From Bryobacterales bacterium (GTDB taxonomy: Bacteria > Acidobacteriota > Terriglobia > Bryobacterales > UBA6623), in contig CBDCOC010000004.1 in NCBI GenBank assembly GCA_965219605.1, forward strand, positions 121,619-185,618: DNA of 64,000 nucleotides, written 5' to 3'. Below, piece after piece: positions 1 to 64,000 of this stretch. The notes under the pieces are model-generated. The model was not told where the DNA came from and searched no databases. It worked only from the letters and a program-made list of their open reading frames with translations. Within the stretch, counting starts at the first letter, position 1. Each line of letters starts with the position of its first letter. The position numbers and the translations under genes are program-made.

Positions 1-480
1 GACAAGCAGGCAACCAGCACGGCCCTCAACGACGCGCTGTACTTGGCATCCGAGGAGATGTTCCGGAACCAGGTCGGGCGCAAGGCGGTGGTGGTTATCT
101 CTGACGGCCACGACTACGGCAGCAAGGTCAGCTTGAAGTCAGCCATCGAGGCTGCTCAGCGCGCTGGCATCGTGGTGTACACGATCCAGTACGAGGACCG
201 GTATTTTGCCCGCGGGGCGTACTTCAACCTTGGCGCGGGCGCTGGCGTGCTCAGGAAAATGTCGGAGCAGACAGGCGGCAGCTCCTTCCGCGTCTCACAC
301 GGTATCCGCCTGGCGGGGATTTTCCAGCAGATCGAGGATGAACTGCGCGGCCAGTACAGTATCGGCTACACGCCCAAGCGCGACCTCGATCGCCCGGGCT
401 TTCGCAAGATCTCACTCAAGACACACCGCAAGGGGCTGAAGATCCAAGCCCGCGACGGCTACTACGCCGATGCGATCTAG
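1..480 (+). CDS. von Willebrand factor type A (VWA) domain protein, C-terminal part (5' end lies outside the window)
   Basis: Frame 1 is open from base 1. Segments such as VVVISDGHDYGS and AGIVVYTIQYED are typical of the VWA fold. Stop codon at 478-480. Confidence 0.6.
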   Translation, partial: DKQATSTALNDALYLASEEMFRNQVGRKAVVVISDGHDYGSKVSLKSAIEAAQRAGIVVYTIQYEDRYFARGAYFNLGAGAGVLRKMSEQTGGSSFRVSHGIRLAGIFQQIEDELRGQYSIGYTPKRDLDRPGFRKISLKTHRKGLKIQARDGYYADAI

Positions 481-492
481 GGCGCCGCGCCG

Positions 493-1440
493 TCACTGCA
501 AGCGCTCGGTCTCGGAGTGGAAGTCGCGGCCGGCGTGGTGCAAGAACACATCTTCCAAGCTGGGCCGCGAGATCTTGACCGATTCGATCTGATTGCCGAA
601 GCGGGCCATCAGCCGAGCGGTCCACTTCGGCCCCTCGGGGTGTTCAAAGCGGATTTCGTGGCCCTGCACGCTTGCGTTCCGAACCTCGTACTCCTCGGAC
701 AGAGCGGTTGCGATATCCGGTGCCACACTGCTGGACAGCGTGATCACAGCGCCGCCGATCTCGGACTTCAGGTCGGCAGGCGCGCCCTGCCGGATCAATT
801 TACCGTGGTCTAGAATCGCCAGCTCGTCGCAAGACTCCGCCTCTTCCAGCAGATGCGTCGTCAGCAGGATGGTCACGCCGGCGTCAGACCGCAGTTGCTC
901 CAAGTAGCGCCAGAAGGCGAGGCGGGCGATGGGGTCGACTCCGGTGCTGGGCTCGTCCAGTAGCAGCAGCTTCGGGCCGTGCAGCAGTCCCTTGGCCAGA
1001 TCGGCCCGGCGGCGCAGCCCGCCGGAGAGCGTCTCCACGCGATCCTTGCGGCGGCTCTCCAGGCCGACCTTTTCCAGCGCCTCGTCGATGCGCTCGGCGA
1101 GGACGCGCCCGTGCAGGCCGTACATGTGGCCTTGGTGCAGAAGGTTTTCCTCGACGCTGAGGCGGGGATCCAAGCTCTGGGACTGGAAGACGATACCAAC
1201 CTGGCGTCGCGCCTCTACCGGTCGCTCGGCAACATCAACGCCCAGCAGCTTGGCGCTGCCACTGCCGGGAGCGAGCAGGGTGGAGAGGATGCGGAACAGC
1301 GTGGTCTTGCCGCTGCCGTTGGGCCCGAGCAGGCCGAAGATAGACCTGTGCGGGACGCAGAAGCTAACGCCGTCCAAGGCCTGAGTCTTGCCATAGCTGT
1401 AGGTGCATTCCGAGATTTCGACTGCGGCTGGTGCGGGCAT
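493..1440 (-). CDS. ABC transporter ATP-binding protein
   Basis: Walker A GPNGSGKTT, ABC signature LSGGLRRR and Walker B LLLLDEPSTGVD. The ATG at 1440 (MPAPAAVEI...) is preferred over the 383-aa ORF start at 1644. Confidence 0.9.
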   Translation of the reverse strand: MPAPAAVEISECTYSYGKTQALDGVSFCVPHRSIFGLLGPNGSGKTTLFRILSTLLAPGSGSAKLLGVDVAERPVEARRQVGIVFQSQSLDPRLSVEENLLHQGHMYGLHGRVLAERIDEALEKVGLESRRKDRVETLSGGLRRRADLAKGLLHGPKLLLLDEPSTGVDPIARLAFWRYLEQLRSDAGVTILLTTHLLEEAESCDELAILDHGKLIRQGAPADLKSEIGGAVITLSSSVAPDIATALSEEYEVRNASVQGHEIRFEHPEGPKWTARLMARFGNQIESVKISRPSLEDVFLHHAGRDFHSETERLQ

Positions 1441-1726
1441 GCGGTGCTGTATTGCCTTGACGGTAGCACAAGGTGTCGCTGCTAAGTCTTGCCATCCGAA
1501 TAAGCCCTGACGCCCAGCAGTTCCAGCCGCGGATCGGAGGCGGAGGGGGCAGGGGCGGCGCATGCGCGCGCTGCCCGCCGCCGGCCACGGCAGGTCTGCG
1601 GCACGATGACGTAGCGCGTGAAATGCAGTGGGATCGACTGCCATTGCATGCCGCGCTGGCCTTGCGCGCGACGCGGCTCCCCCTTGTCGGTCGTGCGCAG
1701 GGGGCGGGCATGCTCCGCTACGACTG

Positions 1727-2434
1727 TCAGAACCGCAGCTTTAACGTGTATTGGAAGATCCTGGGCCCGCCCCCGCGACCGATGTTTCCCGTGCGAGTGA
1801 AGAATCCACCGCCAACTCCGTTGAACTGCCGGAATCGGCTATTCATGAGGAAATTTGTCCGGTTGGTGAAGTTGAACGACTCGATCCGCAGCTGCAGGCG
1901 CATTCCTTCGCGGATTTGGAAGTTCTTCGATACAGCGAGGTTCGCGGAGAGCCGGCCCGGCCCGTCGAGTATGTTACGGCCGGACGTGCCGGGCAAGAAG
2001 GCTCCCTCCGGGCAGTGCAACGGCGTGCCGGCTTCCGGGTCCGCGTCCACGCAACCGGGCACGTTCTCAAAGGCCCTTGTGTCGTAGAACGGGTAGTCGA
2101 TCCCCCGCTTCGCGCCAAGTGCCGGGTCGTCAGCCTGCGAGCCGTGAGCGATCCGGTTGGGGCGTTGCGACTCGCCCAGGTTCTGGTCCACGTTGGCGGC
2201 TGTGACAGTGAACGGCGAACCGGAGTACGAGGTATGCGTGCCCGAGAGCTGCCAGCCGCCGAGAATGGCTTGCGCGGCGCTTCCCCACTGGGCTCCCCAG
2301 CGGCGCCCGTGCCCGAACGGCAGGTTGTAGTTGCCGGCCAGCGTGAACACGTGGCGGCGGTCCCAGGTCGAGCGCCCGCGATCGAGTTTCAGGTCGTTGC
2401 GATGCAACGCGTTGCCAAAGTCCGTGGCACCCCC
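1727..2434 (-). pseudogene. TonB-dependent receptor, 3' (C-terminal barrel) segment separated from its 5' part by an IS110 insertion
   Basis: ...GATDFGNALHRNDLKLDRGRSTWDRRHVF...RIFQYTLKLRF* with the canonical terminal Phe. The upstream part of ORF 1727-2575 is IS sequence. Confidence 0.8.
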
Positions 2435-3810
2435 TTTTATGTTGGAATAGTGCCCGAACGAGGAATGGCCGCCACGCCCGTGGAGCCTCTGCCAGCACGG
2501 TCGCAGCTGGCGCCAGCCAGCGCTGCGACAACTCACAGTTTCCTGCCCGCCGCAGTGCAGGCAGGAGTGTGCCAAGGGGGCCTGGCCAGGCCCCCTTGGC
2601 AGCGACGGGTCGGACCGTTCCCCCCTCGGATTCTAGGTCCGTTCGTGAGCTTGGTCGGCCCGTCGCACCCATTCCTGCGCGTCCTGCACGGAAGCGTGGG
2701 TACAGACCCGTATCGCAAAAGGATAGGAACCCAGGAATGACCACACCCACTCCCATCGTAGTCGTCGGCATCGATGTCGGCAAGGCGTACCTTGACGCCC
2801 ACCTGCTCGACACCGGCCTCGACTGCCGCTATGCAAATACCAAAAGCGGCCGGCGCGCTTTGTGCAACCGGCTGCGCAAGCACCGCGTCACCCGCGCCGT
2901 CTTCGAACCCACCGGGCGTTACCACCGCCAACTGCACCAATGCCTGGCTGCAGCTGGCTTGGAGACTGTCCTTGTCAACCCCTTGCGCTCGCGGCGCTTC
3001 GCCGAAGCGCTCGGCCAACTCGCTAAGAACGACCGCGTCGATGCGACCATGCTGGCTCGCTTCGGCCGTCTCGCCGACTTGCAAGCGACCCCGCCACAAG
3101 CCGCCAACCTGCGACTTCTCCAGGATTTGCTTGTCGCTCGCCGCAAGCTTGTCGAGCAACTCGGCACGCTGCGCAAGCTAACCGCCGAACTCGACCCGCA
3201 AGCGACGCGCCGCTTTTCCAAGCCGCTCGCCAGCCTACAGGCCGCCCGCGCCGCCTGCGACCGCGACCTGCAAACTTGCCTGGCCGCCGATGCCGTGCTC
3301 GCCCGCCGCGCCGAGATTATCCAGTCCATCCCCGGCTTCGGTCCGCTCAACGCTGCCTGCCTCTGCGCTACCATGCCCGAACTCGGCTCGCTTGGCCGCC
3401 GCCCAGCTGCCGCGCTACTGGGGCTGGCTCCTTTCGACCGCGATTCCGGCCAACGGCGCGGCGCTCGCTCGATTCGTGCCGGGCGCGCCCAGCCGCGCCA
3501 CTTGCTCTACATGGCCGCCCTGTCCGCCACCCGCTGCCAGCCCGCCGCCCAAGCCTGCTACCAGCGCCTGGTGGCTAACGGCAAGCCCCACAAGCTCGCC
3601 CTCGTCGCTGTCATGCGCCGCTTGGCCGGCCTGCTCGACACCCTCTTGCGCGAAGACCGCCTCTGGCAACCCGAACCACCCGCCCGCCCTGCCGAGGTCG
3701 TCGTATGAACTGCCTGCTCCTCTCTACCCAGCACTCCACGCTAGGCCCCCTCGCCTGCCACTGGCAACCTCTTTTCCCGCTCCTGCCGCTTGACTTTCAA
3801 CACGGAAGCT
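2430..3810 (+). mobile_element. IS110-family insertion sequence (about 1.38 kb) inserted in a TonB-dependent receptor gene
   Basis: The TBDR reading frame breaks at both ends. It carries an internal IS110 transposase gene and no obvious terminal inverted repeats, as is usual for IS110. Its left about 185 bp recur at 40291-40478. Boundaries are good to about +/-5 bp. Confidence 0.8.
2737..3708 (+). CDS. IS110-family transposase/recombinase (DEDD N-domain plus Transposase_20 C-domain)
   Basis: MTTPTPIVVVGIDVGKAYLDAH... at the N-terminus, then ...IQSIPGFGPLNAACLCATMPELGSLGRRPAAALLGLAPFDRDSGQRRG.... ATG at 2737. Confidence 0.9.
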   Translation: MTTPTPIVVVGIDVGKAYLDAHLLDTGLDCRYANTKSGRRALCNRLRKHRVTRAVFEPTGRYHRQLHQCLAAAGLETVLVNPLRSRRFAEALGQLAKNDRVDATMLARFGRLADLQATPPQAANLRLLQDLLVARRKLVEQLGTLRKLTAELDPQATRRFSKPLASLQAARAACDRDLQTCLAADAVLARRAEIIQSIPGFGPLNAACLCATMPELGSLGRRPAAALLGLAPFDRDSGQRRGARSIRAGRAQPRHLLYMAALSATRCQPAAQACYQRLVANGKPHKLALVAVMRRLAGLLDTLLREDRLWQPEPPARPAEVVV

Positions 3811-6638
3811 CCCTGCGTGCGGGACGCATCGTTGATCGACTTGGAGAACGAGTAGTTGACGCGCCAGAACAGCCCGCCCCGGCTGCGCTTGCGCCAAGAG
3901 ATGTTGGCGGCGTTGTAGTTGGAGTTCGAGCCGGTGCTGTAGAAGTTGATGGCGTTCCAGTCGGGATTCGGCCGCAGCGACTGGGGATCCTGCCCGTCGG
4001 CGTAGCCCCCTTCCGCGGTCCGGCTGGCGAGGAACCACTCGCGCGTGCGGATGGCTTGGTTGTGGTCGTAGCGACGAATGAGATGGGTTCCTTTCGAGCC
4101 CCGGTAGTCGATCTCCACGCTGGTGCCGCCGGGCAGTCGGCGCTCGAGCGTGAAGTTCCAGGACTGCAAGTATGACTGGCTCGGATTTTGCGTAATGCCG
4201 TTTGCGCTCGGGCGACCGCGAGTCCAGCTTCCGCCAATGACGACGTCGCGAGCCAGCGTGCCTAACGGGTCACGGAGCAGCAACGAGGGCGGCCTGGACG
4301 GGCTTGCGTTCCGCCCCGCATAGTTGGTGTTGATCGAGAACGGGAAGATATTGCCCAAGCTGTTCCGGAAGGGGCCTAGGATCGTGCCGGCCATGAACAT
4401 GCCGTAGCCCGAGCGGAGGACTGTCTTCTTCGTCAAGCGGTAGGCGAATCCGAAGCGGGGCGTGAAGTTGTTCCAGTCCGTCTGGATCACCGAGCGCGGA
4501 AAGCCTGCCTCTTCTGCGGTCAGGAATCGATCCTCGAGATTGTAGTCGCCGAGCAGCTTGTCGAAATTGTCGGGAAGGTTGCGGTCGCTGGCAAGCACGA
4601 TCTTGTCGAGCTCGGGGACGTAGCTGCCCATGCGCCCCTGCACGTCCCAAGGCATCTGGTTGACTTCCCAGCGCACTCCAAGGTTCAAGGTCAGCTTGCG
4701 CGTGAGCTTCCAATCGTCGTTGAAGAACGCCCCCATGGCGACTTGGCGCCAGTCGGGGGCGTTGATTCCTTGCCGGACGCTGAGGTTGTGCAACTGGCCG
4801 AGGTACATGTCTGCGATCGGGCTGCCTAGGTGCGCGCATGCCGCCGAGCCGCAGCCTCCGGTGCGGAAGCCGCGGAAGCGGTAGCTGCCCCGGGCGTTGT
4901 TAACGCTTGGTCGCCTGTACACCACGTAGTTGTAGTTGAATCCGTACTTCAGGGTGTGCGCGCTCTTGACATTGGTCAGAGTGATGCCCCACTGAATGTC
5001 CCGGATGTCCGTGATGACCGGCACGCCGCTTGCAGTGCCGAGATTGGCGTGGTTGTCAGCATTGACCAAGGGGAAGTCGTCAATGCTGGGGTACAACTCC
5101 CGGTCCTGTTCCGAGAGGAAGTCCGGCATGCCGAGCTCGCGGGTGATGTTCTGTCCAGAGAAGGCCCCGTTCTGCAGCAAGTCGTTGCCGCTGAAGCCGA
5201 AGCGGGCCTTCATCAGGAACGACGGAGAGAACATGTGCGTGTAGTCGGACCCCACCAAGTAGCGGTCGTCGTCGCTGAGGTTGCCGAACTGGGGCAGCGG
5301 GCTGCCCGCGAACGGGTTTTGGTTGTTGTTGCGGCGGTGCTGCAGGCGCGCTGCCAAGTTGTTCTCGCCCAGCTTGTGGTCGATCTTGAACATCGTGCTG
5401 CCGAACTTGTCGGTGTCGGTCGCGACCACGATGTAGTTGAACAAATCCCTCCGATTGCTTAAGTTCGGGAGCGGGTACTGCTCCAACAGTCGCAGGGACA
5501 CGGGGTCGGCGCGGCTCATCGGAATGATGTTGTTCGGGAAGCAGGCATCCGACCGCGCGCCCCTGCATGCTCCTTGTGCCGAGCGATCATGGATGGCGAA
5601 CTTGCCCCGCAGGTCGTCGAGCACGGCTTCGTCGCTCAGGTCCAGCTGGTTGTTGAGATTGCGCAAGCCAATGGACTGGCTGAAGTCGCCGCCGACTTCC
5701 AGCGGGAGCGGAACTCTTGTCAGGCGCGTCAGTTCCTGGCTGCGGCGGCGTAGCTCATAGCTGACCATGAAGAACGTCCTGTTCCTCTTGATGGGGCCGG
5801 TCACCGTCGCGGAGAACTGGTTCTGGAGCAGGTTGTTCCTTTGCTGCGGGAAGAAGCCCCGCGCGTCTAGCACGTCGTTGCGCATGAAGTGGCTGAGGTT
5901 GCCGTGGATCTTGTTCGTTCCCGAGCGCAGGGTCATGTTCAGGATGCCGCCGGCCATGCGCCCGTACTCCGCGGAATAGCCGGAAACTTCCATCTTGAAT
6001 TCCTGCAGGGCGTCAAGGTTCGGGCGCACCTGCGCGCCGCCGCCCTGCACGTTGCGGTTGGCGAAGCCGTCGACGTAGAAATTGGTGTTCGTGGGCCGTG
6101 CGCCGTTGATGGAGGCGAACGAGCCCTGGGCGCTTTCCCCGGGCACTACCCCGGGCACGAAAAAGGCGAGGTCGGTGAAGTCGCGCCCGTTCAAGGGCAG
6201 TTCCTGGATTTCCTCTTGGACGATCACATCGCCCTTGATCATGCCGTTCTCGGTGTTCAGTATTACGAGCGGGGCATCGACCGTCACGGATTCCGTGACT
6301 CGGCCGACCTGCAGTTCGATGTCCACGCGCCGGCTGTCCCCCGTCCGCAGGATGATTCCTCGCTCGACATGCTGCTGGAAGCCGTCAGAAGTGATGATCA
6401 AGTCGTACTGGCCGGGAATCAGCGCCGTGAAAGTGTAGCTGCCGCTTGCGCCGGTCGACTGCTCCTTGGTAATTCCGGTTCCGATGTTGATCAAGGTGGC
6501 CTCGGCCGCGGGAACGACACCTCCGCCGCTGTCCGTGACGACACCGGTCAGCGTCGCTAGGTTTGCCTGCGCAAGGACGGGCGGCGCGAGCAGCGCCGCG
6601 ATTGCTAGCGAAAGAGCCGCTTGCTTAGTTGTCATCAT
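3810..6638 (-). pseudogene. TonB-dependent receptor, 5' segment (signal peptide, CarboxypepD_reg domain, plug and most of the barrel), interrupted by IS110
   Basis: MMTTKQAALSLAIAALLAPPVLAQANLATLTGVVTDSGGGVV.... ORF 3741-6638 reads through into the IS for its last about 23 codons. Confidence 0.8.
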
Positions 6639-7234
6639 TGCTCTTGGAACCGCGCAGGCCCGAGATCCGCGTCAGTGGGCTGGCAGAGATTATACTAGTG
6701 TCTGCGGCAAAGCATATATGTCATTTTATATCAATTATTTGCGTTCAATCAACGCAGGCAAGGACTGCGCTGGCAGCAGCCCGTTGGCCCGGATATATGC
6801 GGCCTGTTAGCTGCGATCTTCGTCCGGCAGTAGCCCATGCGAGCCGCCTTAGTCCAAACCGGCCCTCGGCCGAATCGTCATCCGGTGCATCGATCCCCAG
6901 TCCCGGGATGAGATGCCCGCCGTGCTGCGCGGACCGCGGGTCGCGGCGGTTGGCCAAGGAGACGAGCTGCTGGCCGGAGCCGGAATCGCGGTAGCGGACG
7001 CGGCGCAGGGGCAGCGGACAGGCTGGCCGCGCTCGCTGGCCAGCCAAGGCGATCCAATGGCCGAGGCCTCCAATGCGGCACTTGTCGGATCGGATATAAC
7101 AGCCGCCACCGGATGGATGCCAGCTACAGGGCGAAAGGCCGCGCTGCTAGCCGGTTGCCGGCCCGCGGGAGTCCTGTCTGCCTACGCACGGCGCGCTTGT
7201 CAGTGCCGGCCCGCTGCAGTCCGCAGGCGGGCGA

Positions 7235-7319
7235 TGGTGCGAACGGGGAGACTCGAACTCCCACGGGTTGCCCCACTAGAACCTAAATCTAGCGCGTCTA
7301 CCAATTCCGCCACGTTCGC
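7235..7319 (-). tRNA. tRNA-Leu (anticodon TAG)
   Basis: Reverse complement GCGAACGTGGCGGAATTGGTAGACGCGCTAGATTTAGGTTCTAGTGGGGCAACCCGTGGGAGTTCGAGTCTCCCCGTTCGCACCA. It has a 7-bp acceptor stem, a long variable arm, anticodon loop TTTAGGT and an encoded CCA. Confidence 0.9.
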
Positions 7320-7441
7320 GCTCGGCGCACATCCGGCAACTAGCTTCGCTCCAACACCCGGGCGCGACCGCTGCCCCCTCATCTTAGCCGAAGCGCGGCT
7401 CAGGCTAGGCGGACGGAGACTGGTCGCGCAGTTGCCCTGCA

Positions 7442-8692
7442 TTGGGTATGATTACCAGCATGTCCGAAACCATCGAACTACTCAGAAGCGCCTTGGCATC
7501 GGGCGAGGGCGTGTTGCGGCTGGCTCCTGCTTGGGTGCCGAGGTCGTTTCTCATGCCGGGAGGGCGGCTGAAGCTCCATCCCGCTGATATTTACGCGCTC
7601 GGAGCGCATCGCGGCGGCATTGACGAGCGCTGGTTCTCCTCGACTACGAACGCTGACAACGGGCCTGGCACGCCCGACGACGAGGGGCTGAGCTACATCG
7701 TCGCATCGCATGGAGACGCCGGCCCGCGCAAGGTCTTGCTCAAGGCGGCCGTGGACGAGATCGGCGATGAGATCCTCGGCAGCGATGTGATGAGCGCGCA
7801 GGGCGGCTGGAACGTGCTCTGCAAGTTTTTCGACAATCTCGGCCCGATCCCGCACCACATGCATCAAGACGAGGAAGCGGCCGCCCGCGTGGGCCGGCGC
7901 GGCAAGCCCGAGGCGTACTATTTCCCGCCCCAATACAACTACAAGGAGAACAACTTCGCCTATACCTTCATGGGCCTCGAGCCGGGTACGACGAAGGACG
8001 ACATCCGGCGCTGCCTCGAGCGCTGGAATGAGGGGGACAACGGTATCCTCTACCATTCCAAGGCCTACAAGCTCAAGCCCGGCACCGGCTGGCAGATCCC
8101 GGCCGGCGTGTTGCACGCGCCCGGTTCGGCAGTCACCTACGAGCCCCAGGTGAACTCCGATGTGTTCGGCATGTTCCAGTCCATGGTCGAGGGCCGCTAC
8201 GTGCCGTGGGACCTGCTCGTCAAGGACGTGCCGCCGGAGCACCACCAAGACTTGGAATACATCATCGGGATGCTGGACTGGGAGGCCAATGTCGATCCGC
8301 ATTTCATGGAGCACCGCCACTTCGTGCCCCGGCCGGTCCGCGCGGCAGGCGAGATGGCCGAAGACGGCTACAGCGAGGCTTGGGTGACGTATTCCACAGC
8401 GCACTACTCGGCGAAAGAATTGACCGTCCATCCCGGCCGCAGCGCCACGATCCGCGACGCAGCCGCCTACGGCACGATTGTCACGCAAGGCCGCGGGAAG
8501 ATCGGCGTCTGGGATGTGCATACCCCGGCAATGATCCGCTTTGGGGAGCTCACTGCCGACGAGTACTTTGTCACGGCGGCTGCCGCCCGCGAGGGGGTCC
8601 GGATCACGAATCTGAGTTCTGACGAGAACCTCGTCATGCTCAAGCACTTCGGGCCGGACAACCCTGACGCTCGGCCGTTGGTGCGCCAGTAG
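7442..8692 (+). CDS. Cupin-like protein, possibly a mannose-6-phosphate-isomerase-like sugar isomerase (function uncertain)
   Basis: 416-aa ORF with plausible coding composition. His-rich putative metal site GPIPHHMHQDEE. The antisense ORF 7478-8743 is judged a shadow. Confidence 0.45.
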   Translation: MGMITSMSETIELLRSALASGEGVLRLAPAWVPRSFLMPGGRLKLHPADIYALGAHRGGIDERWFSSTTNADNGPGTPDDEGLSYIVASHGDAGPRKVLLKAAVDEIGDEILGSDVMSAQGGWNVLCKFFDNLGPIPHHMHQDEEAAARVGRRGKPEAYYFPPQYNYKENNFAYTFMGLEPGTTKDDIRRCLERWNEGDNGILYHSKAYKLKPGTGWQIPAGVLHAPGSAVTYEPQVNSDVFGMFQSMVEGRYVPWDLLVKDVPPEHHQDLEYIIGMLDWEANVDPHFMEHRHFVPRPVRAAGEMAEDGYSEAWVTYSTAHYSAKELTVHPGRSATIRDAAAYGTIVTQGRGKIGVWDVHTPAMIRFGELTADEYFVTAAAAREGVRITNLSSDENLVMLKHFGPDNPDARPLVRQ

Positions 8693-8888
8693 CCCGGTGC
8701 GCAGGCGTGGGGCCCCTGCTGGCTGCGCGCGGGGCTCGATCAATAGTTCTTATCGCCCCCAGTAAGGCCGCTTATCCCGGCCGCCTCTGTGATAAGATCG
8801 CAATTTTAGGCATAACCGAGGTGGCTAGCGCCCGTCGCGGCCACGCCTTGGTGTCGCCTTCCCCCTCAACTCATATAGGAGGAAATCA

Positions 8889-10310
8889 ATGGCTGTAAAA
8901 CGCACCCCTGCGGAAGTCCTGAAGTTTGCCAGGGACAACGATTGCGAGATTCTGGACCTGCGCTTCGCGGACCTGCCCGGCATCTGGCAGCACGTGTCGT
9001 ACCCGATCGGCATGCTGACCGAGGAGAGCTTCGAGGACGGCTTCGGCTTCGACGGCTCGTCCATTCGAGGCTGGCAGGCGATCAGCGAGTCCGACATGCT
9101 CATCGTCCCCGATCCTGACACGGCGTTCGTCGACCCGTTCAACCAAGCGCCCACGCTCTGCGTCGTTTGCAACATCCTCGACCCGATCACGAAGCAGCAT
9201 TACGAGCGCGATCCGCGCTGGATCGCGCAGAAGGCCGAGAAGTACCTGCAGTACACCGGCACCGGCGACACCGCGTACTTCGGCGCCGAGGCGGAGTTCT
9301 TCCTCTTCGACAACGTCAGCTACGACTCGTCCTACAATTTCGGCTTCTACAAGATCGATTCCGAGGAGGGGCGCTGGAATTCCGGGCGGCCCGACAACAA
9401 CCTGGGCTACCGCCCGCGCTACAAGGAGGGCTACTTCCCAGTCCCGCCGACCGACCACATGCAGGACATCCGCACGGAGATGGTCAAGGTCATGATGGAC
9501 TGCGGCATTGATATCGAGTGCCACCACCACGAGGTCGCCACGGGCGGCCAGTGCGAGATCGACCAGCGCTTCGACACCCTCGTGCTGTCGGCGGACAACA
9601 TGATGCTGTACAAGTACATCGTCCGCCAAGTGGCCTACCAGAACGGCAAGTCGGCCACTTTCATGCCGAAGCCCTTGTGGAATGACAACGGCTCGGGCAT
9701 GCACACGCACCAGTCGATCTGGAAGGGCGGGCAGCCGACCTTTGCCGGCGAGGGGTATGCCGGTCTGAGCGAGACGGCATTGCACTACATCGGCGGCCTG
9801 CTGAAGCATTCTCCGGCACTGGCTGCCATCGTGGCTCCGACCACGAACAGCTACAAGCGCTTGGTGCCGGGCTTCGAGGCTCCCGTCAGCCTGGCCTATT
9901 CGCGGCGCAACCGCTCGGCGGCCTGCCGCATCCCGATGTACTCGGCCAGCCCCAAGAGCAAGCGCGTCGAGCTGCGCTACCCCGATCCGTCTTGCAATCC
10001 GTACCTGGCGTTCTCAGCCTGCCTGATGGCCGGCCTAGATGGCATCCAGAACCGTATCGACCCGGGCGAGGCGCTGGACAAGGACATCTACGACCTGTCT
10101 CCCGAGGAGCTCAGCAACGTGCCGGCGCTGCCCGAGGACTTGTCCGGCTCGCTGCAGGCGCTCGAGCGCGACCACGAGTTCTTGATGCAGAACGACGTGT
10201 TCACCGAAGAGGTGATCGCCAGCTACATCGACTACAAGCGCGCGGCGGAGGTCGACGAAGTGCGCCAGCGGCCGCACCCGTACGAATTCTCGCTGTACTA
10301 CGACATCTAG
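8889..10310 (+). CDS. glnA: Glutamine synthetase, type I
   Basis: 473 aa. ...[17 protein letters not shown]...[31 protein letters not shown]...[13 protein letters not shown].... AGGAGG Shine-Dalgarno sequence 6-7 nt upstream. Confidence 0.95.
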
Positions 10311-10931
10311 CGTTCCACGCCATGCGTCTTCCTAGCCGGTCGGCTGGGATTTGGTGCGCGTGGAGCTAGGTGGATGGCTGCGCTGCCGTTACGGGCGAAG
10401 GTCATCCTCAACTCGGTGCAGGGTCTCAGCGGTCGGAAGGCCGCGGGCCCTGCATATGGCACAAGTAGGGCCGTGTGTTGGCGCTTGGCGGCCGAGGGCT
10501 GTACCGGTTCGGGCCGCGTCTCGTCGGCGAGCGTGAAGCAGCGCTTTGGCGACAGCCCCGGGCATGGTCGCTCCGTGACGCGCGCGAAGTAGCGGTCTTC
10601 GACGAATAACTCGCTGTGGCAGATCCCGCAGAGAGTGAGCATGCCGTTGTAGGTGCCGTGGTCCGCCGCGGGGGGCGCGCCCAGTCTGGCCCGGGCGCCG
10701 ATCGGCTTGCCGCGCATGTACTTGCCGGTCATCGATTTCGAGGATCATCAGCGCGCGGTGCGGTTGCCGCGTTTGCAGCAATCATTGCCTCCGGCCCGCC
10801 CTGACAGTCTGCAAGAGCGGGCGTGCCGCTCGCCGCGCGGGTAGACTGTACGCTCAAGATAGTATCTGCGATTCCTGCGCGCAGCCGCAGGACGATTCTG
10901 TTGTCACAGTCCATCACTGGGAGAAAAAAAG

Positions 10932-11759
10932 ATGCAAAACGATATTCCGATCGACTCGCTCCGCGACACGTTGCGGAAAATCTTGGGCGGAGGGCTCAGT
11001 TCGCTGATCCTCGTCGGCGGCCTGCTGATCTTGGCGTTCAACTGCTTCCAAGTCGTGGGAGCGGGCGAGCGTGGCGTGGTCTTCTCCAAATTCGGGGGAA
11101 TCCAGCAAGGCGTGCGCGGCGAGGGCCTGCAGTTCAAGATTCCATTCGTCCAGCAGATCATCCCCATCGACGTCCGGATTCAGAAATCGGAGACCGACTC
11201 TTCGGCCTCGTCCAAGGATCTGCAGACGGTCGATTCGCGCATTGCGCTGAACTACCACATCGCACCGGATCTGGCGGCGCAAATCTACCAAGAGGTCGGC
11301 GTCCTGTACAAGGAGCGGTTGATCGATCCGTCGGTGCAGGAGGCGGTCAAGGCGGTGGCAGCGCAGTTCACCGCCGAGGAGTTGATCACGCGGCGCGCCG
11401 AGGTGTCGGTCCAGATCAAGGAGATGCTCACCGAGCGCTTGGTCAGCCGGCACATCGTTGTCGACGAGTTCAACATCGTTGACTTCAATTTCTCGCCGGT
11501 GTTCAACGATGCGATCGAGGCCAAGCAGAAGGCCGAGCAAGAGGCGCTCAAGGCGCAGCGCGACTTGGATCGCATCAAGATAGAAGCCGAGCAGAAGGTG
11601 ACCACCGCCCAGGCCGAGGCGGAATCGCAGCGGCTGCAGCGGGAGACCATTACCGATACGATCCTTCAGCTGCGCGCAATCGAGAAATGGAACGGCGTGC
11701 TGCCGCAGGTAACCAGTGGCGCGGTGCCGTTCATCGACCTCAAGTCGATGTCCCAGTAG
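10932..11759 (+). CDS. SPFH/band 7 (prohibitin-family) membrane protein
   Basis: N-terminal transmembrane helix, then GERGVVFSKFGGIQ...LQFKIPFVQQIIPIDVRIQK...AQAEAESQRLQ. Confidence 0.85.
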   Translation: MQNDIPIDSLRDTLRKILGGGLSSLILVGGLLILAFNCFQVVGAGERGVVFSKFGGIQQGVRGEGLQFKIPFVQQIIPIDVRIQKSETDSSASSKDLQTVDSRIALNYHIAPDLAAQIYQEVGVLYKERLIDPSVQEAVKAVAAQFTAEELITRRAEVSVQIKEMLTERLVSRHIVVDEFNIVDFNFSPVFNDAIEAKQKAEQEALKAQRDLDRIKIEAEQKVTTAQAEAESQRLQRETITDTILQLRAIEKWNGVLPQVTSGAVPFIDLKSMSQ

Positions 11760-12013
11760 CTTTGCGGCACGGTTCCGGAGACCGCGCCGCCGGGCGTGGT
11801 CTCTTCGCGCCCGGCAAGGCTTGCGCCACGCCCAAGAGCGTGCCAAGGCCCGCCCGGGCCCGCTCCGCGCTCCTCCTCCGGCCTTGGGCGGCAAGGTGCC
11901 GCAGAGGGTGCCGGCGGGGCGGGCGCGTGAGTCCAGCGTTGGAGGATGGCGAAGCAGGCAGCGGGGTTGAGGGGGTGCGGCAAGCATCCGCCGCCGGGGC
12001 TTGCGAAGACCTG

Positions 12014-14104
12014 CTAGCTCGCATGGACGGCCAGGTCGTGTCCGTCCATGTGTGGGGGAGGCTCGAAGCCGAACAGCCGCAGCGCGGTCGGTGCCATGTC
12101 TTCGATTCCGGGATCGGGCGCGGCGAAGTCCCGGTTGCAAAACACCACGCCCGGGATCAACGGCGGGTCAACGCAGTGATCCCCGCTCCAAGCCTTGAGG
12201 TTGTCCTCGAAAACCGGCCCGCTGAGCTTGCCTAGGGCCACTCCCCAAGAACTCCGGTAGCCGGGGCTGTAGCCAACGACCACGTCCGGCGCCGCTTCCA
12301 CGTACGGCCCGCTGTAGACGTCCGCCTTGGGATAGGCGCGATGCACGGCAATTGCGTCGCGCTCTTCGTCGCGCAGGCCCGTGAGCTTGCCGGCGATCTC
12401 CTCGCACAGCGCGTTCGCTGCGGCCCGGCGGACGATGCCATTGGCCTCGCGGCCCTCGACATTGAGATAGATGCCTGCCAGTCCAAAGCTGTACGCCTTG
12501 GTCCTGCTCCAGTCGATCCCGCGCAGGTAGCCCTCCGAGCGCGCGTCCCCGTCCGCGGCCAGGTAGCCCTCTTGCAGGAGCCATGCATTGAGGTTCACGC
12601 CGCGCTGGAAGGACTTGAAGCCGTGGTCCGAGAGCACGAAGAGAACCGTCCTGCCGTCAACATGGCGCATGGCCTTGCCCACGATCCCGTCCATGCGCTT
12701 GTACAGGTCTTCAATGGTTCCCTTGTAGCGCTCGAACGAGTTGCCATTGGCGGCATGGGCCGGATGCTCCGGTTCGAGGTAGCGGTAGAACATGTGCTGG
12801 ACGCGGTCGGGCGTGTCGAACACGCAAGCCACCACGCCCTTCTTGGTGCGCTCGAGAGCCGACTCGAACATCGCCTCTCGCTCGCCGCAGATCTGTTCCG
12901 CCTGCTCGAGGAAGGCGTCCTCGTCCACGACGCGTTCGTTGAGGGCCCAGGTGTCCTCGGCCAGCCCCAGTGTCGAGTAGTCGCCCAGCAGCTTGGCCAG
13001 GTAGGGCGCGTAGAAGGATGGGTGCGAGATGGGCAGGGCCGGCTTTTCGGGATCGATCGATATCGGCGAAAGGTACAGGCGCACGTGCGGCGCGACCTGC
13101 GCCAGGCGAAACTGGGCGATGCCGCTAACCTTGATGCCCAGCCCGGCCCGGAAGGTCAGGCGCACCCAGGGCGTGAAGCGGCCCGGGGTGAGGTCGTAGC
13201 GTTTCCCGCCGATCTCCAAGCGGCCGCGGCCCGGCCCCTCGTCGATCCGCAAGCGGAAGGGTATGCGCAGCTCTCCGGCCCCCTCGCGGACCGAGTTCTC
13301 CGGCCCGCGCACTTCGCCCACGTAGGCTCCGGATTCGCGGCGCAGCGCATAGCACGCGCCGCCCTCTTCGAATGCGGCCTCCGGCGGCGCAGTGGTGAAG
13401 ACCTGGAAGCTGCCTTGCGTGCCGAGCAGGTCCGGGGTACACATGGCCGACAGCAGCCGCCCTTGGAACGGCTCGGGCGGGAATGTGATCGGCACGCGCA
13501 GGATCGTCGAGCCCACCAGATGATCGCCCAGCAGGGCCCAGAACGGCTTGCTCTTGCGCCGCATGTCCACCGGAGGCTTGCTCAGCGGCACTCGCCAGGG
13601 GCCGATCTTCCATACGCGCGAGGGCTGGCGGACCCTTGACGAGGACAGTTCCGGCCGGTAGGTGCGCAGGTTGCGGTTGAGGAAGTCGAACAGGTTGTGC
13701 TTGCCGGGATTGGTCCCGGTGGCGAATGTCGACCACGCCACCGGGGACAGGGCGGGGTAGGTTGTCCGCAGCCGGCTGTAGCGCCCCTGCGCTCGCAGCT
13801 TGGCCAGGTTGGGCAGCTTGCCTTCTTCCAGCAGGCGCTCGACCAGGTCGGGCTCGAGACCGTCCAGGCCTAGGAAGATGAGCTTGCGGATGCTTGCCTT
13901 GCGGTAGCCCTGCCCGCCGCGCACGGCGCGCCATGCGATGCGGAACGGCAGGATCAGGAAGGCAAGCGCCCCGGACACCAGGGCGGCGAGCAGGCTGAAC
14001 AGCGACCCGACGAACGCAAAGCCGGCCCCCGGGCCGACGTACGCCTCCAGCGGGGGCGCGAGCACCAGGCCCGCGGCCAGCAATGCGGGCGGCAGAGCGC
14101 GCAT
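12014..14104 (-). CDS. Alkaline-phosphatase-superfamily protein (type I phosphodiesterase/nucleotide pyrophosphatase-like), membrane anchored
   Basis: ...LIFLGLDGLEPDLVERLLEEGKLPNLAKL...TYPALSPVAWSTFATGTNPGKHNLFDF...VLSDHGF.... ATG at 14104 (MRALPPALL...) is preferred over the ORF start at 14224. Confidence 0.75.
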   Translation of the reverse strand: MRALPPALLAAGLVLAPPLEAYVGPGAGFAFVGSLFSLLAALVSGALAFLILPFRIAWRAVRGGQGYRKASIRKLIFLGLDGLEPDLVERLLEEGKLPNLAKLRAQGRYSRLRTTYPALSPVAWSTFATGTNPGKHNLFDFLNRNLRTYRPELSSSRVRQPSRVWKIGPWRVPLSKPPVDMRRKSKPFWALLGDHLVGSTILRVPITFPPEPFQGRLLSAMCTPDLLGTQGSFQVFTTAPPEAAFEEGGACYALRRESGAYVGEVRGPENSVREGAGELRIPFRLRIDEGPGRGRLEIGGKRYDLTPGRFTPWVRLTFRAGLGIKVSGIAQFRLAQVAPHVRLYLSPISIDPEKPALPISHPSFYAPYLAKLLGDYSTLGLAEDTWALNERVVDEDAFLEQAEQICGEREAMFESALERTKKGVVACVFDTPDRVQHMFYRYLEPEHPAHAANGNSFERYKGTIEDLYKRMDGIVGKAMRHVDGRTVLFVLSDHGFKSFQRGVNLNAWLLQEGYLAADGDARSEGYLRGIDWSRTKAYSFGLAGIYLNVEGREANGIVRRAAANALCEEIAGKLTGLRDEERDAIAVHRAYPKADVYSGPYVEAAPDVVVGYSPGYRSSWGVALGKLSGPVFEDNLKAWSGDHCVDPPLIPGVVFCNRDFAAPDPGIEDMAPTALRLFGFEPPPHMDGHDLAVHAS

Positions 14105-14133
14105 ACGACCATGGTAGCCCGCTCTGCGACTGC

Positions 14134-14712
14134 CTAGCCTGCGCCCCCGCTCGATTCGTCGCTGCGTGTCGACCGCATCAACTTGCCCAGGTGGGCCTTC
14201 GCCGCGAATGCGAGCAGTATGCACAGCCCGATGGGCAGGAACGCTATGTTCGCGACGGTCCGCAAGAATTCCGGATTGCGCACGCCGCTGCGCGAAACGG
14301 CCAGGCGCGCCGCTTGGCGCCAGTGCGCGATGTCCAGCCAGTACAGGCCTTGGTCCTTATCGGCGACAAGGATCTTTGCCGGCAGCAGCAGGATCAAGGC
14401 CACTTTCCACCTAGCGAGCAGCCGGCTGTCGCTGCAAAGGATCGTCGCGGCCGTGTGGCGCTGCCGGCGCATCTCCAGCAGCATCTGCCAGCGTTCGGCG
14501 GCAGTCGCGGCGTCGAACGAACGCCAGCGCCGGCCGGACGAGCCCAGTTCGTCCGGGGCGTCGGGCAGGCAGGTGAACAAGTCCAGCGGCGCCTGGCCGC
14601 AGATGGAGGCGCGCAGCTCGGGTATCAGGGCGTCTAGATCCGAGCGCGGGCCGCTCTCGACTAGCAGCATCCGCTCGATCGGCGGCACCTTCTTGCGCAG
14701 GAACCAGCGCAT
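14134..14712 (-). CDS. Hypothetical membrane-associated protein
   Basis: ORF from the ATG at 14712 (MRWFLRKKVPPIERMLLVESGP...). No family recognised. Confidence 0.4.
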   Translation of the reverse strand: MRWFLRKKVPPIERMLLVESGPRSDLDALIPELRASICGQAPLDLFTCLPDAPDELGSSGRRWRSFDAATAAERWQMLLEMRRQRHTAATILCSDSRLLARWKVALILLLPAKILVADKDQGLYWLDIAHWRQAARLAVSRSGVRNPEFLRTVANIAFLPIGLCILLAFAAKAHLGKLMRSTRSDESSGGAG

Positions 14713-14745
14713 CTCTTGGTAGGGTAGCGCGGTACAATGGCAGGT

Positions 14746-15093
14746 ATGGCCAAAGTGCGCTTCTATCAGAACCCCAGTTGAACGAGCTGCCGCAAGGCTA
14801 GGAGTTTCCTGGCCGATCTTGGCGCCGATCTGGAATTGGTCAACCTGCGCAAGGGGTTGAGCGTCGAGGACTTGGACGCGCTGATCGGGGATCGCGACCA
14901 CCTCAAGTTCCTCAACTCCCGCAACGTTCTCTACCGCGAGCTGGGCATGAAGGACAATCCGCCCGGGCGCGAGGAAGCGTTGCGGCTGATGTCGGAGAAC
15001 CCCAACCTGATCAGGCGGCCGCTGAGCGTGCAGGGCGGCAAGGTGGTGGCGGGATTCGCGCGCGACGAACTCGCCGCCCTCTGCGAGGGCTAG
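14746..15093 (+). CDS. Spx/ArsC-family thioredoxin-fold protein with an in-frame TGA at 14779-14781 (selenocysteine candidate, or a nonsense pseudogene)
   Basis: ATG at 14746 gives MAKVRFYQNPS-TGA-TSCRKARSFLADLGADLELVNLRKGLSVEDL.... The TGA falls where the first Cys of the family CxxC motif (PSCTSCRKAR) lies. A hairpin lies at 14796-14814. Confidence 0.55.
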
Positions 15094-15177
15094 CGAGGCT
15101 GCGCCGCAGGCCGGCGCAAGGGATCGAAACTTGGCTCAATCGCCAGCCTTGCGCGGAAACAGGAAGTCCGGCAGGGC

Positions 15178-15253
<76 letters not shown>

Positions 15254-15282
15254 TTTCTAGCGCTATGCCGCCCGGCGAGCGC

Positions 15283-15357
15283 TGGAGCGGGAGACGGGAA
15301 TCGAACCCGCAACCAACAGCTTGGAAGGCTGTGACTCTACCATTGAGTTACTCCCGC
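15283..15357 (-). tRNA. tRNA-Gly (anticodon TCC)
   Basis: Reverse complement GCGGGAGTAACTCAATGGTAGAGTCACAGCCTTCCAAGCTGTTGGTTGCGGGTTCGATTCCCGTCTCCCGCTCCA. Confidence 0.9.
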
Positions 15358-15377
15358 CGTGCCCGCGAGCGCGCGAT

Positions 15378-15453
<76 letters not shown>

Positions 15454-15591
15454 CTAACGCGCTCCTCACCCATGATACACCGGGGAGCATCGCTTGCATC
15501 TCTTGCAAGCATTGGCCATGAGCCGCCGCGCGACGGGCGGCGCTTCGCTTCCAGCGCCGTCACCAGTGGCAGCTGCGATGCTTGCGAACGT

Positions 15592-15665
15592 TGGCTGGGA
15601 GGCAGGGATTCGAACCCCGATAAACAGATCCAGAGTCTGCCGTGTTACCGTTACACCACCTCCCA
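15592..15665 (-). tRNA. tRNA-Gln (anticodon CTG)
   Basis: Reverse complement TGGGAGGTGGTGTAACGGTAACACGGCAGACTCTGGATCTGTTTATCGGGGTTCGAATCCCTGCCTCCCAGCCA. Anticodon loop CTCTGGA. Confidence 0.85.
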
Positions 15666-15727
15666 GTACGGGAGCGCCTATGCCTTGAGTATACCTGCCA
15701 CCGCAGGCCGGCCGGAGCGCTAGCCTC

Positions 15728-17116
15728 TTCCAATGCCAAATGAGCCTGACAAGCGGGATTGTTTCCAACGGGAAATGAGCCTGAAGGGGCCTCGCGCGGG
15801 GATATGAGAACCATGGGAGGATGGTTTTGCATCTCAATCTGGACACGCACAAGACGCGCGAGGACATCCTGCGCTTCCTGGAGGGCAACGCGGCAGGCAG
15901 CGTCGTGGTGCCGGATCGCGCGGCGGCCTACGAGCACATCGGGCAGGTCTTGCGGCGGTTTTCGTACTGGCGGCTGAGCAAGCCGGATCGGGGGCTGGTG
16001 AAACGGTACCTGGAACGCACGACGGGCCTGTCGCGGGCGCAGCTGACACGGCTGGTGAAGCGCTATCTGGCGAGCGGGCAGCTGCGTGCCGGGCGGCGCG
16101 GAGCCGGGCGCCGCTTCCAGCACAAGTACCAGCCGCAAGACATCGAACTGCTAGCCGAAACGGACGAATTGCACGGCACGCTGTCGGGGCCGGCCACGCT
16201 GGCCCTCTGCCAGCGCGCTTGGCAGCTCTTCGGCGACGAGCGCTTCCAGCGCTTGGCGCAGTTGTCGAACGGGCACCTGTACAACTTGCGGCGCAGCGCG
16301 CGCTACCTGCGGCGCTTAGGCAGCAAGGCCGGCACACGCCCGGCGGCGGTGACGATTGCCGAACGCCGGCGGCCGCGCCCCAACGGTCGCCCGGGTTACG
16401 TGCGGGTCGATTCGGTGCACCAGGGAGACCGCGGCAAAGTCAAGGGCGTATATCACATTAATCTGGTCGACGAGGTGACGCAGTTCCAGTTCGTGGGCAG
16501 CGTGGAGCGCATCTCCGAGCACTTCCTGCTGCCGGTGCTGGAGGACCTGCTGGGCGCCTTCCCGTTCCGCATCTGCGGCTTGCATTCCGACAACGGCTCC
16601 GAGTACATCAACCACCGCGTGGCGGGGCTGCTGGAGAAGCTGCGCAGCGAGCAGTTCACCAAGTCGCGCCCGCGGCGCAGCAACGACAATGCCTTGGTGG
16701 AGTCGAAGAACGGCACGGTCGTGCGCAAGCAACTCGGCTACGGGCATATTGCGGGGCGGCACGCCGAGCGGTTGCACCAGTTCAACCGCGAGGTGCTCTC
16801 GCCGTATCTGAACTACCATCGTCCGTGCTACTTTCCCAGTGAGGAGGTGGACGCCAAGGGCAAGCTGCGCAAGCGCTACCGGCAGCAGGACCTGTGCACG
16901 CCGTATGAGCAGCTGAAAGCGCTGCCGGAGGCGGCGGCCTGCCTGCGCGCGGGGCTGGACTTCGTGCAGTTGGATGCGGAGGCTTACCGGATGAGCGATA
17001 ACGAAGCAGCGCGGCGGTTGAACGAGGCGCGCGACGAGCTGTTCGCGGCCATCCGTGCGGAGTAGTGCGGGCCATTGCGGGAAAAGGGCGGCTACAGGCT
17101 CATTTGGCATTGGAAA
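15728..17116 (+). mobile_element. Insertion sequence with 21-bp perfect terminal inverted repeats and an rve-type DDE transposase (family uncertain, IS481/ISNCY-like)
   Basis: TTCCAATGCCAAATGAGCCTG at 15728-15748 has its exact reverse complement at 17096-17116. The element carries a single transposase ORF. Confidence 0.85.
15821..17065 (+). CDS. DDE transposase with integrase-core (rve) domain
   Basis: ...VRVDSVHQGD...GVYHINLVDEVTQF...LHSDNGSEYINHRVAGLL...NDNALVESKNGTVVRK.... Confidence 0.85.
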   Translation: MVLHLNLDTHKTREDILRFLEGNAAGSVVVPDRAAAYEHIGQVLRRFSYWRLSKPDRGLVKRYLERTTGLSRAQLTRLVKRYLASGQLRAGRRGAGRRFQHKYQPQDIELLAETDELHGTLSGPATLALCQRAWQLFGDERFQRLAQLSNGHLYNLRRSARYLRRLGSKAGTRPAAVTIAERRRPRPNGRPGYVRVDSVHQGDRGKVKGVYHINLVDEVTQFQFVGSVERISEHFLLPVLEDLLGAFPFRICGLHSDNGSEYINHRVAGLLEKLRSEQFTKSRPRRSNDNALVESKNGTVVRKQLGYGHIAGRHAERLHQFNREVLSPYLNYHRPCYFPSEEVDAKGKLRKRYRQQDLCTPYEQLKALPEAAACLRAGLDFVQLDAEAYRMSDNEAARRLNEARDELFAAIRAE

Positions 17117-17585
17117 GCGGGACGGCCTCGCGGCCCGCGGACGGAGCGCGGGGGCCACGCCTGGGCGGGCGGGGGCAGCGGCCGCCTGATTAAAACAAAA
17201 TATAATGAGAATGTGCTGGTGGGCTAGCCCACCAGCACGCTCCCCGCTCTCCCCAGCCCCCCGTCTCGAGCAGGCCTGCAGCGGGCAGCGCGGCTGCGCC
17301 CCCGAGTACCACCTCCCCCACTGGGTGTATCATGCATTCACTCTCACTTCTTCTGCCCGGCTCCCTTCAGGCTCATTTTCGGATTGGAAAGGACTGCGCT
17401 TGCGCCTCTCCGGCGCCATACCTCCGGTGCGGCTTCCGCCGCACGCTGGTTTTCGGCTGTTGCTGCGAAGCGGGTTCGTGAAGCCATCTTGGCGAATGCG
17501 GTCGCTGGCTTCGGGGCCTGTCGTGCGAGCACGGCCCAGCCCGACGCCGCCCGCATCGCAAGCGAGAATTTGAGATCCTTTACAC

Positions 17586-18551
17586 GTGAGGATTGCAATG
17601 CTGGGAGCGGGGGCCGTCGGAGGCTACTTCGGGTCTCGCATGGCAGCGGCCGGCTTGGAGGTGTCCTTCTTGCTGCGGGCAGAGAGTGCCCGCAGGCTCA
17701 GGGCCAGCGGACTGCGCGTGCGCAGTCCTTGCGGTGATATGCACTTGAACCGGCCATCCGTGCTGGAGCTTGGCAGCAGCGCTCCCGCGCCGGATATCCT
17801 GTTTTTCGCATGTAAGGCAGAGCATGTCCGGGCCGCTGCCGAGGCAGCGGCCCCGCTCGTAGGCCCGTCTACGGTCGCTATACCGCTGCAGAACGGAATT
17901 GACGCGCCCGCGGTACTGCGCGACGTTCTCGGGAGGGAACCGGTACTGGGAGGGCTGAGCCGAATCTTTGCCGAGCGTGTCACGGCCGGAGAGATCTCGC
18001 ACACGGGGCTGCGCCCGTCCATTGCTTGCGGAGAACTCGAAGGAGGCCTTTCGGATCGCGTGGCCGAAGTGGCCGATACTTTTGCGTCGGTCCCGGGAAT
18101 GTCGCTCGATGCGTCCGATGACATCTGGACCGCGATGTGGATCAAGCTGCTGGCGGTATGCTCCATCGGGTCGGTCGGGGCGGCGGCACGCGCTCCTTTG
18201 GGCGCGCTGCTGGGCGTGCCCGCAACGCGCGAGCTATTGCTCGCTGCCGGGGAGGAAATTGCCGCTGTCGGACGGGCGCATGGAGCGCGGATTGCGGACG
18301 GCTTCGTTGCGGCGCAGGTGGTTCGCTTCGAGAGACTGCCGCCAATGGCGACCGCTTCCATGCATCGCGACCTTGAGCGGGGCGAGGCCTCCGAACTGGA
18401 TCAACAATTGGGCGCCGTGCGTCGCTACGGCCGGCGACTCGACATCGGGACTCCCGTCTTGGATGCGCTCTACGCTGCGCTGCTGCCCGGTGAGTTGCGC
18501 GCCAGGGGCGAACTCTCGTACCAGAACGTCGCCCCTCGAGCCAGTCGTTGA
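17586..18551 (+). CDS. panE: 2-dehydropantoate 2-reductase (ketopantoate reductase family)
   Basis: MRIAMLGAGAVGGYFGSRMAAAGLEVSFLLR Rossmann N-terminus. ...SMHRDLERGEASELDQQLGAV... ApbA C-terminal domain. Confidence 0.8.
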   Translation: MRIAMLGAGAVGGYFGSRMAAAGLEVSFLLRAESARRLRASGLRVRSPCGDMHLNRPSVLELGSSAPAPDILFFACKAEHVRAAAEAAAPLVGPSTVAIPLQNGIDAPAVLRDVLGREPVLGGLSRIFAERVTAGEISHTGLRPSIACGELEGGLSDRVAEVADTFASVPGMSLDASDDIWTAMWIKLLAVCSIGSVGAAARAPLGALLGVPATRELLLAAGEEIAAVGRAHGARIADGFVAAQVVRFERLPPMATASMHRDLERGEASELDQQLGAVRRYGRRLDIGTPVLDALYAALLPGELRARGELSYQNVAPRASR

Positions 18552-18922
18552 GCATGGCCGATCCGCCTTGTGCGCGGTGCATGCTTTCGTTGCTGATCTG
18601 TCTCTGGGAGAATGGATTGCGAAGCCGACCGCCAACACGCGTTCTCTACCCTTGCCGAAGAGTTGCCTCGTGATGCCCTCGTGCGATCCTGTCCGCTGAC
18701 GACGATCTCATCACGAGGCAGCCCATCATCCGGGGTAGGGCATCTGCGGCAAAGGCACGAAGCAGCAGCGCGATGTGTTGGGCGAGCATGGCGTGCCGGA
18801 CTAGTTCCCCAAGGCACGGTGCGAGCGTTGCCGCTGCGTTTCGTGAAGCAGAACACTTTTTTCAGGCCTGCTTGCGCGAGTGAGGGCATTGGCCGTGTGC
18901 CGCGCTTTGGTGCTGCTGGGAT

Positions 18923-21136
18923 CTACCTGCTCCCGTCGACCCGGTGTTCTGTGTCGTTGACGATAGCGTGGGATCCAAGGTCGAGGACGGCGTCTGGCCC
19001 TGCAACGCTACGAATACTGCCACCACGAAGAGTCAGCGCGTTGGCAAGGATGCTGATGCCATCCTCGTCCTTGTCCCCGACCTGCACCGTGTAGTCGAAG
19101 AATAAGTAGCCTTGGCGATTCGTGCTACGGAGAGGCACGCGTTTCGTGGCCGTGCCCACGGTCAGAGCCAATGTCGGGCTGCCCGTCACCTGAACGACCT
19201 GACTGAAGGCGACCGATACCTTGATGACCTCGCCCGGGCCGTACGCGTTTCCCTCCTGAGGGCGGCTGTAGATGTTGACCCGCCTCACTCGTGGCGGGGC
19301 CACCTTGCTCCCGTCCACCTTGTGCTCCGGGTTGTTGGAGATGGCATGGACTCCAAGGTCGAGATCGGCGTCCGTTCCGGCCGTGCTGCGGATAGTCGCT
19401 CCGTTGAGAGCTAACGCATTGGCAAGGATGCTGATGCCGTCCTCGTCCTTGTCTCCAGCCTGCACCGTGTAGTCGAAGAATAAGTAACCTTGGCGACTCG
19501 CGCTACGGAGAGGCACGCGTTTCGTGGCCGTGCCCACGGTCAGAGCCAATGTCGGGCTGCCCGTCATCTGAACAGCCTGACTGAAGGCGACCGACGCCTT
19601 GATGACCTCGCCCGGGCCGTACGCGTTTCCATCTTGAGGGCGGCTGTAGATGTTGACCCGCCTTACTCGTCGCGGGGTCACCTTACTCCCGTCCACCTTG
19701 TGCTCCGGGTCGTTGGAGATGGCATGGACTCCAAGGTCGAGACTGGCGTCCGCTCCGGCCGTGCTGCGGATAGTCGCTCCGTTGAGTGCTAACGCGTTGA
19801 CAAGGATGCTGATGCCGTCCGCGTCCACGTCCCCAGCCTGCACCGTGTAGTCGAAGAATAAGGTGCCTTGGTGATTCGTGGTACGGAGGGGCACGCGTTT
19901 CGTGCCCACGGTCAGTGTCAAGCTCGGGCTGCCCGTCACCTGAATGACCTGACTGAAGGCGACCGACCCCTTGATGGCTTCGCCCGTGCCGTACGCGGTT
20001 CCCTCCTGAGGGCGGCTGTAGACTTTGACACTTGTCACTCGTGGCGGGGCCACCGTGCTTCCGTCCACCTTGTGCTCCGGGTCGTTGGAGATGGCACGGA
20101 CTCCAAGGTCGAGACTGGCGTCCGCTCCGGCCATGCTGCGGATAGTCGCTCCGTTGAGTGCTAACGCGTTGGCAAGGATGCTGATGCCATCCGCGTCCGC
20201 ATCCTCAGCCTGCACCATGTAGTCGAAGAACAGAGTTTGACCATCGGGGCTGGATTTTCTGGACTGGACAGGTACTAGTCTGGTGGCCGTGCCTACGGTC
20301 AGGGCTAAGGTTGGGCTGCCCGTCACTTGAACGGCTTGACTGAAGATGACCAATGTCTCGATCACTTCTCCCACGCTGTACGCGGTTCCCTCCTGGGGGC
20401 GGCTGTAGACTTTGACACTTGTCACTCGTGGCGCGACCACCGTGCTCCCGTTCACCTTGTGCTCCGGGTCGTTGGAGATGGCATGGACTCCAAGGTCGAG
20501 ACTGGCATCCGCTCCAACCTTGCTGCGGATAGTCGCTCCGTTGAGTGCTAACGCGTTGGCAAGGATGCTGATGCCATCCGCGTCCGCATCCTCAGCCTGC
20601 ACCATGTAGTCGAAGAACAGAGTTTGACCATCGGGGCTGGATTTTCTGGACTGGACAGGTACTAGTCTGGTGGCCGTGCCTACGGTCAGGGCTAAGGTTG
20701 GGCTGCCCGTCACTTGAACGGCTTGACTGAAGATGACTAATGCCTCGATCACCTCTCCCACGCTGTAAGCGTTTCCCACTTGGGGACGGCTGTAGACATT
20801 GACACTTGTCACTCGTGGCGCAACGACCGTGCGCCTGTCCACTTTGTGCTTCGGGTTGTTGGAGATCTGTGCTAGGGGAAGGATTGCTGGGATTCCGTGA
20901 GCCGTGCTCATCCGCTCGCCATCGAGTCCGAAGGCATTCTCGCCAACGCTGATGCCGTCCGTGTCTTGATCCTCTCCCTGCACTTCGTAGCTGAACTCGA
21001 AAGACAAGGCATCGCCCCCACCGGGTCTGGTCCTTGACGGACTCTCCGAGATTTGGCCAACGCGGTTCCCGATTCCGATTGCTAGTGTGGGCTGGCGGGA
21101 CTGGCCCGTAACGCTGGCTGTCTGAACTAGATCCAC
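18923..21136 (-). CDS. Surface/adhesin-like protein made of six tandem Ig-like (cadherin/SbsA-like) modules of about 125-129 aa
   Basis: Repeating ...YSRPQEGxAYxxGEVIxxxVxFSQxVQVTGSPTLALTVGT...LFFDYxVQAxDxDxDGISILANALALNGATIRS...LDLGVHAISNDPEHKVDGS.... The frame stays open upstream of the annotated start. Confidence 0.75.
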   Translation of the reverse strand: MDLVQTASVTGQSRQPTLAIGIGNRVGQISESPSRTRPGGGDALSFEFSYEVQGEDQDTDGISVGENAFGLDGERMSTAHGIPAILPLAQISNNPKHKVDRRTVVAPRVTSVNVYSRPQVGNAYSVGEVIEALVIFSQAVQVTGSPTLALTVGTATRLVPVQSRKSSPDGQTLFFDYMVQAEDADADGISILANALALNGATIRSKVGADASLDLGVHAISNDPEHKVNGSTVVAPRVTSVKVYSRPQEGTAYSVGEVIETLVIFSQAVQVTGSPTLALTVGTATRLVPVQSRKSSPDGQTLFFDYMVQAEDADADGISILANALALNGATIRSMAGADASLDLGVRAISNDPEHKVDGSTVAPPRVTSVKVYSRPQEGTAYGTGEAIKGSVAFSQVIQVTGSPSLTLTVGTKRVPLRTTNHQGTLFFDYTVQAGDVDADGISILVNALALNGATIRSTAGADASLDLGVHAISNDPEHKVDGSKVTPRRVRRVNIYSRPQDGNAYGPGEVIKASVAFSQAVQMTGSPTLALTVGTATKRVPLRSASRQGYLFFDYTVQAGDKDEDGISILANALALNGATIRSTAGTDADLDLGVHAISNNPEHKVDGSKVAPPRVRRVNIYSRPQEGNAYGPGEVIKVSVAFSQVVQVTGSPTLALTVGTATKRVPLRSTNRQGYLFFDYTVQVGDKDEDGISILANALTLRGGSIRSVAGPDAVLDLGSHAIVNDTEHRVDGSR
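19000..20980. repeat. Tandem DNA repeats of about 375-387 bp inside the adhesin-like gene
   Basis: Period seen in recurring blocks, for example tagtcgaagaataag... at about 19091, 19469 and 19847. Near-identical longer blocks start at about 20211 and 20598. Confidence 0.85.
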
Positions 21137-21459
21137 CGACAGTTCGACAGATTCCTCAACGACATATGTGTGACCGTTCCGGGGTGGTTCTTGATCCGCA
21201 CTCCATTGACCGTTCGGCTAGCGCGCTCAATGCCGGACAAAACCGCCACGGTTACTGGAAGTTGAATCCCAGCCGGAAATACTCCCGTCGCCGAATTCGG
21301 ATCATCGACCTGTAGGGTGCTCACTTCGCCCAAATGTGTTTCGGGCAGCAGGCCGGTGCCCTGCATGGCAACCGAAACTACGGCTGGCGTTACTCGCAAG
21401 GGGCCGGCAAGCGCCAGAATCCACAGGGCGGACTTCCCACTCCTGAGGAAATGCGTCAT
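21127..21459 (-). CDS. Signal-peptide-bearing N-terminal segment, probably the 5' end of the repeat protein separated by a frameshift near 21195-21215
   Basis: MTHFLRSGKSALWILALAGPLRVTPAVVSVAMQ.... The downstream frame (PNGQWSADQEPPRNGHTYVVEESVELSVDLVQ...) already matches the repeat consensus before this ORF stops. Confidence 0.45.
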   Translation of the reverse strand: MTHFLRSGKSALWILALAGPLRVTPAVVSVAMQGTGLLPETHLGEVSTLQVDDPNSATGVFPAGIQLPVTVAVLSGIERASRTVNGVRIKNHPGTVTHMSLRNLSNCRWI

Positions 21460-21654
21460 GTACGAACGGTTCCCTTGTTTCAGTCGGAATCCAATTTTAT
21501 TTTGGGGATTACATATTTGACTTGACATAGCCTCTCCGCTTCACTATCCTAGTGAAGTGCCTAAAATAAAAAAAAGGCCCACGCGCCCACGCGCCCACGC
21601 GATTTAGCCAGCCCGGAGCCGAACTGGGCCAATCGGACACTGTACCACAGGGAT

Positions 21655-21796
21655 AATGTGAAGTTCCTGCGAGGGGATGAACAGCGAGACTGTGGACTTG
21701 ATCGCTACCGATCCGCCGTTCAACAAGGGCCGCGACCCCCACGCCACACCGGACAGCCTTGCCGTCGGAGCCAAAGATCTGTCTATCAAGGCTTGA
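21655..21796 (+). pseudogene. Short remnant of an N6/N4 DNA methyltransferase (motif IV region only)
   Basis: Translation ...EGMNSETVDLIATDPPFNKGRDPHATPDSLAVGAKDLSIKA* contains the (D/N)PPF catalytic motif. Only about 45 codons remain. Confidence 0.55.
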
Positions 21797-24477
21797 ACCG
21801 TTTCGCCCTCCTGCTACTGCTGGTAGCCGCCCAAGCGGGGCTTGCCAGCGACGGAGGGTTCTTTTTGGGTCGGGTATCCGGGATTGATGGCGTTGGTGCC
21901 TTCGATGACGTCAAAGTCATCCTGAGCAGCGCGACGCTGCTTGAAACGACCACTCCCGGCCCGGATGGTCAATTTGCGTTTTCTGGCCTCGCGGATGGGG
22001 ATTATGTCGTCAAGGTGCGCAAGCCCGGCTTCAAGCCGCCGCCAGCGCAGCCGTTTCGGATTCGAGCCGGAGCGTTAGTTTCGCCCGCTGAGACCGAGTT
22101 CGTTCTGCAAGAATTGAGCAAGGATGCGTTCGTTTTTCATTGGGAAGAGGACCAAAGCACGGCGGGGTACGAGTACCAAGCGAATGTTGCCGAACCGCTG
22201 GAAGTTGAGTTTCTCGACGAGGAAGTCACGGTATTCGATAGCTCCGCAGCAAATCAGCTTCGACACGACTACAATATTTGGCTGTTGAACAACGATGGCG
22301 GTTTCTGGACATCCGAACATGCCTACCGCCTGTTGCGAACCATGGAATCGATCCCGCAACGGAAACGGTACCCTAGCGCGCCGGATATTCCTCCAGTAAG
22401 CCAGTGGTTCCTTGCTCCAAGGCATGTAGAGGACGATATCCAGATAACTGAAGACGGTGAAGGACCCAAGAGCGTGTGGATTGCGGAGGATGCGTTTGTG
22501 AACGCGAGTCCGAAAATCGCGCGTGTTGACGGAAAGCGGGGGAGGTACTACTCGCAGCGGCTGCATCACGCGCTGGTGCGCTACGTGACAGACAACGGTC
22601 GGAACACTTGGGCCAGCGAGCAAATTCTCCGGAAGCGTTTCGGCGTGACGATGCGAATTAGCGACTACGAGGTCTTGACGGCCAATACGACGAAGGAACC
22701 CGCCTCGCGCTTCGCACGCTTCCACCCCGAGGAGATCGTTCAGATCATCAATACGTTGGAAGAAATGCCAGTCGGCATGCACGCGATTCCCGGACTCGAA
22801 TTTCTGATACGACGCTTGGACGGAACTCAAAATCCAGGGAAACCTGATGCTGCGGCCATCGCTTGGACGGGCGCGGGCTACATCGAATTTATGGACACGG
22901 CTTTCGATGCTAGGTCGATTCTCGCCACTCACCGCGTGATCATCCATGAAAAAGCACACTTTATGTGGGCACACCTGTTTGACGAGCAGCTAAAGCAAGA
23001 CTGGATCGAACTCGGAGGATGGTACCGTAATTCCAACACCGAAAGCGGCTGGGCAACGACGAAGCAAACGGAATTCGTCTCCGCATATGCCCATCAAGAG
23101 AATCCCAACGAGGACATGGCGGAGTCGATCGCCTACTTCATCATCAATCCGCGAAAACTGCGCTCGCGCGCAATCGGCAAGTATGAATTCGTCCGCGACC
23201 GTATCATGCAAGGCAATATCTACATCTCGAAGATTCGTGAAGATCTGACGTTTGAAGTCTACAATTTATTCCCAGATTACGTGTTTCCGGGTAAGGTTCG
23301 ACGTGTCGACATCATTGTCGAGGGTGCTGCTGAAGAGAACAAGCATGTAGATATTGAAATCGAGATCCACGCTTTCGATCATATCTTGGAGGGAGCTAGT
23401 CGCGCCCTTGTGCAAATCAAGAGCGAGGCGGGAACTTACCGTTTCGTACCCCTTTTGCCCAGCGGAGTACGCCGAGGATTCCCCGGAACGGTGCTGGTGG
23501 GAAGTGTTGAAATCCCCCGGTTCGCCAAAGCGGGCTATTGGCGTCCAGCGTGGCTGAGGATAGAGGACGAACACGGGAATCAACGACTGGAGGGTGTCAA
23601 CGACTTCGGCTGGTCCCTGTTCGTTAACAATCCACTGGAAGATATCACCCCGCCGCAATATGTGAGCAATTCAGTATTCCTAACCAAGTCAACGTCCACT
23701 ATTCAGGGCAACGAGGTTCAGATCGTTCGTGCAACATGGGGTGTCGATGAGAACTCGGGCTTCATGGCTGATAGACTTGGATGCCTTGCTGCCCTCAACG
23801 ACGAATTACCTTATACCTACAGTCGAGGTGCTACGCTCTTCGGCGCGATTCGTGGGAATCGTACAGGTTACGACTCTAAGCAGAGAACCTGTTGGGTTGA
23901 ATTTGTGATGCCCCCGTACATGCCATCTTCGGTTTATACATTGGATTACATTGTTATGCGGGACCGAGCCTTAAATTATCTTCGAGTTTATTTCGCTCAT
24001 GCTCGCGAGTACGATCAGCTTGGCAGAACGGGATCAACTGAAGCCTACATCGTCGATGAGCGCGCTCCACAGATTGAACTAACCACGGACATTCCAGATA
24101 CTATTCAGCCAGAATTGGATCTCAATAATATTAACATCAATGCTCAGCCTACGAACCGAGAATCTCCGAATGGAGAAACATTAGTGACGCTAACATATCG
24201 AACTCGTGATGACATTTCGGGTTTTTGGAATGGCATGATCTCCCTGCGAGATCCGCAGGGTATTGATCATCGGTACTGGCTAGACCCCCATCCCTATTCG
24301 AGCCGCTGGTTTCCAGATGGAGACACTACACAGTGGTCCAGTCACACTTGGTCAATACTTTTGCCCCGCGGTTCTGCCCCAGGGACATGGGGAGTTGCCG
24401 AGATGATAATACAAGACCGTGCTCACAATTTCAAGACTTACGATTTCACCGAGATCGTTCATTTTGAAGTCCAGTAG
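21793..24477 (+). CDS. Secreted zinc metallopeptidase candidate (HExxH) with an N-terminal CarboxypepD_reg-like domain
   Basis: TTG start at 21793 gives signal peptide LNRFALLLLLVAAQAGLA. ...GDYVVKVRKPGFKP.... HEKAH at ...VIIHEKAHFMW..., followed about 50 aa later by NPNEDMAESIAYFIINP. The gene is visibly AT-richer than its flanks. Confidence 0.6.
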   Translation: MNRFALLLLLVAAQAGLASDGGFFLGRVSGIDGVGAFDDVKVILSSATLLETTTPGPDGQFAFSGLADGDYVVKVRKPGFKPPPAQPFRIRAGALVSPAETEFVLQELSKDAFVFHWEEDQSTAGYEYQANVAEPLEVEFLDEEVTVFDSSAANQLRHDYNIWLLNNDGGFWTSEHAYRLLRTMESIPQRKRYPSAPDIPPVSQWFLAPRHVEDDIQITEDGEGPKSVWIAEDAFVNASPKIARVDGKRGRYYSQRLHHALVRYVTDNGRNTWASEQILRKRFGVTMRISDYEVLTANTTKEPASRFARFHPEEIVQIINTLEEMPVGMHAIPGLEFLIRRLDGTQNPGKPDAAAIAWTGAGYIEFMDTAFDARSILATHRVIIHEKAHFMWAHLFDEQLKQDWIELGGWYRNSNTESGWATTKQTEFVSAYAHQENPNEDMAESIAYFIINPRKLRSRAIGKYEFVRDRIMQGNIYISKIREDLTFEVYNLFPDYVFPGKVRRVDIIVEGAAEENKHVDIEIEIHAFDHILEGASRALVQIKSEAGTYRFVPLLPSGVRRGFPGTVLVGSVEIPRFAKAGYWRPAWLRIEDEHGNQRLEGVNDFGWSLFVNNPLEDITPPQYVSNSVFLTKSTSTIQGNEVQIVRATWGVDENSGFMADRLGCLAALNDELPYTYSRGATLFGAIRGNRTGYDSKQRTCWVEFVMPPYMPSSVYTLDYIVMRDRALNYLRVYFAHAREYDQLGRTGSTEAYIVDERAPQIELTTDIPDTIQPELDLNNININAQPTNRESPNGETLVTLTYRTRDDISGFWNGMISLRDPQGIDHRYWLDPHPYSSRWFPDGDTTQWSSHTWSILLPRGSAPGTWGVAEMIIQDRAHNFKTYDFTEIVHFEVQ

Positions 24478-24648
24478 AGCATGCTCCGTGCGATAAGTTC
24501 TCCGCCTTTGCTTATACCACAAGATCGGTAGGATTGGGCCAAAAAGCGGCCCTCGTAGCGGAGTGCAGACTGCCTAGTGATCCGCTACGAGCTGAGCTAC
24601 AGTACCGATTCTGCGATCCCTGCGCACCGAAACTGGCCTGTCTGGCTT

Positions 24649-26700
24649 GCTAGCCTGAACTTCATCCGGAAAAGACGAACTAATTGCTTGTTTCAGAATG
24701 AGTTACGTCGAATCAACCTGTCATTTTACTGGAAACAGTCTTGTCGAGATCGACTCCCAGCAGAGCGAATGCCTTGGCTTGCAAGGCCGTCGGCTGGGCG
24801 AGCAGCGGAAACTCGTGCTGCTCGTCCTTGCCTAGCGTGACGTGGTTGAGCGTCAGTGTTCCCAGATGTGCGAGCAGACTCGGCAGGCCCTGCACCGGCA
24901 AGCCTTCCGGAGTCCGCTTGCTGGCGGCCTTGGCCCGGGCCGCAGGCGACACCTGCGCCGCTTCCACCGGCGAGTCGCGCTGTGCGCGAGCTGCCTCGCG
25001 CTCGCTGTCTTCAAACAACAACGGTGCCAGTTTGCGCCGCAAGTGCCATTCCAAGTAGTAGGCCAACATGCACAGAAAGACATGCCCGCGCACATGCTCG
25101 GCGCTGTAGACGTAGAACGGGCGCACTGCCAAGCGGGTCGTTTTCAACGAGCGGAAGGCGCGCTCCACCTGCGCCAGACTCTTATAGGCCGCCACCGCTT
25201 CGTGCGCCCCGAGGGCGTCCGCAGGCAAGCTCGTGCGCACCACGTACACGCCGTCCAACTGGGCCTCGGCGGCAATGCGCTCTGGCCGTCGCGACCAGTG
25301 CAGCACGTGTTCCTGCACGCTGATCTCGAAATGCTTCGCCACCTTGTAGCGATTCGCATCGCGGCCGATGCGGCGCTGGATCGCGGCCTCTTCGTGCCAC
25401 GGCTTGCGCCCCCGCCGCACCTTGGCGGCCAGCTCTTCCAAGAGTTGCTCGGTGGCCTGTAGCAACTCCTCTCGCTTGCGGGCGCGCTGCTCTCGCAGGC
25501 GCGGGTTCAGGCACACCAGCAGGCGCTCGCCGGGGAATTCCGGGCTGTGAATCTCAGCCACTTGATCGGGCACCAACTGGCCCGGCTGGAGCGGCGCTTC
25601 AGGCCTGGCCCCGGCCTGCTCGGCATCCGGTTCGGGCGCTTTGAGCAACTGCTGCAGGGCGCTGCTAGTGAGGGCCGAGATCCAATCCAGGCTGGCCGGC
25701 TCGAGGTCGGCGCGCAGGCGCGCCGTGGTCAGCATGCCGCGATCGCCAACCAGCGCGACTTGCTGCACGCCGAACTGCTTGCGGATGGTCTGCACTTGGG
25801 CGCTCACGGTGGTCGGATCGGCGCTGTTGCCGGCGAACACCTCCACCGCCACGGGGCAGCCGTCCGGGGCGCACAGCAGGCCGAAGACGATCTGGCGCTT
25901 GCCGCGCTTGCGGTCGCGGTTGTAACCAAAGGCGGCCAGCGGACAGCAGCGGCCTTCGCAGTAGGAACTGGTGACGTCGTAGAGGACTAGGGTGCCGGCG
26001 CGCAGGTGGCGGCGGGCGAGGCTGCGTTGGATCCAAGGCTGGCGCTGGCGCAGCCAATCGAGCATGGCCAGCAGTTCATTGCCCGCCACGGGCCCGAGAG
26101 CGAGCAGGCTGCCGAGCGAGTTGGCGGCGGAAGCGGGGCAGAGGCTGCGGGCGGTGGCGAGCTTGGAGTCGGGCTGCAGCAGGCGGGCGCAGATGGCGGC
26201 CAAGGCGAGGCTGCGTTGGCGCGAGGGGGAGCGCTGTAGCAGGCGGGGGAAGTGGAGTTGGCGGGCGAGGGCGAGCACAGCGGCGACATGGCCGTGAGGC
26301 AGGGAGCGGCGGATGGTAACGGCTTGGTCGAGGCGGGGGACAGCCACACCGCCTTGCAGGACGGTGCGGATGCCGTGGATGGCCTCGGGCGGGAGTTGGG
26401 AGAGGTTGGCGATGGTCTTGCGACGGATGCGCTGGCCCTCCCGCCAAGCCTGGCGGAGCAGGACGGCTGGGGGGCTGTTGCGGTTGGGGATGGATTCGAC
26501 GTAGAAGGCCACGGGGATTACATGGAAACAAAAAATTGCAAATACAATTCTAATAAAAGATATAAACAAATGTCAAGTAAAAAAATACATGGAAACAAAA
26601 ATACACCTGAGAGAGATCCCGGGAGAGTCATAACCAATTGAAAATAAAGTACTTAAAAGCGATCAAAGCCTATCCAGCCTAGGTGAAGTTCAGGCTAGCC
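24649..26700 (-). mobile_element. IS1634-family (IS4 superfamily) insertion sequence, about 2.05 kb, apparently intact
   Basis: Terminal inverted repeats GCTAGCCTGAACTTCA (24649-24664) and TGAAGTTCAGGCTAGC (26685-26700). Single long transposase ORF. Confidence 0.8.
24713..26512 (-). CDS. IS1634-family DDE transposase
   Basis: (V)AFYVESIPNRNSPPAVLLRQAWREGQRIRRKTIANLSQLPPEAIHGIR.... GTG at 26512 is preferred over the AT-rich leader included in ORF 24713-26569. Confidence 0.8.
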   Translation of the reverse strand: MAFYVESIPNRNSPPAVLLRQAWREGQRIRRKTIANLSQLPPEAIHGIRTVLQGGVAVPRLDQAVTIRRSLPHGHVAAVLALARQLHFPRLLQRSPSRQRSLALAAICARLLQPDSKLATARSLCPASAANSLGSLLALGPVAGNELLAMLDWLRQRQPWIQRSLARRHLRAGTLVLYDVTSSYCEGRCCPLAAFGYNRDRKRGKRQIVFGLLCAPDGCPVAVEVFAGNSADPTTVSAQVQTIRKQFGVQQVALVGDRGMLTTARLRADLEPASLDWISALTSSALQQLLKAPEPDAEQAGARPEAPLQPGQLVPDQVAEIHSPEFPGERLLVCLNPRLREQRARKREELLQATEQLLEELAAKVRRGRKPWHEEAAIQRRIGRDANRYKVAKHFEISVQEHVLHWSRRPERIAAEAQLDGVYVVRTSLPADALGAHEAVAAYKSLAQVERAFRSLKTTRLAVRPFYVYSAEHVRGHVFLCMLAYYLEWHLRRKLAPLLFEDSEREAARAQRDSPVEAAQVSPAARAKAASKRTPEGLPVQGLPSLLAHLGTLTLNHVTLGKDEQHEFPLLAQPTALQAKAFALLGVDLDKTVSSKMTG

Positions 26701-26717
26701 ATGGTCCTTGCCGAGCT

Positions 26718-27053
26718 TCAGCCAGCGCGACCCGAACTTTCTGGGGATGTCGCGGACCGCGCTTCGGCTAGCTGGGGCAAATCCGCATCCAAGCCTAACC
26801 GCTGAGCTAGCAGTTGGAGCAACACGCTGTGTTGCGCTTGTACTTGTTCCAATGTGCGCAGCCTGCTGTCTAGCGATTCCAGCCGCGTATCTACGGCCGC
26901 GAACCGTTCCGCAATGTCACGCTGGACCGACAGAATCATCATGACTAGGCTGATAACCGCTGCTAGCATCGCCGCCAACAAGGTTGCGCCCATGCCCAAT
27001 ATACCGATTAGTTCGAGTCTCATCCGCTTTCTGTTCATCCCATATCCGACCAC
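26718..27053 (-). CDS. Hypothetical small membrane-anchored coiled-coil protein
   Basis: 111-aa ORF with one transmembrane helix (LIGILGMGATLLAAMLAAVISLVMMIL) followed by a heptad-like segment. Confidence 0.4.
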   Translation of the reverse strand: MVGYGMNRKRMRLELIGILGMGATLLAAMLAAVISLVMMILSVQRDIAERFAAVDTRLESLDSRLRTLEQVQAQHSVLLQLLAQRLGLDADLPQLAEARSATSPESSGRAG

Positions 27054-27697
27054 CCAGATCGCGGGGGCGCTGCGAGCGTCATGCGTGCGCCAACCAAGGC
27101 GGCAAGATCCACGGAGTCAGCCCCGCCGCGATGCAGGGCGCGATCAGCACTTCAGATTACTCGCTCGCCCGGCCCGGGCTGGCCTATCTCGATCAGCACG
27201 GGCTGAGGGTTAGGCGAGGGACTGAGGTACCGGCGATACGCGAAAGCAGCTGGCAAACAGCTACTCATCGACGCTAAGGCAGGCGCACTTCCCCTCGACT
27301 CCACAGTCAGCTAAGGATTGTCAGCATTACGCTTGGCTAACTTCTTTCGGGGCCGGTTCCCCCAGTCGTTCCAATATCCGCCTTGCGTGATTTCTACGGA
27401 TCGCAACTGATCATCAAGAGAATCCAGCAGATTGACGATGCGACTGGCAGCCGCTAGGATTTTATCCCCGCGAGCAGGCCTACTATCCACTGTGCATTTG
27501 GCTCATGCCAAGCATTCCAGCATTTTTTGACTTGTGCAGCTTGCAGTTGCCCTCGCAAGCTATGGTATAAACCGGCTGATAAACAATGACATAGATGATT
27601 TTGCATCAGGCCCCAGTCCCTTTTCGAGGCTTGTGCCGTGACTACTATGCTGTCACTCCATCAAGTTCTGCGGCAGTCCCGATCAAGCCCCGGCCTG

Positions 27698-29431
27698 CTA
27701 CCGGCGGGTGATCTCGACCTGCCAGACTCCGGCCGCCTTGCCGCCCTGCGCTAGGCTCGCTGCGAACGATCCCTCCCCGGTCGCTAGCGTAATCCCCTCG
27801 AAGGTAGCGGTCTCCGCTCCGGCCGGAACCGCCACCGATTCTTCCATGCCGCCAAATGCGATTTTGGCGGTCGCTCCGGCCGGGGCTGGATTGGCGAAGG
27901 TGACGGCTACGTCATACGGCCCTGTCGCGGCAACCTCCACTTCCCACTTGCCCAGAACCTTTTGGTCCCGCCCCCAGCCATCGGCGGTCTCCATGCGCCA
28001 GTCCTGGCGTGTCAGCGTCACGCGCCGCTGCTTTTCGCTGCCGATCATGAACCGGACCGCTTGGAAGCCGCGGCTGGCCGAGACGTCGTCGAACCAAGCG
28101 TCATACCCGGCCTTGAGCCGCTCGACGACCTCGGGCATGTCGCCCGCGAGATCTATTTCCTCTCCGGGATCGGACAGCAGGTCGTAGAGTTCGAACGCGG
28201 CATCTGCCGGCGGGGGCTGCCGGAAGCTCAAAGGCTGCAACAGCTTGAACCGCTGTTCCACGGCAGCGAACGCGCGATAGCGCTGGGGCTCGTTGCCGCG
28301 GTGGGTTTGGACGTAGTAGGTTCTCGCCGGCAGATCCTCGACTTCGCCGTCCCAGAGGGGGAGCAGGTTGATGCCGTCGAACTCCGCCTCGGTCGGGACG
28401 GCTGCTCCCGTCGCGGCTAGCAGGGTCGGTGCGATGTCGATATGGGCCCCCAGCGGCTCGACCTTGCGCGGTGCCAGGCGGTCGGGCCAGCGTATTAGGA
28501 ACGGCACGCGAATGCCGCCCTCGTACACGCTCGATTTCTGGTCGCGCAGTCCAGCATGGTACAGCCGTGTGTTCGGCCCGTTGTCGGTCATGAAGATGAA
28601 GACGGTGTTGCCGGCAAGACTGTGTGCCTCTAGATGGTCAAGCAATCGTCCGACATTGTCGTCAATATTCGTGATCATGCCGTAGATCCGGGCGTCCTTG
28701 TCGGCAAGTCCCTGGGCGGCATAGGGCTCCCGGTAGGAGTCTGGCACCAAGTACGGAGAGTGCGGCGCGTTGGTCGGGATGTAGGCGAAGAAGGGCTCGC
28801 CGCTCGCGTCCCCGATCCACTCCATCGCCTCGTCAAAGTAGACATCGGTGCAGTAGCCTTGGAAGGACTCCTGCTCGCCGTTGCGGAACAGGATCGGGTC
28901 GAAGTAGTCCGATCCGGGCGGGCTCGATGGCTGCCCGATCCCGCCGCCCTTATGCACCACGGAAGTTTGGAAGCCTTGGTCCATTGCGCGCTGGGGGTAG
29001 TTGTCCCCAAGGTGCCACTTGCCGAAGATGCCGGTCCGATAGCCGGAATCCCGGAGCATCTCGGCGATGGTGAGTTCATCCGGTGCCATCATGGCGCGCC
29101 CGAGATACGTGTCGACTACACCCGTGCGGTAGTTGTAGCGACCGGTCATCAGCGCCGCCCGCGTCGGGGCGCATACCGGCGATACGTAAAAGCGCGTCAT
29201 TTCGACGCTCTCGGCCGCCAGAGCGTCGAGCCGCGGTGTTTGCAGGACCGGGTCGCCGTGCGAGCCGAGTTGCGCCCAGCCCTGATCGTCGGTCATGATC
29301 AGAACGATGTTGGGCCTGTCGGGTGGATTGCTGGCAGGCGTGCAGGCCGGTGCCAGCAAGCTGAGCGCTACAAGAGCGTAAGCAGCTGTGATACCAACGG
29401 ATCCAAGCCGCTCGATAGCCGTGTCTCGCAT
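27698..29431 (-). CDS. Arylsulfatase (formylglycine-dependent sulfatase family)
   Basis: PNIVLIMTDDQGW...SPVCAPTRAALMTGRY, which contains the CxPxR motif. ATG at 29431 precedes a signal-like segment. Confidence 0.9.
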   Translation of the reverse strand: MRDTAIERLGSVGITAAYALVALSLLAPACTPASNPPDRPNIVLIMTDDQGWAQLGSHGDPVLQTPRLDALAAESVEMTRFYVSPVCAPTRAALMTGRYNYRTGVVDTYLGRAMMAPDELTIAEMLRDSGYRTGIFGKWHLGDNYPQRAMDQGFQTSVVHKGGGIGQPSSPPGSDYFDPILFRNGEQESFQGYCTDVYFDEAMEWIGDASGEPFFAYIPTNAPHSPYLVPDSYREPYAAQGLADKDARIYGMITNIDDNVGRLLDHLEAHSLAGNTVFIFMTDNGPNTRLYHAGLRDQKSSVYEGGIRVPFLIRWPDRLAPRKVEPLGAHIDIAPTLLAATGAAVPTEAEFDGINLLPLWDGEVEDLPARTYYVQTHRGNEPQRYRAFAAVEQRFKLLQPLSFRQPPPADAAFELYDLLSDPGEEIDLAGDMPEVVERLKAGYDAWFDDVSASRGFQAVRFMIGSEKQRRVTLTRQDWRMETADGWGRDQKVLGKWEVEVAATGPYDVAVTFANPAPAGATAKIAFGGMEESVAVPAGAETATFEGITLATGEGSFAASLAQGGKAAGVWQVEITRR

Positions 29432-29721
29432 GCGGTCCCGTAAGTGCAGGCGGGCTGCAAGTGCTTGGCAGCATTGACGCCTTGCGCCTGCTGCAAGAAG
29501 TGCGTATCTCATTTCTCAGTTGCCTCCGTGGCGAAGAAGCGATCGGACATCTCTCGACTCCGAGGATTGGCGTCATGGTTCTCGGGGTTGCGGATGTCGA
29601 AATCGAGCTGCTGCCGGGCACGATGCACCGCAGCGGCGTGTGAAGCCTTGCTGTCGGGTGGGTGCGACATCGATTCCCCTCGTTCTTCGCCCTGTGCGGC
29701 CCGCTCGCCCAATAGCCGCGA

Positions 29722-30567
29722 CTAGCCGCGGCTTCGGCGGACGGGGTTCTCGAGCACGCCGATGCCGGAAACTTCGACCTCGCAGATGTCCCCGTGCTTC
29801 ATGGCGCTGGTCGATCCCGGCGTTCCCGTGAAGATGGAGTCGCCGGGTTGCAGCGTCAGGTACCGGCTGATGAAACTCACGATCCTTTCCGGCTTGAAGA
29901 GCAGGTCGCTGATCTTCTGCTGCTGCTTCACCTGGCCGTTGAGGCGCAGCGTGATCTCAGACTCCGCGTAGTCGAGGCCGGGCACGATCCATGGCCCCAT
30001 TGGGGCGAACGTATCACAGCCCTTGCCCCGCCACCATTGCAAGTCGCCGCCTTGCCAGTCGCGCTCCGAAACGTCATTGCCGCAGGTGTAGCCCAGGATG
30101 TGGTCCGCTGCCTCGCTTTCGGAGACGTTCCGGGTCTGCTTGCCCATCACGATCACGAATTCCGCCTCGTAGTGCGTGTTCCTCGACTCTGCCGGGATCA
30201 CGATGGGATCGCCGGGATTCTGGAGCGAGGTCGTCGGCTTGTAGAAGATCTCCGGGTGGGCCGGCTCGGGGCGGTCGCCAAGGTGGCTCTTGTAGTTCAG
30301 GCCCACGGCGAGCACCTTGGGCGAGCGGACGGGGTAGAGCAGCTTGACGTCGGCGAGCGCGAGCTTGCCGCACGTGCGCTTGGTCTTCTTGAGAAAGCTG
30401 CCATCCAGCGGGTAGACGGTGTCGCCCTCTAGCTCGCCGTAGGCTTGTCGCTCGCCATGGCGGTAGCGCACGTACCGCACGCCATGGCTGTCGGCTCGCA
30501 GGCCGGGGATCGCAGCCGAGGCGGCGGCTCCGGCCAGCAGGTTCCGCCTGTTCAGGTTCATGGACAC
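29722..30567 (-). CDS. Fumarylacetoacetate hydrolase (FAH) family protein with a twin-arginine-like signal
   Basis: MSMNLNRRNLLAGAAASAAIPGL.... ...HYEAEFVIVMGK...GYTCGNDVSERDWQ...KGCDTFAPMGPWIV...GDSIFTGTPGS.... Confidence 0.85.
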   Translation of the reverse strand: MSMNLNRRNLLAGAAASAAIPGLRADSHGVRYVRYRHGERQAYGELEGDTVYPLDGSFLKKTKRTCGKLALADVKLLYPVRSPKVLAVGLNYKSHLGDRPEPAHPEIFYKPTTSLQNPGDPIVIPAESRNTHYEAEFVIVMGKQTRNVSESEAADHILGYTCGNDVSERDWQGGDLQWWRGKGCDTFAPMGPWIVPGLDYAESEITLRLNGQVKQQQKISDLLFKPERIVSFISRYLTLQPGDSIFTGTPGSTSAMKHGDICEVEVSGIGVLENPVRRSRG

Positions 30568-30638
30568 TCGCAGGGCCTCCTGAAGGCAATAGTAGCAGTG
30601 GAGGATTGCCGATTCGGGCCGCTATACCATGGTCAGCG

Positions 30639-33011
30639 ATGCGCCAAAGGTCGCTGGCACTGCTCGGAGCTTGCGTTCTCGCCGCTTCTGTCGCGCTGGA
30701 CGCGGCCCCCGGGATCGCGGCCAGCAGCGGCGGAGCCACGTTCGAGCTTCCCGGCCCGCATTTTTACTTGGAACCCGGCGAAGGGCTCACCCCGCTCTCT
30801 GCGAGTGCGGGCATCCAGCTCAGGGGCCGGCTACTGGTACCGCGGGCTGGCATGCACCGGTTCTTCCCGGGGGAGGGAAGACTCCGCATCGGCGGTCGAG
30901 AGGCCGGCCCCGACGGCCTGCGCCTGGAAGCCGGCGAGCACGGCTTCGACTTCCGTGCGGCGCGGGTGCCGGGGCCGCTTCAGGTTTCGTTGCAGTGGGA
31001 AGGCCCCGGGTTCGGGCGCGAGCCGGTTCCCACCAGGTTTTTTGCGCACGACCCGCCGAGCGCTCCTGCGCCGGACGGCCGCCTGCTGTTCGAAGAGCTC
31101 GGGTGTTCGAACTGCCATCTCGCGGATTCGTCCTCCATCGGGCGCAAGCAGGGCCCGGTGCTCGACGGCCTGGGCGGGCGGGTCAAGCCCGCTTGGATTC
31201 GGCATTGGCTGGATGCGCCCCAAAGCTTCCGCGCCTGGGCCACGATGCCCGCCCTGCTCTCTGCCGCGGAGCGCGGGCATGTTGCCGCCTTCCTGGCGTC
31301 GCTGGCAGCCGGCACGCTGGCCGAGCCTGCCATTGACCAGCACAATTCCCGGCGCGGCCGAACGAGCTTCCAGTCCCTCGGCTGCACCGCCTGCCATACC
31401 GCCGAGCTCGCGCTCGCGGGCCTCGGCTCGAAGATGAGCGTTGGCCGGCTGCAAGAATTTCTCCGCGACCCCTTGCGCTATGCCCCGGCCGGGCGCATGC
31501 CGTCGTTCCACCTGAACGCAGAGGAGTCCCTCGACCTGGCCGCATTCTTGACACTCTCCACCAATCCATCGTTCGAGCGCCCCGTGGCGGGCGGTGATAT
31601 CAGCGCGGGCAGGGAACTCGTCCGCACCGCGGGCTGCCTGGCGTGCCACGCATTGGACGGCATGCAATCCGCGCACGCCGCCCCTCGGCTGGCGACCTTG
31701 GACTCCAGCCGGGGCTGCTTGGCCGGCGAGGCCTCGGGGCGCGTCCCGCGCTATCGCCTGGCGCAAGGCCAGCGCGACGCGCTGCGACGATTCATCGAGA
31801 CCTACCGCAACGCTCCTGACACGGTACCCGCGCCGATCTTCGACCTGCAGCGCCGGTTGCGGCAATTGCGCTGCCAAGGCTGCCATGAGATCAATGGCCG
31901 GGCGCCGACAGGCGTGATCGCCGAGGCCGCGCCGCCTCTGACCGGAGTCGGGCGGAAACTGAGGGCGGCATGGATCGAACGGGTGATCCGTTCCGGGCAG
32001 GTCACGCTGGACTGGCAGCAGCTGCGCATGCCGGGCTACGGGGCGGCGCATGCCGCCGGGCTGGCCGCGGCCCTTGCGAAGTCTTCCGGCGTGAATCCGC
32101 AAGAGGCTCCGCCGGCTGTTCCAGCCGGCGACCGGCAGAAAGGGCATGCCATGCTGGGCGTCGACGCGCGGAAATCCGGCCTGGGCTGCATCGGCTGTCA
32201 CGGATGGGGAGAGTTCCCGTCCTTGGGCGAGAACGGGCCGAACTTGCTCGCGGCGGGCCAGCGCTTGCGCTGGCCGTGGTTCGAGCGTTGGATGCGGAAC
32301 CCTGCGCGCCTGCTCGAGGGCACGTCCATGCCCGCCTATTTCGGGGACGAAGGCAACCCTGCCCATGCGCTGGCCATCAAGGACCTGTGGGCGGCATTCC
32401 GCTCCGCGGCCGATCTCCCGCCACCGTTCGGGTTTCGGCTCGGCGACTTGCCGGGCGATGGCGAGGCAAGGCCGGTGCCGGCCGAGCGGGCGATCGTCAT
32501 CCGGTGGGACATGCCCGAGGCCAGCCCGGCGGCGATTGCCGTCGGGCTGCCGGGCGGCGTGTCCTATTGCTTCGATGCAGGCGAGTCCAGATTGCGCTAC
32601 GCGTGGCGCGGGGGTTTCGTGGATATGACCCGGACGCTGCTCAACAAGAAGAATCGCGAGACCGATCTGACAGAGACGGCCGAGATTGTTGGCGAGATCT
32701 TCTTCCGCGAAGAGCGCTCGCCGGTCCGCGCCGGAGACAGGGAGCGCATCCCCCGGCGGCGTTTCCGGGGGTATCGGCTGGTGGATTCGCTGCCCGAATT
32801 CCACTACCAGGTCGATGGCGTGGATGTGTACGAGCTGATCGCCCCCGTCGCGGGCGGCATCGTCCGACGCTTCCGGATCGGCGAGGTCTCGCGGCCGATG
32901 TGGCTTGTGCCCGGCGCGGCAGAAGGGGTGCGCATCCGTTCCAGCCTGCCAGGCGTGCGGATTCCGCGCGGCAGGGATGTCCGATTCGAGGTCAGCGTTG
33001 TCGCGGAGTAG
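30639..33011 (+). CDS. Multihaem c-type cytochrome domain protein (five CxxCH motifs)
   Basis: CSNCH, CTACH, CLACH, CQGCH and CIGCH. Signal peptide MRQRSLALLGACVLAASVALDA. Confidence 0.75.
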   Translation: MRQRSLALLGACVLAASVALDAAPGIAASSGGATFELPGPHFYLEPGEGLTPLSASAGIQLRGRLLVPRAGMHRFFPGEGRLRIGGREAGPDGLRLEAGEHGFDFRAARVPGPLQVSLQWEGPGFGREPVPTRFFAHDPPSAPAPDGRLLFEELGCSNCHLADSSSIGRKQGPVLDGLGGRVKPAWIRHWLDAPQSFRAWATMPALLSAAERGHVAAFLASLAAGTLAEPAIDQHNSRRGRTSFQSLGCTACHTAELALAGLGSKMSVGRLQEFLRDPLRYAPAGRMPSFHLNAEESLDLAAFLTLSTNPSFERPVAGGDISAGRELVRTAGCLACHALDGMQSAHAAPRLATLDSSRGCLAGEASGRVPRYRLAQGQRDALRRFIETYRNAPDTVPAPIFDLQRRLRQLRCQGCHEINGRAPTGVIAEAAPPLTGVGRKLRAAWIERVIRSGQVTLDWQQLRMPGYGAAHAAGLAAALAKSSGVNPQEAPPAVPAGDRQKGHAMLGVDARKSGLGCIGCHGWGEFPSLGENGPNLLAAGQRLRWPWFERWMRNPARLLEGTSMPAYFGDEGNPAHALAIKDLWAAFRSAADLPPPFGFRLGDLPGDGEARPVPAERAIVIRWDMPEASPAAIAVGLPGGVSYCFDAGESRLRYAWRGGFVDMTRTLLNKKNRETDLTETAEIVGEIFFREERSPVRAGDRERIPRRRFRGYRLVDSLPEFHYQVDGVDVYELIAPVAGGIVRRFRIGEVSRPMWLVPGAAEGVRIRSSLPGVRIPRGRDVRFEVSVVAE

Positions 33012-34521
33012 GGATTGCCGGACGTGGGGGCCGCTTGCCGCGGCCCTGCTGGGTTGCGCCGCAGGCGGCCTCGCGCAGGTCCCCGGCAGCGCGTACAGGG
33101 TCGAGACCATCGCCGGCCCCCGCGGCGTAGCGCCGGAGGTGACCGCTGTCGAGTTCGGCTACGACGGCAGGCTGTACGCGGCCTTCCGGCGGGGCTATAT
33201 CTACTCTTTCGACCCAGGCACGAACCGCTGGCGCCGCTTCGCCGAAGGGCTGCACACCCCGCTGGGCATCGCTAAGGGGGACGGGCCGGGTGAATTCCTG
33301 GTGGCCCAAGTCCCGGAGCTGACCCGGGTGGCTGACACGGACCTGGACGGGACGGCGGACCTGTTCGAGACGGTCTCGGACGGCTGGGGGCTGTCGGGCA
33401 ATTACCACGAGTTCATCGCCGGCCCGGTGCGAGACAGCGAAGGGAAGCTGTATGTCTCACTAGGCCTGGCCTCGGGCAACGCCGAACCGCGCCCGCCCAT
33501 GCGCGGCGAACAGGCCCGCAGCCCCCGGCGCGCCGCGAATCCGCAGGAGGGCAGGGTCAACAGCCTCGGGCACTATTCGCCCGTGCCGTATCGCGGCTGC
33601 GCCCTGCAGATTTCCGGCGACGGTTCCGTGCGCGTGTTTTCGTGCGGCTTCCGCCAGCCCAACGGCCTTGTCGCCAGCCCGCTGGGCGAGATCTTCGCGA
33701 CGGACAACCAAGGCGACTGGGTCGGCACGTCCCCCCTGCACCACGTCACGGACGGCGCTTTTCACGGGCACCCCGCATCGCTCCACTGGCACCCGGGATT
33801 TCCGGGCGCCAACCCCGTCGAGGCGGAAGTGGCCGACTTGGACCGCCGTCGCAAGAGGCCGGCAGTCCTGTTCCCGCAGGGCGACATGGGCGGATCCACG
33901 GCCGGCCCCGCCTTCGATCTCAGCGGGGGCGCGTTCGGGCCCTATGCGGGCCAGATGTTCGTGGCCGAGTGGACGTATCCGCGCATCTTGCGCGTCGACC
34001 TGCAGCTCGTGCGGGGCGAGTACCAAGGGGCCGCCTTCTTGTTCGTCGACGGCAACGGCTTGCGCATGGCCAACAACCGCCTTGCGTTCTCGCCGGGCGG
34101 CGACAGCCTGTACGTCGCGCAGACCTCGCGGATCTGGGGCTCGACGGAGGGGCTGCAGCGCATCGTCTGGCAGGGCAGTGTGCCGCTCGACATCCTGACC
34201 ATGAAACTGACCAGGCGCGGTTTCGAGCTGACCTTTACCAAGCCCGTGGACGAGCGGTCCGCGCGTGACGCGGCCAGCTATTCCCTGACGCGCTACTACT
34301 ACCGCTACCACTCCGCCTACGGCTCGCCGAAGACCGAACTGACCCCTGTCACCGTCTCGGAGGTGGACGTAGCGGCGGACGGGCTGCGTGTCTCGCTGGG
34401 CATTGCCGACCTGCGCGAGGGCTGGCTCTACGACTTGCGGCCCGCGGGCATCCGGGGACGGGACGGCGAGCCGCTGGCGACGACCGTGGCTGCCTACACG
34501 CTGAACAACTTGGTCGACTAG
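32977..34521 (+). CDS. Beta-propeller protein similar to soluble glucose/sorbosone (PQQ-type) dehydrogenase-like proteins
   Basis: ...YRVETIAGPRGVAPEVTAVEFGYDGRLYAAFRRGYIYSFDP...DNQGDWVGTSPLHHV.... Start uncertain; the gene overlaps the end of the cytochrome gene. Confidence 0.55.
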   Translation: MSDSRSALSRSRDCRTWGPLAAALLGCAAGGLAQVPGSAYRVETIAGPRGVAPEVTAVEFGYDGRLYAAFRRGYIYSFDPGTNRWRRFAEGLHTPLGIAKGDGPGEFLVAQVPELTRVADTDLDGTADLFETVSDGWGLSGNYHEFIAGPVRDSEGKLYVSLGLASGNAEPRPPMRGEQARSPRRAANPQEGRVNSLGHYSPVPYRGCALQISGDGSVRVFSCGFRQPNGLVASPLGEIFATDNQGDWVGTSPLHHVTDGAFHGHPASLHWHPGFPGANPVEAEVADLDRRRKRPAVLFPQGDMGGSTAGPAFDLSGGAFGPYAGQMFVAEWTYPRILRVDLQLVRGEYQGAAFLFVDGNGLRMANNRLAFSPGGDSLYVAQTSRIWGSTEGLQRIVWQGSVPLDILTMKLTRRGFELTFTKPVDERSARDAASYSLTRYYYRYHSAYGSPKTELTPVTVSEVDVAADGLRVSLGIADLREGWLYDLRPAGIRGRDGEPLATTVAAYTLNNLVD

Positions 34522-35189
34522 TCCCGGCGCGTCAGGGCCTCACTCGCCCCCAGCTCGCGGATGCGGATGTTGCGGAATGCAACGCGCATCGGCTCGCCGC
34601 GATGCAGCTGCATCGCCAGCACGCCCCGAAGCGCTCCCGGGTCGAGCACGTCGTTGGTAACCGTGCCGTTGACGCGGATGCGGACGCGGTGGGCGTCGCA
34701 GAGAATTTCGACGTCATTCCAGCCTGCCCGCACGACATGCTCGGCCCTGTGCTGCCAGCCGTCCAGGATGAGACCGCCGGGCAAGCCCTCCCCGTGCAGG
34801 TTGCCCCAGCCCTTGCCCGAGGCGAGGTCGGCCTGATAGCCGCGCACGGTCCAGCGCCCGGTGCGCTCGCTGCGAAACTGCATGCCGCTGTTGCCGTTCC
34901 GCAGCTTAACCTCGAAGCGGAGCACGAAATCGCCGAACTCGCGCTCGGAGATCAAGAAGGAATTCTCGCGCAGCGGGCGCCCGTCGGTGCTGCCGACGAT
35001 GGAACCGTCGCCGACGCTCCACAGATCCGGGTCGCCATCCCAGCCGCGCAAGTCGCTGCCGTTGAACAGGGGGGCAAAGCCGTCAGCTGCCTCCTGGCCG
35101 GCCAGTTCGGCCGCGCCGAGCGGCGCGAGCGCTGCCAGCAGCGGCAAGGCGGCCCGGGACACGCGCTGCTTGCCCGGCCAGCGCCCCAT
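34518..35189 (-). CDS. DUF1080 (3-keto-disaccharide hydrolase-like) domain protein
   Basis: ...FAPLFNGSDLRGWDGDPDLWSVGDGSIVGS...NSGMQFRS...VAFRNIRIREL. Confidence 0.8.
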   Translation of the reverse strand: MGRWPGKQRVSRAALPLLAALAPLGAAELAGQEAADGFAPLFNGSDLRGWDGDPDLWSVGDGSIVGSTDGRPLRENSFLISEREFGDFVLRFEVKLRNGNSGMQFRSERTGRWTVRGYQADLASGKGWGNLHGEGLPGGLILDGWQHRAEHVVRAGWNDVEILCDAHRVRIRVNGTVTNDVLDPGALRGVLAMQLHRGEPMRVAFRNIRIRELGASEALTRRD

Positions 35190-35193
35190 CCGT

Positions 35194-36267
35194 CTAGGCC
35201 GCCTGTGCCGCCAGTTCCTCCGCCTGGCGGGCAGTCGTGAGCGGCTCGATCAGAACGTCGAGGTCGCCGTCCAAGACTTGGCCGAGCTGGTGGACCTTGA
35301 GGCCGATCCGGTGGTCGGTAATGCGCATCTCCGGGAAATTGTAGGTGCGGATCTTCTCCGAGCGGTCACCGCTACGGACCATTGCCCGCCGCTGCTGTGC
35401 CTGTTCCGAGTGCTGCTTCTGGCGTTCGATCTCGTAGAGCCGCGAGCGCAGCACCTGCAGGGCCTTCTTGCGGTTCTTGATCTGGGATTTCTCGTCCTGG
35501 CACGTGACCACCAAGCCGGTCGGCTGGTGCGTGATGCGGACCGCGGAATAGGTGGTGTTGACGGACTGGCCGCCGGGGCCGGACGAGCAATAGGTGTCAA
35601 TGCGCAGTTCCGCCTCGTTCACTTCGAGGTCGACCTCGTCGGCCTCTGGCAGCACCGCCACGGTTACCGCCGAGGTATGCACCCTGCCCTGGGATTCCGT
35701 CCTCGGCACGCGCTGCACGCGATGGACACCGCTCTCGTACTTGAGGCGGGAATAGACGCGCCGCCCCTTCACCAGGGCGATCAGCTCCTTGATCCCTCCT
35801 GCCTCCGAGTCGTTGCGCGAAGTGATCTCGATGCTCCAACCGCGGACTTCGGCGTACTTGGAATACATGCGGAAGATCTCGCCGGCGAACAGCGTGGCCT
35901 CGTCGCCGCCGGTGCCCGCCCGGATCTCGAGGACCGCGCCTTTTTCGTCGGCCGGGTCGACCGGCAGCAGAAGGATGCGGATTTCCGCCGCAATCTTGCC
36001 CTGTAGCGCTTCCAGTCTCTCGATTTCCTCAGCCGCCATCTCCGCAATCTCGGGATCGGACTCGCCGAGAAGCTCGCGCGCCTCTTCAAGTTGAGCGGCT
36101 ACGTCCTTCCAAGCACGGTACTTTTCCACCACTTCGGCGATCGACGAGTGCTGCTTGGCGCACTGCTGGTAGGCTTTCTGGTCGGCCAGCAGGGACGGGT
36201 CTGCCAACCTCGCGGACAGCTCCTCGAAGCGCGCCTCGACTTCTTCAATGCTCCTGATCCAGTCCAT
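35194..36267 (-). CDS. prfA: Peptide chain release factor 1
   Basis: ...RAGTGGDEATLFAGEIFRMYSKYAE...SSGPGGQSVNTTYSAVRITHQPTGLVVTCQDEKSQIKNRKKAL... with the GGQ motif. Confidence 0.95.
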   Translation of the reverse strand: MDWIRSIEEVEARFEELSARLADPSLLADQKAYQQCAKQHSSIAEVVEKYRAWKDVAAQLEEARELLGESDPEIAEMAAEEIERLEALQGKIAAEIRILLLPVDPADEKGAVLEIRAGTGGDEATLFAGEIFRMYSKYAEVRGWSIEITSRNDSEAGGIKELIALVKGRRVYSRLKYESGVHRVQRVPRTESQGRVHTSAVTVAVLPEADEVDLEVNEAELRIDTYCSSGPGGQSVNTTYSAVRITHQPTGLVVTCQDEKSQIKNRKKALQVLRSRLYEIERQKQHSEQAQQRRAMVRSGDRSEKIRTYNFPEMRITDHRIGLKVHQLGQVLDGDLDVLIEPLTTARQAEELAAQAA

Positions 36268-36329
36268 TCCCGTCTCTCCTGGCCGGCCGCGGCTGGCGAT
36301 CTGGCGATCCAGCGATCCGTTCCGGGCCG

Positions 36330-37316
36330 TTAAGCAACGACCGGATCGCCGCCAGCCCGGCGCTCGAATTCGAAAGCGGTCTTGAGGGCGTGGAGGGCGA
36401 CCTCGACCTGGCCGTCATCGGGCTGCTTGGTTGTGACGCGCTGGAGCCACAGGCCGGGGCGCGCCATCAGCATGAACATCCCGCGCTGGCGCTTGGCCGT
36501 GTAGCGGATGATCTCGAAGCTCAGGCCGGCGATCAGCGGCAGCAGCGCGATGCGCGCCGCGAACTGCCCCACGAAGCCCTCGAGGGGCACCAAGGCGTAG
36601 ACCGCGATCGCGACCAGCATCACGACCATCAGGAAGCTCGTCCCGCAGCGCGGGTGCAAGGTGGTGAAGCGCTGCGCGTTCTCGACCGAGAGATCCTGGC
36701 CGGACTCGTAGTTGTAGACCACCTTGTGCTCGGCCCCGTGGTACTCGAACACCCGCCGGATGTCCTTCATTTGCGACAGCGCGAGCAAGAAGCTGAGAAA
36801 GATCGCTATGCGGATGCCGCCCTCGGCGAGGCTGAAGCCGACTTGGTTGTCGAGAGCCGGCAGCCACGCTTGCAGCTGGCTGGCGGCCAGCAGGGGCAGC
36901 AGCTTGTACATCACGATGAAGAAGCCGAGAGAGACTGCGATGTTGAGGGCCAGCGTCCAAGCCGGCAGCTCGCCGTCCTTGGCGCCGTCCTCGCCGGCCG
37001 CTGGTTCCGCCGCTTGGCTGGCCGAGAAGTTCAGGGCTTTCATGCCCAGGGTCATCGACTGGCCGAGAATGCCGCAGCCGCGCACCAAGGGCAGGGCCCA
37101 GAAGCGGCTGCGCTGCGCCAGGCGCGTCGCGACCCCCTCTTTGGTCGTGATCTCGCCGTTGGGCTTGCGCACGGCCACGCAAAATGACTGGGGGGTGCGC
37201 ATCATCACACCTTCCATGACCGCTTGGCCGCCGATCAGCGGATCTCCCTCGCTGTTGCAGGCAGGCCCGGCGGCGCCAACGGCCAACAGCCTTGCAAGTC
37301 TATGCGTTACCCGCAC
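36330..37316 (-). CDS. DUF1385 domain-containing membrane protein
   Basis: ...LIGGQAVMEGVMMRTPQSFCVAVRKPNGEI...EYHGAEHKVV.... GTG at 37316 is preceded by GAGGAA at 6-nt spacing. Confidence 0.75.
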   Translation of the reverse strand: MRVTHRLARLLAVGAAGPACNSEGDPLIGGQAVMEGVMMRTPQSFCVAVRKPNGEITTKEGVATRLAQRSRFWALPLVRGCGILGQSMTLGMKALNFSASQAAEPAAGEDGAKDGELPAWTLALNIAVSLGFFIVMYKLLPLLAASQLQAWLPALDNQVGFSLAEGGIRIAIFLSFLLALSQMKDIRRVFEYHGAEHKVVYNYESGQDLSVENAQRFTTLHPRCGTSFLMVVMLVAIAVYALVPLEGFVGQFAARIALLPLIAGLSFEIIRYTAKRQRGMFMLMARPGLWLQRVTTKQPDDGQVEVALHALKTAFEFERRAGGDPVVA

Positions 37317-37360
37317 GGCAGTTTCCTCGCGATCCTCCCGTTTAGGATACACTGAAGGCC

Positions 37361-37732
37361 ATGCTGGCCCGGATATGGTCACGCCTGCGGCCGGTCGTGC
37401 TCTGGGAGTTCCAGCGCGGCTCGTGGCAGTACGACATCGTCGTGGCCCTGATCTTGGCATTCGTCTTCCTAACGCCGCCGGCCCTGTTCAACGATCGGCC
37501 GAGCGAGCCGGTGGTGCATGAAGTCGAGCATGCTGCGAGCGATGCGCGCGTGTTCTGGATTGATCCGGGCGCGCTGGACCGCGCCGATCCCGCCGGTGCC
37601 AGCGAGCGCCTGCAGTATCTGTTGAGCAGCCACAGCGGCGAATCCCTGCGCATTGTCTCCACGCAGCCTGCGACCGACGATGCCGGGAATATCCAGGCCT
37701 ACTTGGTCTTTGCGGAACCTACTGGCGAGTAG
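37361..37732 (+). CDS. Hypothetical membrane protein
   Basis: 123-aa ORF with one transmembrane helix (YDIVVALILAFVFLTPPALF). No family recognised. Confidence 0.4.
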   Translation: MLARIWSRLRPVVLWEFQRGSWQYDIVVALILAFVFLTPPALFNDRPSEPVVHEVEHAASDARVFWIDPGALDRADPAGASERLQYLLSSHSGESLRIVSTQPATDDAGNIQAYLVFAEPTGE

Positions 37733-37755
37733 CCCCTGATCCAGGCCCGACAGGC

Positions 37756-38440
37756 ATGCAGTTCTGGCTTTCCGGGTTCCGCAATTGGCGCGGCCTGCGC
37801 GCCGCGGCGGTCTGGGCCGGCACCTTGGGCTTGCTGGCGCCTGCCGGCGCGGCCGATTTGGCAACGGTGCTGGCCAAGATGGACGTCGCGGCCGAAAGCT
37901 GGACGGGCATGCGCGCCAGTCTCGAGTGGGTGCGCTACATGGCGCTGGTCGATGACAGGAGTGTCGAGTCCGGCAAGATCGCGGTCCGCCGCACGGCGGA
38001 TGGCGGTGCCGCGATGCTGATCGCGTTCGAAGAGCCGAACGCCTATTTCCTCTCGGTGCAAGGGGCGAAGGTCGAGATCTACAAGCCCAAGATCAAGACG
38101 GTCGAGGAATACGACGTGAGCGACTCCAAGGCCAAGATGGAGAACGCGCTGCTGCTGGGCTTCGGCGTTTCCGGCAGCTACCTCGCGCAGCACTACGACG
38201 TGGAGCTGGCGGGAGCGGCGACTGTCAAGGGCCATCCCGCCGTGCATCTGGACCTACAGCCGAAGGATCCGCAGGGCGAGTTGAACAGCCAGCACGTCGA
38301 AATGTGGATCTCGACGGAGCACTGGCAGCCGGTGCAGCAGAAGATCCATGACCGGAGCCCGGGCGACTACCGGCTGTTCTCGTACTCGGAAATCGATTTG
38401 AATCCGACACTTAGCGCTCAAGACTTCAAGTTGCGCCTTG
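37756..38440 (+). pseudogene. LolA-like outer-membrane lipoprotein-sorting protein, 3' end replaced by IS debris
   Basis: Signal peptide followed by ...LATVLAKMDVAAESWTGMRASLEWV...VEIYKPKIKTVEEYD.... Similarity stops at ...DFKLRL, and ORF 37756-38790 continues out of frame into transposase sequence. Confidence 0.55.
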
Positions 38441-38444
38441 CGGG

Positions 38445-39150
38445 CGCGAGTTGGCCGCAGTGCAGTGGCAGGCCCCGCAGGGCAGCGTCGCGCCGCCCGC
38501 CGCGACGGTGTATCTCGGGGGCGACGTTACCGGTGTGCCAGTCCGCGCCAGTGAGACGGCCGGGCGGGCCGGCAAGCAGCCCGACGGCTCGGCCCGCACG
38601 TGCGAGGCCAAGCTGGTCGTGGTCTGGACCGCCGAAGCGTGCGACGACGAGGCGCGGCTTGTACGCGCCCCCGGTTCGGCCAGCCACAGCGCTGCAATTG
38701 AGAGCATCGCCAGCCGCGATACCGATGCGGAGACTCCCCGTTTGCCCAGCGCATGCGCCGCGAGGCCGAGCGGCGCGTCATCCTCGGTGACGGCGCGCAG
38801 TGGATCTGTCGCATCGCCGGGGAAGACTACCCCGGCGCGGGCCAGATCGTCGATCTGTGGCACGCCAAAGAAAAACTCTGGGATGTGGCCAAGGCACTTT
38901 ATGGCAGCGCCAAGGCCCAGCACCAGCCCTGGGCCGCCGCCCGCTGCGACGATCTCGAACAGGGGCGCATCGATCCTTTGCTGGCTATCCTGCGCACGCA
39001 CGCTGACCGCTGCCAACAAGCAGCCCGCAACAATTCCCCCCGCTGCAACTCCGCTCGCAGCCAAGCCACTGTCTACAGTCGCAGTATGCGCTGTCCTACC
39101 CGCACTCTCTTCTTCTTACACCCGCCATACCTCCTTGTGTTAAGTCTGTC
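38445..39150 (+). pseudogene. ISKra4-like transposase fragment (C-terminal half, frameshifted)
   Basis: ...GRAGKQPDGSARTCEAKLVVVWTAEACDDEARLVRAPGSASHSAAIES... in one frame. ...RRVILGDGAQWICRIAGEDYPGAGQIVDLWHAKEKLWDVA... in another. Confidence 0.6.
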
Positions 39151-39330
39151 TGCCCGCTAGCGGCTATCCTCACCCCGTGCTGCTATCATGTCAAGCGTGG
39201 CGATAGTCACCCTCTGACCATGCGGCTGAACCGGCAATTATAATTGTCGTTGGGCACCCATGATCCGCTCGGAAATTTTACCAATTTTGTGCAAACGGTT
39301 GATATGTAGCAGCGCGGAGAATTCACATTG

Positions 39331-40233
39331 ATGACGAGCAATTCGTATGGCAATCAAGACGACCTCGAAGTCGGCAAGGTCTTCGACAGTCTTTCCGGAG
39401 TGTCTCGCTACATCAGGATATACTTCGGGGAGACGCAACAACACCTTGGGAGCGGAACCTGTTTCTTCGTGATCTCAGCAGACGGTCCTGTGTTGGTTAC
39501 AAATCGTCATAAATTCACCGGACGAAACAACCTCACCGGCGAGCTTCTCCACAAGCAATGCGGTCTCCCAGACCATGCCGTGGTCACACTGCATGGTCCG
39601 AATGAAGTCCATTACCATATCGACTTAGTGGATCACGTGAACCCCGAACAACCAGCTTGGACAGAGCATCCTACGTTGGGGGCCAAGGCGGACATCGTCG
39701 CGTTACCAGTCAAGGAGGTGGCCAACATTATCGGAGAGAGCAACAGCGTCTCATTGGCGAACGACTGGCACAGATGGGATGTTGGGAGCGAAGTGCAAGT
39801 AATCGGATACCCCTACGGACAGATGGCGGGTCCGTTCCCAGTTTGGTCGAAGGGCTTCATCGCGTCGGAACCCGATGTAGACATTGACGGTTTGCCCCTG
39901 TTCCTCATAGACTGCAGATCGCGGCCAGGTCAGTCTGGTTCGCCCGTGTACGCACGATTCCGTGTCGGGGATGTTGTCAACCACAAGGGAAAGAACTATC
40001 AGGCGAGGAAGCCCATATCCTATTTTGTCGGTGCTTATTCAGGCAGATTGCGCTCCGACTCAGACCTTGGCCTAGTGTGGAAGCGAAGCTGCATACAAGA
40101 ACTCGTTCACCATGCAGTCTCCCATGGGACGCAACATCAAATGGAACTGTGTCGCCACAGGTTCTGCGCGTCTCCCTCCCCTACTTTCAGCCTTGACCGT
40201 TTCGTCCGGAAGGACGCCGGTCAGATAGAATAA
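39331..40233 (+). CDS. Trypsin-like (S1/Trypsin_2) serine protease with no signal peptide
   Basis: GSGTCFFV...VTNRHKF (His), KADIVALPV (Asp) and RPGQSGSPVY (Ser). It lies in an AT-richer patch between IS remnants. Confidence 0.7.
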   Translation: MTSNSYGNQDDLEVGKVFDSLSGVSRYIRIYFGETQQHLGSGTCFFVISADGPVLVTNRHKFTGRNNLTGELLHKQCGLPDHAVVTLHGPNEVHYHIDLVDHVNPEQPAWTEHPTLGAKADIVALPVKEVANIIGESNSVSLANDWHRWDVGSEVQVIGYPYGQMAGPFPVWSKGFIASEPDVDIDGLPLFLIDCRSRPGQSGSPVYARFRVGDVVNHKGKNYQARKPISYFVGAYSGRLRSDSDLGLVWKRSCIQELVHHAVSHGTQHQMELCRHRFCASPSPTFSLDRFVRKDAGQIE

Positions 40234-40290
40234 TCATAACTGGCCAGCTAGTGGTCTGGCCGGGTAGAGGAGGTCGTTACTGAGACTCCT

Positions 40291-40478
40291 CCCCCTTTTA
40301 TGTTGGAATAGTGCCCGAACGAGGAATGGCCGCCACGCCCGTGGAGCCTCTGCCAGCACGGTCGCAGCTGACGCCAGCCAGCGCTGCGACAACTCACAGT
40401 TTCCTGTCCGCCGCAGTGCAGGCAGGAGTGTGCCAAGGGGGCTTGGCCAGGCCCCCTTGGCAGCGACGGGTCGGACCG
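40291..40478 (+). mobile_element. Orphan IS110 left-end fragment (about 185 bp), a copy of 2431-2618
   Basis: Aligns by eye with three substitutions. Similarity ends abruptly at 40478, where IS4-like sequence begins. Confidence 0.85.
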
Positions 40479-40499
40479 CCCCCCATAGGAGTTAACTTG

Positions 40500-41058
40500 T
40501 TTGAGTGAAATCGAAATACGATTCGAGTTGGCCGAGGCGTCGGCGAAGAGGATCAGCCAGTGCTTCGGAAATCTCATTCCATGCGCTGAGAACTTGGGCC
40601 AACGGCAACTCCGGCTCGATAGCGCGCCGGACTTGATGGAGCACGAACTTGAAGTCGCGCCAGGCACTATGCGGCCGGCGGTGCCGCCAGGCGGTATCCC
40701 CAGGGGGAAATTGCGCTGGCATGGTCGATCAGCTGCTCCACCAGCAAAGCCAGCAGCAGCTTGCCGTACAGCCACGCTTTGGCACTGTCGTCGTCATGCT
40801 TGGGCAGGTGCCCCAGTGCCACCAGAGACTTGAAGCGCTTGAACACCAGCTCGACCTGCCAGCGCAGACGATACCACTCCAAGACATGTGCGGCGCTGAA
40901 GTCCGCAGCCGGAAAGGTCGTGAACACGATCACGTAGCGGGCAAACTGCAAGGTTTGCGGCAGCACTTGGTGCCCTTGGCGCTGCGCTTCCTTGCGCAGG
41001 TCCTCGTGCGCGATGCGGATGGCTTCCTCCGACTGAGACGAGGCCCTGAGCGCAGGAA
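40500..41058 (-). pseudogene. IS4-family transposase fragment (C-terminal third, frameshifted)
   Basis: ...SEEAIRIAHEDLRKEAQRQGHQVLPQTLQFARYVIVFTTFPAADFSAAHVLEWYRLRWQVELVFKRFKSLVALGHLPKHD.... Confidence 0.65.
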
Positions 41059-41059
41059 G

Positions 41060-42178
41060 CTACCGGATCATTGCGATATCCCGGTCTCTGCTCGGCGGTT
41101 TCTCCGGCCAGGGCGACTGCGAAGGCCGATCCCACTGGATCTTGAGCTGCGAACCCTCTCCCTCCAAGCCTGCCCCCGTCTCTGCTCGCGCCGGGACTCC
41201 ATGCGCCTCTCCATGCTGTTGCCGCACGGCGTCATCCCTGCCATGTTCCAGCACCCTTCCGCGCTCCATCAGGTAATCGCTGATATCTTGCGCGTCACGG
41301 CTGGCCCGGTAGATCTCCTTGGGGTGGTCCCTCAGCGTCTGCACCCAGTGATCCACGTAGGACGCTGTCCGCGAGCCGTCGTGCCCGATATCCAGCCGGT
41401 CCCCGGTGATCATCGAGCTGATCTCGGCCCGCAACTCCTCCCGCGAGTATGCCACCGATTTGACTCCCTGGCGCATGCCTTCCATCAACGACGGGCGATT
41501 CATGCGCTGCGGATGCCCCGTCCAATGCCCGAGCTCATGCAGCGCCGACTGGTAGTACCCGGCCGCACTGGTGAACTGCTCGCGGTGCGGCAGCACGATC
41601 ACATCCCGGGCGAGGTCGTAGCACACGCGCTCCTCGTTTTTGTGCTCGATGGCCGCTCCGCTGTTCTTGATCAGCCGCTCGACACCTTCGTTGCGCTCCC
41701 ACCGATGGAGCGGCCCCCGCAGCGGCTTGTCCGGCAAGCCGCTGGCCTGCTCGGCGTTGAACACGGTGTACACGTAGCAACGCGGCCGCTGTAGCTTCCG
41801 GACCTCGTATACGGGCTGCGACTTCTCGTTCAGCACGGGCTTGCCCCGCTCGTCGCGCACCATCCGCTTGGCCTCCAACTGCCAATAGAGGATCTGGGAT
41901 CCCTGCTCCCCGCGCTGCACCTGCCCGCCGGCCTCTTGGATTTGCCGGTAGGTGCCCCAGCGCTCGTCCTTGTAGCCGTGCACCTTCGCCAGGCTGGCAA
42001 GCCACGTGCTGTTCCCGCCTTGGTAGTATTTTTCGGTCTTCAGGTTGTACGGCGCCACCTTCTCGCCTGCCGTCCACGACTCCTGCCAGCACGAAGTCCC
42101 GGCCTTGACCTGGGCGATCAGGACATCGGCCACCCGCCGGTAGTAGTCCTGCCGGCCCTGCTCGTCAAGCGGCCTCAT
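41060..42178 (-). CDS. ardC: ArdC-like antirestriction protein (N-terminal ssDNA-binding domain plus HExxH metalloprotease domain)
   Basis: MRPLDEQGRQDYYRRVADVLIAQVKAGTSCWQESW...YQGGNSTWLA...YVYTVFNAEQ...SALHELGHWTGH.... Confidence 0.8.
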   Translation of the reverse strand: MRPLDEQGRQDYYRRVADVLIAQVKAGTSCWQESWTAGEKVAPYNLKTEKYYQGGNSTWLASLAKVHGYKDERWGTYRQIQEAGGQVQRGEQGSQILYWQLEAKRMVRDERGKPVLNEKSQPVYEVRKLQRPRCYVYTVFNAEQASGLPDKPLRGPLHRWERNEGVERLIKNSGAAIEHKNEERVCYDLARDVIVLPHREQFTSAAGYYQSALHELGHWTGHPQRMNRPSLMEGMRQGVKSVAYSREELRAEISSMITGDRLDIGHDGSRTASYVDHWVQTLRDHPKEIYRASRDAQDISDYLMERGRVLEHGRDDAVRQQHGEAHGVPARAETGAGLEGEGSQLKIQWDRPSQSPWPEKPPSRDRDIAMIR

Positions 42179-42395
42179 CGCCGCTCCCCTCGTCGCCGAA
42201 CGCGAACGGATCCTCGGCGGCTTCAAACGCTTCCAGCCAGTCGGTGCAGTCGTCCGCGCATGCGCCGCAGGCAGCGGCCGTCTCCGGATCCATCTCGACC
42301 ATCACTCCGGGCTCGAGCAGCAGGCCGACCTCTGCCTCGGTCGCGGCGCGGTGCAGAAGCACTGCCTTGCCGCCAATGCGCTCGACTCTCTTCAT
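42165..42395 (-). CDS. Small acidic hypothetical protein, translationally coupled between virB11 and ardC
   Basis: ATG at 42395 overlaps the virB11 stop as ATGA. 76 aa with an acidic tail ...AAEDPFAFGDEGSGDEAA. The gene overlaps the ardC start. Confidence 0.45.
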   Translation of the reverse strand: MKRVERIGGKAVLLHRAATEAEVGLLLEPGVMVEMDPETAAACGACADDCTDWLEAFEAAEDPFAFGDEGSGDEAA

Positions 42396-43402
42396 TGCGG
42401 ATCTCTCCCGTCGTCCTCCGCGCTGGCCGCTGCGCCGTCGATGGCCAGCGGCCGGCACTCCCACTGGTGCGTCGACCAGGCAAAGCGCTCCACCCGCAGC
42501 GCCTCGACGACCTTGCGCCTGCCGGCGCGCCGCTCCAAGTGCAGCACCAGGTCGATTACGTCGCCCACCAAGTCCTGCACGGCCTCCCATGGCAGCCCGA
42601 TGCCCGCCTGCAGGACACAGGACGTGCAGCGCTTCAGGGCGTTGGCCGCCGAACTCGCGTGCAGGGTCGACAGGGAGCCGTCGTGCCCGGTATTGAGGGC
42701 CTGCAACAAGTCCCAGGCCTCGCCGCCGCGCACCTCGCCGAGGATGATCCGGTCCGGGCGGTGCCGCAGTGCCGCCCGGACCAAGTCGCGCACAGTGACC
42801 GCCGGTACGCTGTCCGTCGCCCGCCGAGCCTCGAAGCGGATTAGGTTCGGACGCTCGAGTTGCAACTCGACCGTGTCCTCGATAGTCACCACGCGCTCGT
42901 CCATAGGGATCAGCTGCGAAATCGCGGCCAGCAGCGTCGTTTTCCCGGTGCCGGTCCCGCCGCTCACGAGGATGTTGCGCCGCCGGTCCACGGCAAGGCG
43001 CACTGCGCGGGCAACGGCGGCGGGCACGCTGCCCGCGCTGGCGAGGTCGTCCAGTGTCCGCCGCTGCCGAGCGAACTTGCGGATCGTCAGCATCGGCCCG
43101 CCAAAGCTGCAGGGTGGAAGTGCTGCAGCGACGCGCGAGCCATCCGGCAGCCGGGTGTCCAGCAGCGGGCGTTCCGGGCTGATATCGTCGCCTTGGCTGC
43201 GAGCGATGGCCAAGGCTGCCTGCCGCACCTGCTTCGGATCCGGCACGATCCCTGCTACGGCTTCCAGCCGGCCGTCACGCTCGACAAAGACCGCGTCTGG
43301 ATTGACCATCACTTCGCTGACCGAGTCGTCCTCCAGCAGCCCCATCACGGGCCGCAGGAAAGGTGCAATCAGTCGAAAGCTCCGCTCCTCGCTGAGACTC
43401 AC
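42392..43402 (-). CDS. virB11: VirB11/TrbB-family type IV secretion ATPase
   Basis: Walker A SGGTGTGKTT. ...TIEDTVELQL...ILGEVRGGEAWDLLQALNTGHDGSLSTLHASSA.... GTG at 43402 is proposed as the start; the ORF extends to 43540. Confidence 0.85.
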   Translation of the reverse strand: MSLSEERSFRLIAPFLRPVMGLLEDDSVSEVMVNPDAVFVERDGRLEAVAGIVPDPKQVRQAALAIARSQGDDISPERPLLDTRLPDGSRVAAALPPCSFGGPMLTIRKFARQRRTLDDLASAGSVPAAVARAVRLAVDRRRNILVSGGTGTGKTTLLAAISQLIPMDERVVTIEDTVELQLERPNLIRFEARRATDSVPAVTVRDLVRAALRHRPDRIILGEVRGGEAWDLLQALNTGHDGSLSTLHASSAANALKRCTSCVLQAGIGLPWEAVQDLVGDVIDLVLHLERRAGRRKVVEALRVERFAWSTHQWECRPLAIDGAAASAEDDGRDPQ

Positions 43403-43555
43403 CGCGACCCTCCTTCTGGCCTCAATTCCCCGTGCGCGCGCAGCCCCCGCATGTGCCTGAGCGCAATCGCGGAAACACTTGCCGGGGGTGAGCGCACTGG
43501 CGGTGCCAGTTGCGATTGCGCTCTCTTCCGAGCGGCGCACATGCGCGCATATCAG

Positions 43556-43589
43556 GACAAATTATATATGTATAGATATAATTTGTCAA
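43556..43589 (-). promoter_or_regulatory. Consensus sigma70-type promoter (TTGACA-N17-TATAAT on the minus strand) embedded in a 12-bp perfect inverted repeat; candidate operator of the virB11 operon
   Basis: Minus strand reads cTTGACAaattatatctatacataTATAATttgtc. Inverted-repeat arms are GACAAATTATAT (43556-43567) and ATATAATTTGTC (43576-43587). Confidence 0.6.
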
Positions 43590-43830
43590 GGAAAGTTGCG
43601 ATATCCAGAGAAAATAGAGGCATATACTCCATGCCATGCCTTGGTGGATCGCACGGATGCATCCGCATGTGATCACTCATATCCCTGCGCGAGAGCGAAA
43701 GCATGGTTTCTGACTGCCCCGCCGGCGAGCGCTTCCCCCGTTACATGCGCAGCGCCTCGGGCCTGGAAGCGAGCGGCCTGCATCCATCCAGTGCTACGCT
43801 GTACACGGCCATAGCGCCTCCGGTACTGCC

Positions 43831-44682
43831 ATGCCCAGCACCAAAGCATTTGTCGCAGCCCAGCCCGCAGCGCCCGTCGATTACGCTGCCAGGGACGGCC
43901 GGATCATGGCCGAACTGCCCCGCCACGTGGACGCGATCCTGTATGCGCTGGCCACCTTGCGGACTTGGTTCGCCAGCTATGAGCGGGTGCAAGTGGGGGC
44001 GAACATGTTCCTGTACTACCAAGAGGGCGACAACAGCAAGCGGGTCACGCCGGATCTGTTCGTGGCGCGCGGCCTGGCAGCGCTGCCGGAGCGCTCGTAC
44101 AAGCTGTGGGAGGCCGGGCGGCCGCCCGGTTTCGTGCTGGAAGTTGCCTCGCCTAGCACCGAGGATCGCGATTGCGGGGAGAAGCAAGCCTTGTACGCCG
44201 CGATCGGGGTGACGGAGTATTGGCGCTTCCACCCGACGGGCGAGTTGAAGGCTGCCCGGTCGCCGGGGCTGCGCTTGGAGGGCGGAACATTGCAGGGGCT
44301 GGGGTACGCCCCTCTGGCGCTGAGGCGCGACGGATCGATCGACAGCGCAGTCTTGGATTTGAACGTCCGGGTGGACGAGCGCGAGGGGCGTTCGCATCTG
44401 CTGCGCTTCCGGGATCCCAAGACGTGGAATGACCTGCTGACGTTCGAGGAATCGGAGCAAGGCAGGCAGGCAGCGGAACAAGACAGGCAGGCGGCGGAGC
44501 AGGGCAGGCAGCAAGCGCTGCGCCGCTGGCAAGCGGCCGAACGCAGGCACCAGGCGGCCGAACGCAGGCACCGGGCAGCGGAACGCAGGCACCAGGCAGC
44601 CGAACAGGAAATCGCCCGCCTGAAGGCGCAGATTGCCAGACTCGAAAGCCAAGGGCCGGACAAGCACGGAAGCGAGTCCTGA
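43831..44682 (+). CDS. Uma2-family (DUF820) PD-(D/E)xK endonuclease, copy A, with a coiled-coil tail
   Basis: ...VTPDLFVARGL...PPGFVLEVASPSTEDRDCGEKQALYAAIGVTEYWRFHP.... The C-terminal tail has AERRH(Q/R)A repeated three times. Confidence 0.8.
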   Translation: MPSTKAFVAAQPAAPVDYAARDGRIMAELPRHVDAILYALATLRTWFASYERVQVGANMFLYYQEGDNSKRVTPDLFVARGLAALPERSYKLWEAGRPPGFVLEVASPSTEDRDCGEKQALYAAIGVTEYWRFHPTGELKAARSPGLRLEGGTLQGLGYAPLALRRDGSIDSAVLDLNVRVDEREGRSHLLRFRDPKTWNDLLTFEESEQGRQAAEQDRQAAEQGRQQALRRWQAAERRHQAAERRHRAAERRHQAAEQEIARLKAQIARLESQGPDKHGSES

Positions 44683-44751
44683 GCCGGCTGGGCGGTGGAT
44701 GCCGACGGCTGCGATGCAAAACGCTCGGCGCTTCCGCGTTCTCCCGTCGCT

Positions 44752-44905
44752 CTACGGCTTGCCCTCTGCCAAGGCTTGGTAATCGAAGCCAGCTTGTACG
44801 CTGCCTCGTCAGACAGGCAAAGTGCTCCACCCGGATCGCCTCGACAACCTTGCGGCTGCCGGTGCGCCCCTCCATTTGCAACACCAGATCGACTATGTCC
44901 CCCAC
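44752..44905 (-). pseudogene. Chimeric scar: virD4 3' end, internal virD4 fragment and virB11 C-terminal fragment
   Basis: ctacggcttgccctctgccaaggcttgg matches the virD4 3' end at 51146. ...SDEAAYKLAS... matches virD4 SDEASCQLAS. VGDIVDLVLQMEGRTGSRKVVEAIRVEH matches virB11 VGDVIDLVLHLERRAGRRKVVEALRVER. Confidence 0.7.
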
Positions 44906-44996
44906 CGTAACTACTCACGCCCGGGCTGGAGGATTTGAGTTTTGGGCTGCGGCAGGCGGGGCCCGGCGGTCGTGGGGAGTGGGGCCGGCGGCGCAG

Positions 44997-45044
44997 CCTA
45001 GTCTGAACTTCATCTGGAAAGGACGAACTAATTGCTTGTTTCAG
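44997..45044 (+). mobile_element. Solo terminal fragment of the IS1634-like element
   Basis: cctagtctgaacttcatctggaaaggacgaactaattgcttgtttcag matches 24649-24696 with about 4 mismatches. Confidence 0.7.
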
Positions 45045-45356
45045 GTTCAGGATAACTCGCCGAAGGCCTTCGTCTTCCCTTGTTTCGTCCGTCCACCCGG
45101 AGGGGCGTCCGTCCATGCCGAGCAAGATCCGCTGCGCCTTCTCATTGAACGCGGAAGGACAGTGCGGATCGCACGGGTCCGGCAGCAGAAGAGCCATCAG
45201 CACGGTGCGCGACGACGCGAGCGTACGACGCGCCCACCAGAGGTGGAGAGTGGCCGGATGACCATGCCGGATCGACTTCTCCCGAACCGCGTGGCGCGAA
45301 ACCTCGGCAATCGGGAAATCGACTTCGGCCAGCCGCTTGCACTCGCGCGGGATCAC
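45045..45356 (-). pseudogene. DUF1156 DNA methyltransferase, N-terminal about 104 codons only (truncated by the IS end)
   Basis: (V)IPRECKRLAEVDFPIAEVSRHAVREKSIRHGHPATLHLWWARRTLASSR..., the DUF1156 signature. The GTG start overlaps the upstream stop as GTGA. Confidence 0.7.
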
Positions 45357-46262
45357 GAGGATATTCCTCCTCCGGGCGCGGAGGGTTCGCCACCCGGAGC
45401 GCTGGATTCGGTCCGCTCTAGGAGTATCTTCCGCGTCCGCTCGATCTCCGAAGCGAGGAGTTCCTCGTCTGGAAGCGTGGTTCGGTACTCGGCCGCCACG
45501 ACCTTGTTCGGCAGGCCCTCCAGCGCGTACCGCGCGACGGTCTCATCCTTCTGGGCGCAAAGGATCAACCCGACCGGCGGGTTTTCGTCCCGACGAACCC
45601 AGTGCTCGCGGGCGTAGTTGAGGTAGAGGTGCATCTGCCCGGCGTCCGCGTGCGTGAACTTGCCGATCTTCAGGTCGATGACCACGAGGCATCGAAGACG
45701 GCGGTGAAAGAAGAGAAGATCGACGCGGTACCACTCGTCGCCGACTCGCAGCCGCCTTTGCCGCGCGATGAAGCAGAAGTCTCCGCCCAGTTCCAGAAGG
45801 AAGGCTTCGAGGTGGCGGGTCCGGGTCTCCTCAAGATCGCTCTCGGAGTACTCGTCCTTCAGGTCGAGGAATTCGAGAACGAACGGATCCTTGATCTCCT
45901 CCTCTGGAATGACGGTGTCACCGGGATCCTCCCCTCCGTCGGCGAGCAGGGCGGCCTTGTTCCTCGATAGCGCGGTTCACTCGTAGAACTGGGTGTTGAT
46001 CTGGCGGTCCAGTTGGCGGACGGTCCATCCTCCGCGGAGCGCTTCGGTCTCGCAGAAGGCGCGGGCGCGTTCGTTCCGCACCGAGAGTAGCTGAACGTAG
46101 GCGGACCAAGGGAGCGGAAACCGCGACCGGATGGGCTCCAGCAAAGATTCTGCAGACGGTGTCTGCACAATCGGCCATGCGAGGTAGAATGCGCGCATGA
46201 GCCAGACGTTGCGGACCGAGAAGCCCCGGCCGTAGCGCACCAAGAGGTCGGCCGCGAGCCGC
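45353..46262 (-). pseudogene. DUF1016 (YhcG-like PD-(D/E)xK nuclease) gene, N-terminally truncated, with an in-frame TGA at 45977-45979
   Basis: ...WTVRQLDRQINTQFYE*TALSRNKAALLAD...DLLFFHRRLRCLVVIDLKIGKFTHADAGQMHLYLNYAREHW...GLILCAQKDETVARYAL.... Confidence 0.7.
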
Positions 46263-46265
46263 TCT

Positions 46266-46512
46266 CTTGGACTTGAACGTCCGGGTGGACGAGCGCGAGG
46301 GGCGTTCGCATCTGCTGCGCTTCCAGGATCCCAAGACGTGGAATGACCTGCTGACATTCGAGGAATCGGAACAAGGCAGACAGGCAGCGGAGCAGGGCAG
46401 GTAGCAAGCGCTGCGCCGCTGGCAAGCGGCCGAACAGGAAATCGCCCGCCTGAAGGCGCAGATCGCCAGACTTAAAAGCCAAGGGCCGGACAAGCACGGA
46501 AGCGAGTCCTGA
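46266..46512 (+). pseudogene. Uma2 gene 3' fragment (no AERRHQ repeats, in-frame TAG)
   Basis: LDLNVRVDEREGRSHLLRFQDPKTWNDLLTFEESEQGRQAAEQGR*QALRRWQAAEQEIARLKAQIARLKSQGPDKHGSES. Confidence 0.75.
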
Positions 46513-46581
46513 GCCGGCTGGGCGGTGGATGCCGACGGCTGCGATGCAAAACGCTCGGCGCTTCCGCCTTCTCCCGTCGCT

Positions 46582-46760
46582 CTACGGCTTGCCCTCTGCT
46601 AAGGCTTGGTAATCGAAGCCAGCTTATACGCGGCCTCGTCAGACAGGCAAAGTGCTCCACCCGGATCGCCTCGACAATCTTGCGGCTGCCGGTGCGCACC
46701 TCCACGTGCAACACCAGATCGACTATGTCCCCCACCAAACTTATTCTGATCCGGCAAATA
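46582..46760 (-). pseudogene. Chimeric virD4'/virB11' scar (second copy)
   Basis: Same organisation as 44752-44905. VGDIVDLVLHVEVRTGSRKIVEAIRVEHFACL.... Confidence 0.7.
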
Positions 46761-46843
46761 CGCAGCGCCTCGGGCCTGGAAGCGAGCGGCCTGCATCCAT
46801 CCAGTGTTACGCTGTACACGGCCATAGCGCCTCCGGTACTGCC

Positions 46844-47674
46844 ATGCCCGGCATCAAAGCATTTGTCGCAGCCCAGCCCGCAGCGCCCGTCGATTACGCT
46901 GCCAGGGACGGCCGGATCATGGCCGAACTGCCCCGCCACGTGGACGCGATCCTGTATGCGCTGGCCACCTTGCGGACTTGGTTCGCCAGCTATGAGCGGG
47001 TGCAAGTGGGGGCGAACATGTTCCTGTACTACCAAGAGGGCGACAACAGCAAGCGGGTCACGCCGGATCTGTTCGTGGCGCGCGGCCTGGCAGCGCTGCC
47101 GGAGCGCTCGTACAAGCTGTGGGAGGCCGGGCGGCCGCCCGGTTTCGTGCTGGAAGTTGCCTCGCCTAGCACCGAGGATCGCGATTGCGGGGAGAAGCAA
47201 GCCTTGTACGCCGCGATCGGGGTGACGGAGTATTGGCGCTTCCACCCGACGGGCGAGTTGAAGGCTGCCCGGTCGCCGGGGCTGCGCTTGGAGGGCGGAA
47301 CATTGCAGGGGCTGGGGTACGCCCCTCTGGCGCTGAGGCGCGACGGATCGATCGACAGCGCAGTCTTGGATTTGAACGTCCGGGTGGACGAGCGCGAGGG
47401 GCGTTCGCATCTGCTGCGCTTCCGGGATCCCAAGACGTGGAATGACCTGCTGACGTTTGAGGAATCGGAGCAAGGCAGGCAGGCAGCGGAACAAGACAGG
47501 CAGGCGGCGGAGCAGGGCAGGCAGCAAGCGCTGCGCCGCTGGCAAGCGGCCGAACGCAGGCACCGGGCAGCGGAACGCAGGCACCAGGCAGCCGAACAGG
47601 AAATCGCCCGCCTGAAGACGCAGATTGCCAGACTCGAAAGCCAAGGGCCGGACAAGCACGGAAGCGAGTCCTGA
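46844..47674 (+). CDS. Uma2-family endonuclease, copy B (two AERRH(Q/R)A repeats)
   Basis: MPGIKAFVAAQPAAPVDYAARDGRIMAEL.... Near-identical to copy A by eye. Confidence 0.8.
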   Translation: MPGIKAFVAAQPAAPVDYAARDGRIMAELPRHVDAILYALATLRTWFASYERVQVGANMFLYYQEGDNSKRVTPDLFVARGLAALPERSYKLWEAGRPPGFVLEVASPSTEDRDCGEKQALYAAIGVTEYWRFHPTGELKAARSPGLRLEGGTLQGLGYAPLALRRDGSIDSAVLDLNVRVDEREGRSHLLRFRDPKTWNDLLTFEESEQGRQAAEQDRQAAEQGRQQALRRWQAAERRHRAAERRHQAAEQEIARLKTQIARLESQGPDKHGSES

Positions 47675-47743
47675 GCCGGCTGGGCGGTGGATGCCGACGG
47701 CTGCGATGCAAAACGCTCGCTGCTTCCGCGTTCTCCCGTCGCT

Positions 47744-48150
47744 CTACGGCTTGCCCTCTGCCAAGGCTTGGTAGTGGCTCCGTTCGCCCGGTAGATAGCC
47801 GGGCTTGAGATAGCAGATAGGTCGGCGGCAGCGATCGCGGCTGCCACGATCATCTGCGCGTTGCGCAGCTCGGCGAACGCTGACGGCTGGAACACCGGCT
47901 CACGCCGCACGTCCCCTTGCCGCCGCCAGCCGCCCGCTGAGCAAGCCGATGCCCGCCTGCGAGGACTCCGAAATCGAGTACTGCTCTTTGAGGCGCTCGA
48001 CCTGCCCGCAGGTTTCCAAGGCCAGCTTGCACGAGGCCTCGCCAGACAGGCAAAGTGCTCCACCCGGATCGCCTCGACAATCTTGCGGCTGCCGGTGCGC
48101 CCCTCCACGTGCAACGCCAGATCGACTATGTCCCCCACCAACTTCTTCTG
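47744..48150 (-). pseudogene. Longer virD4' remnant (about the last 130 codons, with indels) fused to a virB11' fragment
   Basis: Aligns with 51146-51500, for example ...EASCKLALETCGQVERLKEQYSISESSQAGIGLLSGR... and ...REPVFQPSAFAELRNAQ.... It then continues with LVGDIVDLALHVEGRTGSRKIVEAIRVEH. Confidence 0.7.
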
Positions 48151-48239
48151 ATCCGGCAAATACCAGTGCCTTGAGCTTGGAAGCGAGCGGCTGCATCCAG
48201 TGCTATGCTGTACACGGCCATAGCGCCTCCGGTACTGCC

Positions 48240-49070
48240 ATGCCCAGCACCAAAGCATTTGTCGCAGCCCAGCCCGCAGCGCCTGTCGATTACGCCGCCA
48301 GAGACGGCCGGATCATGGCGGAACTGCCCCGCCACGTGGATGCGATCCTGTATGCGCTGGCTACACTGCGGACTTGGTTCGCCCGGTATGAGCGGGTGCA
48401 AGTGGGGGCGAACATGTTCCTGTACTACCAAGAGGGCGACAACAGCAAGCGGGTCACGCCGGATCTGTTCGTGGCGCGCGGCCTGGCAGCGCTGCCGGAG
48501 CGCTCGTACAAGCTGTGGGAGGCCGGGCGGCCGCCCGGTTTCGTGCTGGAAGTTGCCTCGCCTAGCACCGAGGATCGCGATTGCGGGGAGAAGCAAGCCT
48601 TGTACGCCGCGATCGGGGTGACGGAGTATTGGCGCTTCCACCCGACGGGCGAGTTGAAGGCTGCCCGGTCGCCGGGGCTGCGCTTGGAGGGCGGAACATT
48701 GCAGGGGCTGGGGTACGCCCCTCTGGCGCTGAGGCGCGACGGATCGATCGACAGCGCAGTCTTGGATTTGAACGTCCGGGTGGACGAGCGCGAGGGGCGT
48801 TCGCATCTGCTGCGCTTCCGGGATCCCAAGACATGGAATGACCTGCTGACGTTCGAGGAATCGGAGCAAGGCAGACAGGCAGCGGAGCAGGGCAGGCAGC
48901 AAGCGCTGCGCCGCTGGCAAGCGGCCGAACGCAGGCATCAGGCAGCCGAACGCAGGCACCAGGCAGCCGAACGCAGGCACCAGGCAGCCGAACAGGAAAT
49001 CGCCCGCCTGAAGGCGCAGATTACCAGACTCGAAAGCCAAGGGCCGGACAAGCACGGAAGCGAGTCCTGA
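48240..49070 (+). CDS. Uma2-family endonuclease, copy C (three AERRHQA repeats, one RQAAEQ unit fewer)
   Basis: MPSTKAFVAAQPAAPVDYAARDGRIMAEL.... Near-identical to copies A and B. Confidence 0.8.
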   Translation: MPSTKAFVAAQPAAPVDYAARDGRIMAELPRHVDAILYALATLRTWFARYERVQVGANMFLYYQEGDNSKRVTPDLFVARGLAALPERSYKLWEAGRPPGFVLEVASPSTEDRDCGEKQALYAAIGVTEYWRFHPTGELKAARSPGLRLEGGTLQGLGYAPLALRRDGSIDSAVLDLNVRVDEREGRSHLLRFRDPKTWNDLLTFEESEQGRQAAEQGRQQALRRWQAAERRHQAAERRHQAAERRHQAAEQEIARLKAQITRLESQGPDKHGSES

Positions 49071-49451
49071 TCTGATCGGCCGGGCGGTGGATGCCGACGG
49101 CCTGCGGCGCAAGGCGTGCGGCACTTCCGAATGCTCCCGCCGCTCGTGACTACGCACGCGCCCGCAGGCGTCGGTCCACAGCCTTGATTGAGCGTGGTGA
49201 CAGGTTGGCCAGCGAGCGCGATTGGCGCGGTGCCGAGCGTGGCGGGCGCGAATCGCGCACAATGGAGGCCTGTTTGCACGGCCCTCCCAAGCGCCGCTCG
49301 GTGCCGCGCCCCGTGACTGCAACCAGAAACGATACTTCGTCTCGGACACGGCTCGCCCAGCCGCTTCCGGGTAGCGTGTTGCCTGCTATCCTACCGTCTG
49401 CGGCCGCACGCCGCGGCACAAGCAGCATGCCGGCTGGTGCCGCCCGCTTCC

Positions 49452-50409
49452 ATGGCCTTCCAGCTCAGTCACCCTCACGATCTCATCTTCCGCGCCAATC
49501 TGGCTGATCCGCGCCGACTCCATCCTGCGTGCCCATCTCGCCCCCCGATTGCTGCCCCTGCTGGCCGCCCAGCCGCCGCAGCCGCTCGATGGCAGCTTCG
49601 TGGACGAAGGCTTGCGCGTCAGTTGCAGCGAAAAGCTGCTGCAAGTCCAGTTGCGCAGCGGCCAGCCCGCTTTCCTGTACGTCTTGCTCGAGCACAAGTC
49701 TTGGCCCGATCCGGGCACCGCCCTACAGGTGATGAAATACAAGCTCCGCATCTGGGAGCAATACGCCGGTGGTTCGGTACGCAAGCTATGCACCCTGCCG
49801 CCCATCGTGCCGCTGGTCTTCTACCACGGGCGTGCTCCGTGGAGCGCGCCGCTCTCCCTCTCCGCCATGCTGGGTACCCAGGACCCGCTTCTGCAATCTC
49901 TGGAATGCAACTGCGGGTATTTCCTGCGCAACCTGAACGACCTGCAGGACGAGGAGTTGGCGGCCGATCCAGCCGCCCGGGCCGGCTTGCTGCTGCTGCG
50001 CTATTCCCATCGCAGCGGTTCCGAGGCCATGGAGCGGAAACTGGTGCTACTGCCGCGGATCTTGGCTCCGCTGCCGGACGGTTCGCTTTACCAGCGGCAA
50101 GTGGTGGTGTATGTTATGAGTGTCTGGAACGTGCCGCGGGCGGCAGTGAGTGCGGCTGCGGAGGAGGCCCTGCCGGGCCGGGGAGAGGCGATGGTAGGAC
50201 AGGTTGTACAGGAACTGCTCGATCAAGGCGAAACCAAGGGCCGCGCCGATTCCTTGGCGTGGCTGCTGGAACATCGCTTCGGGCAACTGCCGTCTGCGAT
50301 ACGGCGCCGCATCGCAGACGCTCCGCAGGGTGAACTGAGGGCTTGGTTCACGGCCGCGCTGGATGCATCGTCCTTGGACACGGTGTTTAACGGGCACGGC
50401 TTGGATTGA
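49452..50409 (+). pseudogene. Rpn-family (YhgA-like, PDDEXK_Tnp_1) recombination-promoting nuclease gene with an apparent frameshift near 49510
   Basis: MAFQLSHPHDLIFRANLADPR lies in one frame. ADSILRAHLAPRLLPLLAAQPPQPLDGSFVDEGLR...LLEHKSWPD...PIVPLVFYHG... lies in the next frame. Confidence 0.65.
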
Positions 50410-50621
50410 CCCGTCACACTGCCCGCGCCCGCCTCTGCGCGCTTGGTCGCAACCACAGGCTGGCCGGACTTTGGTAGGGCGGCTTGGGTGAGGACTTGGT
50501 TCGCGGGCGGCAGCCGCCAGCAGGGGTGCCAAGCCCGCCTCCATGGCCGCATTCTTTGCTGGCAGTCTCGTCGGCAGTGAGCGCGGCTGCGGAGGAGGCC
50601 CTGCCGGGCCGGGGAGAGGCG

Positions 50622-50888
50622 ATGGTAGGACAGGTTGTACAGGAACTGCTCGATCAAGGCTATGCCAAGGCCTACGCCAAGGGCTATGCCGAAGGCTATG
50701 CCAAGGGGCTGGCCGAGGGCTATGCTGATTCCTTGACGTGGCTGCTGGAACATCGCTTCGGGCAACTGCCGGCGGCGATACGGTGCCGCATCGTAGACGC
50801 TCCGCAGAGTGAACTGAGGATTTGGTTCACGGTCGCGCTGGATGCATCGTCCTTGGAGACGGTGTTCAACGGCCACGACTTGGATTGA
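50622..50888 (+). CDS. Free-standing duplicate of the Rpn C-terminal domain with an expanded (GYAK)n linker (expression unproven)
   Basis: MVGQVVQELLDQGYAKAYAKGYAEGYAKGLAEGYADSLTWLLEHRFGQLPAAIRCRIVDAPQSELRIWFTVALDASSLETVFNGHDLD parallels the last about 80 aa of the upstream Rpn gene. Confidence 0.4.
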   Translation: MVGQVVQELLDQGYAKAYAKGYAEGYAKGLAEGYADSLTWLLEHRFGQLPAAIRCRIVDAPQSELRIWFTVALDASSLETVFNGHDLD

Positions 50889-51145
50889 CCCGCGGCATTG
50901 CTGCATGCAGGGCCGCTAGCGACATTGCCCGCGCCCGCCTCTGTGCGCTTGGTCGCAGCCTCAGGCTGGCCGGACTCTAGTAGGTTCACAGTCGGCAGCC
51001 GCCAGCAGGGGATCCAGGCCTGCTCCCGTGGCTGCATTGACCTGTTTCTCTAACTTGGGTAATGACCCTCTGCGGCAGTCTCGTCTCTTGTTGTCACAAG
51101 CAAAAACCCATCGCTGGCAAGAGAGACTGAGCAGTCACCCCCGCT

Positions 51146-53095
51146 CTACAGCTTGCCCTCGGCCAAGGCTTGGAAATAGCCCAGTTCGCGCGGCAGGTAG
51201 CCGGGTTTGAGGTAGCAGTAGGTCGGCGGCAGCGGATCGCGTCCGTCATAAGCTGCCACGATCGCCTGCGCGTTGCGCAGCTCGGCGAAGGCCGACGGCT
51301 GGAACACTGGCTCGCGCCGCAGCGCGTAGGACTTGGTCACGCCGAACGTGCCCTTGCCGCCGCCGGCCCGCCCGCTGAGCAAGCCGACGCCCGACTGCGA
51401 AGACTCCGCGATCGAGTACTGCTCCTTGAGGCGCTCGACCTGCCCGCACGCTTGCGAGGCCAGCTGGCACGAGGCCTCGTCGGACAGCGACAGGAAGATG
51501 CGCGTCCGAAAGGTTTGCAGCAGCGTGCGCCACGATTCGCCCGGCAGGGCCGAGCGCAGCGAGCTCAGCGACTGCGTGGCCACCAGCGCCACCAGGCGCG
51601 CCTGGCGCGACAGGCTGAAGAATTTCTCGTCCCCGCTGGGGTCGCTCTCGCCGACCGTGGCGAAGTGCTGGTACTCGTCGCAGATGAAGGCGATGTCGCG
51701 CCAGGGCCGCTGCGGCTCGCGCGCCATGCGCGGGATGCGCTCCAGCACGCAGCGCTGGAAGTCCTGCTTGAGCATCACGCCGATGGCCCGCCCCAGGGCC
51801 GGGTTGGCCCCGACCGGCAGGTTCAGGGCCAGCACCTTGCCCGCTTCGAGCGCGTCCGCCACCGGCGGCAGGGCCCAGCGCCGGCGGTGCGGGCGGCCCT
51901 CGCTGTAGACCTGCCGCGGCGGGCAGAACACGTCGGCGATTTCCGGCTGGTCGAACAGCGACAGGAACACGCTCACGCCCTCCGTGATCGAGCTGCGCAG
52001 GCGCGTGTCGAGCTGGCTCCAGTCGTGCCGGTACCAAGTGATCACGGTCTGCAAGCGCCGCTGCGCGCCGTCGGCCGGCTCGGGTTCCGCCTGTTCGAAC
52101 TCGATGCCGCGCTGCTGCAGTGCCTCGACCAGTTCCGGATCGGCCTGCACGAACCACCGGCCGGCGGCCTCGTCGTACTCCCACGGGCGCTCGGGCAGCG
52201 TCGGCACGTGCTGCCGGTACTGCTCGATCGACAGCCGCGCTTCGGGCAGCAGGCCGAGCTGCTGGCGCGCCTTGTCGATCTTGCGGCGCAGCGCCTCGTC
52301 GTCGAGCGCGGTGCGATACACGTCCTGCAGCGTGACGTAGCCGTCGCACGTGCGGAACAGCAGGATCACGAACTTGACCAGGTTGGTATAGGCCTGCTGC
52401 CAGAAGGGTTCCTTGCCCTTGCCGAACAGCTGGTTCAGCAGCGAGGCGATCTGGTAGGCCAGCGAGTAGGGGTCGAGTTCGCAGTGCAGCGGGTTGTAGC
52501 ACCAGTTCCCGTCCAGGCCCAGTTCGACGTAGTCGTCCTCCCGGCCCAGCTCGCGCAGCATGCGCCGCACCTGGTGGCAGAAGTCGCCCTTGACTTCCAG
52601 CACCAGCCCGCCGGGCCGCAACTCGGCCCGCTCGGCATGCCAGCCCAGCACCTGGCGCGCGAACGGATACATGCAGCAGGAGGTCTTGCCCGAGCCGACC
52701 GCCCCGAACACGGCCGTGCCGGCGTAGAGGCCGTGCCGCGGCACGGCCAGCCAGCCCGGCTGCGGGCTCGGCCCGGGCTGGGTGCGGCGGTGGGTTTCGC
52801 CGATGACGAGGCGCGGCCCGTCGCCCGCCGGCCACGGCGGCAGCGGGCCCGCGCCGGCCTGGCCCGCGCCCCGCTCCACGAGCAGCCCGCCGACGGTCGC
52901 GCCGAGGCGCGCTAGGAAGTACGACGTCAGGATCCAAGCCGCGGCGTAGCCCCAGCGCAGCAGCGCGGCGGCGCGGGGGGATTGCAGGGCGATCCAGGCC
53001 AGCGCGGGATCGTGCGCCGGCCAGGGCCACAGCCGGTAGCAGGCCAGCGCGCCGAGCAGGGCGCCCGCGCCGGCCAGCAGCGAAGTCAGCGTCAT
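51146..53095 (-). CDS. virD4: Type IV secretion coupling protein (VirD4/TraG/TraD family)
   Basis: N-terminal transmembrane helices, Walker A GAVGSGKTS and ...FICDEYQHFATVGE.... 649 aa. Confidence 0.85.
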   Translation of the reverse strand: MTLTSLLAGAGALLGALACYRLWPWPAHDPALAWIALQSPRAAALLRWGYAAAWILTSYFLARLGATVGGLLVERGAGQAGAGPLPPWPAGDGPRLVIGETHRRTQPGPSPQPGWLAVPRHGLYAGTAVFGAVGSGKTSCCMYPFARQVLGWHAERAELRPGGLVLEVKGDFCHQVRRMLRELGREDDYVELGLDGNWCYNPLHCELDPYSLAYQIASLLNQLFGKGKEPFWQQAYTNLVKFVILLFRTCDGYVTLQDVYRTALDDEALRRKIDKARQQLGLLPEARLSIEQYRQHVPTLPERPWEYDEAAGRWFVQADPELVEALQQRGIEFEQAEPEPADGAQRRLQTVITWYRHDWSQLDTRLRSSITEGVSVFLSLFDQPEIADVFCPPRQVYSEGRPHRRRWALPPVADALEAGKVLALNLPVGANPALGRAIGVMLKQDFQRCVLERIPRMAREPQRPWRDIAFICDEYQHFATVGESDPSGDEKFFSLSRQARLVALVATQSLSSLRSALPGESWRTLLQTFRTRIFLSLSDEASCQLASQACGQVERLKEQYSIAESSQSGVGLLSGRAGGGKGTFGVTKSYALRREPVFQPSAFAELRNAQAIVAAYDGRDPLPPTYCYLKPGYLPRELGYFQALAEGKL

Positions 53096-53110
53096 CGCCG
53101 CGGCCCGCCC

Positions 53111-54124
53111 CTAGCGGCTGGCAGCCTCGGCTGCCGCGTAGTCGAACTCCATCAGCACTTCCAGCAGGCTGCAAGACGCCGCGAAGTCTCCGCCCGGCTG
53201 GCGCTCCGGGGCGCCGCTGCGGGCCCAGGCCTGGTAGCGGCCCTCCGCCGCGGCGCTGCCGTGCTCGGCCGCCAAGCGTGCGTAGCGCTCGACGGATTCC
53301 CGCGAGAGTTCCTGCCAGCGGCGCTGGTCGACCCGCCGGCGCAGTTCGAAGTACTCGCCTTCCGACCAGTCTCTCCCGGCCCGTGCCAGCCAGCGGTTCC
53401 AGGCGTGGCGCAGCCGGGCGAACTGCGCCCGGCTGTCCGCCAGGACCACCCATTGGCAGGGCATGCCGCGCAGGTGCAAGGCCCGTGCCAATGGCTCGTG
53501 GCTTCGCAGGTGGCGTTCCATGCCGTGCGCGCTCGAGCCGGCATGCGCGTAGGTGAACCGCACGGCGGGGCAGCCCGCTCCCGGCACTCCGATCGGAAAC
53601 CCGTCCGGGAACGCCGCGCGCCGCCCCTGGCGCGCGCGCACGGCCGCCGGGAAGCGGTCCCGGCCGATCCCCAGCGCTGCGAAATAGTCCGCCTTGTCCT
53701 CGGCGGCGAGCAGCAGTCGCGCCGTCTCCCGGCAGGCGATCCAGTAATCCAGGGCCAGCAGGCGTTGCTTGGCGGCGCGCGGGGCCCGGCCGGGCGCCGA
53801 ACCCGGCACCTTGCAGCCGGCCGCGCGGAACAGCGGCGCTCCGCACAGGCGGTACAGCCTCGGCTTGCGCCCGTCGGCCTTGAGATGGCCGTTGGCCCGC
53901 GCCCGCCGGAGCAGCCCGGCCTCGCTCCCGCCCCCGCCGGACTTGCGGAACTCCCGGAACTGGCGGCGTGCGAAAAAGCCGCCCAGCAAGGCGGCCGCTG
54001 CCAGGAATTCAGCCTCGGCCGGGCGGTAGCCGAGCGCCGCCACTCGCCCCGCGCGCTCCGCGAGATCGATCCGGCCCGCATCCTGCGGGCTTGCCGGCGA
54101 GCCCGCCGTTACCGCGGCTTGCAC
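53111..54124 (-). CDS. Hypothetical conjugation-module protein, possibly replication-relaxation (Replic_Relax)-like
   Basis: 337-aa ORF packed tightly between neighbouring genes. ...LLALDYW...FPDGFPIG...VRFTYAHAGSS... weakly resembles the PD-(D/E)xK-like Replic_Relax pattern. Confidence 0.35.
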   Translation of the reverse strand: MQAAVTAGSPASPQDAGRIDLAERAGRVAALGYRPAEAEFLAAAALLGGFFARRQFREFRKSGGGGSEAGLLRRARANGHLKADGRKPRLYRLCGAPLFRAAGCKVPGSAPGRAPRAAKQRLLALDYWIACRETARLLLAAEDKADYFAALGIGRDRFPAAVRARQGRRAAFPDGFPIGVPGAGCPAVRFTYAHAGSSAHGMERHLRSHEPLARALHLRGMPCQWVVLADSRAQFARLRHAWNRWLARAGRDWSEGEYFELRRRVDQRRWQELSRESVERYARLAAEHGSAAAEGRYQAWARSGAPERQPGGDFAASCSLLEVLMEFDYAAAEAASR

Positions 54125-55011
54125 GGCTGTGCCTCCTGGCGTGCCACTTGGCCGTCCGCGGCCATCCGATAGACTTGGAAGCCCGCCGTCGCCTTCAGCG
54201 ACAGGCTGCTCGCGCGGTAGTCTGCGGTGACGACTTCGAGATCCGCCAGGCGCGTCTCGCCGGCGCCGTCAGGGCCGTGTGACCATTCGATGCGCAGGTC
54301 GGGGAAGCGCAGCCTCCCGCCGGCAACCGTGAGCCGCAGATCCGCCGCCGCGGCAGCGCGGGCGGCGGAGCCGTCCGCGCCCGTGCGCCGGGCCGCGTCC
54401 GTCTGCCGCGCGGCGATGCGCCGCAACTGGCGCTCCGTGCGAATGCGCCGCACGGCGCCCCCCGCCGCGGCGATGTGGCGCAGCTCGCATTGCGCGGCCC
54501 GGTAGACCGCCGTGTCGTGCAAGACCTGGGCGGCGTGGGCGCGGCCGGACAGGTAGGCTTGCGCCTCTTCGTCGCCCGTGGCGCGCGGATCGATGCCGCG
54601 CTCCAGCAAGCGCCGCCCGCGGCCGGTCAGCGTCACCGCCTCCAGCCGGCGCCCGGCGCGCTGGAAGCGCTCCGTGCGCAGCAGGCCGCCTTGCTCCAAC
54701 TCGGCGACGCAGCGCTTGGCGCGCCCGCCCGAATCGAACCGGGCGCACAGGTCGGACAGCTCGACAGTGCCGAAGATCCCGGTCGCGCGCAACGCTTCCA
54801 CGCTGTCCTCGGCCAGCCGGAAGCGGCCCCACTGCGCCAGCGCCCGCCGGCGCTGCCGGCGATCGTTGCCGCGCGGAGCGCCCAAGACCTCCCGGCGGAC
54901 TTCCCGGGCAGGCCCGGCCTGCGGCTCCCTGCCGGGCGGAAGCTCCGCACGCCCGCGCGGATCCAGGGGCGCGGGCCGCCCGCGGCCGCGCTCCTCGCTC
55001 CGGCCTCTCAT
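54109..55011 (-). CDS. Hypothetical conjugation-module protein with a winged-helix-like segment, possibly Replic_Relax-like
   Basis: ATG at 55011 overlaps the upstream stop as ATGA. ...CVAELEQGGLLRTERFQRAGRRLEAVTLTGRGRRLL...VLHDTAVYRAA...RFPDLRIEW...DLEVVTADYRASSLSLK.... Confidence 0.4.
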   Translation of the reverse strand: MRGRSEERGRGRPAPLDPRGRAELPPGREPQAGPAREVRREVLGAPRGNDRRQRRRALAQWGRFRLAEDSVEALRATGIFGTVELSDLCARFDSGGRAKRCVAELEQGGLLRTERFQRAGRRLEAVTLTGRGRRLLERGIDPRATGDEEAQAYLSGRAHAAQVLHDTAVYRAAQCELRHIAAAGGAVRRIRTERQLRRIAARQTDAARRTGADGSAARAAAAADLRLTVAGGRLRFPDLRIEWSHGPDGAGETRLADLEVVTADYRASSLSLKATAGFQVYRMAADGQVARQEAQPCKPR

Positions 55012-55316
55012 CCCTGTCCGGCCTCCTGCCGGCGCAAGCGGCGCGCCAGCTCGGCATCGAACGTCTTGCCCCGCCGCACCTCGCCGTCCAAGCGGCGCAG
55101 CTTGCGTCCCGCATCGCCCAGCCCCAAGCGGCGGCAGGCCAGGTACAGCAGGGCGAACAGGTCGAATGACAGAGCCAGGGCGTAGGCAGTCACCTGCCCG
55201 CCGCAGCTGCGCCACAGTGCCTCGCGGTACGGCGCCAGGTAGCGGAACTCGTCCAGCGCCAGCCAGGCCGCGACGCCGCCGATCGACAGCGTCAGCCCGA
55301 ATGCGATCCTTGCCAT
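55008..55316 (-). CDS. Small two-transmembrane-helix protein of the T4SS operon
   Basis: 102 aa. MARIAFGLTLSIGGVAAWLAL... and ...YALALSFDLFALLYLA.... Lies 3 nt after the virB8 stop. Confidence 0.5.
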   Translation of the reverse strand: MARIAFGLTLSIGGVAAWLALDEFRYLAPYREALWRSCGGQVTAYALALSFDLFALLYLACRRLGLGDAGRKLRRLDGEVRRGKTFDAELARRLRRQEAGQG

Positions 55317-55319
55317 GGC

Positions 55320-55970
55320 TCAGTCCTCGATCCGGTCGCTGCGGAAGTACGTGATCGACAGTCCGAGCGGGTTGACGGCCAGCAGTTCGCGCGGTGGCCG
55401 CTCCAGGAAGCGGAACTCGAACTCCGACGTCCAGCGCCGCGCCCGGCCGGCGCGCCCGCCGAACTCGCGCGCCGTTTCGGTGAAATCCACCCGCGCCCGG
55501 TAGGGCTCCTCGCGCGCCGGCTGCACCTGCACCGCGTCGATCGCGATCTCGATCTCCGCGCCCTCGCCGCCGAGGAAGCGCACGAGCTCGCCGCTGTCCT
55601 CCTGCTCCTGCATCAGGCGCCGGCCCAGCGCCCCGTCGAGGAACAGCAGCGAGCGCTGCCAGGCGTCCAAGCCGGCCGCGCGGCGCCGCTCGCGATGCAG
55701 CACGACGAACTGGCGCAGGAAGTATTTCACCTCCGGCTTGGCCACGTCGGGCACGTAGGCCGCCGCCTCGTAGCGCAGCGCCTCGGCCCGCCCGACCTCG
55801 TCGATGCGCACGACCAGCGGCGCGAGGTGCTCGAAGCGGTCGAAGGTGCGCCAGCAGAGCAGCAGCAGGCCCACGCACAGCAGCGCCGCGCCGCCCAGCG
55901 CGACTTTCAGGTAGCGGTTGGTGGACAGCACCTCCGCCCAGATTTCCGCGTATGCCTCGTGCGTTTTCAC
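55320..55970 (-). CDS. virB8: VirB8-family T4SS protein
   Basis: Single transmembrane helix followed by an NTF2-like domain ending ...AVNPLGLSITYFRSDRIED. GTG at 55970 is preceded by GAGGAAG. Confidence 0.7.
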   Translation of the reverse strand: MKTHEAYAEIWAEVLSTNRYLKVALGGAALLCVGLLLLCWRTFDRFEHLAPLVVRIDEVGRAEALRYEAAAYVPDVAKPEVKYFLRQFVVLHRERRRAAGLDAWQRSLLFLDGALGRRLMQEQEDSGELVRFLGGEGAEIEIAIDAVQVQPAREEPYRARVDFTETAREFGGRAGRARRWTSEFEFRFLERPPRELLAVNPLGLSITYFRSDRIED

Positions 55971-55980
55971 GACTTCCTCC

Positions 55981-56868
55981 TCACAGGCCGGCCCTGCGGG
56001 CGGCGGCCGAGACAACGGCCGCGGCGCCGCTGGTGAAGCTGCCGCTGCCGTGGAAGATGGCATGGGTCAGGGCATGCACCTTGAACATCGCCAGCACGGC
56101 CGCCAGCAGCACCGCCGCGGAATAAAAGAACCAGGCGACCTTGGCGCTCAGGCCGGCAGGCACGGCCTGCCACATGCCGTCCAGCATGAACGTGCAGAGC
56201 GCCAGGAACGTCCAGCCGACCGCGCTGTAGAACGAGAACTGCAGGTAGGAGCGCAGCCAGCCCCAGAACAGGAAATCCATCTTGGGCACGAACAGCCAGG
56301 GGATGAACAGCGGCCCCAGCACGACACAGGCCCCGGCCGCCACGCGCCCGGCGGCGATGGACGCGATCAGCAGCGCAGTACAGGCGGCGTTGAAGAGCAG
56401 GATGACGAAGGTCCACACCAGCGAACCCGCTCCCAGGAAGAAGTCGAAGAAGCTGCGCGAGGTCATCTCGGTCCAGCCCGCGTGGAAGGAGCGGGCGAAG
56501 TTCCAGCTGATGAAGCCGTCGATGCGCTGTGCGTAGAAGTCCGCGGCGCGCATGGGTAGCGTCGCGACCGGCATGCCGAGGCCGGGCGCGTCGGCGATGT
56601 AGAAGCGCAGCATGGCGAGGCTGAACGACATCGCCAGCAGCAGCGGCAGCAGGCGGCCCCAGGGCACGCCCTGGCCGGACAGGGCGGTCTGCACGCCGAA
56701 CCAGGCGATCGACAGGGCGGCCAGCGCGCGGAACAGCAGCAGGCCCTCGCCGACGAACAGCGGGGCGAGATCCACGATCGCCGCGTCGATCGCGGCAAAC
56801 GCCCACAGCAGCGGGAATTCGCCGGGATCAGTGGGCGGGACCGGTGTCGAAGCGGGCAATACCTGCAT
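55981..56868 (-). CDS. virB6: VirB6/TrbL-family polytopic T4SS membrane protein
   Basis: 295 aa with at least 6 hydrophobic helices and Trp-rich loops. Its position in the operon fits. Confidence 0.7.
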   Translation of the reverse strand: MQVLPASTPVPPTDPGEFPLLWAFAAIDAAIVDLAPLFVGEGLLLFRALAALSIAWFGVQTALSGQGVPWGRLLPLLLAMSFSLAMLRFYIADAPGLGMPVATLPMRAADFYAQRIDGFISWNFARSFHAGWTEMTSRSFFDFFLGAGSLVWTFVILLFNAACTALLIASIAAGRVAAGACVVLGPLFIPWLFVPKMDFLFWGWLRSYLQFSFYSAVGWTFLALCTFMLDGMWQAVPAGLSAKVAWFFYSAAVLLAAVLAMFKVHALTHAIFHGSGSFTSGAAAVVSAAARRAGL

Positions 56869-56883
56869 GGTGCGCTCCTGCGG

Positions 56884-57744
56884 TCAAGGCATGCGCCACA
56901 GGGGCGCGGCTTGCGCGGCGGCCAGCTCGCTGTACTCCGCCGCGGCTTGCATGGAGCGGGCTAGGCGGTCCCGCTGGCGCTTGGCGGCCGCCAGCTCGGC
57001 CTCCAGCAGCGCGTCGAGCAGTTGGTTGGCCTGCTCGGCGCTGCGCAGCTGGCGGACTTGGCCGACCGTGAGCTTGCCGAGCAGCGCCGGCATGGAATGC
57101 GATGCGTTGCTCGGATCGAGCGCGGCGCGCTCGAGGCTGGCATGGGCCGCGCTGCGCTCGGCGGCCAGGCGCCGCGCCTCGCCGAGCACGGCCAGCGCGC
57201 GCACGCTCGCCGCGTCCGCGATTTCCAGCGAGGCGTGCTCGCGGCGCACGCCCGCCTGCAGGCCGGCGTCCAGTGCCGGCAGTGCGCCGCTCCAGTCCGG
57301 AACGGGCGCCGAGGCGCGGCCGTAGGCGTTGACCACCGTGCCGGACGGGGCGTCGCCGTTGATGGCGTCGGCCCAGCCGGCGGAAGTGCCGAAGCGGTCT
57401 GCCGTGGCGCTGCGCAGCCAGCGCGTGGCAGTGGCCCGGAAGTCGGTCAGGCTGTGCGCGTCGCGCAGGGTCCCGACCGCCCCCGAGAAGTGCTCCAGCG
57501 TGCCGCTGGCCATGCTGCGGATGTGCTGCAATTCGCCCAGCCGCCGGTTGGCGGCGTCGACCACCGGCTTGGCCGCCTTGATCGAGACCGGCATCAGGCC
57601 GGCCAGCCCGCCGCCGAGTTGCGGGATGCCGATGGCGCTGCCGACGGCCTTGCCGATGCCGGCGAAGAAGGCGCCCCAGAAGGGCCTGGCCGGCGCGGCC
57701 AGCGCCAGCAGCAAGAGGCACAGGGCAGGGAATTTGCGAGTCAT
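56884..57744 (-). CDS. VirB5/TrbJ-like secreted coiled-coil T4SS protein
   Basis: Signal peptide MTRKFPALCLLLLALAAPARP. The Ala/Leu-rich C-terminus is coiled-coil-like. The ATG overlaps the virB10 stop as ATGA. Confidence 0.5.
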   Translation of the reverse strand: MTRKFPALCLLLLALAAPARPFWGAFFAGIGKAVGSAIGIPQLGGGLAGLMPVSIKAAKPVVDAANRRLGELQHIRSMASGTLEHFSGAVGTLRDAHSLTDFRATATRWLRSATADRFGTSAGWADAINGDAPSGTVVNAYGRASAPVPDWSGALPALDAGLQAGVRREHASLEIADAASVRALAVLGEARRLAAERSAAHASLERAALDPSNASHSMPALLGKLTVGQVRQLRSAEQANQLLDALLEAELAAAKRQRDRLARSMQAAAEYSELAAAQAAPLWRMP

Positions 57745-58934
57745 TGCGGTTCTCCTTGGGAGGCTGCCCCGGCCGGGCGGCCGGGACGGTCGTGATAGGG
57801 CTGGAGGGGCAGGTCCGCCGTGAGGTAGATGCGGATGCGGTGGCCCTCGCGGACGGTCAGCTTGGGCAGGCGGTTGAGATAGCGGTCGAGCATGCGCTCG
57901 GCCGAGCGGGACAGGCCCGCGGCCGCCGCTTGCCGGGTTGCCCCGAGTTGCGAGGCCAGCGCTTGCGCGGGGCTGACGGCGCCGGCCAGCCCGGCCAGCG
58001 CGCCGATCGCTCCGGCTGCCAGGAAGGTCGACGGATAGCGGCGGTCGACACGATCCAGCAGGCCGGTCTCGCCGAGCTGGTTGAGCGCGGCGCTGCGGTC
58101 CAGCCGCACGGCGCGCCCGTCGGGCAGGATCAGGCGGTGGAACGTCACCGCCAGCCGGGACTGGCCCCATGCTTCGACTTGCAGCGCTTCGCCGAGGGCG
58201 CGCGTGCCGCGCGGGACCAGCAGGCGCCGGCCGTCGCGTCCGTACACGTCGGCGGACACCATGGCGTTCACCGGGCCGGAAAACTCCCCGGCCAGCCGGT
58301 TGGTCAGGACTGCCTCTAGGAACTCGCCCTCGCGCAGGATCTCGGTAGCGGCGCCGCGCGGCTCGGCATCCGGCGGTTCCGGCGGGGCGGCTGTCGCGCT
58401 CTCCGCCGCGTTCCCGCCCGGGATGTCCGCCGTGCCGTCGTCGTTCTCGGCCCGGGCGGCCGGTGCCGCGCGTTGGCTGAGCACCAGCGGCGCGGCGCTC
58501 AGCGAGCGGTAGCGCCGCAATGTCTCCTCGCGCTCGATCTGCTTGCGGGGCGTGAGGCCGCCCTCGCCGCCGCGGCTGCCCGCGTGAGCCGGGCCGGCCT
58601 GCACCAGCGGAGCGGGCGCTGCCGGCAGCCCGTCCGGTCGCTCGGCCGGCAGGCCGAGATCCCTGCGCAGCTGCTTCTCCGCCTTGCGGGCGGCCTCGGC
58701 GCGCAGGCGCTGGGCGGCGTCCGCGGCCGACTGCGCGCCGACCGGCTGGCCGCTGCCGGCCGGGCCGGGCCGGGCCGCCGCGCTCGGGTCTGGGGAGTGC
58801 GCAGGCTCGGGATCCCCGGGGAACAGTAGCAGCGCTAGCACCAGCACGCCTGTCAGCCCCAGCAGGACCCAGCTCTGGGCGCGCGCGGGCAGTGCCCCCG
58901 GCGGACGCGGGATCTTGTCTGTGATGCGCTTCAT
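57741..58934 (-). CDS. virB10: VirB10/TrbI-family T4SS protein
   Basis: MKRITDKIPRPP... followed by a transmembrane helix, a Pro/Ala-rich linker and the conserved C-terminal domain ...LPDGRAVRLD...LDRVDRRY...TVREGHRIRIYLTADL. Confidence 0.8.
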   Translation of the reverse strand: MKRITDKIPRPPGALPARAQSWVLLGLTGVLVLALLLFPGDPEPAHSPDPSAAARPGPAGSGQPVGAQSAADAAQRLRAEAARKAEKQLRRDLGLPAERPDGLPAAPAPLVQAGPAHAGSRGGEGGLTPRKQIEREETLRRYRSLSAAPLVLSQRAAPAARAENDDGTADIPGGNAAESATAAPPEPPDAEPRGAATEILREGEFLEAVLTNRLAGEFSGPVNAMVSADVYGRDGRRLLVPRGTRALGEALQVEAWGQSRLAVTFHRLILPDGRAVRLDRSAALNQLGETGLLDRVDRRYPSTFLAAGAIGALAGLAGAVSPAQALASQLGATRQAAAAGLSRSAERMLDRYLNRLPKLTVREGHRIRIYLTADLPLQPYHDRPGRPAGAASQGEPQ

Positions 58935-58948
58935 GCCGCCGCCCTCCG

Positions 58949-59755
58949 CTAGCGCTCCGAGCGCCGGAAACGCGCCTTGCGCTTGCCGATCTGCAGCCAG
59001 CCGTCCGCCATCGGGCGGCGCGTCACGTACAAGCCGTCGTAGAAGTCGTACGGCACCATCGACGGCTTGCCGTCCCGCGATTCGTACAGCGCCGGGGCCT
59101 CCTCGGGATCCGCGCGGATGTAGGTGAAGCGGTCGTCGAGCCACATCGCTGCTACCCGGAACGGCGCCTCGCGGGCCGCCCCGTCCAGTTCGTAGGCGAA
59201 GCGCAGGCGGCGCGGGTAGGCGGCGCGGAACTCCTCGACCTGCCGCTCGGCGGCCCGGACGGCCTCGGCCGCCGCGCGCCGCGATTCCTCGCGAGCGGTT
59301 TCCGCCGCGCGCTCGGCTTCTGCCGCTGCGCCGCGCGGCTCGAACCGCAGCGCTGCCAAGGGCTTGGCGCCGGCGGCGCCCGCCTGCTTCGCGCGCAGGA
59401 AGAGCTTCAGGTCCGGCTCGCCGTCCGCATCGCCCAGTTCGCGGAAGTGCAGCGTGTAGACGTTGCCCTGGTCGGTCACGAGCGTGACGTTGGTCTGGAT
59501 GCCCTTGGCGCTGGGCTTGACGAATGCCAGGTTCGCCGCGCCCTGCACGCTCCAGTACTCGGCGTCGCCGCACACCCAGTCCAGGATGCGCTCGCCGGGG
59601 TCGAGCACGACGGCCGTGGCGAAGCGCACCCGGGCCCGGGCCTCGATGACCTCGTCCGGGCCGGCCGTGACCTCGCGGGCCAGGCCGCGCCCGGCCAGCG
59701 CCCCGGCCGCGGCCAGCGCCGCGCAGGCCAGAAATTTCGCAAAACGGTGTTGCAT
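58949..59755 (-). CDS. virB9: VirB9/TrbG-family T4SS protein
   Basis: Signal peptide. ...ATAVVLDPGERILDWVCGDAEYWSV...TNVTLVTDQGNVYTLHF.... Confidence 0.75.
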   Translation of the reverse strand: MQHRFAKFLACAALAAAGALAGRGLAREVTAGPDEVIEARARVRFATAVVLDPGERILDWVCGDAEYWSVQGAANLAFVKPSAKGIQTNVTLVTDQGNVYTLHFRELGDADGEPDLKLFLRAKQAGAAGAKPLAALRFEPRGAAAEAERAAETAREESRRAAAEAVRAAERQVEEFRAAYPRRLRFAYELDGAAREAPFRVAAMWLDDRFTYIRADPEEAPALYESRDGKPSMVPYDFYDGLYVTRRPMADGWLQIGKRKARFRRSER

Positions 59756-59760
59756 GGTGT

Positions 59761-62175
59761 TCAGTCCTCCGTGAGAGAGTCAAGGCCGCGCTCGAAACCG
59801 AGGGCGCGGATCGCCTCGCGCCGCCGGGCGGCCTCGACAGGGTTGGTCGTGTACAGCCAGTAGCTGCGCCGGTCCACGCTGAGTTCGAGCACTTGCGCGA
59901 AACCGGGCCGGTGCAGCAGCAGCTGGCGCTTGGGCACCAGGCCCCGGATGGCCTGCGCCTCGCAGTCGCGCAGGCCGAAGGCCGCGCTGTAGTCCGCTGG
60001 ATCCAACTCCGGGTTGGCCAGGAAGATCTTGGTCAGGCAACTCTCGCTCACCGTCCGGCAGAGACTGCCGCTGGCGGTCGCGTCGCCGGGCGACTGGGTG
60101 GCCAGCACCACGCCCGCGTTGCACTTGCGCCACGTCTTGAGGCCCTCGCCCAAGTAGGCCCCGATGTGCGGGTCGGCCAGGAAGCGCCACGCCTCGTCCA
60201 CCACCAGCAGCTTCCAGCGCTCGAGCTCGCTTGGTTCCGCGATCGCCGTGCCCAGGCGGTGCAGCAGGTAGTACAGCAGGGCGCGAGCCAGTTCCGGCTT
60301 GCCCGCCGCCCCGGCCAGGTCGATGGCCTGCCAGTCGGCCAGCGTGAGCGAGTCCTCGGGGTTGTCGAACACCGCGCCCCAGGCCCCGCCCTGCACCCAC
60401 GCGCCCAGCGCGCCGCGCAGCGGGCCCGGCAGCAGGCCGTGCAGCGACGACAGCGTGCGCGCCTGCGGCTCGAGCTCGTACAGCGCTTGGATCTGCGCGC
60501 GTAGCTCGGCCCGCCCGGCGGCGTCGCAGCGCGCCCCCTCGATTTCCAGCAGCATGAGCACGAACGAGACCAGGAACTGCAGGTTCTCGGCGCTCGGCGC
60601 CAGCGCCCGGAACGGATTGAGCCGGCAGGGCATCTCGGCCGCATCCAGCGCCAGCTGCAAGTAGGCCCCGCCGACCAGCTCGGTCAGCTGCCGGTAGGAA
60701 CCACCCAGATCCAGGATGCAGACGCGCGGGTCGTACTTGCGGCCCTGGGCCAGCAGGAAGTTGAGCAGGAAGCTCTTGCCCGAGCCCGTCGCCCCGATCA
60801 CCAGCGTGTGGGCGATATCGCCGGCATGGGCCGCGTAATAGAACGGCGTGCGCCGGCCCGTCTCGAAGACCGCCAGGTGCTCGTCGTCGAGATGCGCGTC
60901 CCGCGGCTCGCCCTCCGCCACCGCCCACAGCGGGGCCAGGTCGGCGGCGGCCGCGGCGCTGAGGTAGTTGCGGCGCAGCTGCCGCCCGTGGTTGCCGGGA
61001 GACATGGCGAACCATGCGTTCAAGCCGTTGTAGGTCTCGCGGTGGAAGCGCGCGTCCGCGGCCGCTGCGATGCGCAGCAGTTCCGGGCGCGCGGCGGCGA
61101 TGCGCGCCTCGTCGCTGGCGCGCAGCGCCACGCTCAGGCTGTGCTCGCCGAACGGCATGCCGTCGACCTCCAGCTCGCGCAAGGCCTCCCCCAGCTGGGC
61201 CGCCTCGGCTTGCGCCGCGCGGTCTTCCAAGGCGCCCTGCGCCTGCGGCGGCGCGTCGCCCGCCGAGGCGTGCGCCAGCATGCTGTAGCGCTTCTGGTGG
61301 TAGTGCCGGCGGGCGGAACTGATGCGCCGGCGGGACTTGGCCGTCTCCTCGCGGCTCCACTCGCAGGCCACGTCGAGCTCGGCGTCCAGGTCGAGGATGC
61401 CGCCGAACAGGTGCGCCCGCGACGCTGCCGGCGGATCCAGCAGCGCGTAGATCTCGACGCGTTCCGCGTCCAGCCGCAGGTGGTCCCGGTAGCCCTCGAC
61501 ATCGCTCAGGGCGAGCTGGCGGTCCAGGCCGTGCGGGCCGGCGCAGCGGGCTTGCAAGGCGGCCGGGCGCGCGTTGGCCGACAGCGCCAGGGACCGGAAC
61601 AGATCCTCGCCCCGCAGCGGCGCCAGTCCGGTCACGTCCTCGACCAGGCCGCGAAACGAGGCGACGGCGCTGGCGAACCGCTGGCGCGCGGCGTCGACTT
61701 GCGCGGCCAGCACCTGCTTGGTGTCCTGCGGGGACAGCCACAGCGCCGCGCGCGGGAGCAGGGAGGACGCCGCCCTCCCGCCGGCACCTGTCGCTGGCGC
61801 CGGCGCCAGCTTGGGATCCCAGATCCAGAACACCTGCGCCTCGATCGCGTACAGGCCCTTGCCCAGCAGGTGCGCGCTGCGCGCCTGGCGGGCCCGCTCT
61901 GCGAGCGGATCGCCGGCCGCCCGCTGGGGCAGCGCGTCGAGCCTCCGCTTGCTGGCCTGCCAGCGGATGCGCCAGCCCGCCGCCAGGCTTTTCAGGGCCC
62001 GCGTCCAGCGCAGGCCTACGTAGTCCACATCGGCGGCCGAACGGCACTCGAAGGGCGCTCCGGCCAGGCGCGCTCCCGCCAGCAGCTCGCCGCGCTTGGT
62101 GATCACGACCCCTTCGTCCACAAATCCCAGCCACGGCAGCTCGCGGTGCAGCGGCGCCGCGCCGTTCTTCGTCAT
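59761..62175 (-). CDS. virB4: VirB4/TrbE-family T4SS ATPase
   Basis: Walker A VIGATGSGKSFLLNFLL and Walker B ...LLVVDEAWRFL.... ATG at 62175 overlaps the virB3 stop as ATGA. Confidence 0.9.
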   Translation of the reverse strand: MTKNGAAPLHRELPWLGFVDEGVVITKRGELLAGARLAGAPFECRSAADVDYVGLRWTRALKSLAAGWRIRWQASKRRLDALPQRAAGDPLAERARQARSAHLLGKGLYAIEAQVFWIWDPKLAPAPATGAGGRAASSLLPRAALWLSPQDTKQVLAAQVDAARQRFASAVASFRGLVEDVTGLAPLRGEDLFRSLALSANARPAALQARCAGPHGLDRQLALSDVEGYRDHLRLDAERVEIYALLDPPAASRAHLFGGILDLDAELDVACEWSREETAKSRRRISSARRHYHQKRYSMLAHASAGDAPPQAQGALEDRAAQAEAAQLGEALRELEVDGMPFGEHSLSVALRASDEARIAAARPELLRIAAAADARFHRETYNGLNAWFAMSPGNHGRQLRRNYLSAAAAADLAPLWAVAEGEPRDAHLDDEHLAVFETGRRTPFYYAAHAGDIAHTLVIGATGSGKSFLLNFLLAQGRKYDPRVCILDLGGSYRQLTELVGGAYLQLALDAAEMPCRLNPFRALAPSAENLQFLVSFVLMLLEIEGARCDAAGRAELRAQIQALYELEPQARTLSSLHGLLPGPLRGALGAWVQGGAWGAVFDNPEDSLTLADWQAIDLAGAAGKPELARALLYYLLHRLGTAIAEPSELERWKLLVVDEAWRFLADPHIGAYLGEGLKTWRKCNAGVVLATQSPGDATASGSLCRTVSESCLTKIFLANPELDPADYSAAFGLRDCEAQAIRGLVPKRQLLLHRPGFAQVLELSVDRRSYWLYTTNPVEAARRREAIRALGFERGLDSLTED

Positions 62176-62492
62176 CGCTTCGCCCCCGCGATGACCCGCA
62201 GCGGCGCGGGGCCGCTCTCCCGCAGGGCCGGGTCGTAGCGCTGGCTGCAACTCGCCGAGCGCAGCAGCACGCTCGGCAGGCAGGGGTCGAGCTTGGTGAC
62301 CAGCAGGCCGGCTCCGTAGCCGGCGCAGAACAAAAGCAGGCCGGCGACGGGCGCGCTGAAGGCGTTGAAGGCGGCCGCGCCCACGCAGCTCACGCCCAGG
62401 AACAGGCGCCGCTCGCAGCCGAGCACCGTCAGCGGGCGGCTCAGCGCGCGGTAGGTCCCGTGCAGGGCGGGGGAGTGATCCGCCCGGCTCAC
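62172..62492 (-). CDS. virB3: VirB3/TrbD-like small membrane protein
   Basis: ...LHGTYRALSRPLTVLGCERRLFLGVSCVGAAAFNAF.... GTG at 62492 overlaps the virB2 stop as GTGA. Confidence 0.6.
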   Translation of the reverse strand: MSRADHSPALHGTYRALSRPLTVLGCERRLFLGVSCVGAAAFNAFSAPVAGLLLFCAGYGAGLLVTKLDPCLPSVLLRSASCSQRYDPALRESGPAPLRVIAGAKR

Positions 62493-62788
62493 GGGAACAG
62501 CCAGCGCATGAAGTTGACGGCGCCGATGGCCATGCCGACGCCGAAGATGAGGCCGGCCAGGGCGCGCTTGCTGCCGCCCTCGCCGAAGGCGAACATGAGG
62601 CCGCCGATGACGATGGCGATCAAGCTCAGGCCGCGGGCGATCGGCCCGGTGAAGGCCGCCTGCAGGACAGTGACGGCCTGCAGCCAAGGGCTGACGGCCT
62701 GCGCCAGCACGGCCTGCGGCAGGGCAAGGGCCGAAAGCAGCAGGCAGACGAGCCTGCGGCCGCTCGGGGGATGGAATCGTTGGAGCAT
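62489..62788 (-). CDS. virB2: VirB2/TrbC-like pilin precursor
   Basis: MLQRFHPPSGRRLVCLLLSALALPQAVLAQA... signal, followed by two hydrophobic helices (...LSLIAIVIGGLMFAFGEGG...LIFGVGMAIGAVNFMRWLFP). GGAGGG lies 7 nt upstream of the ATG at 62788. Confidence 0.7.
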   Translation of the reverse strand: MLQRFHPPSGRRLVCLLLSALALPQAVLAQAVSPWLQAVTVLQAAFTGPIARGLSLIAIVIGGLMFAFGEGGSKRALAGLIFGVGMAIGAVNFMRWLFP

Positions 62789-62924
62789 GAGGATGCCCTC
62801 CTGGAGATGGATTGGAAGTGCGGGTTGCGCAGCGGCCGGTACGGGGGGCTGACAGGCCAGGTTGTACGGTGAGTTTTGCCTCGCACCCTGGAGGCCGGAC
62901 GTTACGCAACCCATCTCAAGCAAT

Positions 62925-62952
62925 AATAATCTATATATAGATTATTTGTCAA
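62925..62952 (-). promoter_or_regulatory. Candidate promoter/operator of the virB2-virD4 operon: TTGACA -35 box next to a 22-bp perfect AT palindrome
   Basis: Minus strand reads cTTGACAaataatctatatatagatTATTATtg. The palindrome AATAATCTATATATAGATTATT spans 62925-62946. It shares CTTGACAAAT with the site at 43556-43589. Confidence 0.5.
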
Positions 62953-63261
62953 GCGATTTTGTAGAGGATTGTGGCGATTTCTGGATTTTATTTTTTAATT
63001 GCCACCTATTTTATTTTTTTCAATGAGTTACGAATCTTGAGCCAGAAGCTGGAGATCCTGCAATTGCAGCGAATGATCTGAAAATAGAGAGAATTTTGCT
63101 TTTCATGAATCGATCTGTGGCTCTGGGAATCGAATTTTCCGCGCCGGCGGGTGTCGCGAGCGTTGCGGGGCGGATCGACACCAGAACGGTGGCGAGGTGG
63201 GGATGCGCAGCCTGCTCCAAGCGCTCCAAATGCAAGCAGCGGCAGGGCCCGTCTCCCACTG

Positions 63262-64000
63262 CTAGCTTGTTTCGCGCCAGGCGTAGCCGTCCAACCGCTG
63301 GGCCAGGGCGCCCTCCAATTCGGCGACCACTTCGATCCCTGCCTCTGTGTCGCGGCGCTCGAGGACGCGGCCCCTTGCATAGACCGGCGCCAGTGCGCCG
63401 CCACAGTCGTAAGGCACAAGGAATTTGCGCCGCACGAAAGCTGCCTTGGGCAAGGCGCTGTCAACCGCGCCGATCAAACGTTCCAAGCCTTGGCCCGTGC
63501 GCGCGGACACGCCAATGACGGCTTCCGCCGTTGATGCTGCCGCTTCGCGTCGAACGAGGATCTCGGCCTGCCCGGGCCCGAGCAGGTCGCATTTGTTCAA
63601 GACCAGTATCTGGGGCAGCCCGGCCGCGCCAAGTTCCTTCAGCACCCGGTCAACCTCCTCCATGTGCATCCGGACCGACACCGCGGTTGCATCAGCGACG
63701 TGAAGGATCAGCGAAGCCTCGGTGACTTCCTCGAGTGTTGCCCGGAAGGCTTCGATCAGGGCGGATGGCAGCCTGCGTATGAATCCCACCGTGTCCGAGA
63801 CCAGGGCTGGGCAGCCCGAGGGCAAGGCAAGTTTGCGAAGCGTGGGATCCAGTGTCGCGAACATGCGCTGGTCCGCAACCACGCTTGCATTCGTCAAGGC
63901 ATTGAAAAGGGTGGACTTGCCTGCGTTCGTGTACCCGCACAGGGCGACGGTGGGAATTGGCGCGGAAATCCGCTTGGAACGCTGCAACCGTCGTGTCGCC
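63262..64000 (-). CDS. hflX: GTPase HflX, C-terminal two-thirds (5' end lies outside the window)
   Basis: ...PTVALCGYTNAGKSTLFNALT...DTVGFIRRLP...LNKCD.... The frame remains open to base 64000. Confidence 0.85.
   Translation of the reverse strand, partial: ATRRLQRSKRISAPIPTVALCGYTNAGKSTLFNALTNASVVADQRMFATLDPTLRKLALPSGCPALVSDTVGFIRRLPSALIEAFRATLEEVTEASLILHVADATAVSVRMHMEEVDRVLKELGAAGLPQILVLNKCDLLGPGQAEILVRREAAASTAEAVIGVSARTGQGLERLIGAVDSALPKAAFVRRKFLVPYDCGGALAPVYARGRVLERRDTEAGIEVVAELEGALAQRLDGYAWRETS

Follow-up and report, generated by a model that had tools for sequence, protein, structure and literature searches.

ArsC-like selenoproteins in bacteria

Selenocysteine (Sec)-containing proteins of the ArsC superfamily are known from bacterial genomes and metagenomes. 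Zhang et al. (2006, PMC1794560) described "ArsC-like" as a bacterial selenoprotein family with members in Desulfuromonas and Desulfotalea, the 2008 GOS survey (PMC2398784) counted 42 Sec and 238 Cys sequences of "Arsenate reductase 2, cd03032, UxxC", and "Arsenate reductase-like protein, COG1393, UxxC" is among the entries of a 2022 review. The original prediction for the locus studied here had stated that such proteins were reported in metagenomic surveys, and this literature bears it out. The locus lies in a 64,000-nt stretch of DNA from a Bryobacterales bacterium, which we refer to as the window.

The product of this locus shares with the catalogued UxxC proteins an ArsC-superfamily fold and a Sec in place of the first Cys of an N-terminal U-x-x-C motif, and the catalogued proteins were likewise predicted from a TGA followed by a hairpin. 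The Desulfuromonas ArsC-like selenoprotein even carries an identical U-T-S-C motif, but its BLASTP match is confined to the first 23 residues of the window's product. The GOS UxxC set belongs mostly to the Desulfuromonas-type branch, and the nearest GOS read has 27% identity to the window's product. Against the curated model NF041106, "ArsC family (seleno)protein", the product scores 21 bits where the cut-off is 85. The window's branch further differs from the catalogued UxxC selenoproteins in that it comes from Bryobacterales, is partly sponge- or marine-associated, and is represented in databases by truncated ORFs only. The gene is therefore an unannotated Bryobacterales branch of a catalogued selenoprotein type, distinct from the published UxxC ArsC sequences.

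An open frame interrupted by a single TGA

The gene and its landmarks are as follows.

14746–15093, + strand: coding sequence of the predicted ArsC/Spx-fold selenoprotein, 115 codons including Sec12, stop codon TAG at 15091–15093
14779–14781, + strand: TGA, predicted U12, first position of the U-T-S-C redox motif, placed by orthologue alignment
14788–14790, + strand: TGC, Cys15, presumed resolving cysteine of UxxC, invariant in a 51-sequence alignment
14836–15093, + strand: truncated 85-aa ORF with a TTG start, as reported by gene callers, the 3' part of the 115-codon frame

From the ATG at 14746 the frame reads MAKVRFYQNPS, meets the TGA at 14779–14781, resumes with TSCRKARSFLADLG and stays open to the TAG at 15091–15093. 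Reading it out confirmed that the 85-aa ORF of the gene track is the continuation of this frame past the TGA, as had been claimed; the start of that ORF at 14836, which had been called a Met, is in fact a TTG codon. Sequencing runs of several studies contain this stretch nearly verbatim. In four of the runs, which come from three studies, Logan contigs reproduce positions 14650–15150 at depths of 197, 356, 4.2 and 18.3, and show nothing different at or near the TGA. Elsewhere in the window TGA serves as the stop codon of 17 of 38 long ORFs, which indicates that the codon has not been reassigned. Two scans of the window and related loci for other TGA-interrupted genes returned, besides the focal gene, only off-frame low-complexity readings, and a search for RNA sequencing runs containing the selenoprotein gene found none. 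Run X6 holds a strain variant with SNPs at 14903, 14925 and 14943 in the selenoprotein gene, the first of which (T>G) would change Leu53 to Arg; the TGA and the hairpin downstream of it are unaltered in this variant.

Fold and family placement

We searched profile libraries with Cys written in place of the TGA. The product matched the Pfam family ArsC (PF03960) over residues 7–111 with 67.3 bits against a gathering cut-off of 24 (E 1.5e-18), and the Glutaredoxin family of Pfam gave a weak match at the N-terminus. AlphaFold2 (AF2), run on the 51-sequence alignment, predicted a confident single domain (pLDDT 93.3, pTM 0.81) with β1 at residues 3–8 and α1 at residues 13–24, which would place U12 at the helix tip, the classical position of CxxC in thioredoxin folds. 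With Foldseek, Spx, YffB and uncharacterised ArsC-family structures aligned to the model at a TM-score of about 0.8, and authentic ArsC at about 0.7. When the sequence is aligned to solved structures, the TGA column coincides with the leading CxxC cysteine of Spx (1z3e and 7f75; Cys10) and of the ArsC-family structures 2m46 and 3fz4, in agreement with the original assignment of the TGA to the first cysteine of the family motif.

None of the NCBIfam curated models reached its cut-off for the full-length protein. The best-scoring curated family was Spx/MgsR (TIGR01617), with 64.1 bits and a cut-off of 75.05. The N-terminal switch region is nearly the same in Spx of Firmicutes (PSCTSCRKAR, against PSUTSCRKAR here, so that Sec takes the place of Spx Cys10), the ...NP.LIRRP... 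segment is likewise near-identical, and the folds superpose at a TM-score of about 0.8. However, residues ~116–131 of Spx, which we take to be the YjbH/ClpXP degradation region, have no counterpart in a protein that ends at residue 115, and Gly52 of Spx, presumably important for contact with the RNA polymerase alpha-CTD, aligns with His52 here and with Tyr in many relatives. We take the C-terminal extension and Gly52 to be defining for Spx function.

Glutaredoxin-coupled ArsC (R773, 1i9d) belongs to the same superfamily and has its nucleophile Cys12 at the homologous position. It differs from the window's product in having a single Cys (CxxS) and not a dithiol-type motif; the ArsC model TIGR00014 scores 37.5 bits against a cut-off of 106.05, and the structures superpose at a TM-score of about 0.7 with 18–20% identity. 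No ars genes were found near the selenoprotein gene in the window or in the related loci fetched. Closest by both sequence (E 1e-13 to 1e-9) and fold are 2m46 (S. aureus SACOL0876), 3fz4 (S. mutans), 3gkx (B. fragilis) and YffB (1rw1). The uncharacterised ArsC-family structures have a similar size of about 115–120 aa, and carry Cys where the window's protein has Sec; 2m46, 3fz4 and 3gkx are CxxC-type at the same place. The protein is thus a member of the ArsC superfamily with an Spx-like switch region, and is not a demonstrated member of Spx, ArsC or NF041106.

TGA and cysteine alternate at codon 12 under purifying selection

We surveyed orthologues with one genome per species, which gave 19 loci, all from metagenome-assembled genomes (MAGs) of Bryobacterales or other Acidobacteriota. 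At the column of codon 12, 15 of the 19 named genomes carry TGA and four carry TGC or TGT, the alternation between Sec and Cys codons that the original prediction had proposed to look for. The 15 TGA-form genomes encode proteins 53–83% identical to the window's product. All orthologues fetched from ENA, which fall into four groups, have the TGA at this same codon, and the complete chromosomes OZ252099.1 and OZ241376.1 carry TGA-forms. A maximum-likelihood tree distributes the Sec-forms over several clades interleaved with Cys clades, so that at least two switches are needed. Among TGA-form genes, 19 of 21 end in TAG or TAA and two in TGA. TGA is also the stop codon of two of the four Cys-forms, and the long ORFs of the window use TAG and TGA about equally often. 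The scarcity of TGA stops in the TGA-forms may mean that a second UGA is avoided, or may be due to chance.

Selection acts alike on the two sides of the TGA. Across eight indel-free orthologues, pN/pS is 0.37 for codons 2–11 and 0.38 for codons 25–115, and the upstream codons have accumulated many synonymous changes (four different Pro codons occur at position 10, for example). The likeness of codons 2–11 to the rest of the gene indicates that the upstream segment is translated in this frame. A nonsense-mutated pseudogene or a sequencing error is hardly conceivable given the purifying selection on both sides of the codon, the same TGA in at least 21 distinct sequences of several clades, and four independent assemblies that are identical there.

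Public gene calls tell a different tale of the 5' end. The 14 nearest clusters in a collection of 5.8 billion proteins, at 66–96% identity, are all 78–91 aa long and cover 67–79% of the query; the full-length relatives of about 113 aa in the same collection are more distant, at 59–66% identity. These uniformly short calls of 78–91 aa are what would be expected if translation ended at the TGA, the functional product were the 85 aa from the TTG at 14836, and the upstream 11 codons formed a leader or regulatory uORF. We regard this as very improbable. In the DNA around several of the truncated calls, the TGA stands at the same codon behind an open, conserved MAxVRFYHKPS in every case, and the 11 upstream codons are homologous, in frame, to β1 of the full-length Cys relatives and of Spx, and have a pN/pS like that of the remaining codons. 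The downstream start also varies, the calls of close relatives being 85, 87, 89 and 91 aa long. Moreover, a product begun at 14836 would lack β1 and the active site, as originally noted, and by the AF2 model also the greater part of α1, from what is confidently predicted to be one domain. The internal TGA is almost certainly read as selenocysteine at the active site, as it is in many other Bryobacterales.

A SECIS-like hairpin is specific to the TGA-forms

One further element of the gene follows the TGA.

14796–14814, + strand: SECIS-like hairpin, 8-bp stem 14796–14803/14807–14814 with loop GUU at 14804–14806; alternatively a 7-bp stem with loop AGUUU

The GGCTAGG/CCTGGCC pairing that had been pointed out at 14796–14814 is present, and amounts to 8 bp once the A-U closing pair is included. 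Its stated distance of 17 nt after the TGA holds when counted from the T of that codon; counted from the A, it is 14 nt. The GTT of the apical loop (14804–14806) was also described correctly, and GpU is kept in the loop of every TGA-form. An outer CAAG/CTTG extension had been considered possible, and we did not see it conserved in relatives.

Hairpins of 6–8 bp, starting 14–15 nt after the UGA, occur in 21 of 21 distinct TGA-form sequences, two of them with one internal mismatch. In the Cys-forms (n=4), only 3–4 bp pair at the same site. The loops of the TGA-forms are GUU/AGUUU, AGUU or AGUUU(G/C), with GGU in one sequence. The column at which the 5' arm ends is constant across TGA-forms, and the 3' arm takes three registers: between clades it shifts by one base while the 5' arm and the loop AGUU stay put. 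Stem differences are paired by clade (GGCTAGG/CCTGGCC, AGCAAGA/TCTTGCT, GCGAAG/CTTCGC and GCGCGG/CTGCGC), and the encoded peptide varies with the stem (ARSFLA, ARSFLL, AKSLLR). The conserved SECIS-like structure that the original prediction called for is thus seen as a hairpin specific to the TGA-forms whose loop is kept while its stem changes on both sides. The registers, with loops of 3/5, 4 and 6 nt, arise without an indel in the coding frame over hairpin columns 18–37 after the TGA (L013, L014, L018, L023 and L019–L026).

Because the hairpin occupies three registers, a fixed-column covariation count is unsuitable, and we used a register-aware table together with a null of synonymous recodings. 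Even so, the paired differences do not count as independent events, since the hairpin lies within a coding sequence and the genomes come from related organisms. With codon usage taken from the window only, each TGA-form was compared with 1000 synonymous recodings of its own peptide and exceeded their mean stability in every case, with tail fractions of 0.001–0.18; the corresponding fractions for the Cys-forms were 0.15, 0.51, 0.69 and 1.0. The loop Ser codon is AGT in 18 of 19 aligned TGA-forms, a codon that makes up 5% of the Ser codons in the window, and the Cys-forms have Ala at this position. Synonymous divergence is lower over the hairpin-side codons 13–24 (pS = 0.42 against 0.56). Taken alone, the window's hairpin does not stand out from dinucleotide-shuffled sequences (z = -1.56), and Rfam, searched with the window at the gathering threshold and with 14700–14900 at a permissive E-value, returned noise and no SECIS family. 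Support for the candidate SECIS is accordingly that of comparison between genomes, not of the fold energy of a single sequence.

The published model of the bacterial SECIS reportedly requires a small apical loop, with a G in its first two positions, at 16–37 nt from the UGA, and structures of SelB with RNA are said to show recognition of the loop GpU. With a spacing of 21–22 nt and a GpU in its loop, the hairpin agrees with the SECIS model and with GpU recognition by SelB.

Selenocysteine machinery in the order

We searched for Sec machinery by tblastn with E. coli queries (NC_000913.3). No selA, selB or selD was found in the window or in the related loci, which together amount to about 507 kb, a negative that says little because these are slices of ~20 kb from genomes of 4–7 Mb. 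As a positive control, the E. coli SelA query recovers Bryobacterales selA at E 1e-79 to 1e-82. ARAGORN found no tRNA-Sec in the window and 26 loci, and we found no case of selA and a TGA-form gene on one contig.

The supplements of PMC1794560 contain SelA, SelB and two FdhA sequences of Solibacter usitatus, which is entered under Acidobacteria in the trait table. Queried with S. usitatus SelA, protein collections return more than 120 clusters at 72% identity or above, some of them named Bryobacteraceae. The TGA-form itself is carried by a Candidatus Solibacter MAG (L024) and by a Solibacteraceae MAG. We take Solibacter to belong to Bryobacterales in GTDB. Sec machinery is hence documented in the order, by S. 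usitatus and by many SelA homologues, with SelA widespread in Bryobacteraceae, which lends indirect support to its presence in the window's own genome. Two Solibacter-like genomes have a solitary selA between tRNA-Pro(CGG) and efp (L032, 5868–7332; L033, 5868–7335), without the adjacent selB of the E. coli selAB operon.

UGA could also be decoded without selenium. Allo-tRNAs with a possible role as nonsense suppressors are reported from Acidobacteria, and a tRNA(Cys) that mimics tRNA-Sec exists in some bacteria (PMC5389517); an opal suppressor of either kind, an acidobacterial allo-tRNA or a tRNA-Sec-like tRNA(Cys), might read through the codon and insert Cys, Ser or another residue. A hairpin that is confined to the TGA-forms, fixed in position and topped by GpU is, however, a signature of SelB-dependent decoding and not of general suppression, and a general suppressor would be costly where TGA is a frequent ordinary stop, as it is in the window. 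The site is, besides, a redox-active Cys position, at which exchange between Sec and Cys is the rule (PMC1794560), and we found no unusual tRNA in the window. On balance, suppression appears improbable, and decoding as Sec is the reading we carry forward.

Proposed decoding and redox function

We consider it very likely that the gene encodes a genuine selenoprotein, decoded by a SelB-type SECIS mechanism and working through a selenenylsulfide cycle between U12 and C15. The product would be a 115-residue cytoplasmic redox protein of the ArsC/Spx (thioredoxin-like) fold with a U12-x-x-C15 active site. During its synthesis, the hairpin downstream of the UGA, with its GpU apical loop, would act as a bacterial SECIS: it would bring SelB and its Sec-tRNA(Sec) to a ribosome that has paused on this codon. 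Once the protein is folded, U12, at the N-terminal end of α1, would provide its selenolate as the nucleophile and cycle with C15 via a selenenylsulfide that a thioredoxin- or glutaredoxin-type system could re-reduce.

As to the physiological role, we rather clearly favour an oxidoreductase or redox relay over an Spx-type regulator of RNA polymerase. A Sec-based redox sensor of the Spx type, which would bind RNA polymerase or another partner and control transcription through a U12–C15 switch, is allowed by the near-identity of the N-terminal switch region to that of Spx and by the Spx-like fold. It is disfavoured by the missing C-terminal tail and the non-conserved Gly52, and we judge it unlikely. 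If true, a Sec-containing Spx would be the first selenoprotein regulator of transcription, and Sec might tune an Spx-type sensor to a faster response, or to a lower oxidant level, than Cys-Spx.

Annotation and comparative use

The chief value of the probable selenoprotein described here is that it corrects the annotation of a gene which gene finders truncate because of its internal TGA. In the public collections searched, the orthologue group is present only as N-terminally truncated ORFs of 78–91 aa without the active site, so that counts of the Bryobacterales selenoproteome, including that of sponge-associated members, are too low. The orthologues also form a natural Sec/Cys series, in which Sec-forms bearing the hairpin in three registers enclose nested Cys-forms without it, with at least two switches in the tree. 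Such a series is useful for studying the reasons for Sec in place of Cys in a CxxC switch and the ways in which coding sequence can accommodate a SECIS, and leaves the general knowledge of selenoproteins unchanged.

Genomic neighbourhood and lineage

The surroundings of the gene contain the following features.

14733–14738, + strand: -10-like TACAAT, 7 nt before the ATG, inside the conserved TAGCGCGnTAcAAT
14137–14712, - strand: divergent 192-aa ORF, start 33 nt from the selenoprotein ATG, no Pfam match
12017–14224, - strand: gene of about 700 aa with a Phosphodiest domain (PF01663), following the 192-aa ORF
15178–15665, - strand: convergent tRNA cluster Thr(GGT)-Gly(TCC)-Thr(TGT)-Gln(CTG), directly after the selenoprotein gene

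In the window and in loci L001, L003, L006, L009–L012 and L029, the conserved TAGCGCGnTAcAAT ends 6–7 nt before the start codon (ATG or GTG). There is no conserved Shine-Dalgarno sequence at 14720–14748 of the window or in the same region of these eight loci, and a scan for consensus promoters, including sigma-70, and for terminators found nothing. The -10-like character of TACAAT at 14733–14738 suggests that the selenoprotein mRNA may be leaderless or nearly so, with the UGA at codon 12.

In all close relatives, the 192-aa ORF and the Phosphodiest gene accompany the selenoprotein gene in conserved synteny. The tRNA cluster is kept in L001–L012 and is missing beside the more distant orthologues L013–L026.

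Its occurrence in metagenomes and the neighbouring genes of close relatives suggest that this Bryobacterales lineage is host-associated, possibly sponge-associated. Across runs X1–X20, several studies yielded the window's sequence at high depth. In sponge and marine metagenomes it is found at a lower word share. Ankyrin-repeat genes lie a few kb from the selenoprotein gene in close relatives (L003–L005 and L030).

Follow-up and report, generated by a model that had tools for sequence, protein, structure and literature searches.

Tandem amplification of an accessory Uma2 nuclease gene between virD4 and virB11 in a Bryobacterales T4SS cluster

The 64-kb window (the whole stretch of DNA that was analysed) contains three intact Uma2 (PF05685) genes on the plus strand, at 43831-44682 (copy A), 46844-47674 (copy B) and 48240-49070 (copy C), and a Uma2 3' stump at 46265-46512 as the fourth member of the array. 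The gene coordinates are exactly those proposed by the sequence-only reading, with the stump starting at 46265. The array is real, its origin lies in ordinary processes, namely tandem duplication and gene conversion, and it is not a novel kind of system. Taken as a whole, history and function together, the tandem amplification of an accessory Uma2 nuclease gene is the explanation that we consider probable.

Structure of the array and its duplication scars

On one side of the array the T4SS block ends with a gene for an ArdC-like antirestriction/zincin protein (41060-42226, minus strand; Pfam ArdcN 2e-26, MPTase-PolyVal 1e-35), preceded by the resident virB11/trbB ATPase gene (42392-43402, minus strand; Pfam T2SSE 9e-51). 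The virB11 frame is open to 43540, but alignment with five orthologues points to 43402 as the likely start. On the other side lies the resident virD4/traG coupling protein gene (51146-53095, minus strand; Pfam TraG-D_C) and, upstream of it, the rest of the T4SS with VirB10 (57741-59783) and VirB4 (59761-62250), for which Pfam gives TrbI and P-loop_TraG. Since neither a relaxase nor an integrase was seen within the 64-kb window, "conjugative element" is an inferred name for this cluster.

The repeat unit exceeds the gene; every unit also includes defunct 3' parts of virD4 and virB11. Copy A (type 1, 283 aa) follows a leader at 43745-43830 (plus strand), with homology to the other units starting at 43745, and is followed by a trailer (44683-44781) made of a 69-nt spacer and about 30 nt of a dead virD4 3' end, the complement of its stop codon being at 44752-44754. 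Next come a virB11 3' fragment (about aa 325-359; 44788-44906, minus strand; tblastn 66%, repeat family), the N-terminal stump of a DUF1156/HmaB-type DNA methylase gene (44907-45356, minus strand; Pfam DUF1156 8e-19, PADLOC HmaB 8e-19) and a YhcG/DUF1016 PD-(D/E)xK nuclease pseudogene (45353-46264, minus strand; Pfam YhcG_C 7e-23, DUF1016_N 3e-21; PADLOC PDC-S02), which is 5'-truncated and, in translation, has an in-frame stop at 45977-45979. The Uma2 3' fragment on the plus strand covers the gene from roughly codon 176 up to its stop codon, without AAERRH heptads, and is followed by a trailer (46513-46611) and a further virB11 3' fragment (46618-46738, minus strand). Copy B (type 1, 276 aa; leader 46758-46843, plus strand) encodes an exact match to protein P0121 in a public collection. 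Between B and C lies the full-length inter-unit scar (47675-48141, minus strand; tblastn, alignment): a 65-nt spacer, a virD4 3' fragment (47740-48049, aa 535-648, 79.5% nucleotide identity to resident virD4, with indels) and a virB11 3' fragment (48021-48139, or 48021/48047-48141 when delimited within the scar). The trailers of copy A and of the 3' fragment each lack 248 nt that are found 3' of copy B. Copy C (type 2, 276 aa) has its leader at 48159-48239 (plus strand). Between the array and virD4 there is a YhgA/Rpn-like PD-(D/E)xK "Transposase_31" gene (49549-50409) with a partial duplicate (50604-50885), both on the plus strand (Pfam 2.6e-29, tblastn, repeats).

In self-BLAST, A and B are 97.2% identical over 1037 nt, B and C 93.5% over 1097 nt and A and C 93.6% over 1008 nt (E = 0), and the fragment (46265-46435) matches the full copies at 93-96% identity, which bears out the claim of near-identical copies plus a fragment. 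The common leader of about 90 bp and the common trailer that had also been described stand in part: the leader is shared by A and B (84/86 nt), but that of C is only 85% identical to the A leader, with indels; the 99-nt trailer is common to A, B and the fragment (98%), but that of C is alignable at 68% only and then diverges. Leader and trailer are duplication scars, neither regulatory nor partner elements; homology to orthologues elsewhere ends at the Uma2 start and stop codons. The description of the array as the "most system-like structure" of the window is unsupported or overstated. The virD4 and virB11 pieces are what a tandem duplication that spanned the virD4-Uma2-virB11 junction has left behind. 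An assembly artefact is unlikely, since each copy has SNPs and indels of its own and the heptad number varies between copies, an independent contig (L001) has the order ArdC-VirB11-Uma2-virD4 fragment-virB11 fragment-Uma2 at 96-99% identity, and on each of two further long contigs there are two genes that belong to the same 90% cluster.

Distribution among relatives and concerted evolution

Among metagenome loci of distant relatives, 73 include upstream DNA, and in 54 of these virD4 abuts virB11; Uma2 was found in none of the 80 loci in total. The order in L163 is traG-trbB-x-ardC-trbC-trbD-trbE; traG-trbBCDEJLFGI is known from Tn4371-type ICEs (PMC2789088). The array does lie between two parts of the T4SS, as had been stated, and in Uma2-less relatives virD4 and virB11 are adjacent. 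The proposed survey for recurrence beside virD4/virB11 found Uma2 conserved there in one Bryobacterales clade, as a single gene on the opposite strand. It lies between virB11 and virD4 (or a virD4 remnant) in L001-L006, L014, L015 and L026, and it is present in 7/7 loci with upstream DNA and a VirB11 identity of at least about 80%. Convergence with the coupling-protein gene applies to this clade, with 78 nt between Uma2 and the virD4 stop in L002, but not to the window, where copy C is 2 kb off and not convergent. The groupings of Uma2, VirB11, VirD4 and ArdC agree, and the T4SS-linked Uma2 genes are mostly one clade, with that of L014 outside the main T4SS clade in the NJ tree, which counts against our explanation. 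In L003 and L004 virD4 is cut to 32 codons and Uma2 is intact, which argues for a function independent of transfer.

The site has taken up further genes: YhcG and Hma remnants, Rpn/YhgA, a HicB-like ORF (L006) and inserts of 3-6 kb in L014 and L015. The Uma2 nuclease domain matches PDC-S03 of PADLOC (E 1.5e-11), one of 145 phage-defence candidates (Payne et al., bioRxiv 10.1101/2024.01.29.577857). Several observations count against our explanation. Uma2 has no conserved partner beside it, be it a methylase, an immunity gene or another gene; IMG/VR has no member of the subfamily, and PLSDB plasmids have almost none. Ordinary metabolic or housekeeping genes surround the 17 paralogues that lie outside T4SS loci, without enrichment of defence or mobile-element families, which counts against a defence-island habit.

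At least three other assemblies likewise have both paralog types, A/B and C. The flanks of the two types differ by 15-32%, but the coding sequences are 98% identical; across the array the Uma2 coding regions are 98-99.5% identical and the scars have drifted by 16-32%. Between A and C the leader is 85%, the coding sequence 98.2% and the trailer 68% identical. The coding sequences share a 444-nt run without any difference, a length reached in 0/200,000 simulations, and have fewer synonymous changes than the flanks predict (P <= 6e-4); 10 synonymous changes face one non-synonymous change (dN/dS ~0.03), compared with a dN/dS of 0.14-0.42 among Uma2 orthologues. The diverged flanks, the near-identical coding sequences, the long run and the 10:1 ratio together indicate that the coding regions are homogenised by gene conversion plus purifying selection. 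The claim that the copies stay homogeneous amid decay has therefore held up: around them lie the YhcG pseudogene, the Hma methylase stump and the virD4/virB11 fragments.

The comparisons give the following history. In the ancestral T4SS operon virD4/traG ran directly into virB11/trbB. A Uma2 PD-(D/E)xK gene was then inserted once between the two, on the opposite strand, in one Bryobacterales lineage, and has been inherited jointly with the T4SS genes since. A later tandem duplication began at virD4 codon ~535, took in Uma2 and reached virB11 codon ~360; it doubled Uma2 and left a scar where a virB11 fragment meets a virD4 fragment. Afterwards most of the duplicated virB11 and, in two units, 248 nt of the virD4 scar were deleted, and further unequal crossing-over and capture of a Hma/YhcG defence-locus stump led to the 3.3-copy array. 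The scars drifted while the Uma2 coding sequences stayed alike by gene conversion and purifying selection, and the site between Uma2 and virD4 probably gathers other cargo as well.

The predicted nuclease, its expression and competing explanations

All three copies match the Uma2 profile at 59 bits (cut-off 27), which settles the assignment to the Uma2/DUF820 family. The PD-(D/E)xK core is retained, as had been stated: PDLFV, VLEVAS, EKQALY and EYW are the same in A, B and C, and the catalytic columns E28, D75, E104, D114 and K118, (near-)invariant in 35 homologues, are present in all copies. P19 and S21, nearly invariant in homologues, are A and R in the window copies, which we count against our explanation. 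In the AF2 model (pLDDT 80.5) residues 205-273 form one helix, and the top PDB matches are DUF820/Uma2 structures throughout (9y1l, 6okh, 3ot2, 1wdj). The protein thus has a Uma2-fold nuclease head, followed by a 70-residue charged helix with a variable heptad count and a short zipper. Across the subfamily the tail has 48 to 102 aa and ends in a conserved E[IV]ARL[RK]AQ[IV]ARLE motif; its length changes without exception in frame, by expansion and contraction of 21-nt heptad repeats (44453-44511 and 44536-44605 in copy A). Copy B has one AAERRH heptad fewer than A; copy C has S49R, lacks one QAAEQDR heptad and has three AAERRHQ. The head is predicted to be an active Mg-dependent DNA nuclease, and the long charged helix of variable length, ending in a two-heptad zipper, probably makes the protein a tethered dimer. 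No biochemical or genetic data on any Uma2 protein were found in literature searches. Most likely Uma2 would serve as an element-borne, stand-alone weapon against other DNA that enters the cell, whether from phage or from rival mobile elements.

An AT-rich promoter palindrome (43554-43589, both strands; promoter scan, sequence) lies between virB11 and copy A. It comprises a minus-strand promoter towards virB11 (TTGACA-17-TATAAT, 43589->43561, scan 12/12), a plus-strand site towards copy A (AGGACA-17-TATAAT, 43554-43582, scan 10/12) and a perfect 11-nt inverted repeat (43557-43567/43576-43586). The 12/12 site is also present in L001, L003, L004, L014, L015 and L026, and an 11/12 version in Uma2-less L161-L163, so the virB11 promoter/operator is older than Uma2. 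Among the copies only A has a promoter-like site; the scan found none before B and C, both of which have gene debris upstream, and this counts against our explanation. Copies B and C may be expressed by read-through, and the two tail isoforms (types 1 and 2) are probably kept for dosage or pairing.

It is conceivable, though unlikely, that Uma2 is a selfish homing-type nuclease encoded by a free-standing gene: it would cut the empty virD4-virB11 junction of related elements, and its gene would be copied in by repair. Repair would then also have left the flanking virD4/virB11 pieces and the local duplications that recur. This would account for a gene placed precisely where two highly conserved genes otherwise adjoin, for the virD4 3' direct repeats that flank Uma2 with different breakpoints (101 nt in L002, 408 nt in L005), and for a multi-copy family with solitary genes scattered among housekeeping genes; PD-(D/E)xK homing endonucleases exist, I-Ssp6803I being the precedent. 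However, within the clade no presence/absence polymorphism was seen (the 7/7 loci above), Uma2 co-diverges with the T4SS genes, no conserved flanks extend beyond the ORF, the breakpoints have no defined site and purifying selection continues long after fixation.

A dedicated T4SS accessory factor, acting in DNA processing in donor or recipient, in DNA-level entry exclusion or as a regulator that binds the virB11 operator palindrome, is quite unlikely. Position and orientation are fixed in the cluster across the clade with a divergence like that of the core genes, Uma2 is divergent to the strong palindromic virB11 promoter, and L164 has a distant Uma2-plus-coiled-coil paralogue 3.4 kb upstream of trbB; but the promoter/operator predates Uma2, most relatives run the same T4SS family without it, it is intact beside the destroyed virD4 of L003 and L004, and close paralogues lie far from any T4SS. 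That the copies are functionless, decaying duplicates or a mis-assembly is very improbable. Pseudogenes and fragments abound nearby, the orthologues of L026 and L027 are frameshifted, and short-read contigs (L001 and one of 2.2 kb) end inside the array; this reading is nevertheless largely refuted by the three intact ORFs, the 10:1 ratio between A and C, the two types kept in other assemblies, the in-frame tails and private differences not expected from a collapsed or expanded repeat.

Comparison with known systems

The accessory nuclease that we favour resembles other Uma2/DUF820 proteins (PF05685; 1WDJ TT1808, 3OT2 Ava_3926, 6OKH, 9Y1L) in its fold (Foldseek probability 1.0 to all four structures), in an HMM match well over threshold, in the conserved PD...E...K columns and in the many scattered copies per genome. 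Unlike the solved proteins of 150-190 aa, it has a C-terminal charged helix of 50-100 residues with a zipper, and in one clade its gene is stably housed in a T4SS cluster and here tandemly amplified with concerted evolution. Its nuclease domain matches the PDC-S03 models, and a YhcG (PDC-S02) pseudogene and a Hma methylase stump lie in the array. PDCs are defined by embedding in intact Hma, BREX, DISARM or type I RM systems (bioRxiv 10.1101/2024.01.29.577857). In contrast, Uma2 in the window has a T4SS rather than a defence system around it, and housekeeping genes flank its paralogues.

SXT/R391 elements have cargo hotspots. The variable regions of Tn4371-type ICEs are likewise cargo hotspots of conjugative elements (PMC2789088). 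As in these, an intergenic site in a transfer module gathers accessory and defence-like genes within a conserved traG-trbB... backbone; here, however, traG is split from trbB, the first occupant, Uma2, is clade-conserved rather than variable, and the window showed neither a relaxase nor an integrase. Free-standing homing endonuclease genes, such as seg/mob of phage T4 or that of the PD-(D/E)xK enzyme I-Ssp6803I, are also small nuclease genes between conserved adjacent genes with duplicated neighbour-gene pieces beside them, but the gene described here has no sporadic distribution and no defined target-site duplication, and its phylogeny is congruent with that of the host genes. Bacterial tufA/tufB are paralogues in concerted evolution by gene conversion; as there, the coding sequences are nearly identical, the flanks diverge and the differences are patchy and tract-like, but here it is an accessory nuclease gene that is converted, and its repeat-rich tail escapes homogenisation.

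The Uma2 copies and their protein

The array comprises three full-length Uma2 ORFs on the plus strand, A (43831-44682, 283 aa), B (46844-47674, 276 aa) and C (48240-49070, 276 aa), located exactly where the sequence-only reading had placed them, together with a 3′ stump at 46265-46512 (+) recovered by self-BLAST. The assignment to the Uma2/DUF820 family is borne out, with 59-59.7 bits for A, B and C against a gathering cut-off of 27 (Pfam, PF05685). In self-BLAST, A and B are 97.2% identical over 1037 nt, B and C 93.5% over 1097 nt, and A and C 93.6% over 1008 nt. An HMM built from the subfamily found no further Uma2 copy in the 64-kb window, and Rfam gave only tRNAs in the window and no match in the array. 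The same reading had ascribed a common leader and trailer to every copy. This is true of A and B, the leaders of which are 98% identical and which have a 99-nt trailer in common with the stump; it is not true of C, whose leader is only 85% identical to that of A and whose trailer is 68% alignable and unrelated beyond. A functional role of leader and trailer within a mobile unit was rejected, because homology among orthologues ends at the start and stop codons.

The differences between the copies are private and in frame, including the count of AAERRH[QR] heptads, which varies from 2 to 4, and this argues against a mis-assembly. Protein B is identical to P0121, one of nine members of a 90% cluster whose named member carries a Bryobacterales (Acidobacteriota) annotation; the contig with the window is 203,763 bp long. 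Across ArdC-VirB11-Uma2, the independent ENA contig L001 has 98.7% identity to the window, and beyond its first Uma2 gene it continues with a long dead virD4 piece, a dead virB11 piece and a second Uma2 gene that runs up to the contig end. Two more long contigs, of 1.12 Mb and 3.3 Mb, carry two cluster members each, and these assemblies each pair one type 1 member, which like A and B has FASYERV and an additional QAAEQDR heptad, with one type 2 member, which like C has FARYERV and lacks that heptad. Since both types are found in each of them, the two-copy state is older than the divergence of the strains; the window exceeds it by one type 1 copy and the stump.

The PD-(D/E)xK core has been retained in the copies, as had been read by eye. 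In an alignment of 35 homologues, E28, D75 (PDLFV), E104 (LEV), D114 and K118 are invariant or at least 90% conserved, and an EYWRF motif is invariant or nearly so; A, B and C retain all of these and are identical in the catalytic columns. The AlphaFold2 model (pLDDT 80.5) has an alpha/beta nuclease head, for which the top Foldseek matches are 9y1l, 6okh, 3ot2 and 1wdj, each with a probability of 0.99-1.0 and all of them DUF820/Uma2 crystal structures; the search with this model gave no PDB match of note beyond these four. Residues 205-273 are modelled as one unbroken helix with pLDDT >90. Its heptads are rich in E/R/Q/A and have no regular a/d hydrophobic pattern, which suggests that the tail is a single charged helix. 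The helix terminates in EIARLKAQIARLES, with I/L at the a/d positions across two heptads. Tail length ranges from 48 to 102 residues across the subfamily, the terminal motif being conserved, and from this variable stalk and its two-heptad zipper we infer that the protein could be a tethered dimer in which stalk length would set the reach.

Origin and maintenance of the array

Read along the T4SS strand, the resident genes are virD4, then Uma2 in antisense, then virB11. Pieces of both neighbours are scattered through the array on the minus strand. Three segments of 119-121 nt (repeat family D7) match the 3′ end of the resident virB11, residues ~322-360, and lie at 44788-44906, 46618-46738 and 48021-48139 (D7 repeats, tblastn); residues 535-648 of virD4 are found at 47740-48055 (tblastn). 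The spacer from B to C is complete: the Uma2 stop is followed by 65 nt, then come the 3′ ends of a dead virD4 and a dead virB11, and the leader of the next Uma2 gene closes it. Behind A and behind the stump, the virD4 piece has lost 248 nt between short CCAAGGC repeats. The junctions are those of a head-to-tail arrangement: virB11 fragment to leader occurs in three units, and virB11 fragment to virD4 fragment is present as well.

Tandem duplication of the stretch between virD4 codon ~535 and virB11 codon ~360 gives exactly the observed junction of a virB11 fragment followed by a virD4 fragment. A later deletion of virB11 codons 1-321 fused codon 322 to the leader, and unequal crossing-over then multiplied the unit carrying this junction. 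The codon 322/leader junction is common to all three units and so formed once before it was amplified. The scars are nearest to the resident genes (virD4 79.5%, virB11 76-84%), every other locus being more distant, and are thus old copies of the element's own genes; for the same reason, an origin of the fragments in a different element was rejected. Altogether, the array is a real and well-explained tandem amplification of a known nuclease family in an unusual, conserved place, and we regard the anatomy and history of the locus as established with high confidence.

The copies had also been described as homogeneous amid decaying surroundings, and the comparison of A with C bears this out: the first 621 nt of the coding sequence are 98.2% identical, against 85% in the leader and 68% in the trailer. 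Nine of the 11 differing codons fall within codons 15-49 and none within codons 50-197; a difference-free run of 444 nt was reached in 0 of 200,000 simulations in which differences were placed uniformly. Synonymous changes number 10, against 24-32 expected at flank-like divergence (P <= 6e-4). Given this identical run and the shortage of synonymous changes relative to the flanks, gene conversion of the Uma2 coding region is the simplest explanation. The remaining changes are 10 synonymous and 1 non-synonymous, giving the dN/dS among copies that had been called for as about 0.03; among orthologues in other loci it is 0.14-0.42.

Between A and the stump, a remnant captured from an Hma-type defence locus occupies 44907-46264. 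Its minus strand carries codons 1 to ~140 of a DUF1156/HmaB-type methylase and a 5′-truncated YhcG/DUF1016 nuclease gene (PADLOC class PDC-S02) with an in-frame stop at 45977-45979 (Pfam, PADLOC). The YhcG part has 75% DNA identity to the Cupriavidus necator N-1 megaplasmid over a 634-nt match. On the other side of the array, 49549-50984 contains a YhgA/Rpn-like (Transposase_31) PD-(D/E)xK gene accompanied by a partial copy in tandem. Direct repeats occupy 50141-50984 of this segment; at 50655-50725, a tandem repeat of 12/24/36 nt codes for a peptide repeat of the KGYA type.

The T4SS setting

The sequence-only reading had proposed a survey for Uma2 genes beside virD4/virB11 in other elements, and the association does recur. 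A Uma2-seeded scan of GTDB species representatives gave 79 loci, and the nearest relatives all come from Bryobacterales/Terriglobia MAGs. The order ArdC(-), VirB11(-), Uma2(+), VirD4(-) or its 3′ remnant was found in L002-L006, L014, L015 and L026; in L002, 78 nt separate the Uma2 stop from the virD4 stop. A VirB11-seeded metagenome scan added 80 more distant loci (VirB11 43-57% identical). None of these 80 has a Uma2 gene; upstream DNA is available for 73, and in 54 of them virD4 directly adjoins virB11 or overlaps it. Uma2 is also missing from three intermediate relatives, L161 (VirB11 78%), L162 (72%) and L163 (69%), the last of which has the order traG-trbB-x-ardC-trbC-trbD-trbE, beginning as in the classical order traG-trbB (PMC2789088). 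As virD4 and virB11 adjoin without Uma2 in most of these distant loci and in L163, Uma2 is, judged by gene order, a derived, single insertion between normally contiguous genes. Pairwise identities group the loci alike for Uma2, VirB11, VirD4 and ArdC, and in a neighbour-joining tree most T4SS-linked Uma2 proteins form one clade, L014 being the exception. This agreement points to co-inheritance with the T4SS genes rather than repeated invasion.

Uma2 is surrounded by direct repeats of the virD4 3′ end, 101 nt long in L002 and 408 nt long in L005; in L015, 101-nt repeats bracket a 2.8-kb insert. At first sight, the 101-nt repeats of L002 and L015 suggested that the virD4 3′ end contains a defined att site into which Uma2 was inserted as a cassette. 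This was rejected, because the aligned breakpoints differ among L002, L003/4, L005, L015 and the window, so that no defined attachment site is involved.

A promoter scan revealed a 12/12 sigma-70 consensus (TTGACA-17-TATAAT) at 43589->43561, directed at virB11 and enclosed in a perfect 11-nt inverted repeat within an AT-rich palindrome (43554-43589); the genome has 65% GC. A 10/12 promoter-like site on the opposite strand is directed at copy A. No such site precedes B or C, which would rely on read-through. The 12/12 site is kept in all Uma2-bearing relatives (L003, L004, L014, L015 and L026 among them), and the Uma2-less loci L161-L163 have a near-consensus version with the same CTAT..ATAG palindrome upstream of trbB. 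Import of the strong promoter along with Uma2 was therefore rejected; the promoter belongs to virB11 regulation and is older than Uma2. The palindromic site looks like an operator-controlled promoter of the trbB-ardC part of the T4SS.

The cluster in the window includes VirD4/TraG, VirB11/TrbB, VirB4/TrbE and VirB10/TrbI (Pfam); of the relaxase, oriT and integrase that mark a self-transmissible element, none was seen among the ORFs scanned there. The gene order at 51146-62909 is circularly permuted relative to L163 (traG-trbB-x-ardC-trbC-trbD-trbE-trbI-like) and reads trbD/E, trbI-like, four ORFs, traG, Uma2 array, trbB, ardC, then chromosomal genes; Pfam gave no match for the four ORFs (53111-58170). 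The T4SS core (52000-62000) has 72-75% GC and the remaining window, including virB11, ardC and Uma2, 62-67%; GC3 of VirB10 is 0.74, unusually low for its GC content. A tRNA cluster (Thr-Gly-Thr-Gln, 15178-15665) adjoins segment 15724-17167, which corresponds to L001 2808-4223 and lies ~3 kb from ardC in that sister strain versus 24 kb in the window. In between are housekeeping genes, namely prfA, panE, a sulfatase and cytochromes, as well as a DDE transposase (24713-26569), and this displacement points to a strain-level rearrangement.

Some further observations may be mentioned in this connection. In another Bryobacterales genome, L164 carries at 1772-2557 a distant Uma2 paralogue (37% identity) of the same head-plus-coiled-coil design, which shares its strand with trbB and lies 3.4 kb upstream of it; this is a second, independent link of this architecture to a T4SS. 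L005 (OZ241997.1) has at 12600-17560, a few kb from Uma2, a long array of ~168-nt tandem repeats, 70-85% identical, that probably encodes a repeat protein. The Uma2 orthologues of L026 (10001-10805) and L027 (10001-10605) are each split over two reading frames, apparently as frameshift pseudogenes or through sequencing errors.

What the Uma2 nuclease may do

To our knowledge, Uma2/DUF820 is among the largest prokaryotic nuclease families without a known function. Its copy number reaches dozens per genome in cyanobacteria, in Chloroflexota and, on the present data, in Bryobacterales. The searched literature held no report of an activity or function for any Uma2 member. The Uma2 domain does match PADLOC models of class PDC-S03 (E 1.5e-11, 6.7e-11 and 1e-07), one of 145 'guilt-by-embedding' candidates for phage defence (Payne et al., bioRxiv 10.1101/2024.01.29.577857).

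With low confidence, we consider an element-borne conflict or defence nuclease the most likely role. Selection acts on the catalytic site, which is intact; Uma2 persists where virD4 has been destroyed (L003, L004); and the adjoining site also gathers defence-type and addiction-type cargo. As to a defence-gene setting, the array encloses remnants of Hma and YhcG; however, the 64 genes that neighbour 17 paralogues are ordinary metabolic ones, with neither an enrichment of defence genes nor a defence-island context. No self-protection partner for Uma2 was found, IMG/VR holds no relatives of the subfamily, and PLSDB gave one weak cyanobacterial match only. The lack of a partner, the metabolic neighbours and the absence from phage and plasmid collections count against a defence role. 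A phage origin was rejected on the IMG/VR result, and a plasmid precedent was likewise rejected, since it would comprise the cyanobacterial PLSDB match and the YhcG match to the Cupriavidus megaplasmid.

It is tempting to speculate, though we think it improbable, that Uma2 head, variable charged stalk and zipper would together form an inter-element weapon, recruited once to the virD4/virB11 junction, which cuts either rival Uma2-less elements at that junction (homing/exclusion) or incoming DNA. The two tail isoforms with their homogenised head would then pair and set the spacing of two cuts. If true, the very large Uma2/DUF820 family would thereby gain its first function.

Selection and gene conversion have kept the repeatedly amplified, T4SS-linked Uma2 gene intact as its neighbours die, which shows that it does something. 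The context is rare and fixed for Uma2, one clade being inherited with the T4SS cluster, and the locus supplies concrete variants: type 1, type 2 and different stalk lengths. Its practical value is that of a lead and not of a discovery, as the array can be explained without a new mechanism and its host belongs to an uncultured lineage of MAGs. What had been called the most system-like structure is a tandem amplification of a known family; the locus offers a useful lead into that family and does not constitute a new type of system.

Two other roles are less likely and fit the distribution less well than a conflict or defence nuclease, namely a true T4SS accessory factor and a homing-type selfish nuclease gene. 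With a free-standing homing endonuclease gene Uma2 shares the insertion between conserved, otherwise adjacent genes; unlike such a gene, it has no sporadic presence and absence, being found in all sampled clade loci (a small sample), and its groupings are congruent with those of the host genes. From an att-flanked, site-specific cassette it differs in having no precise recurrent boundaries.
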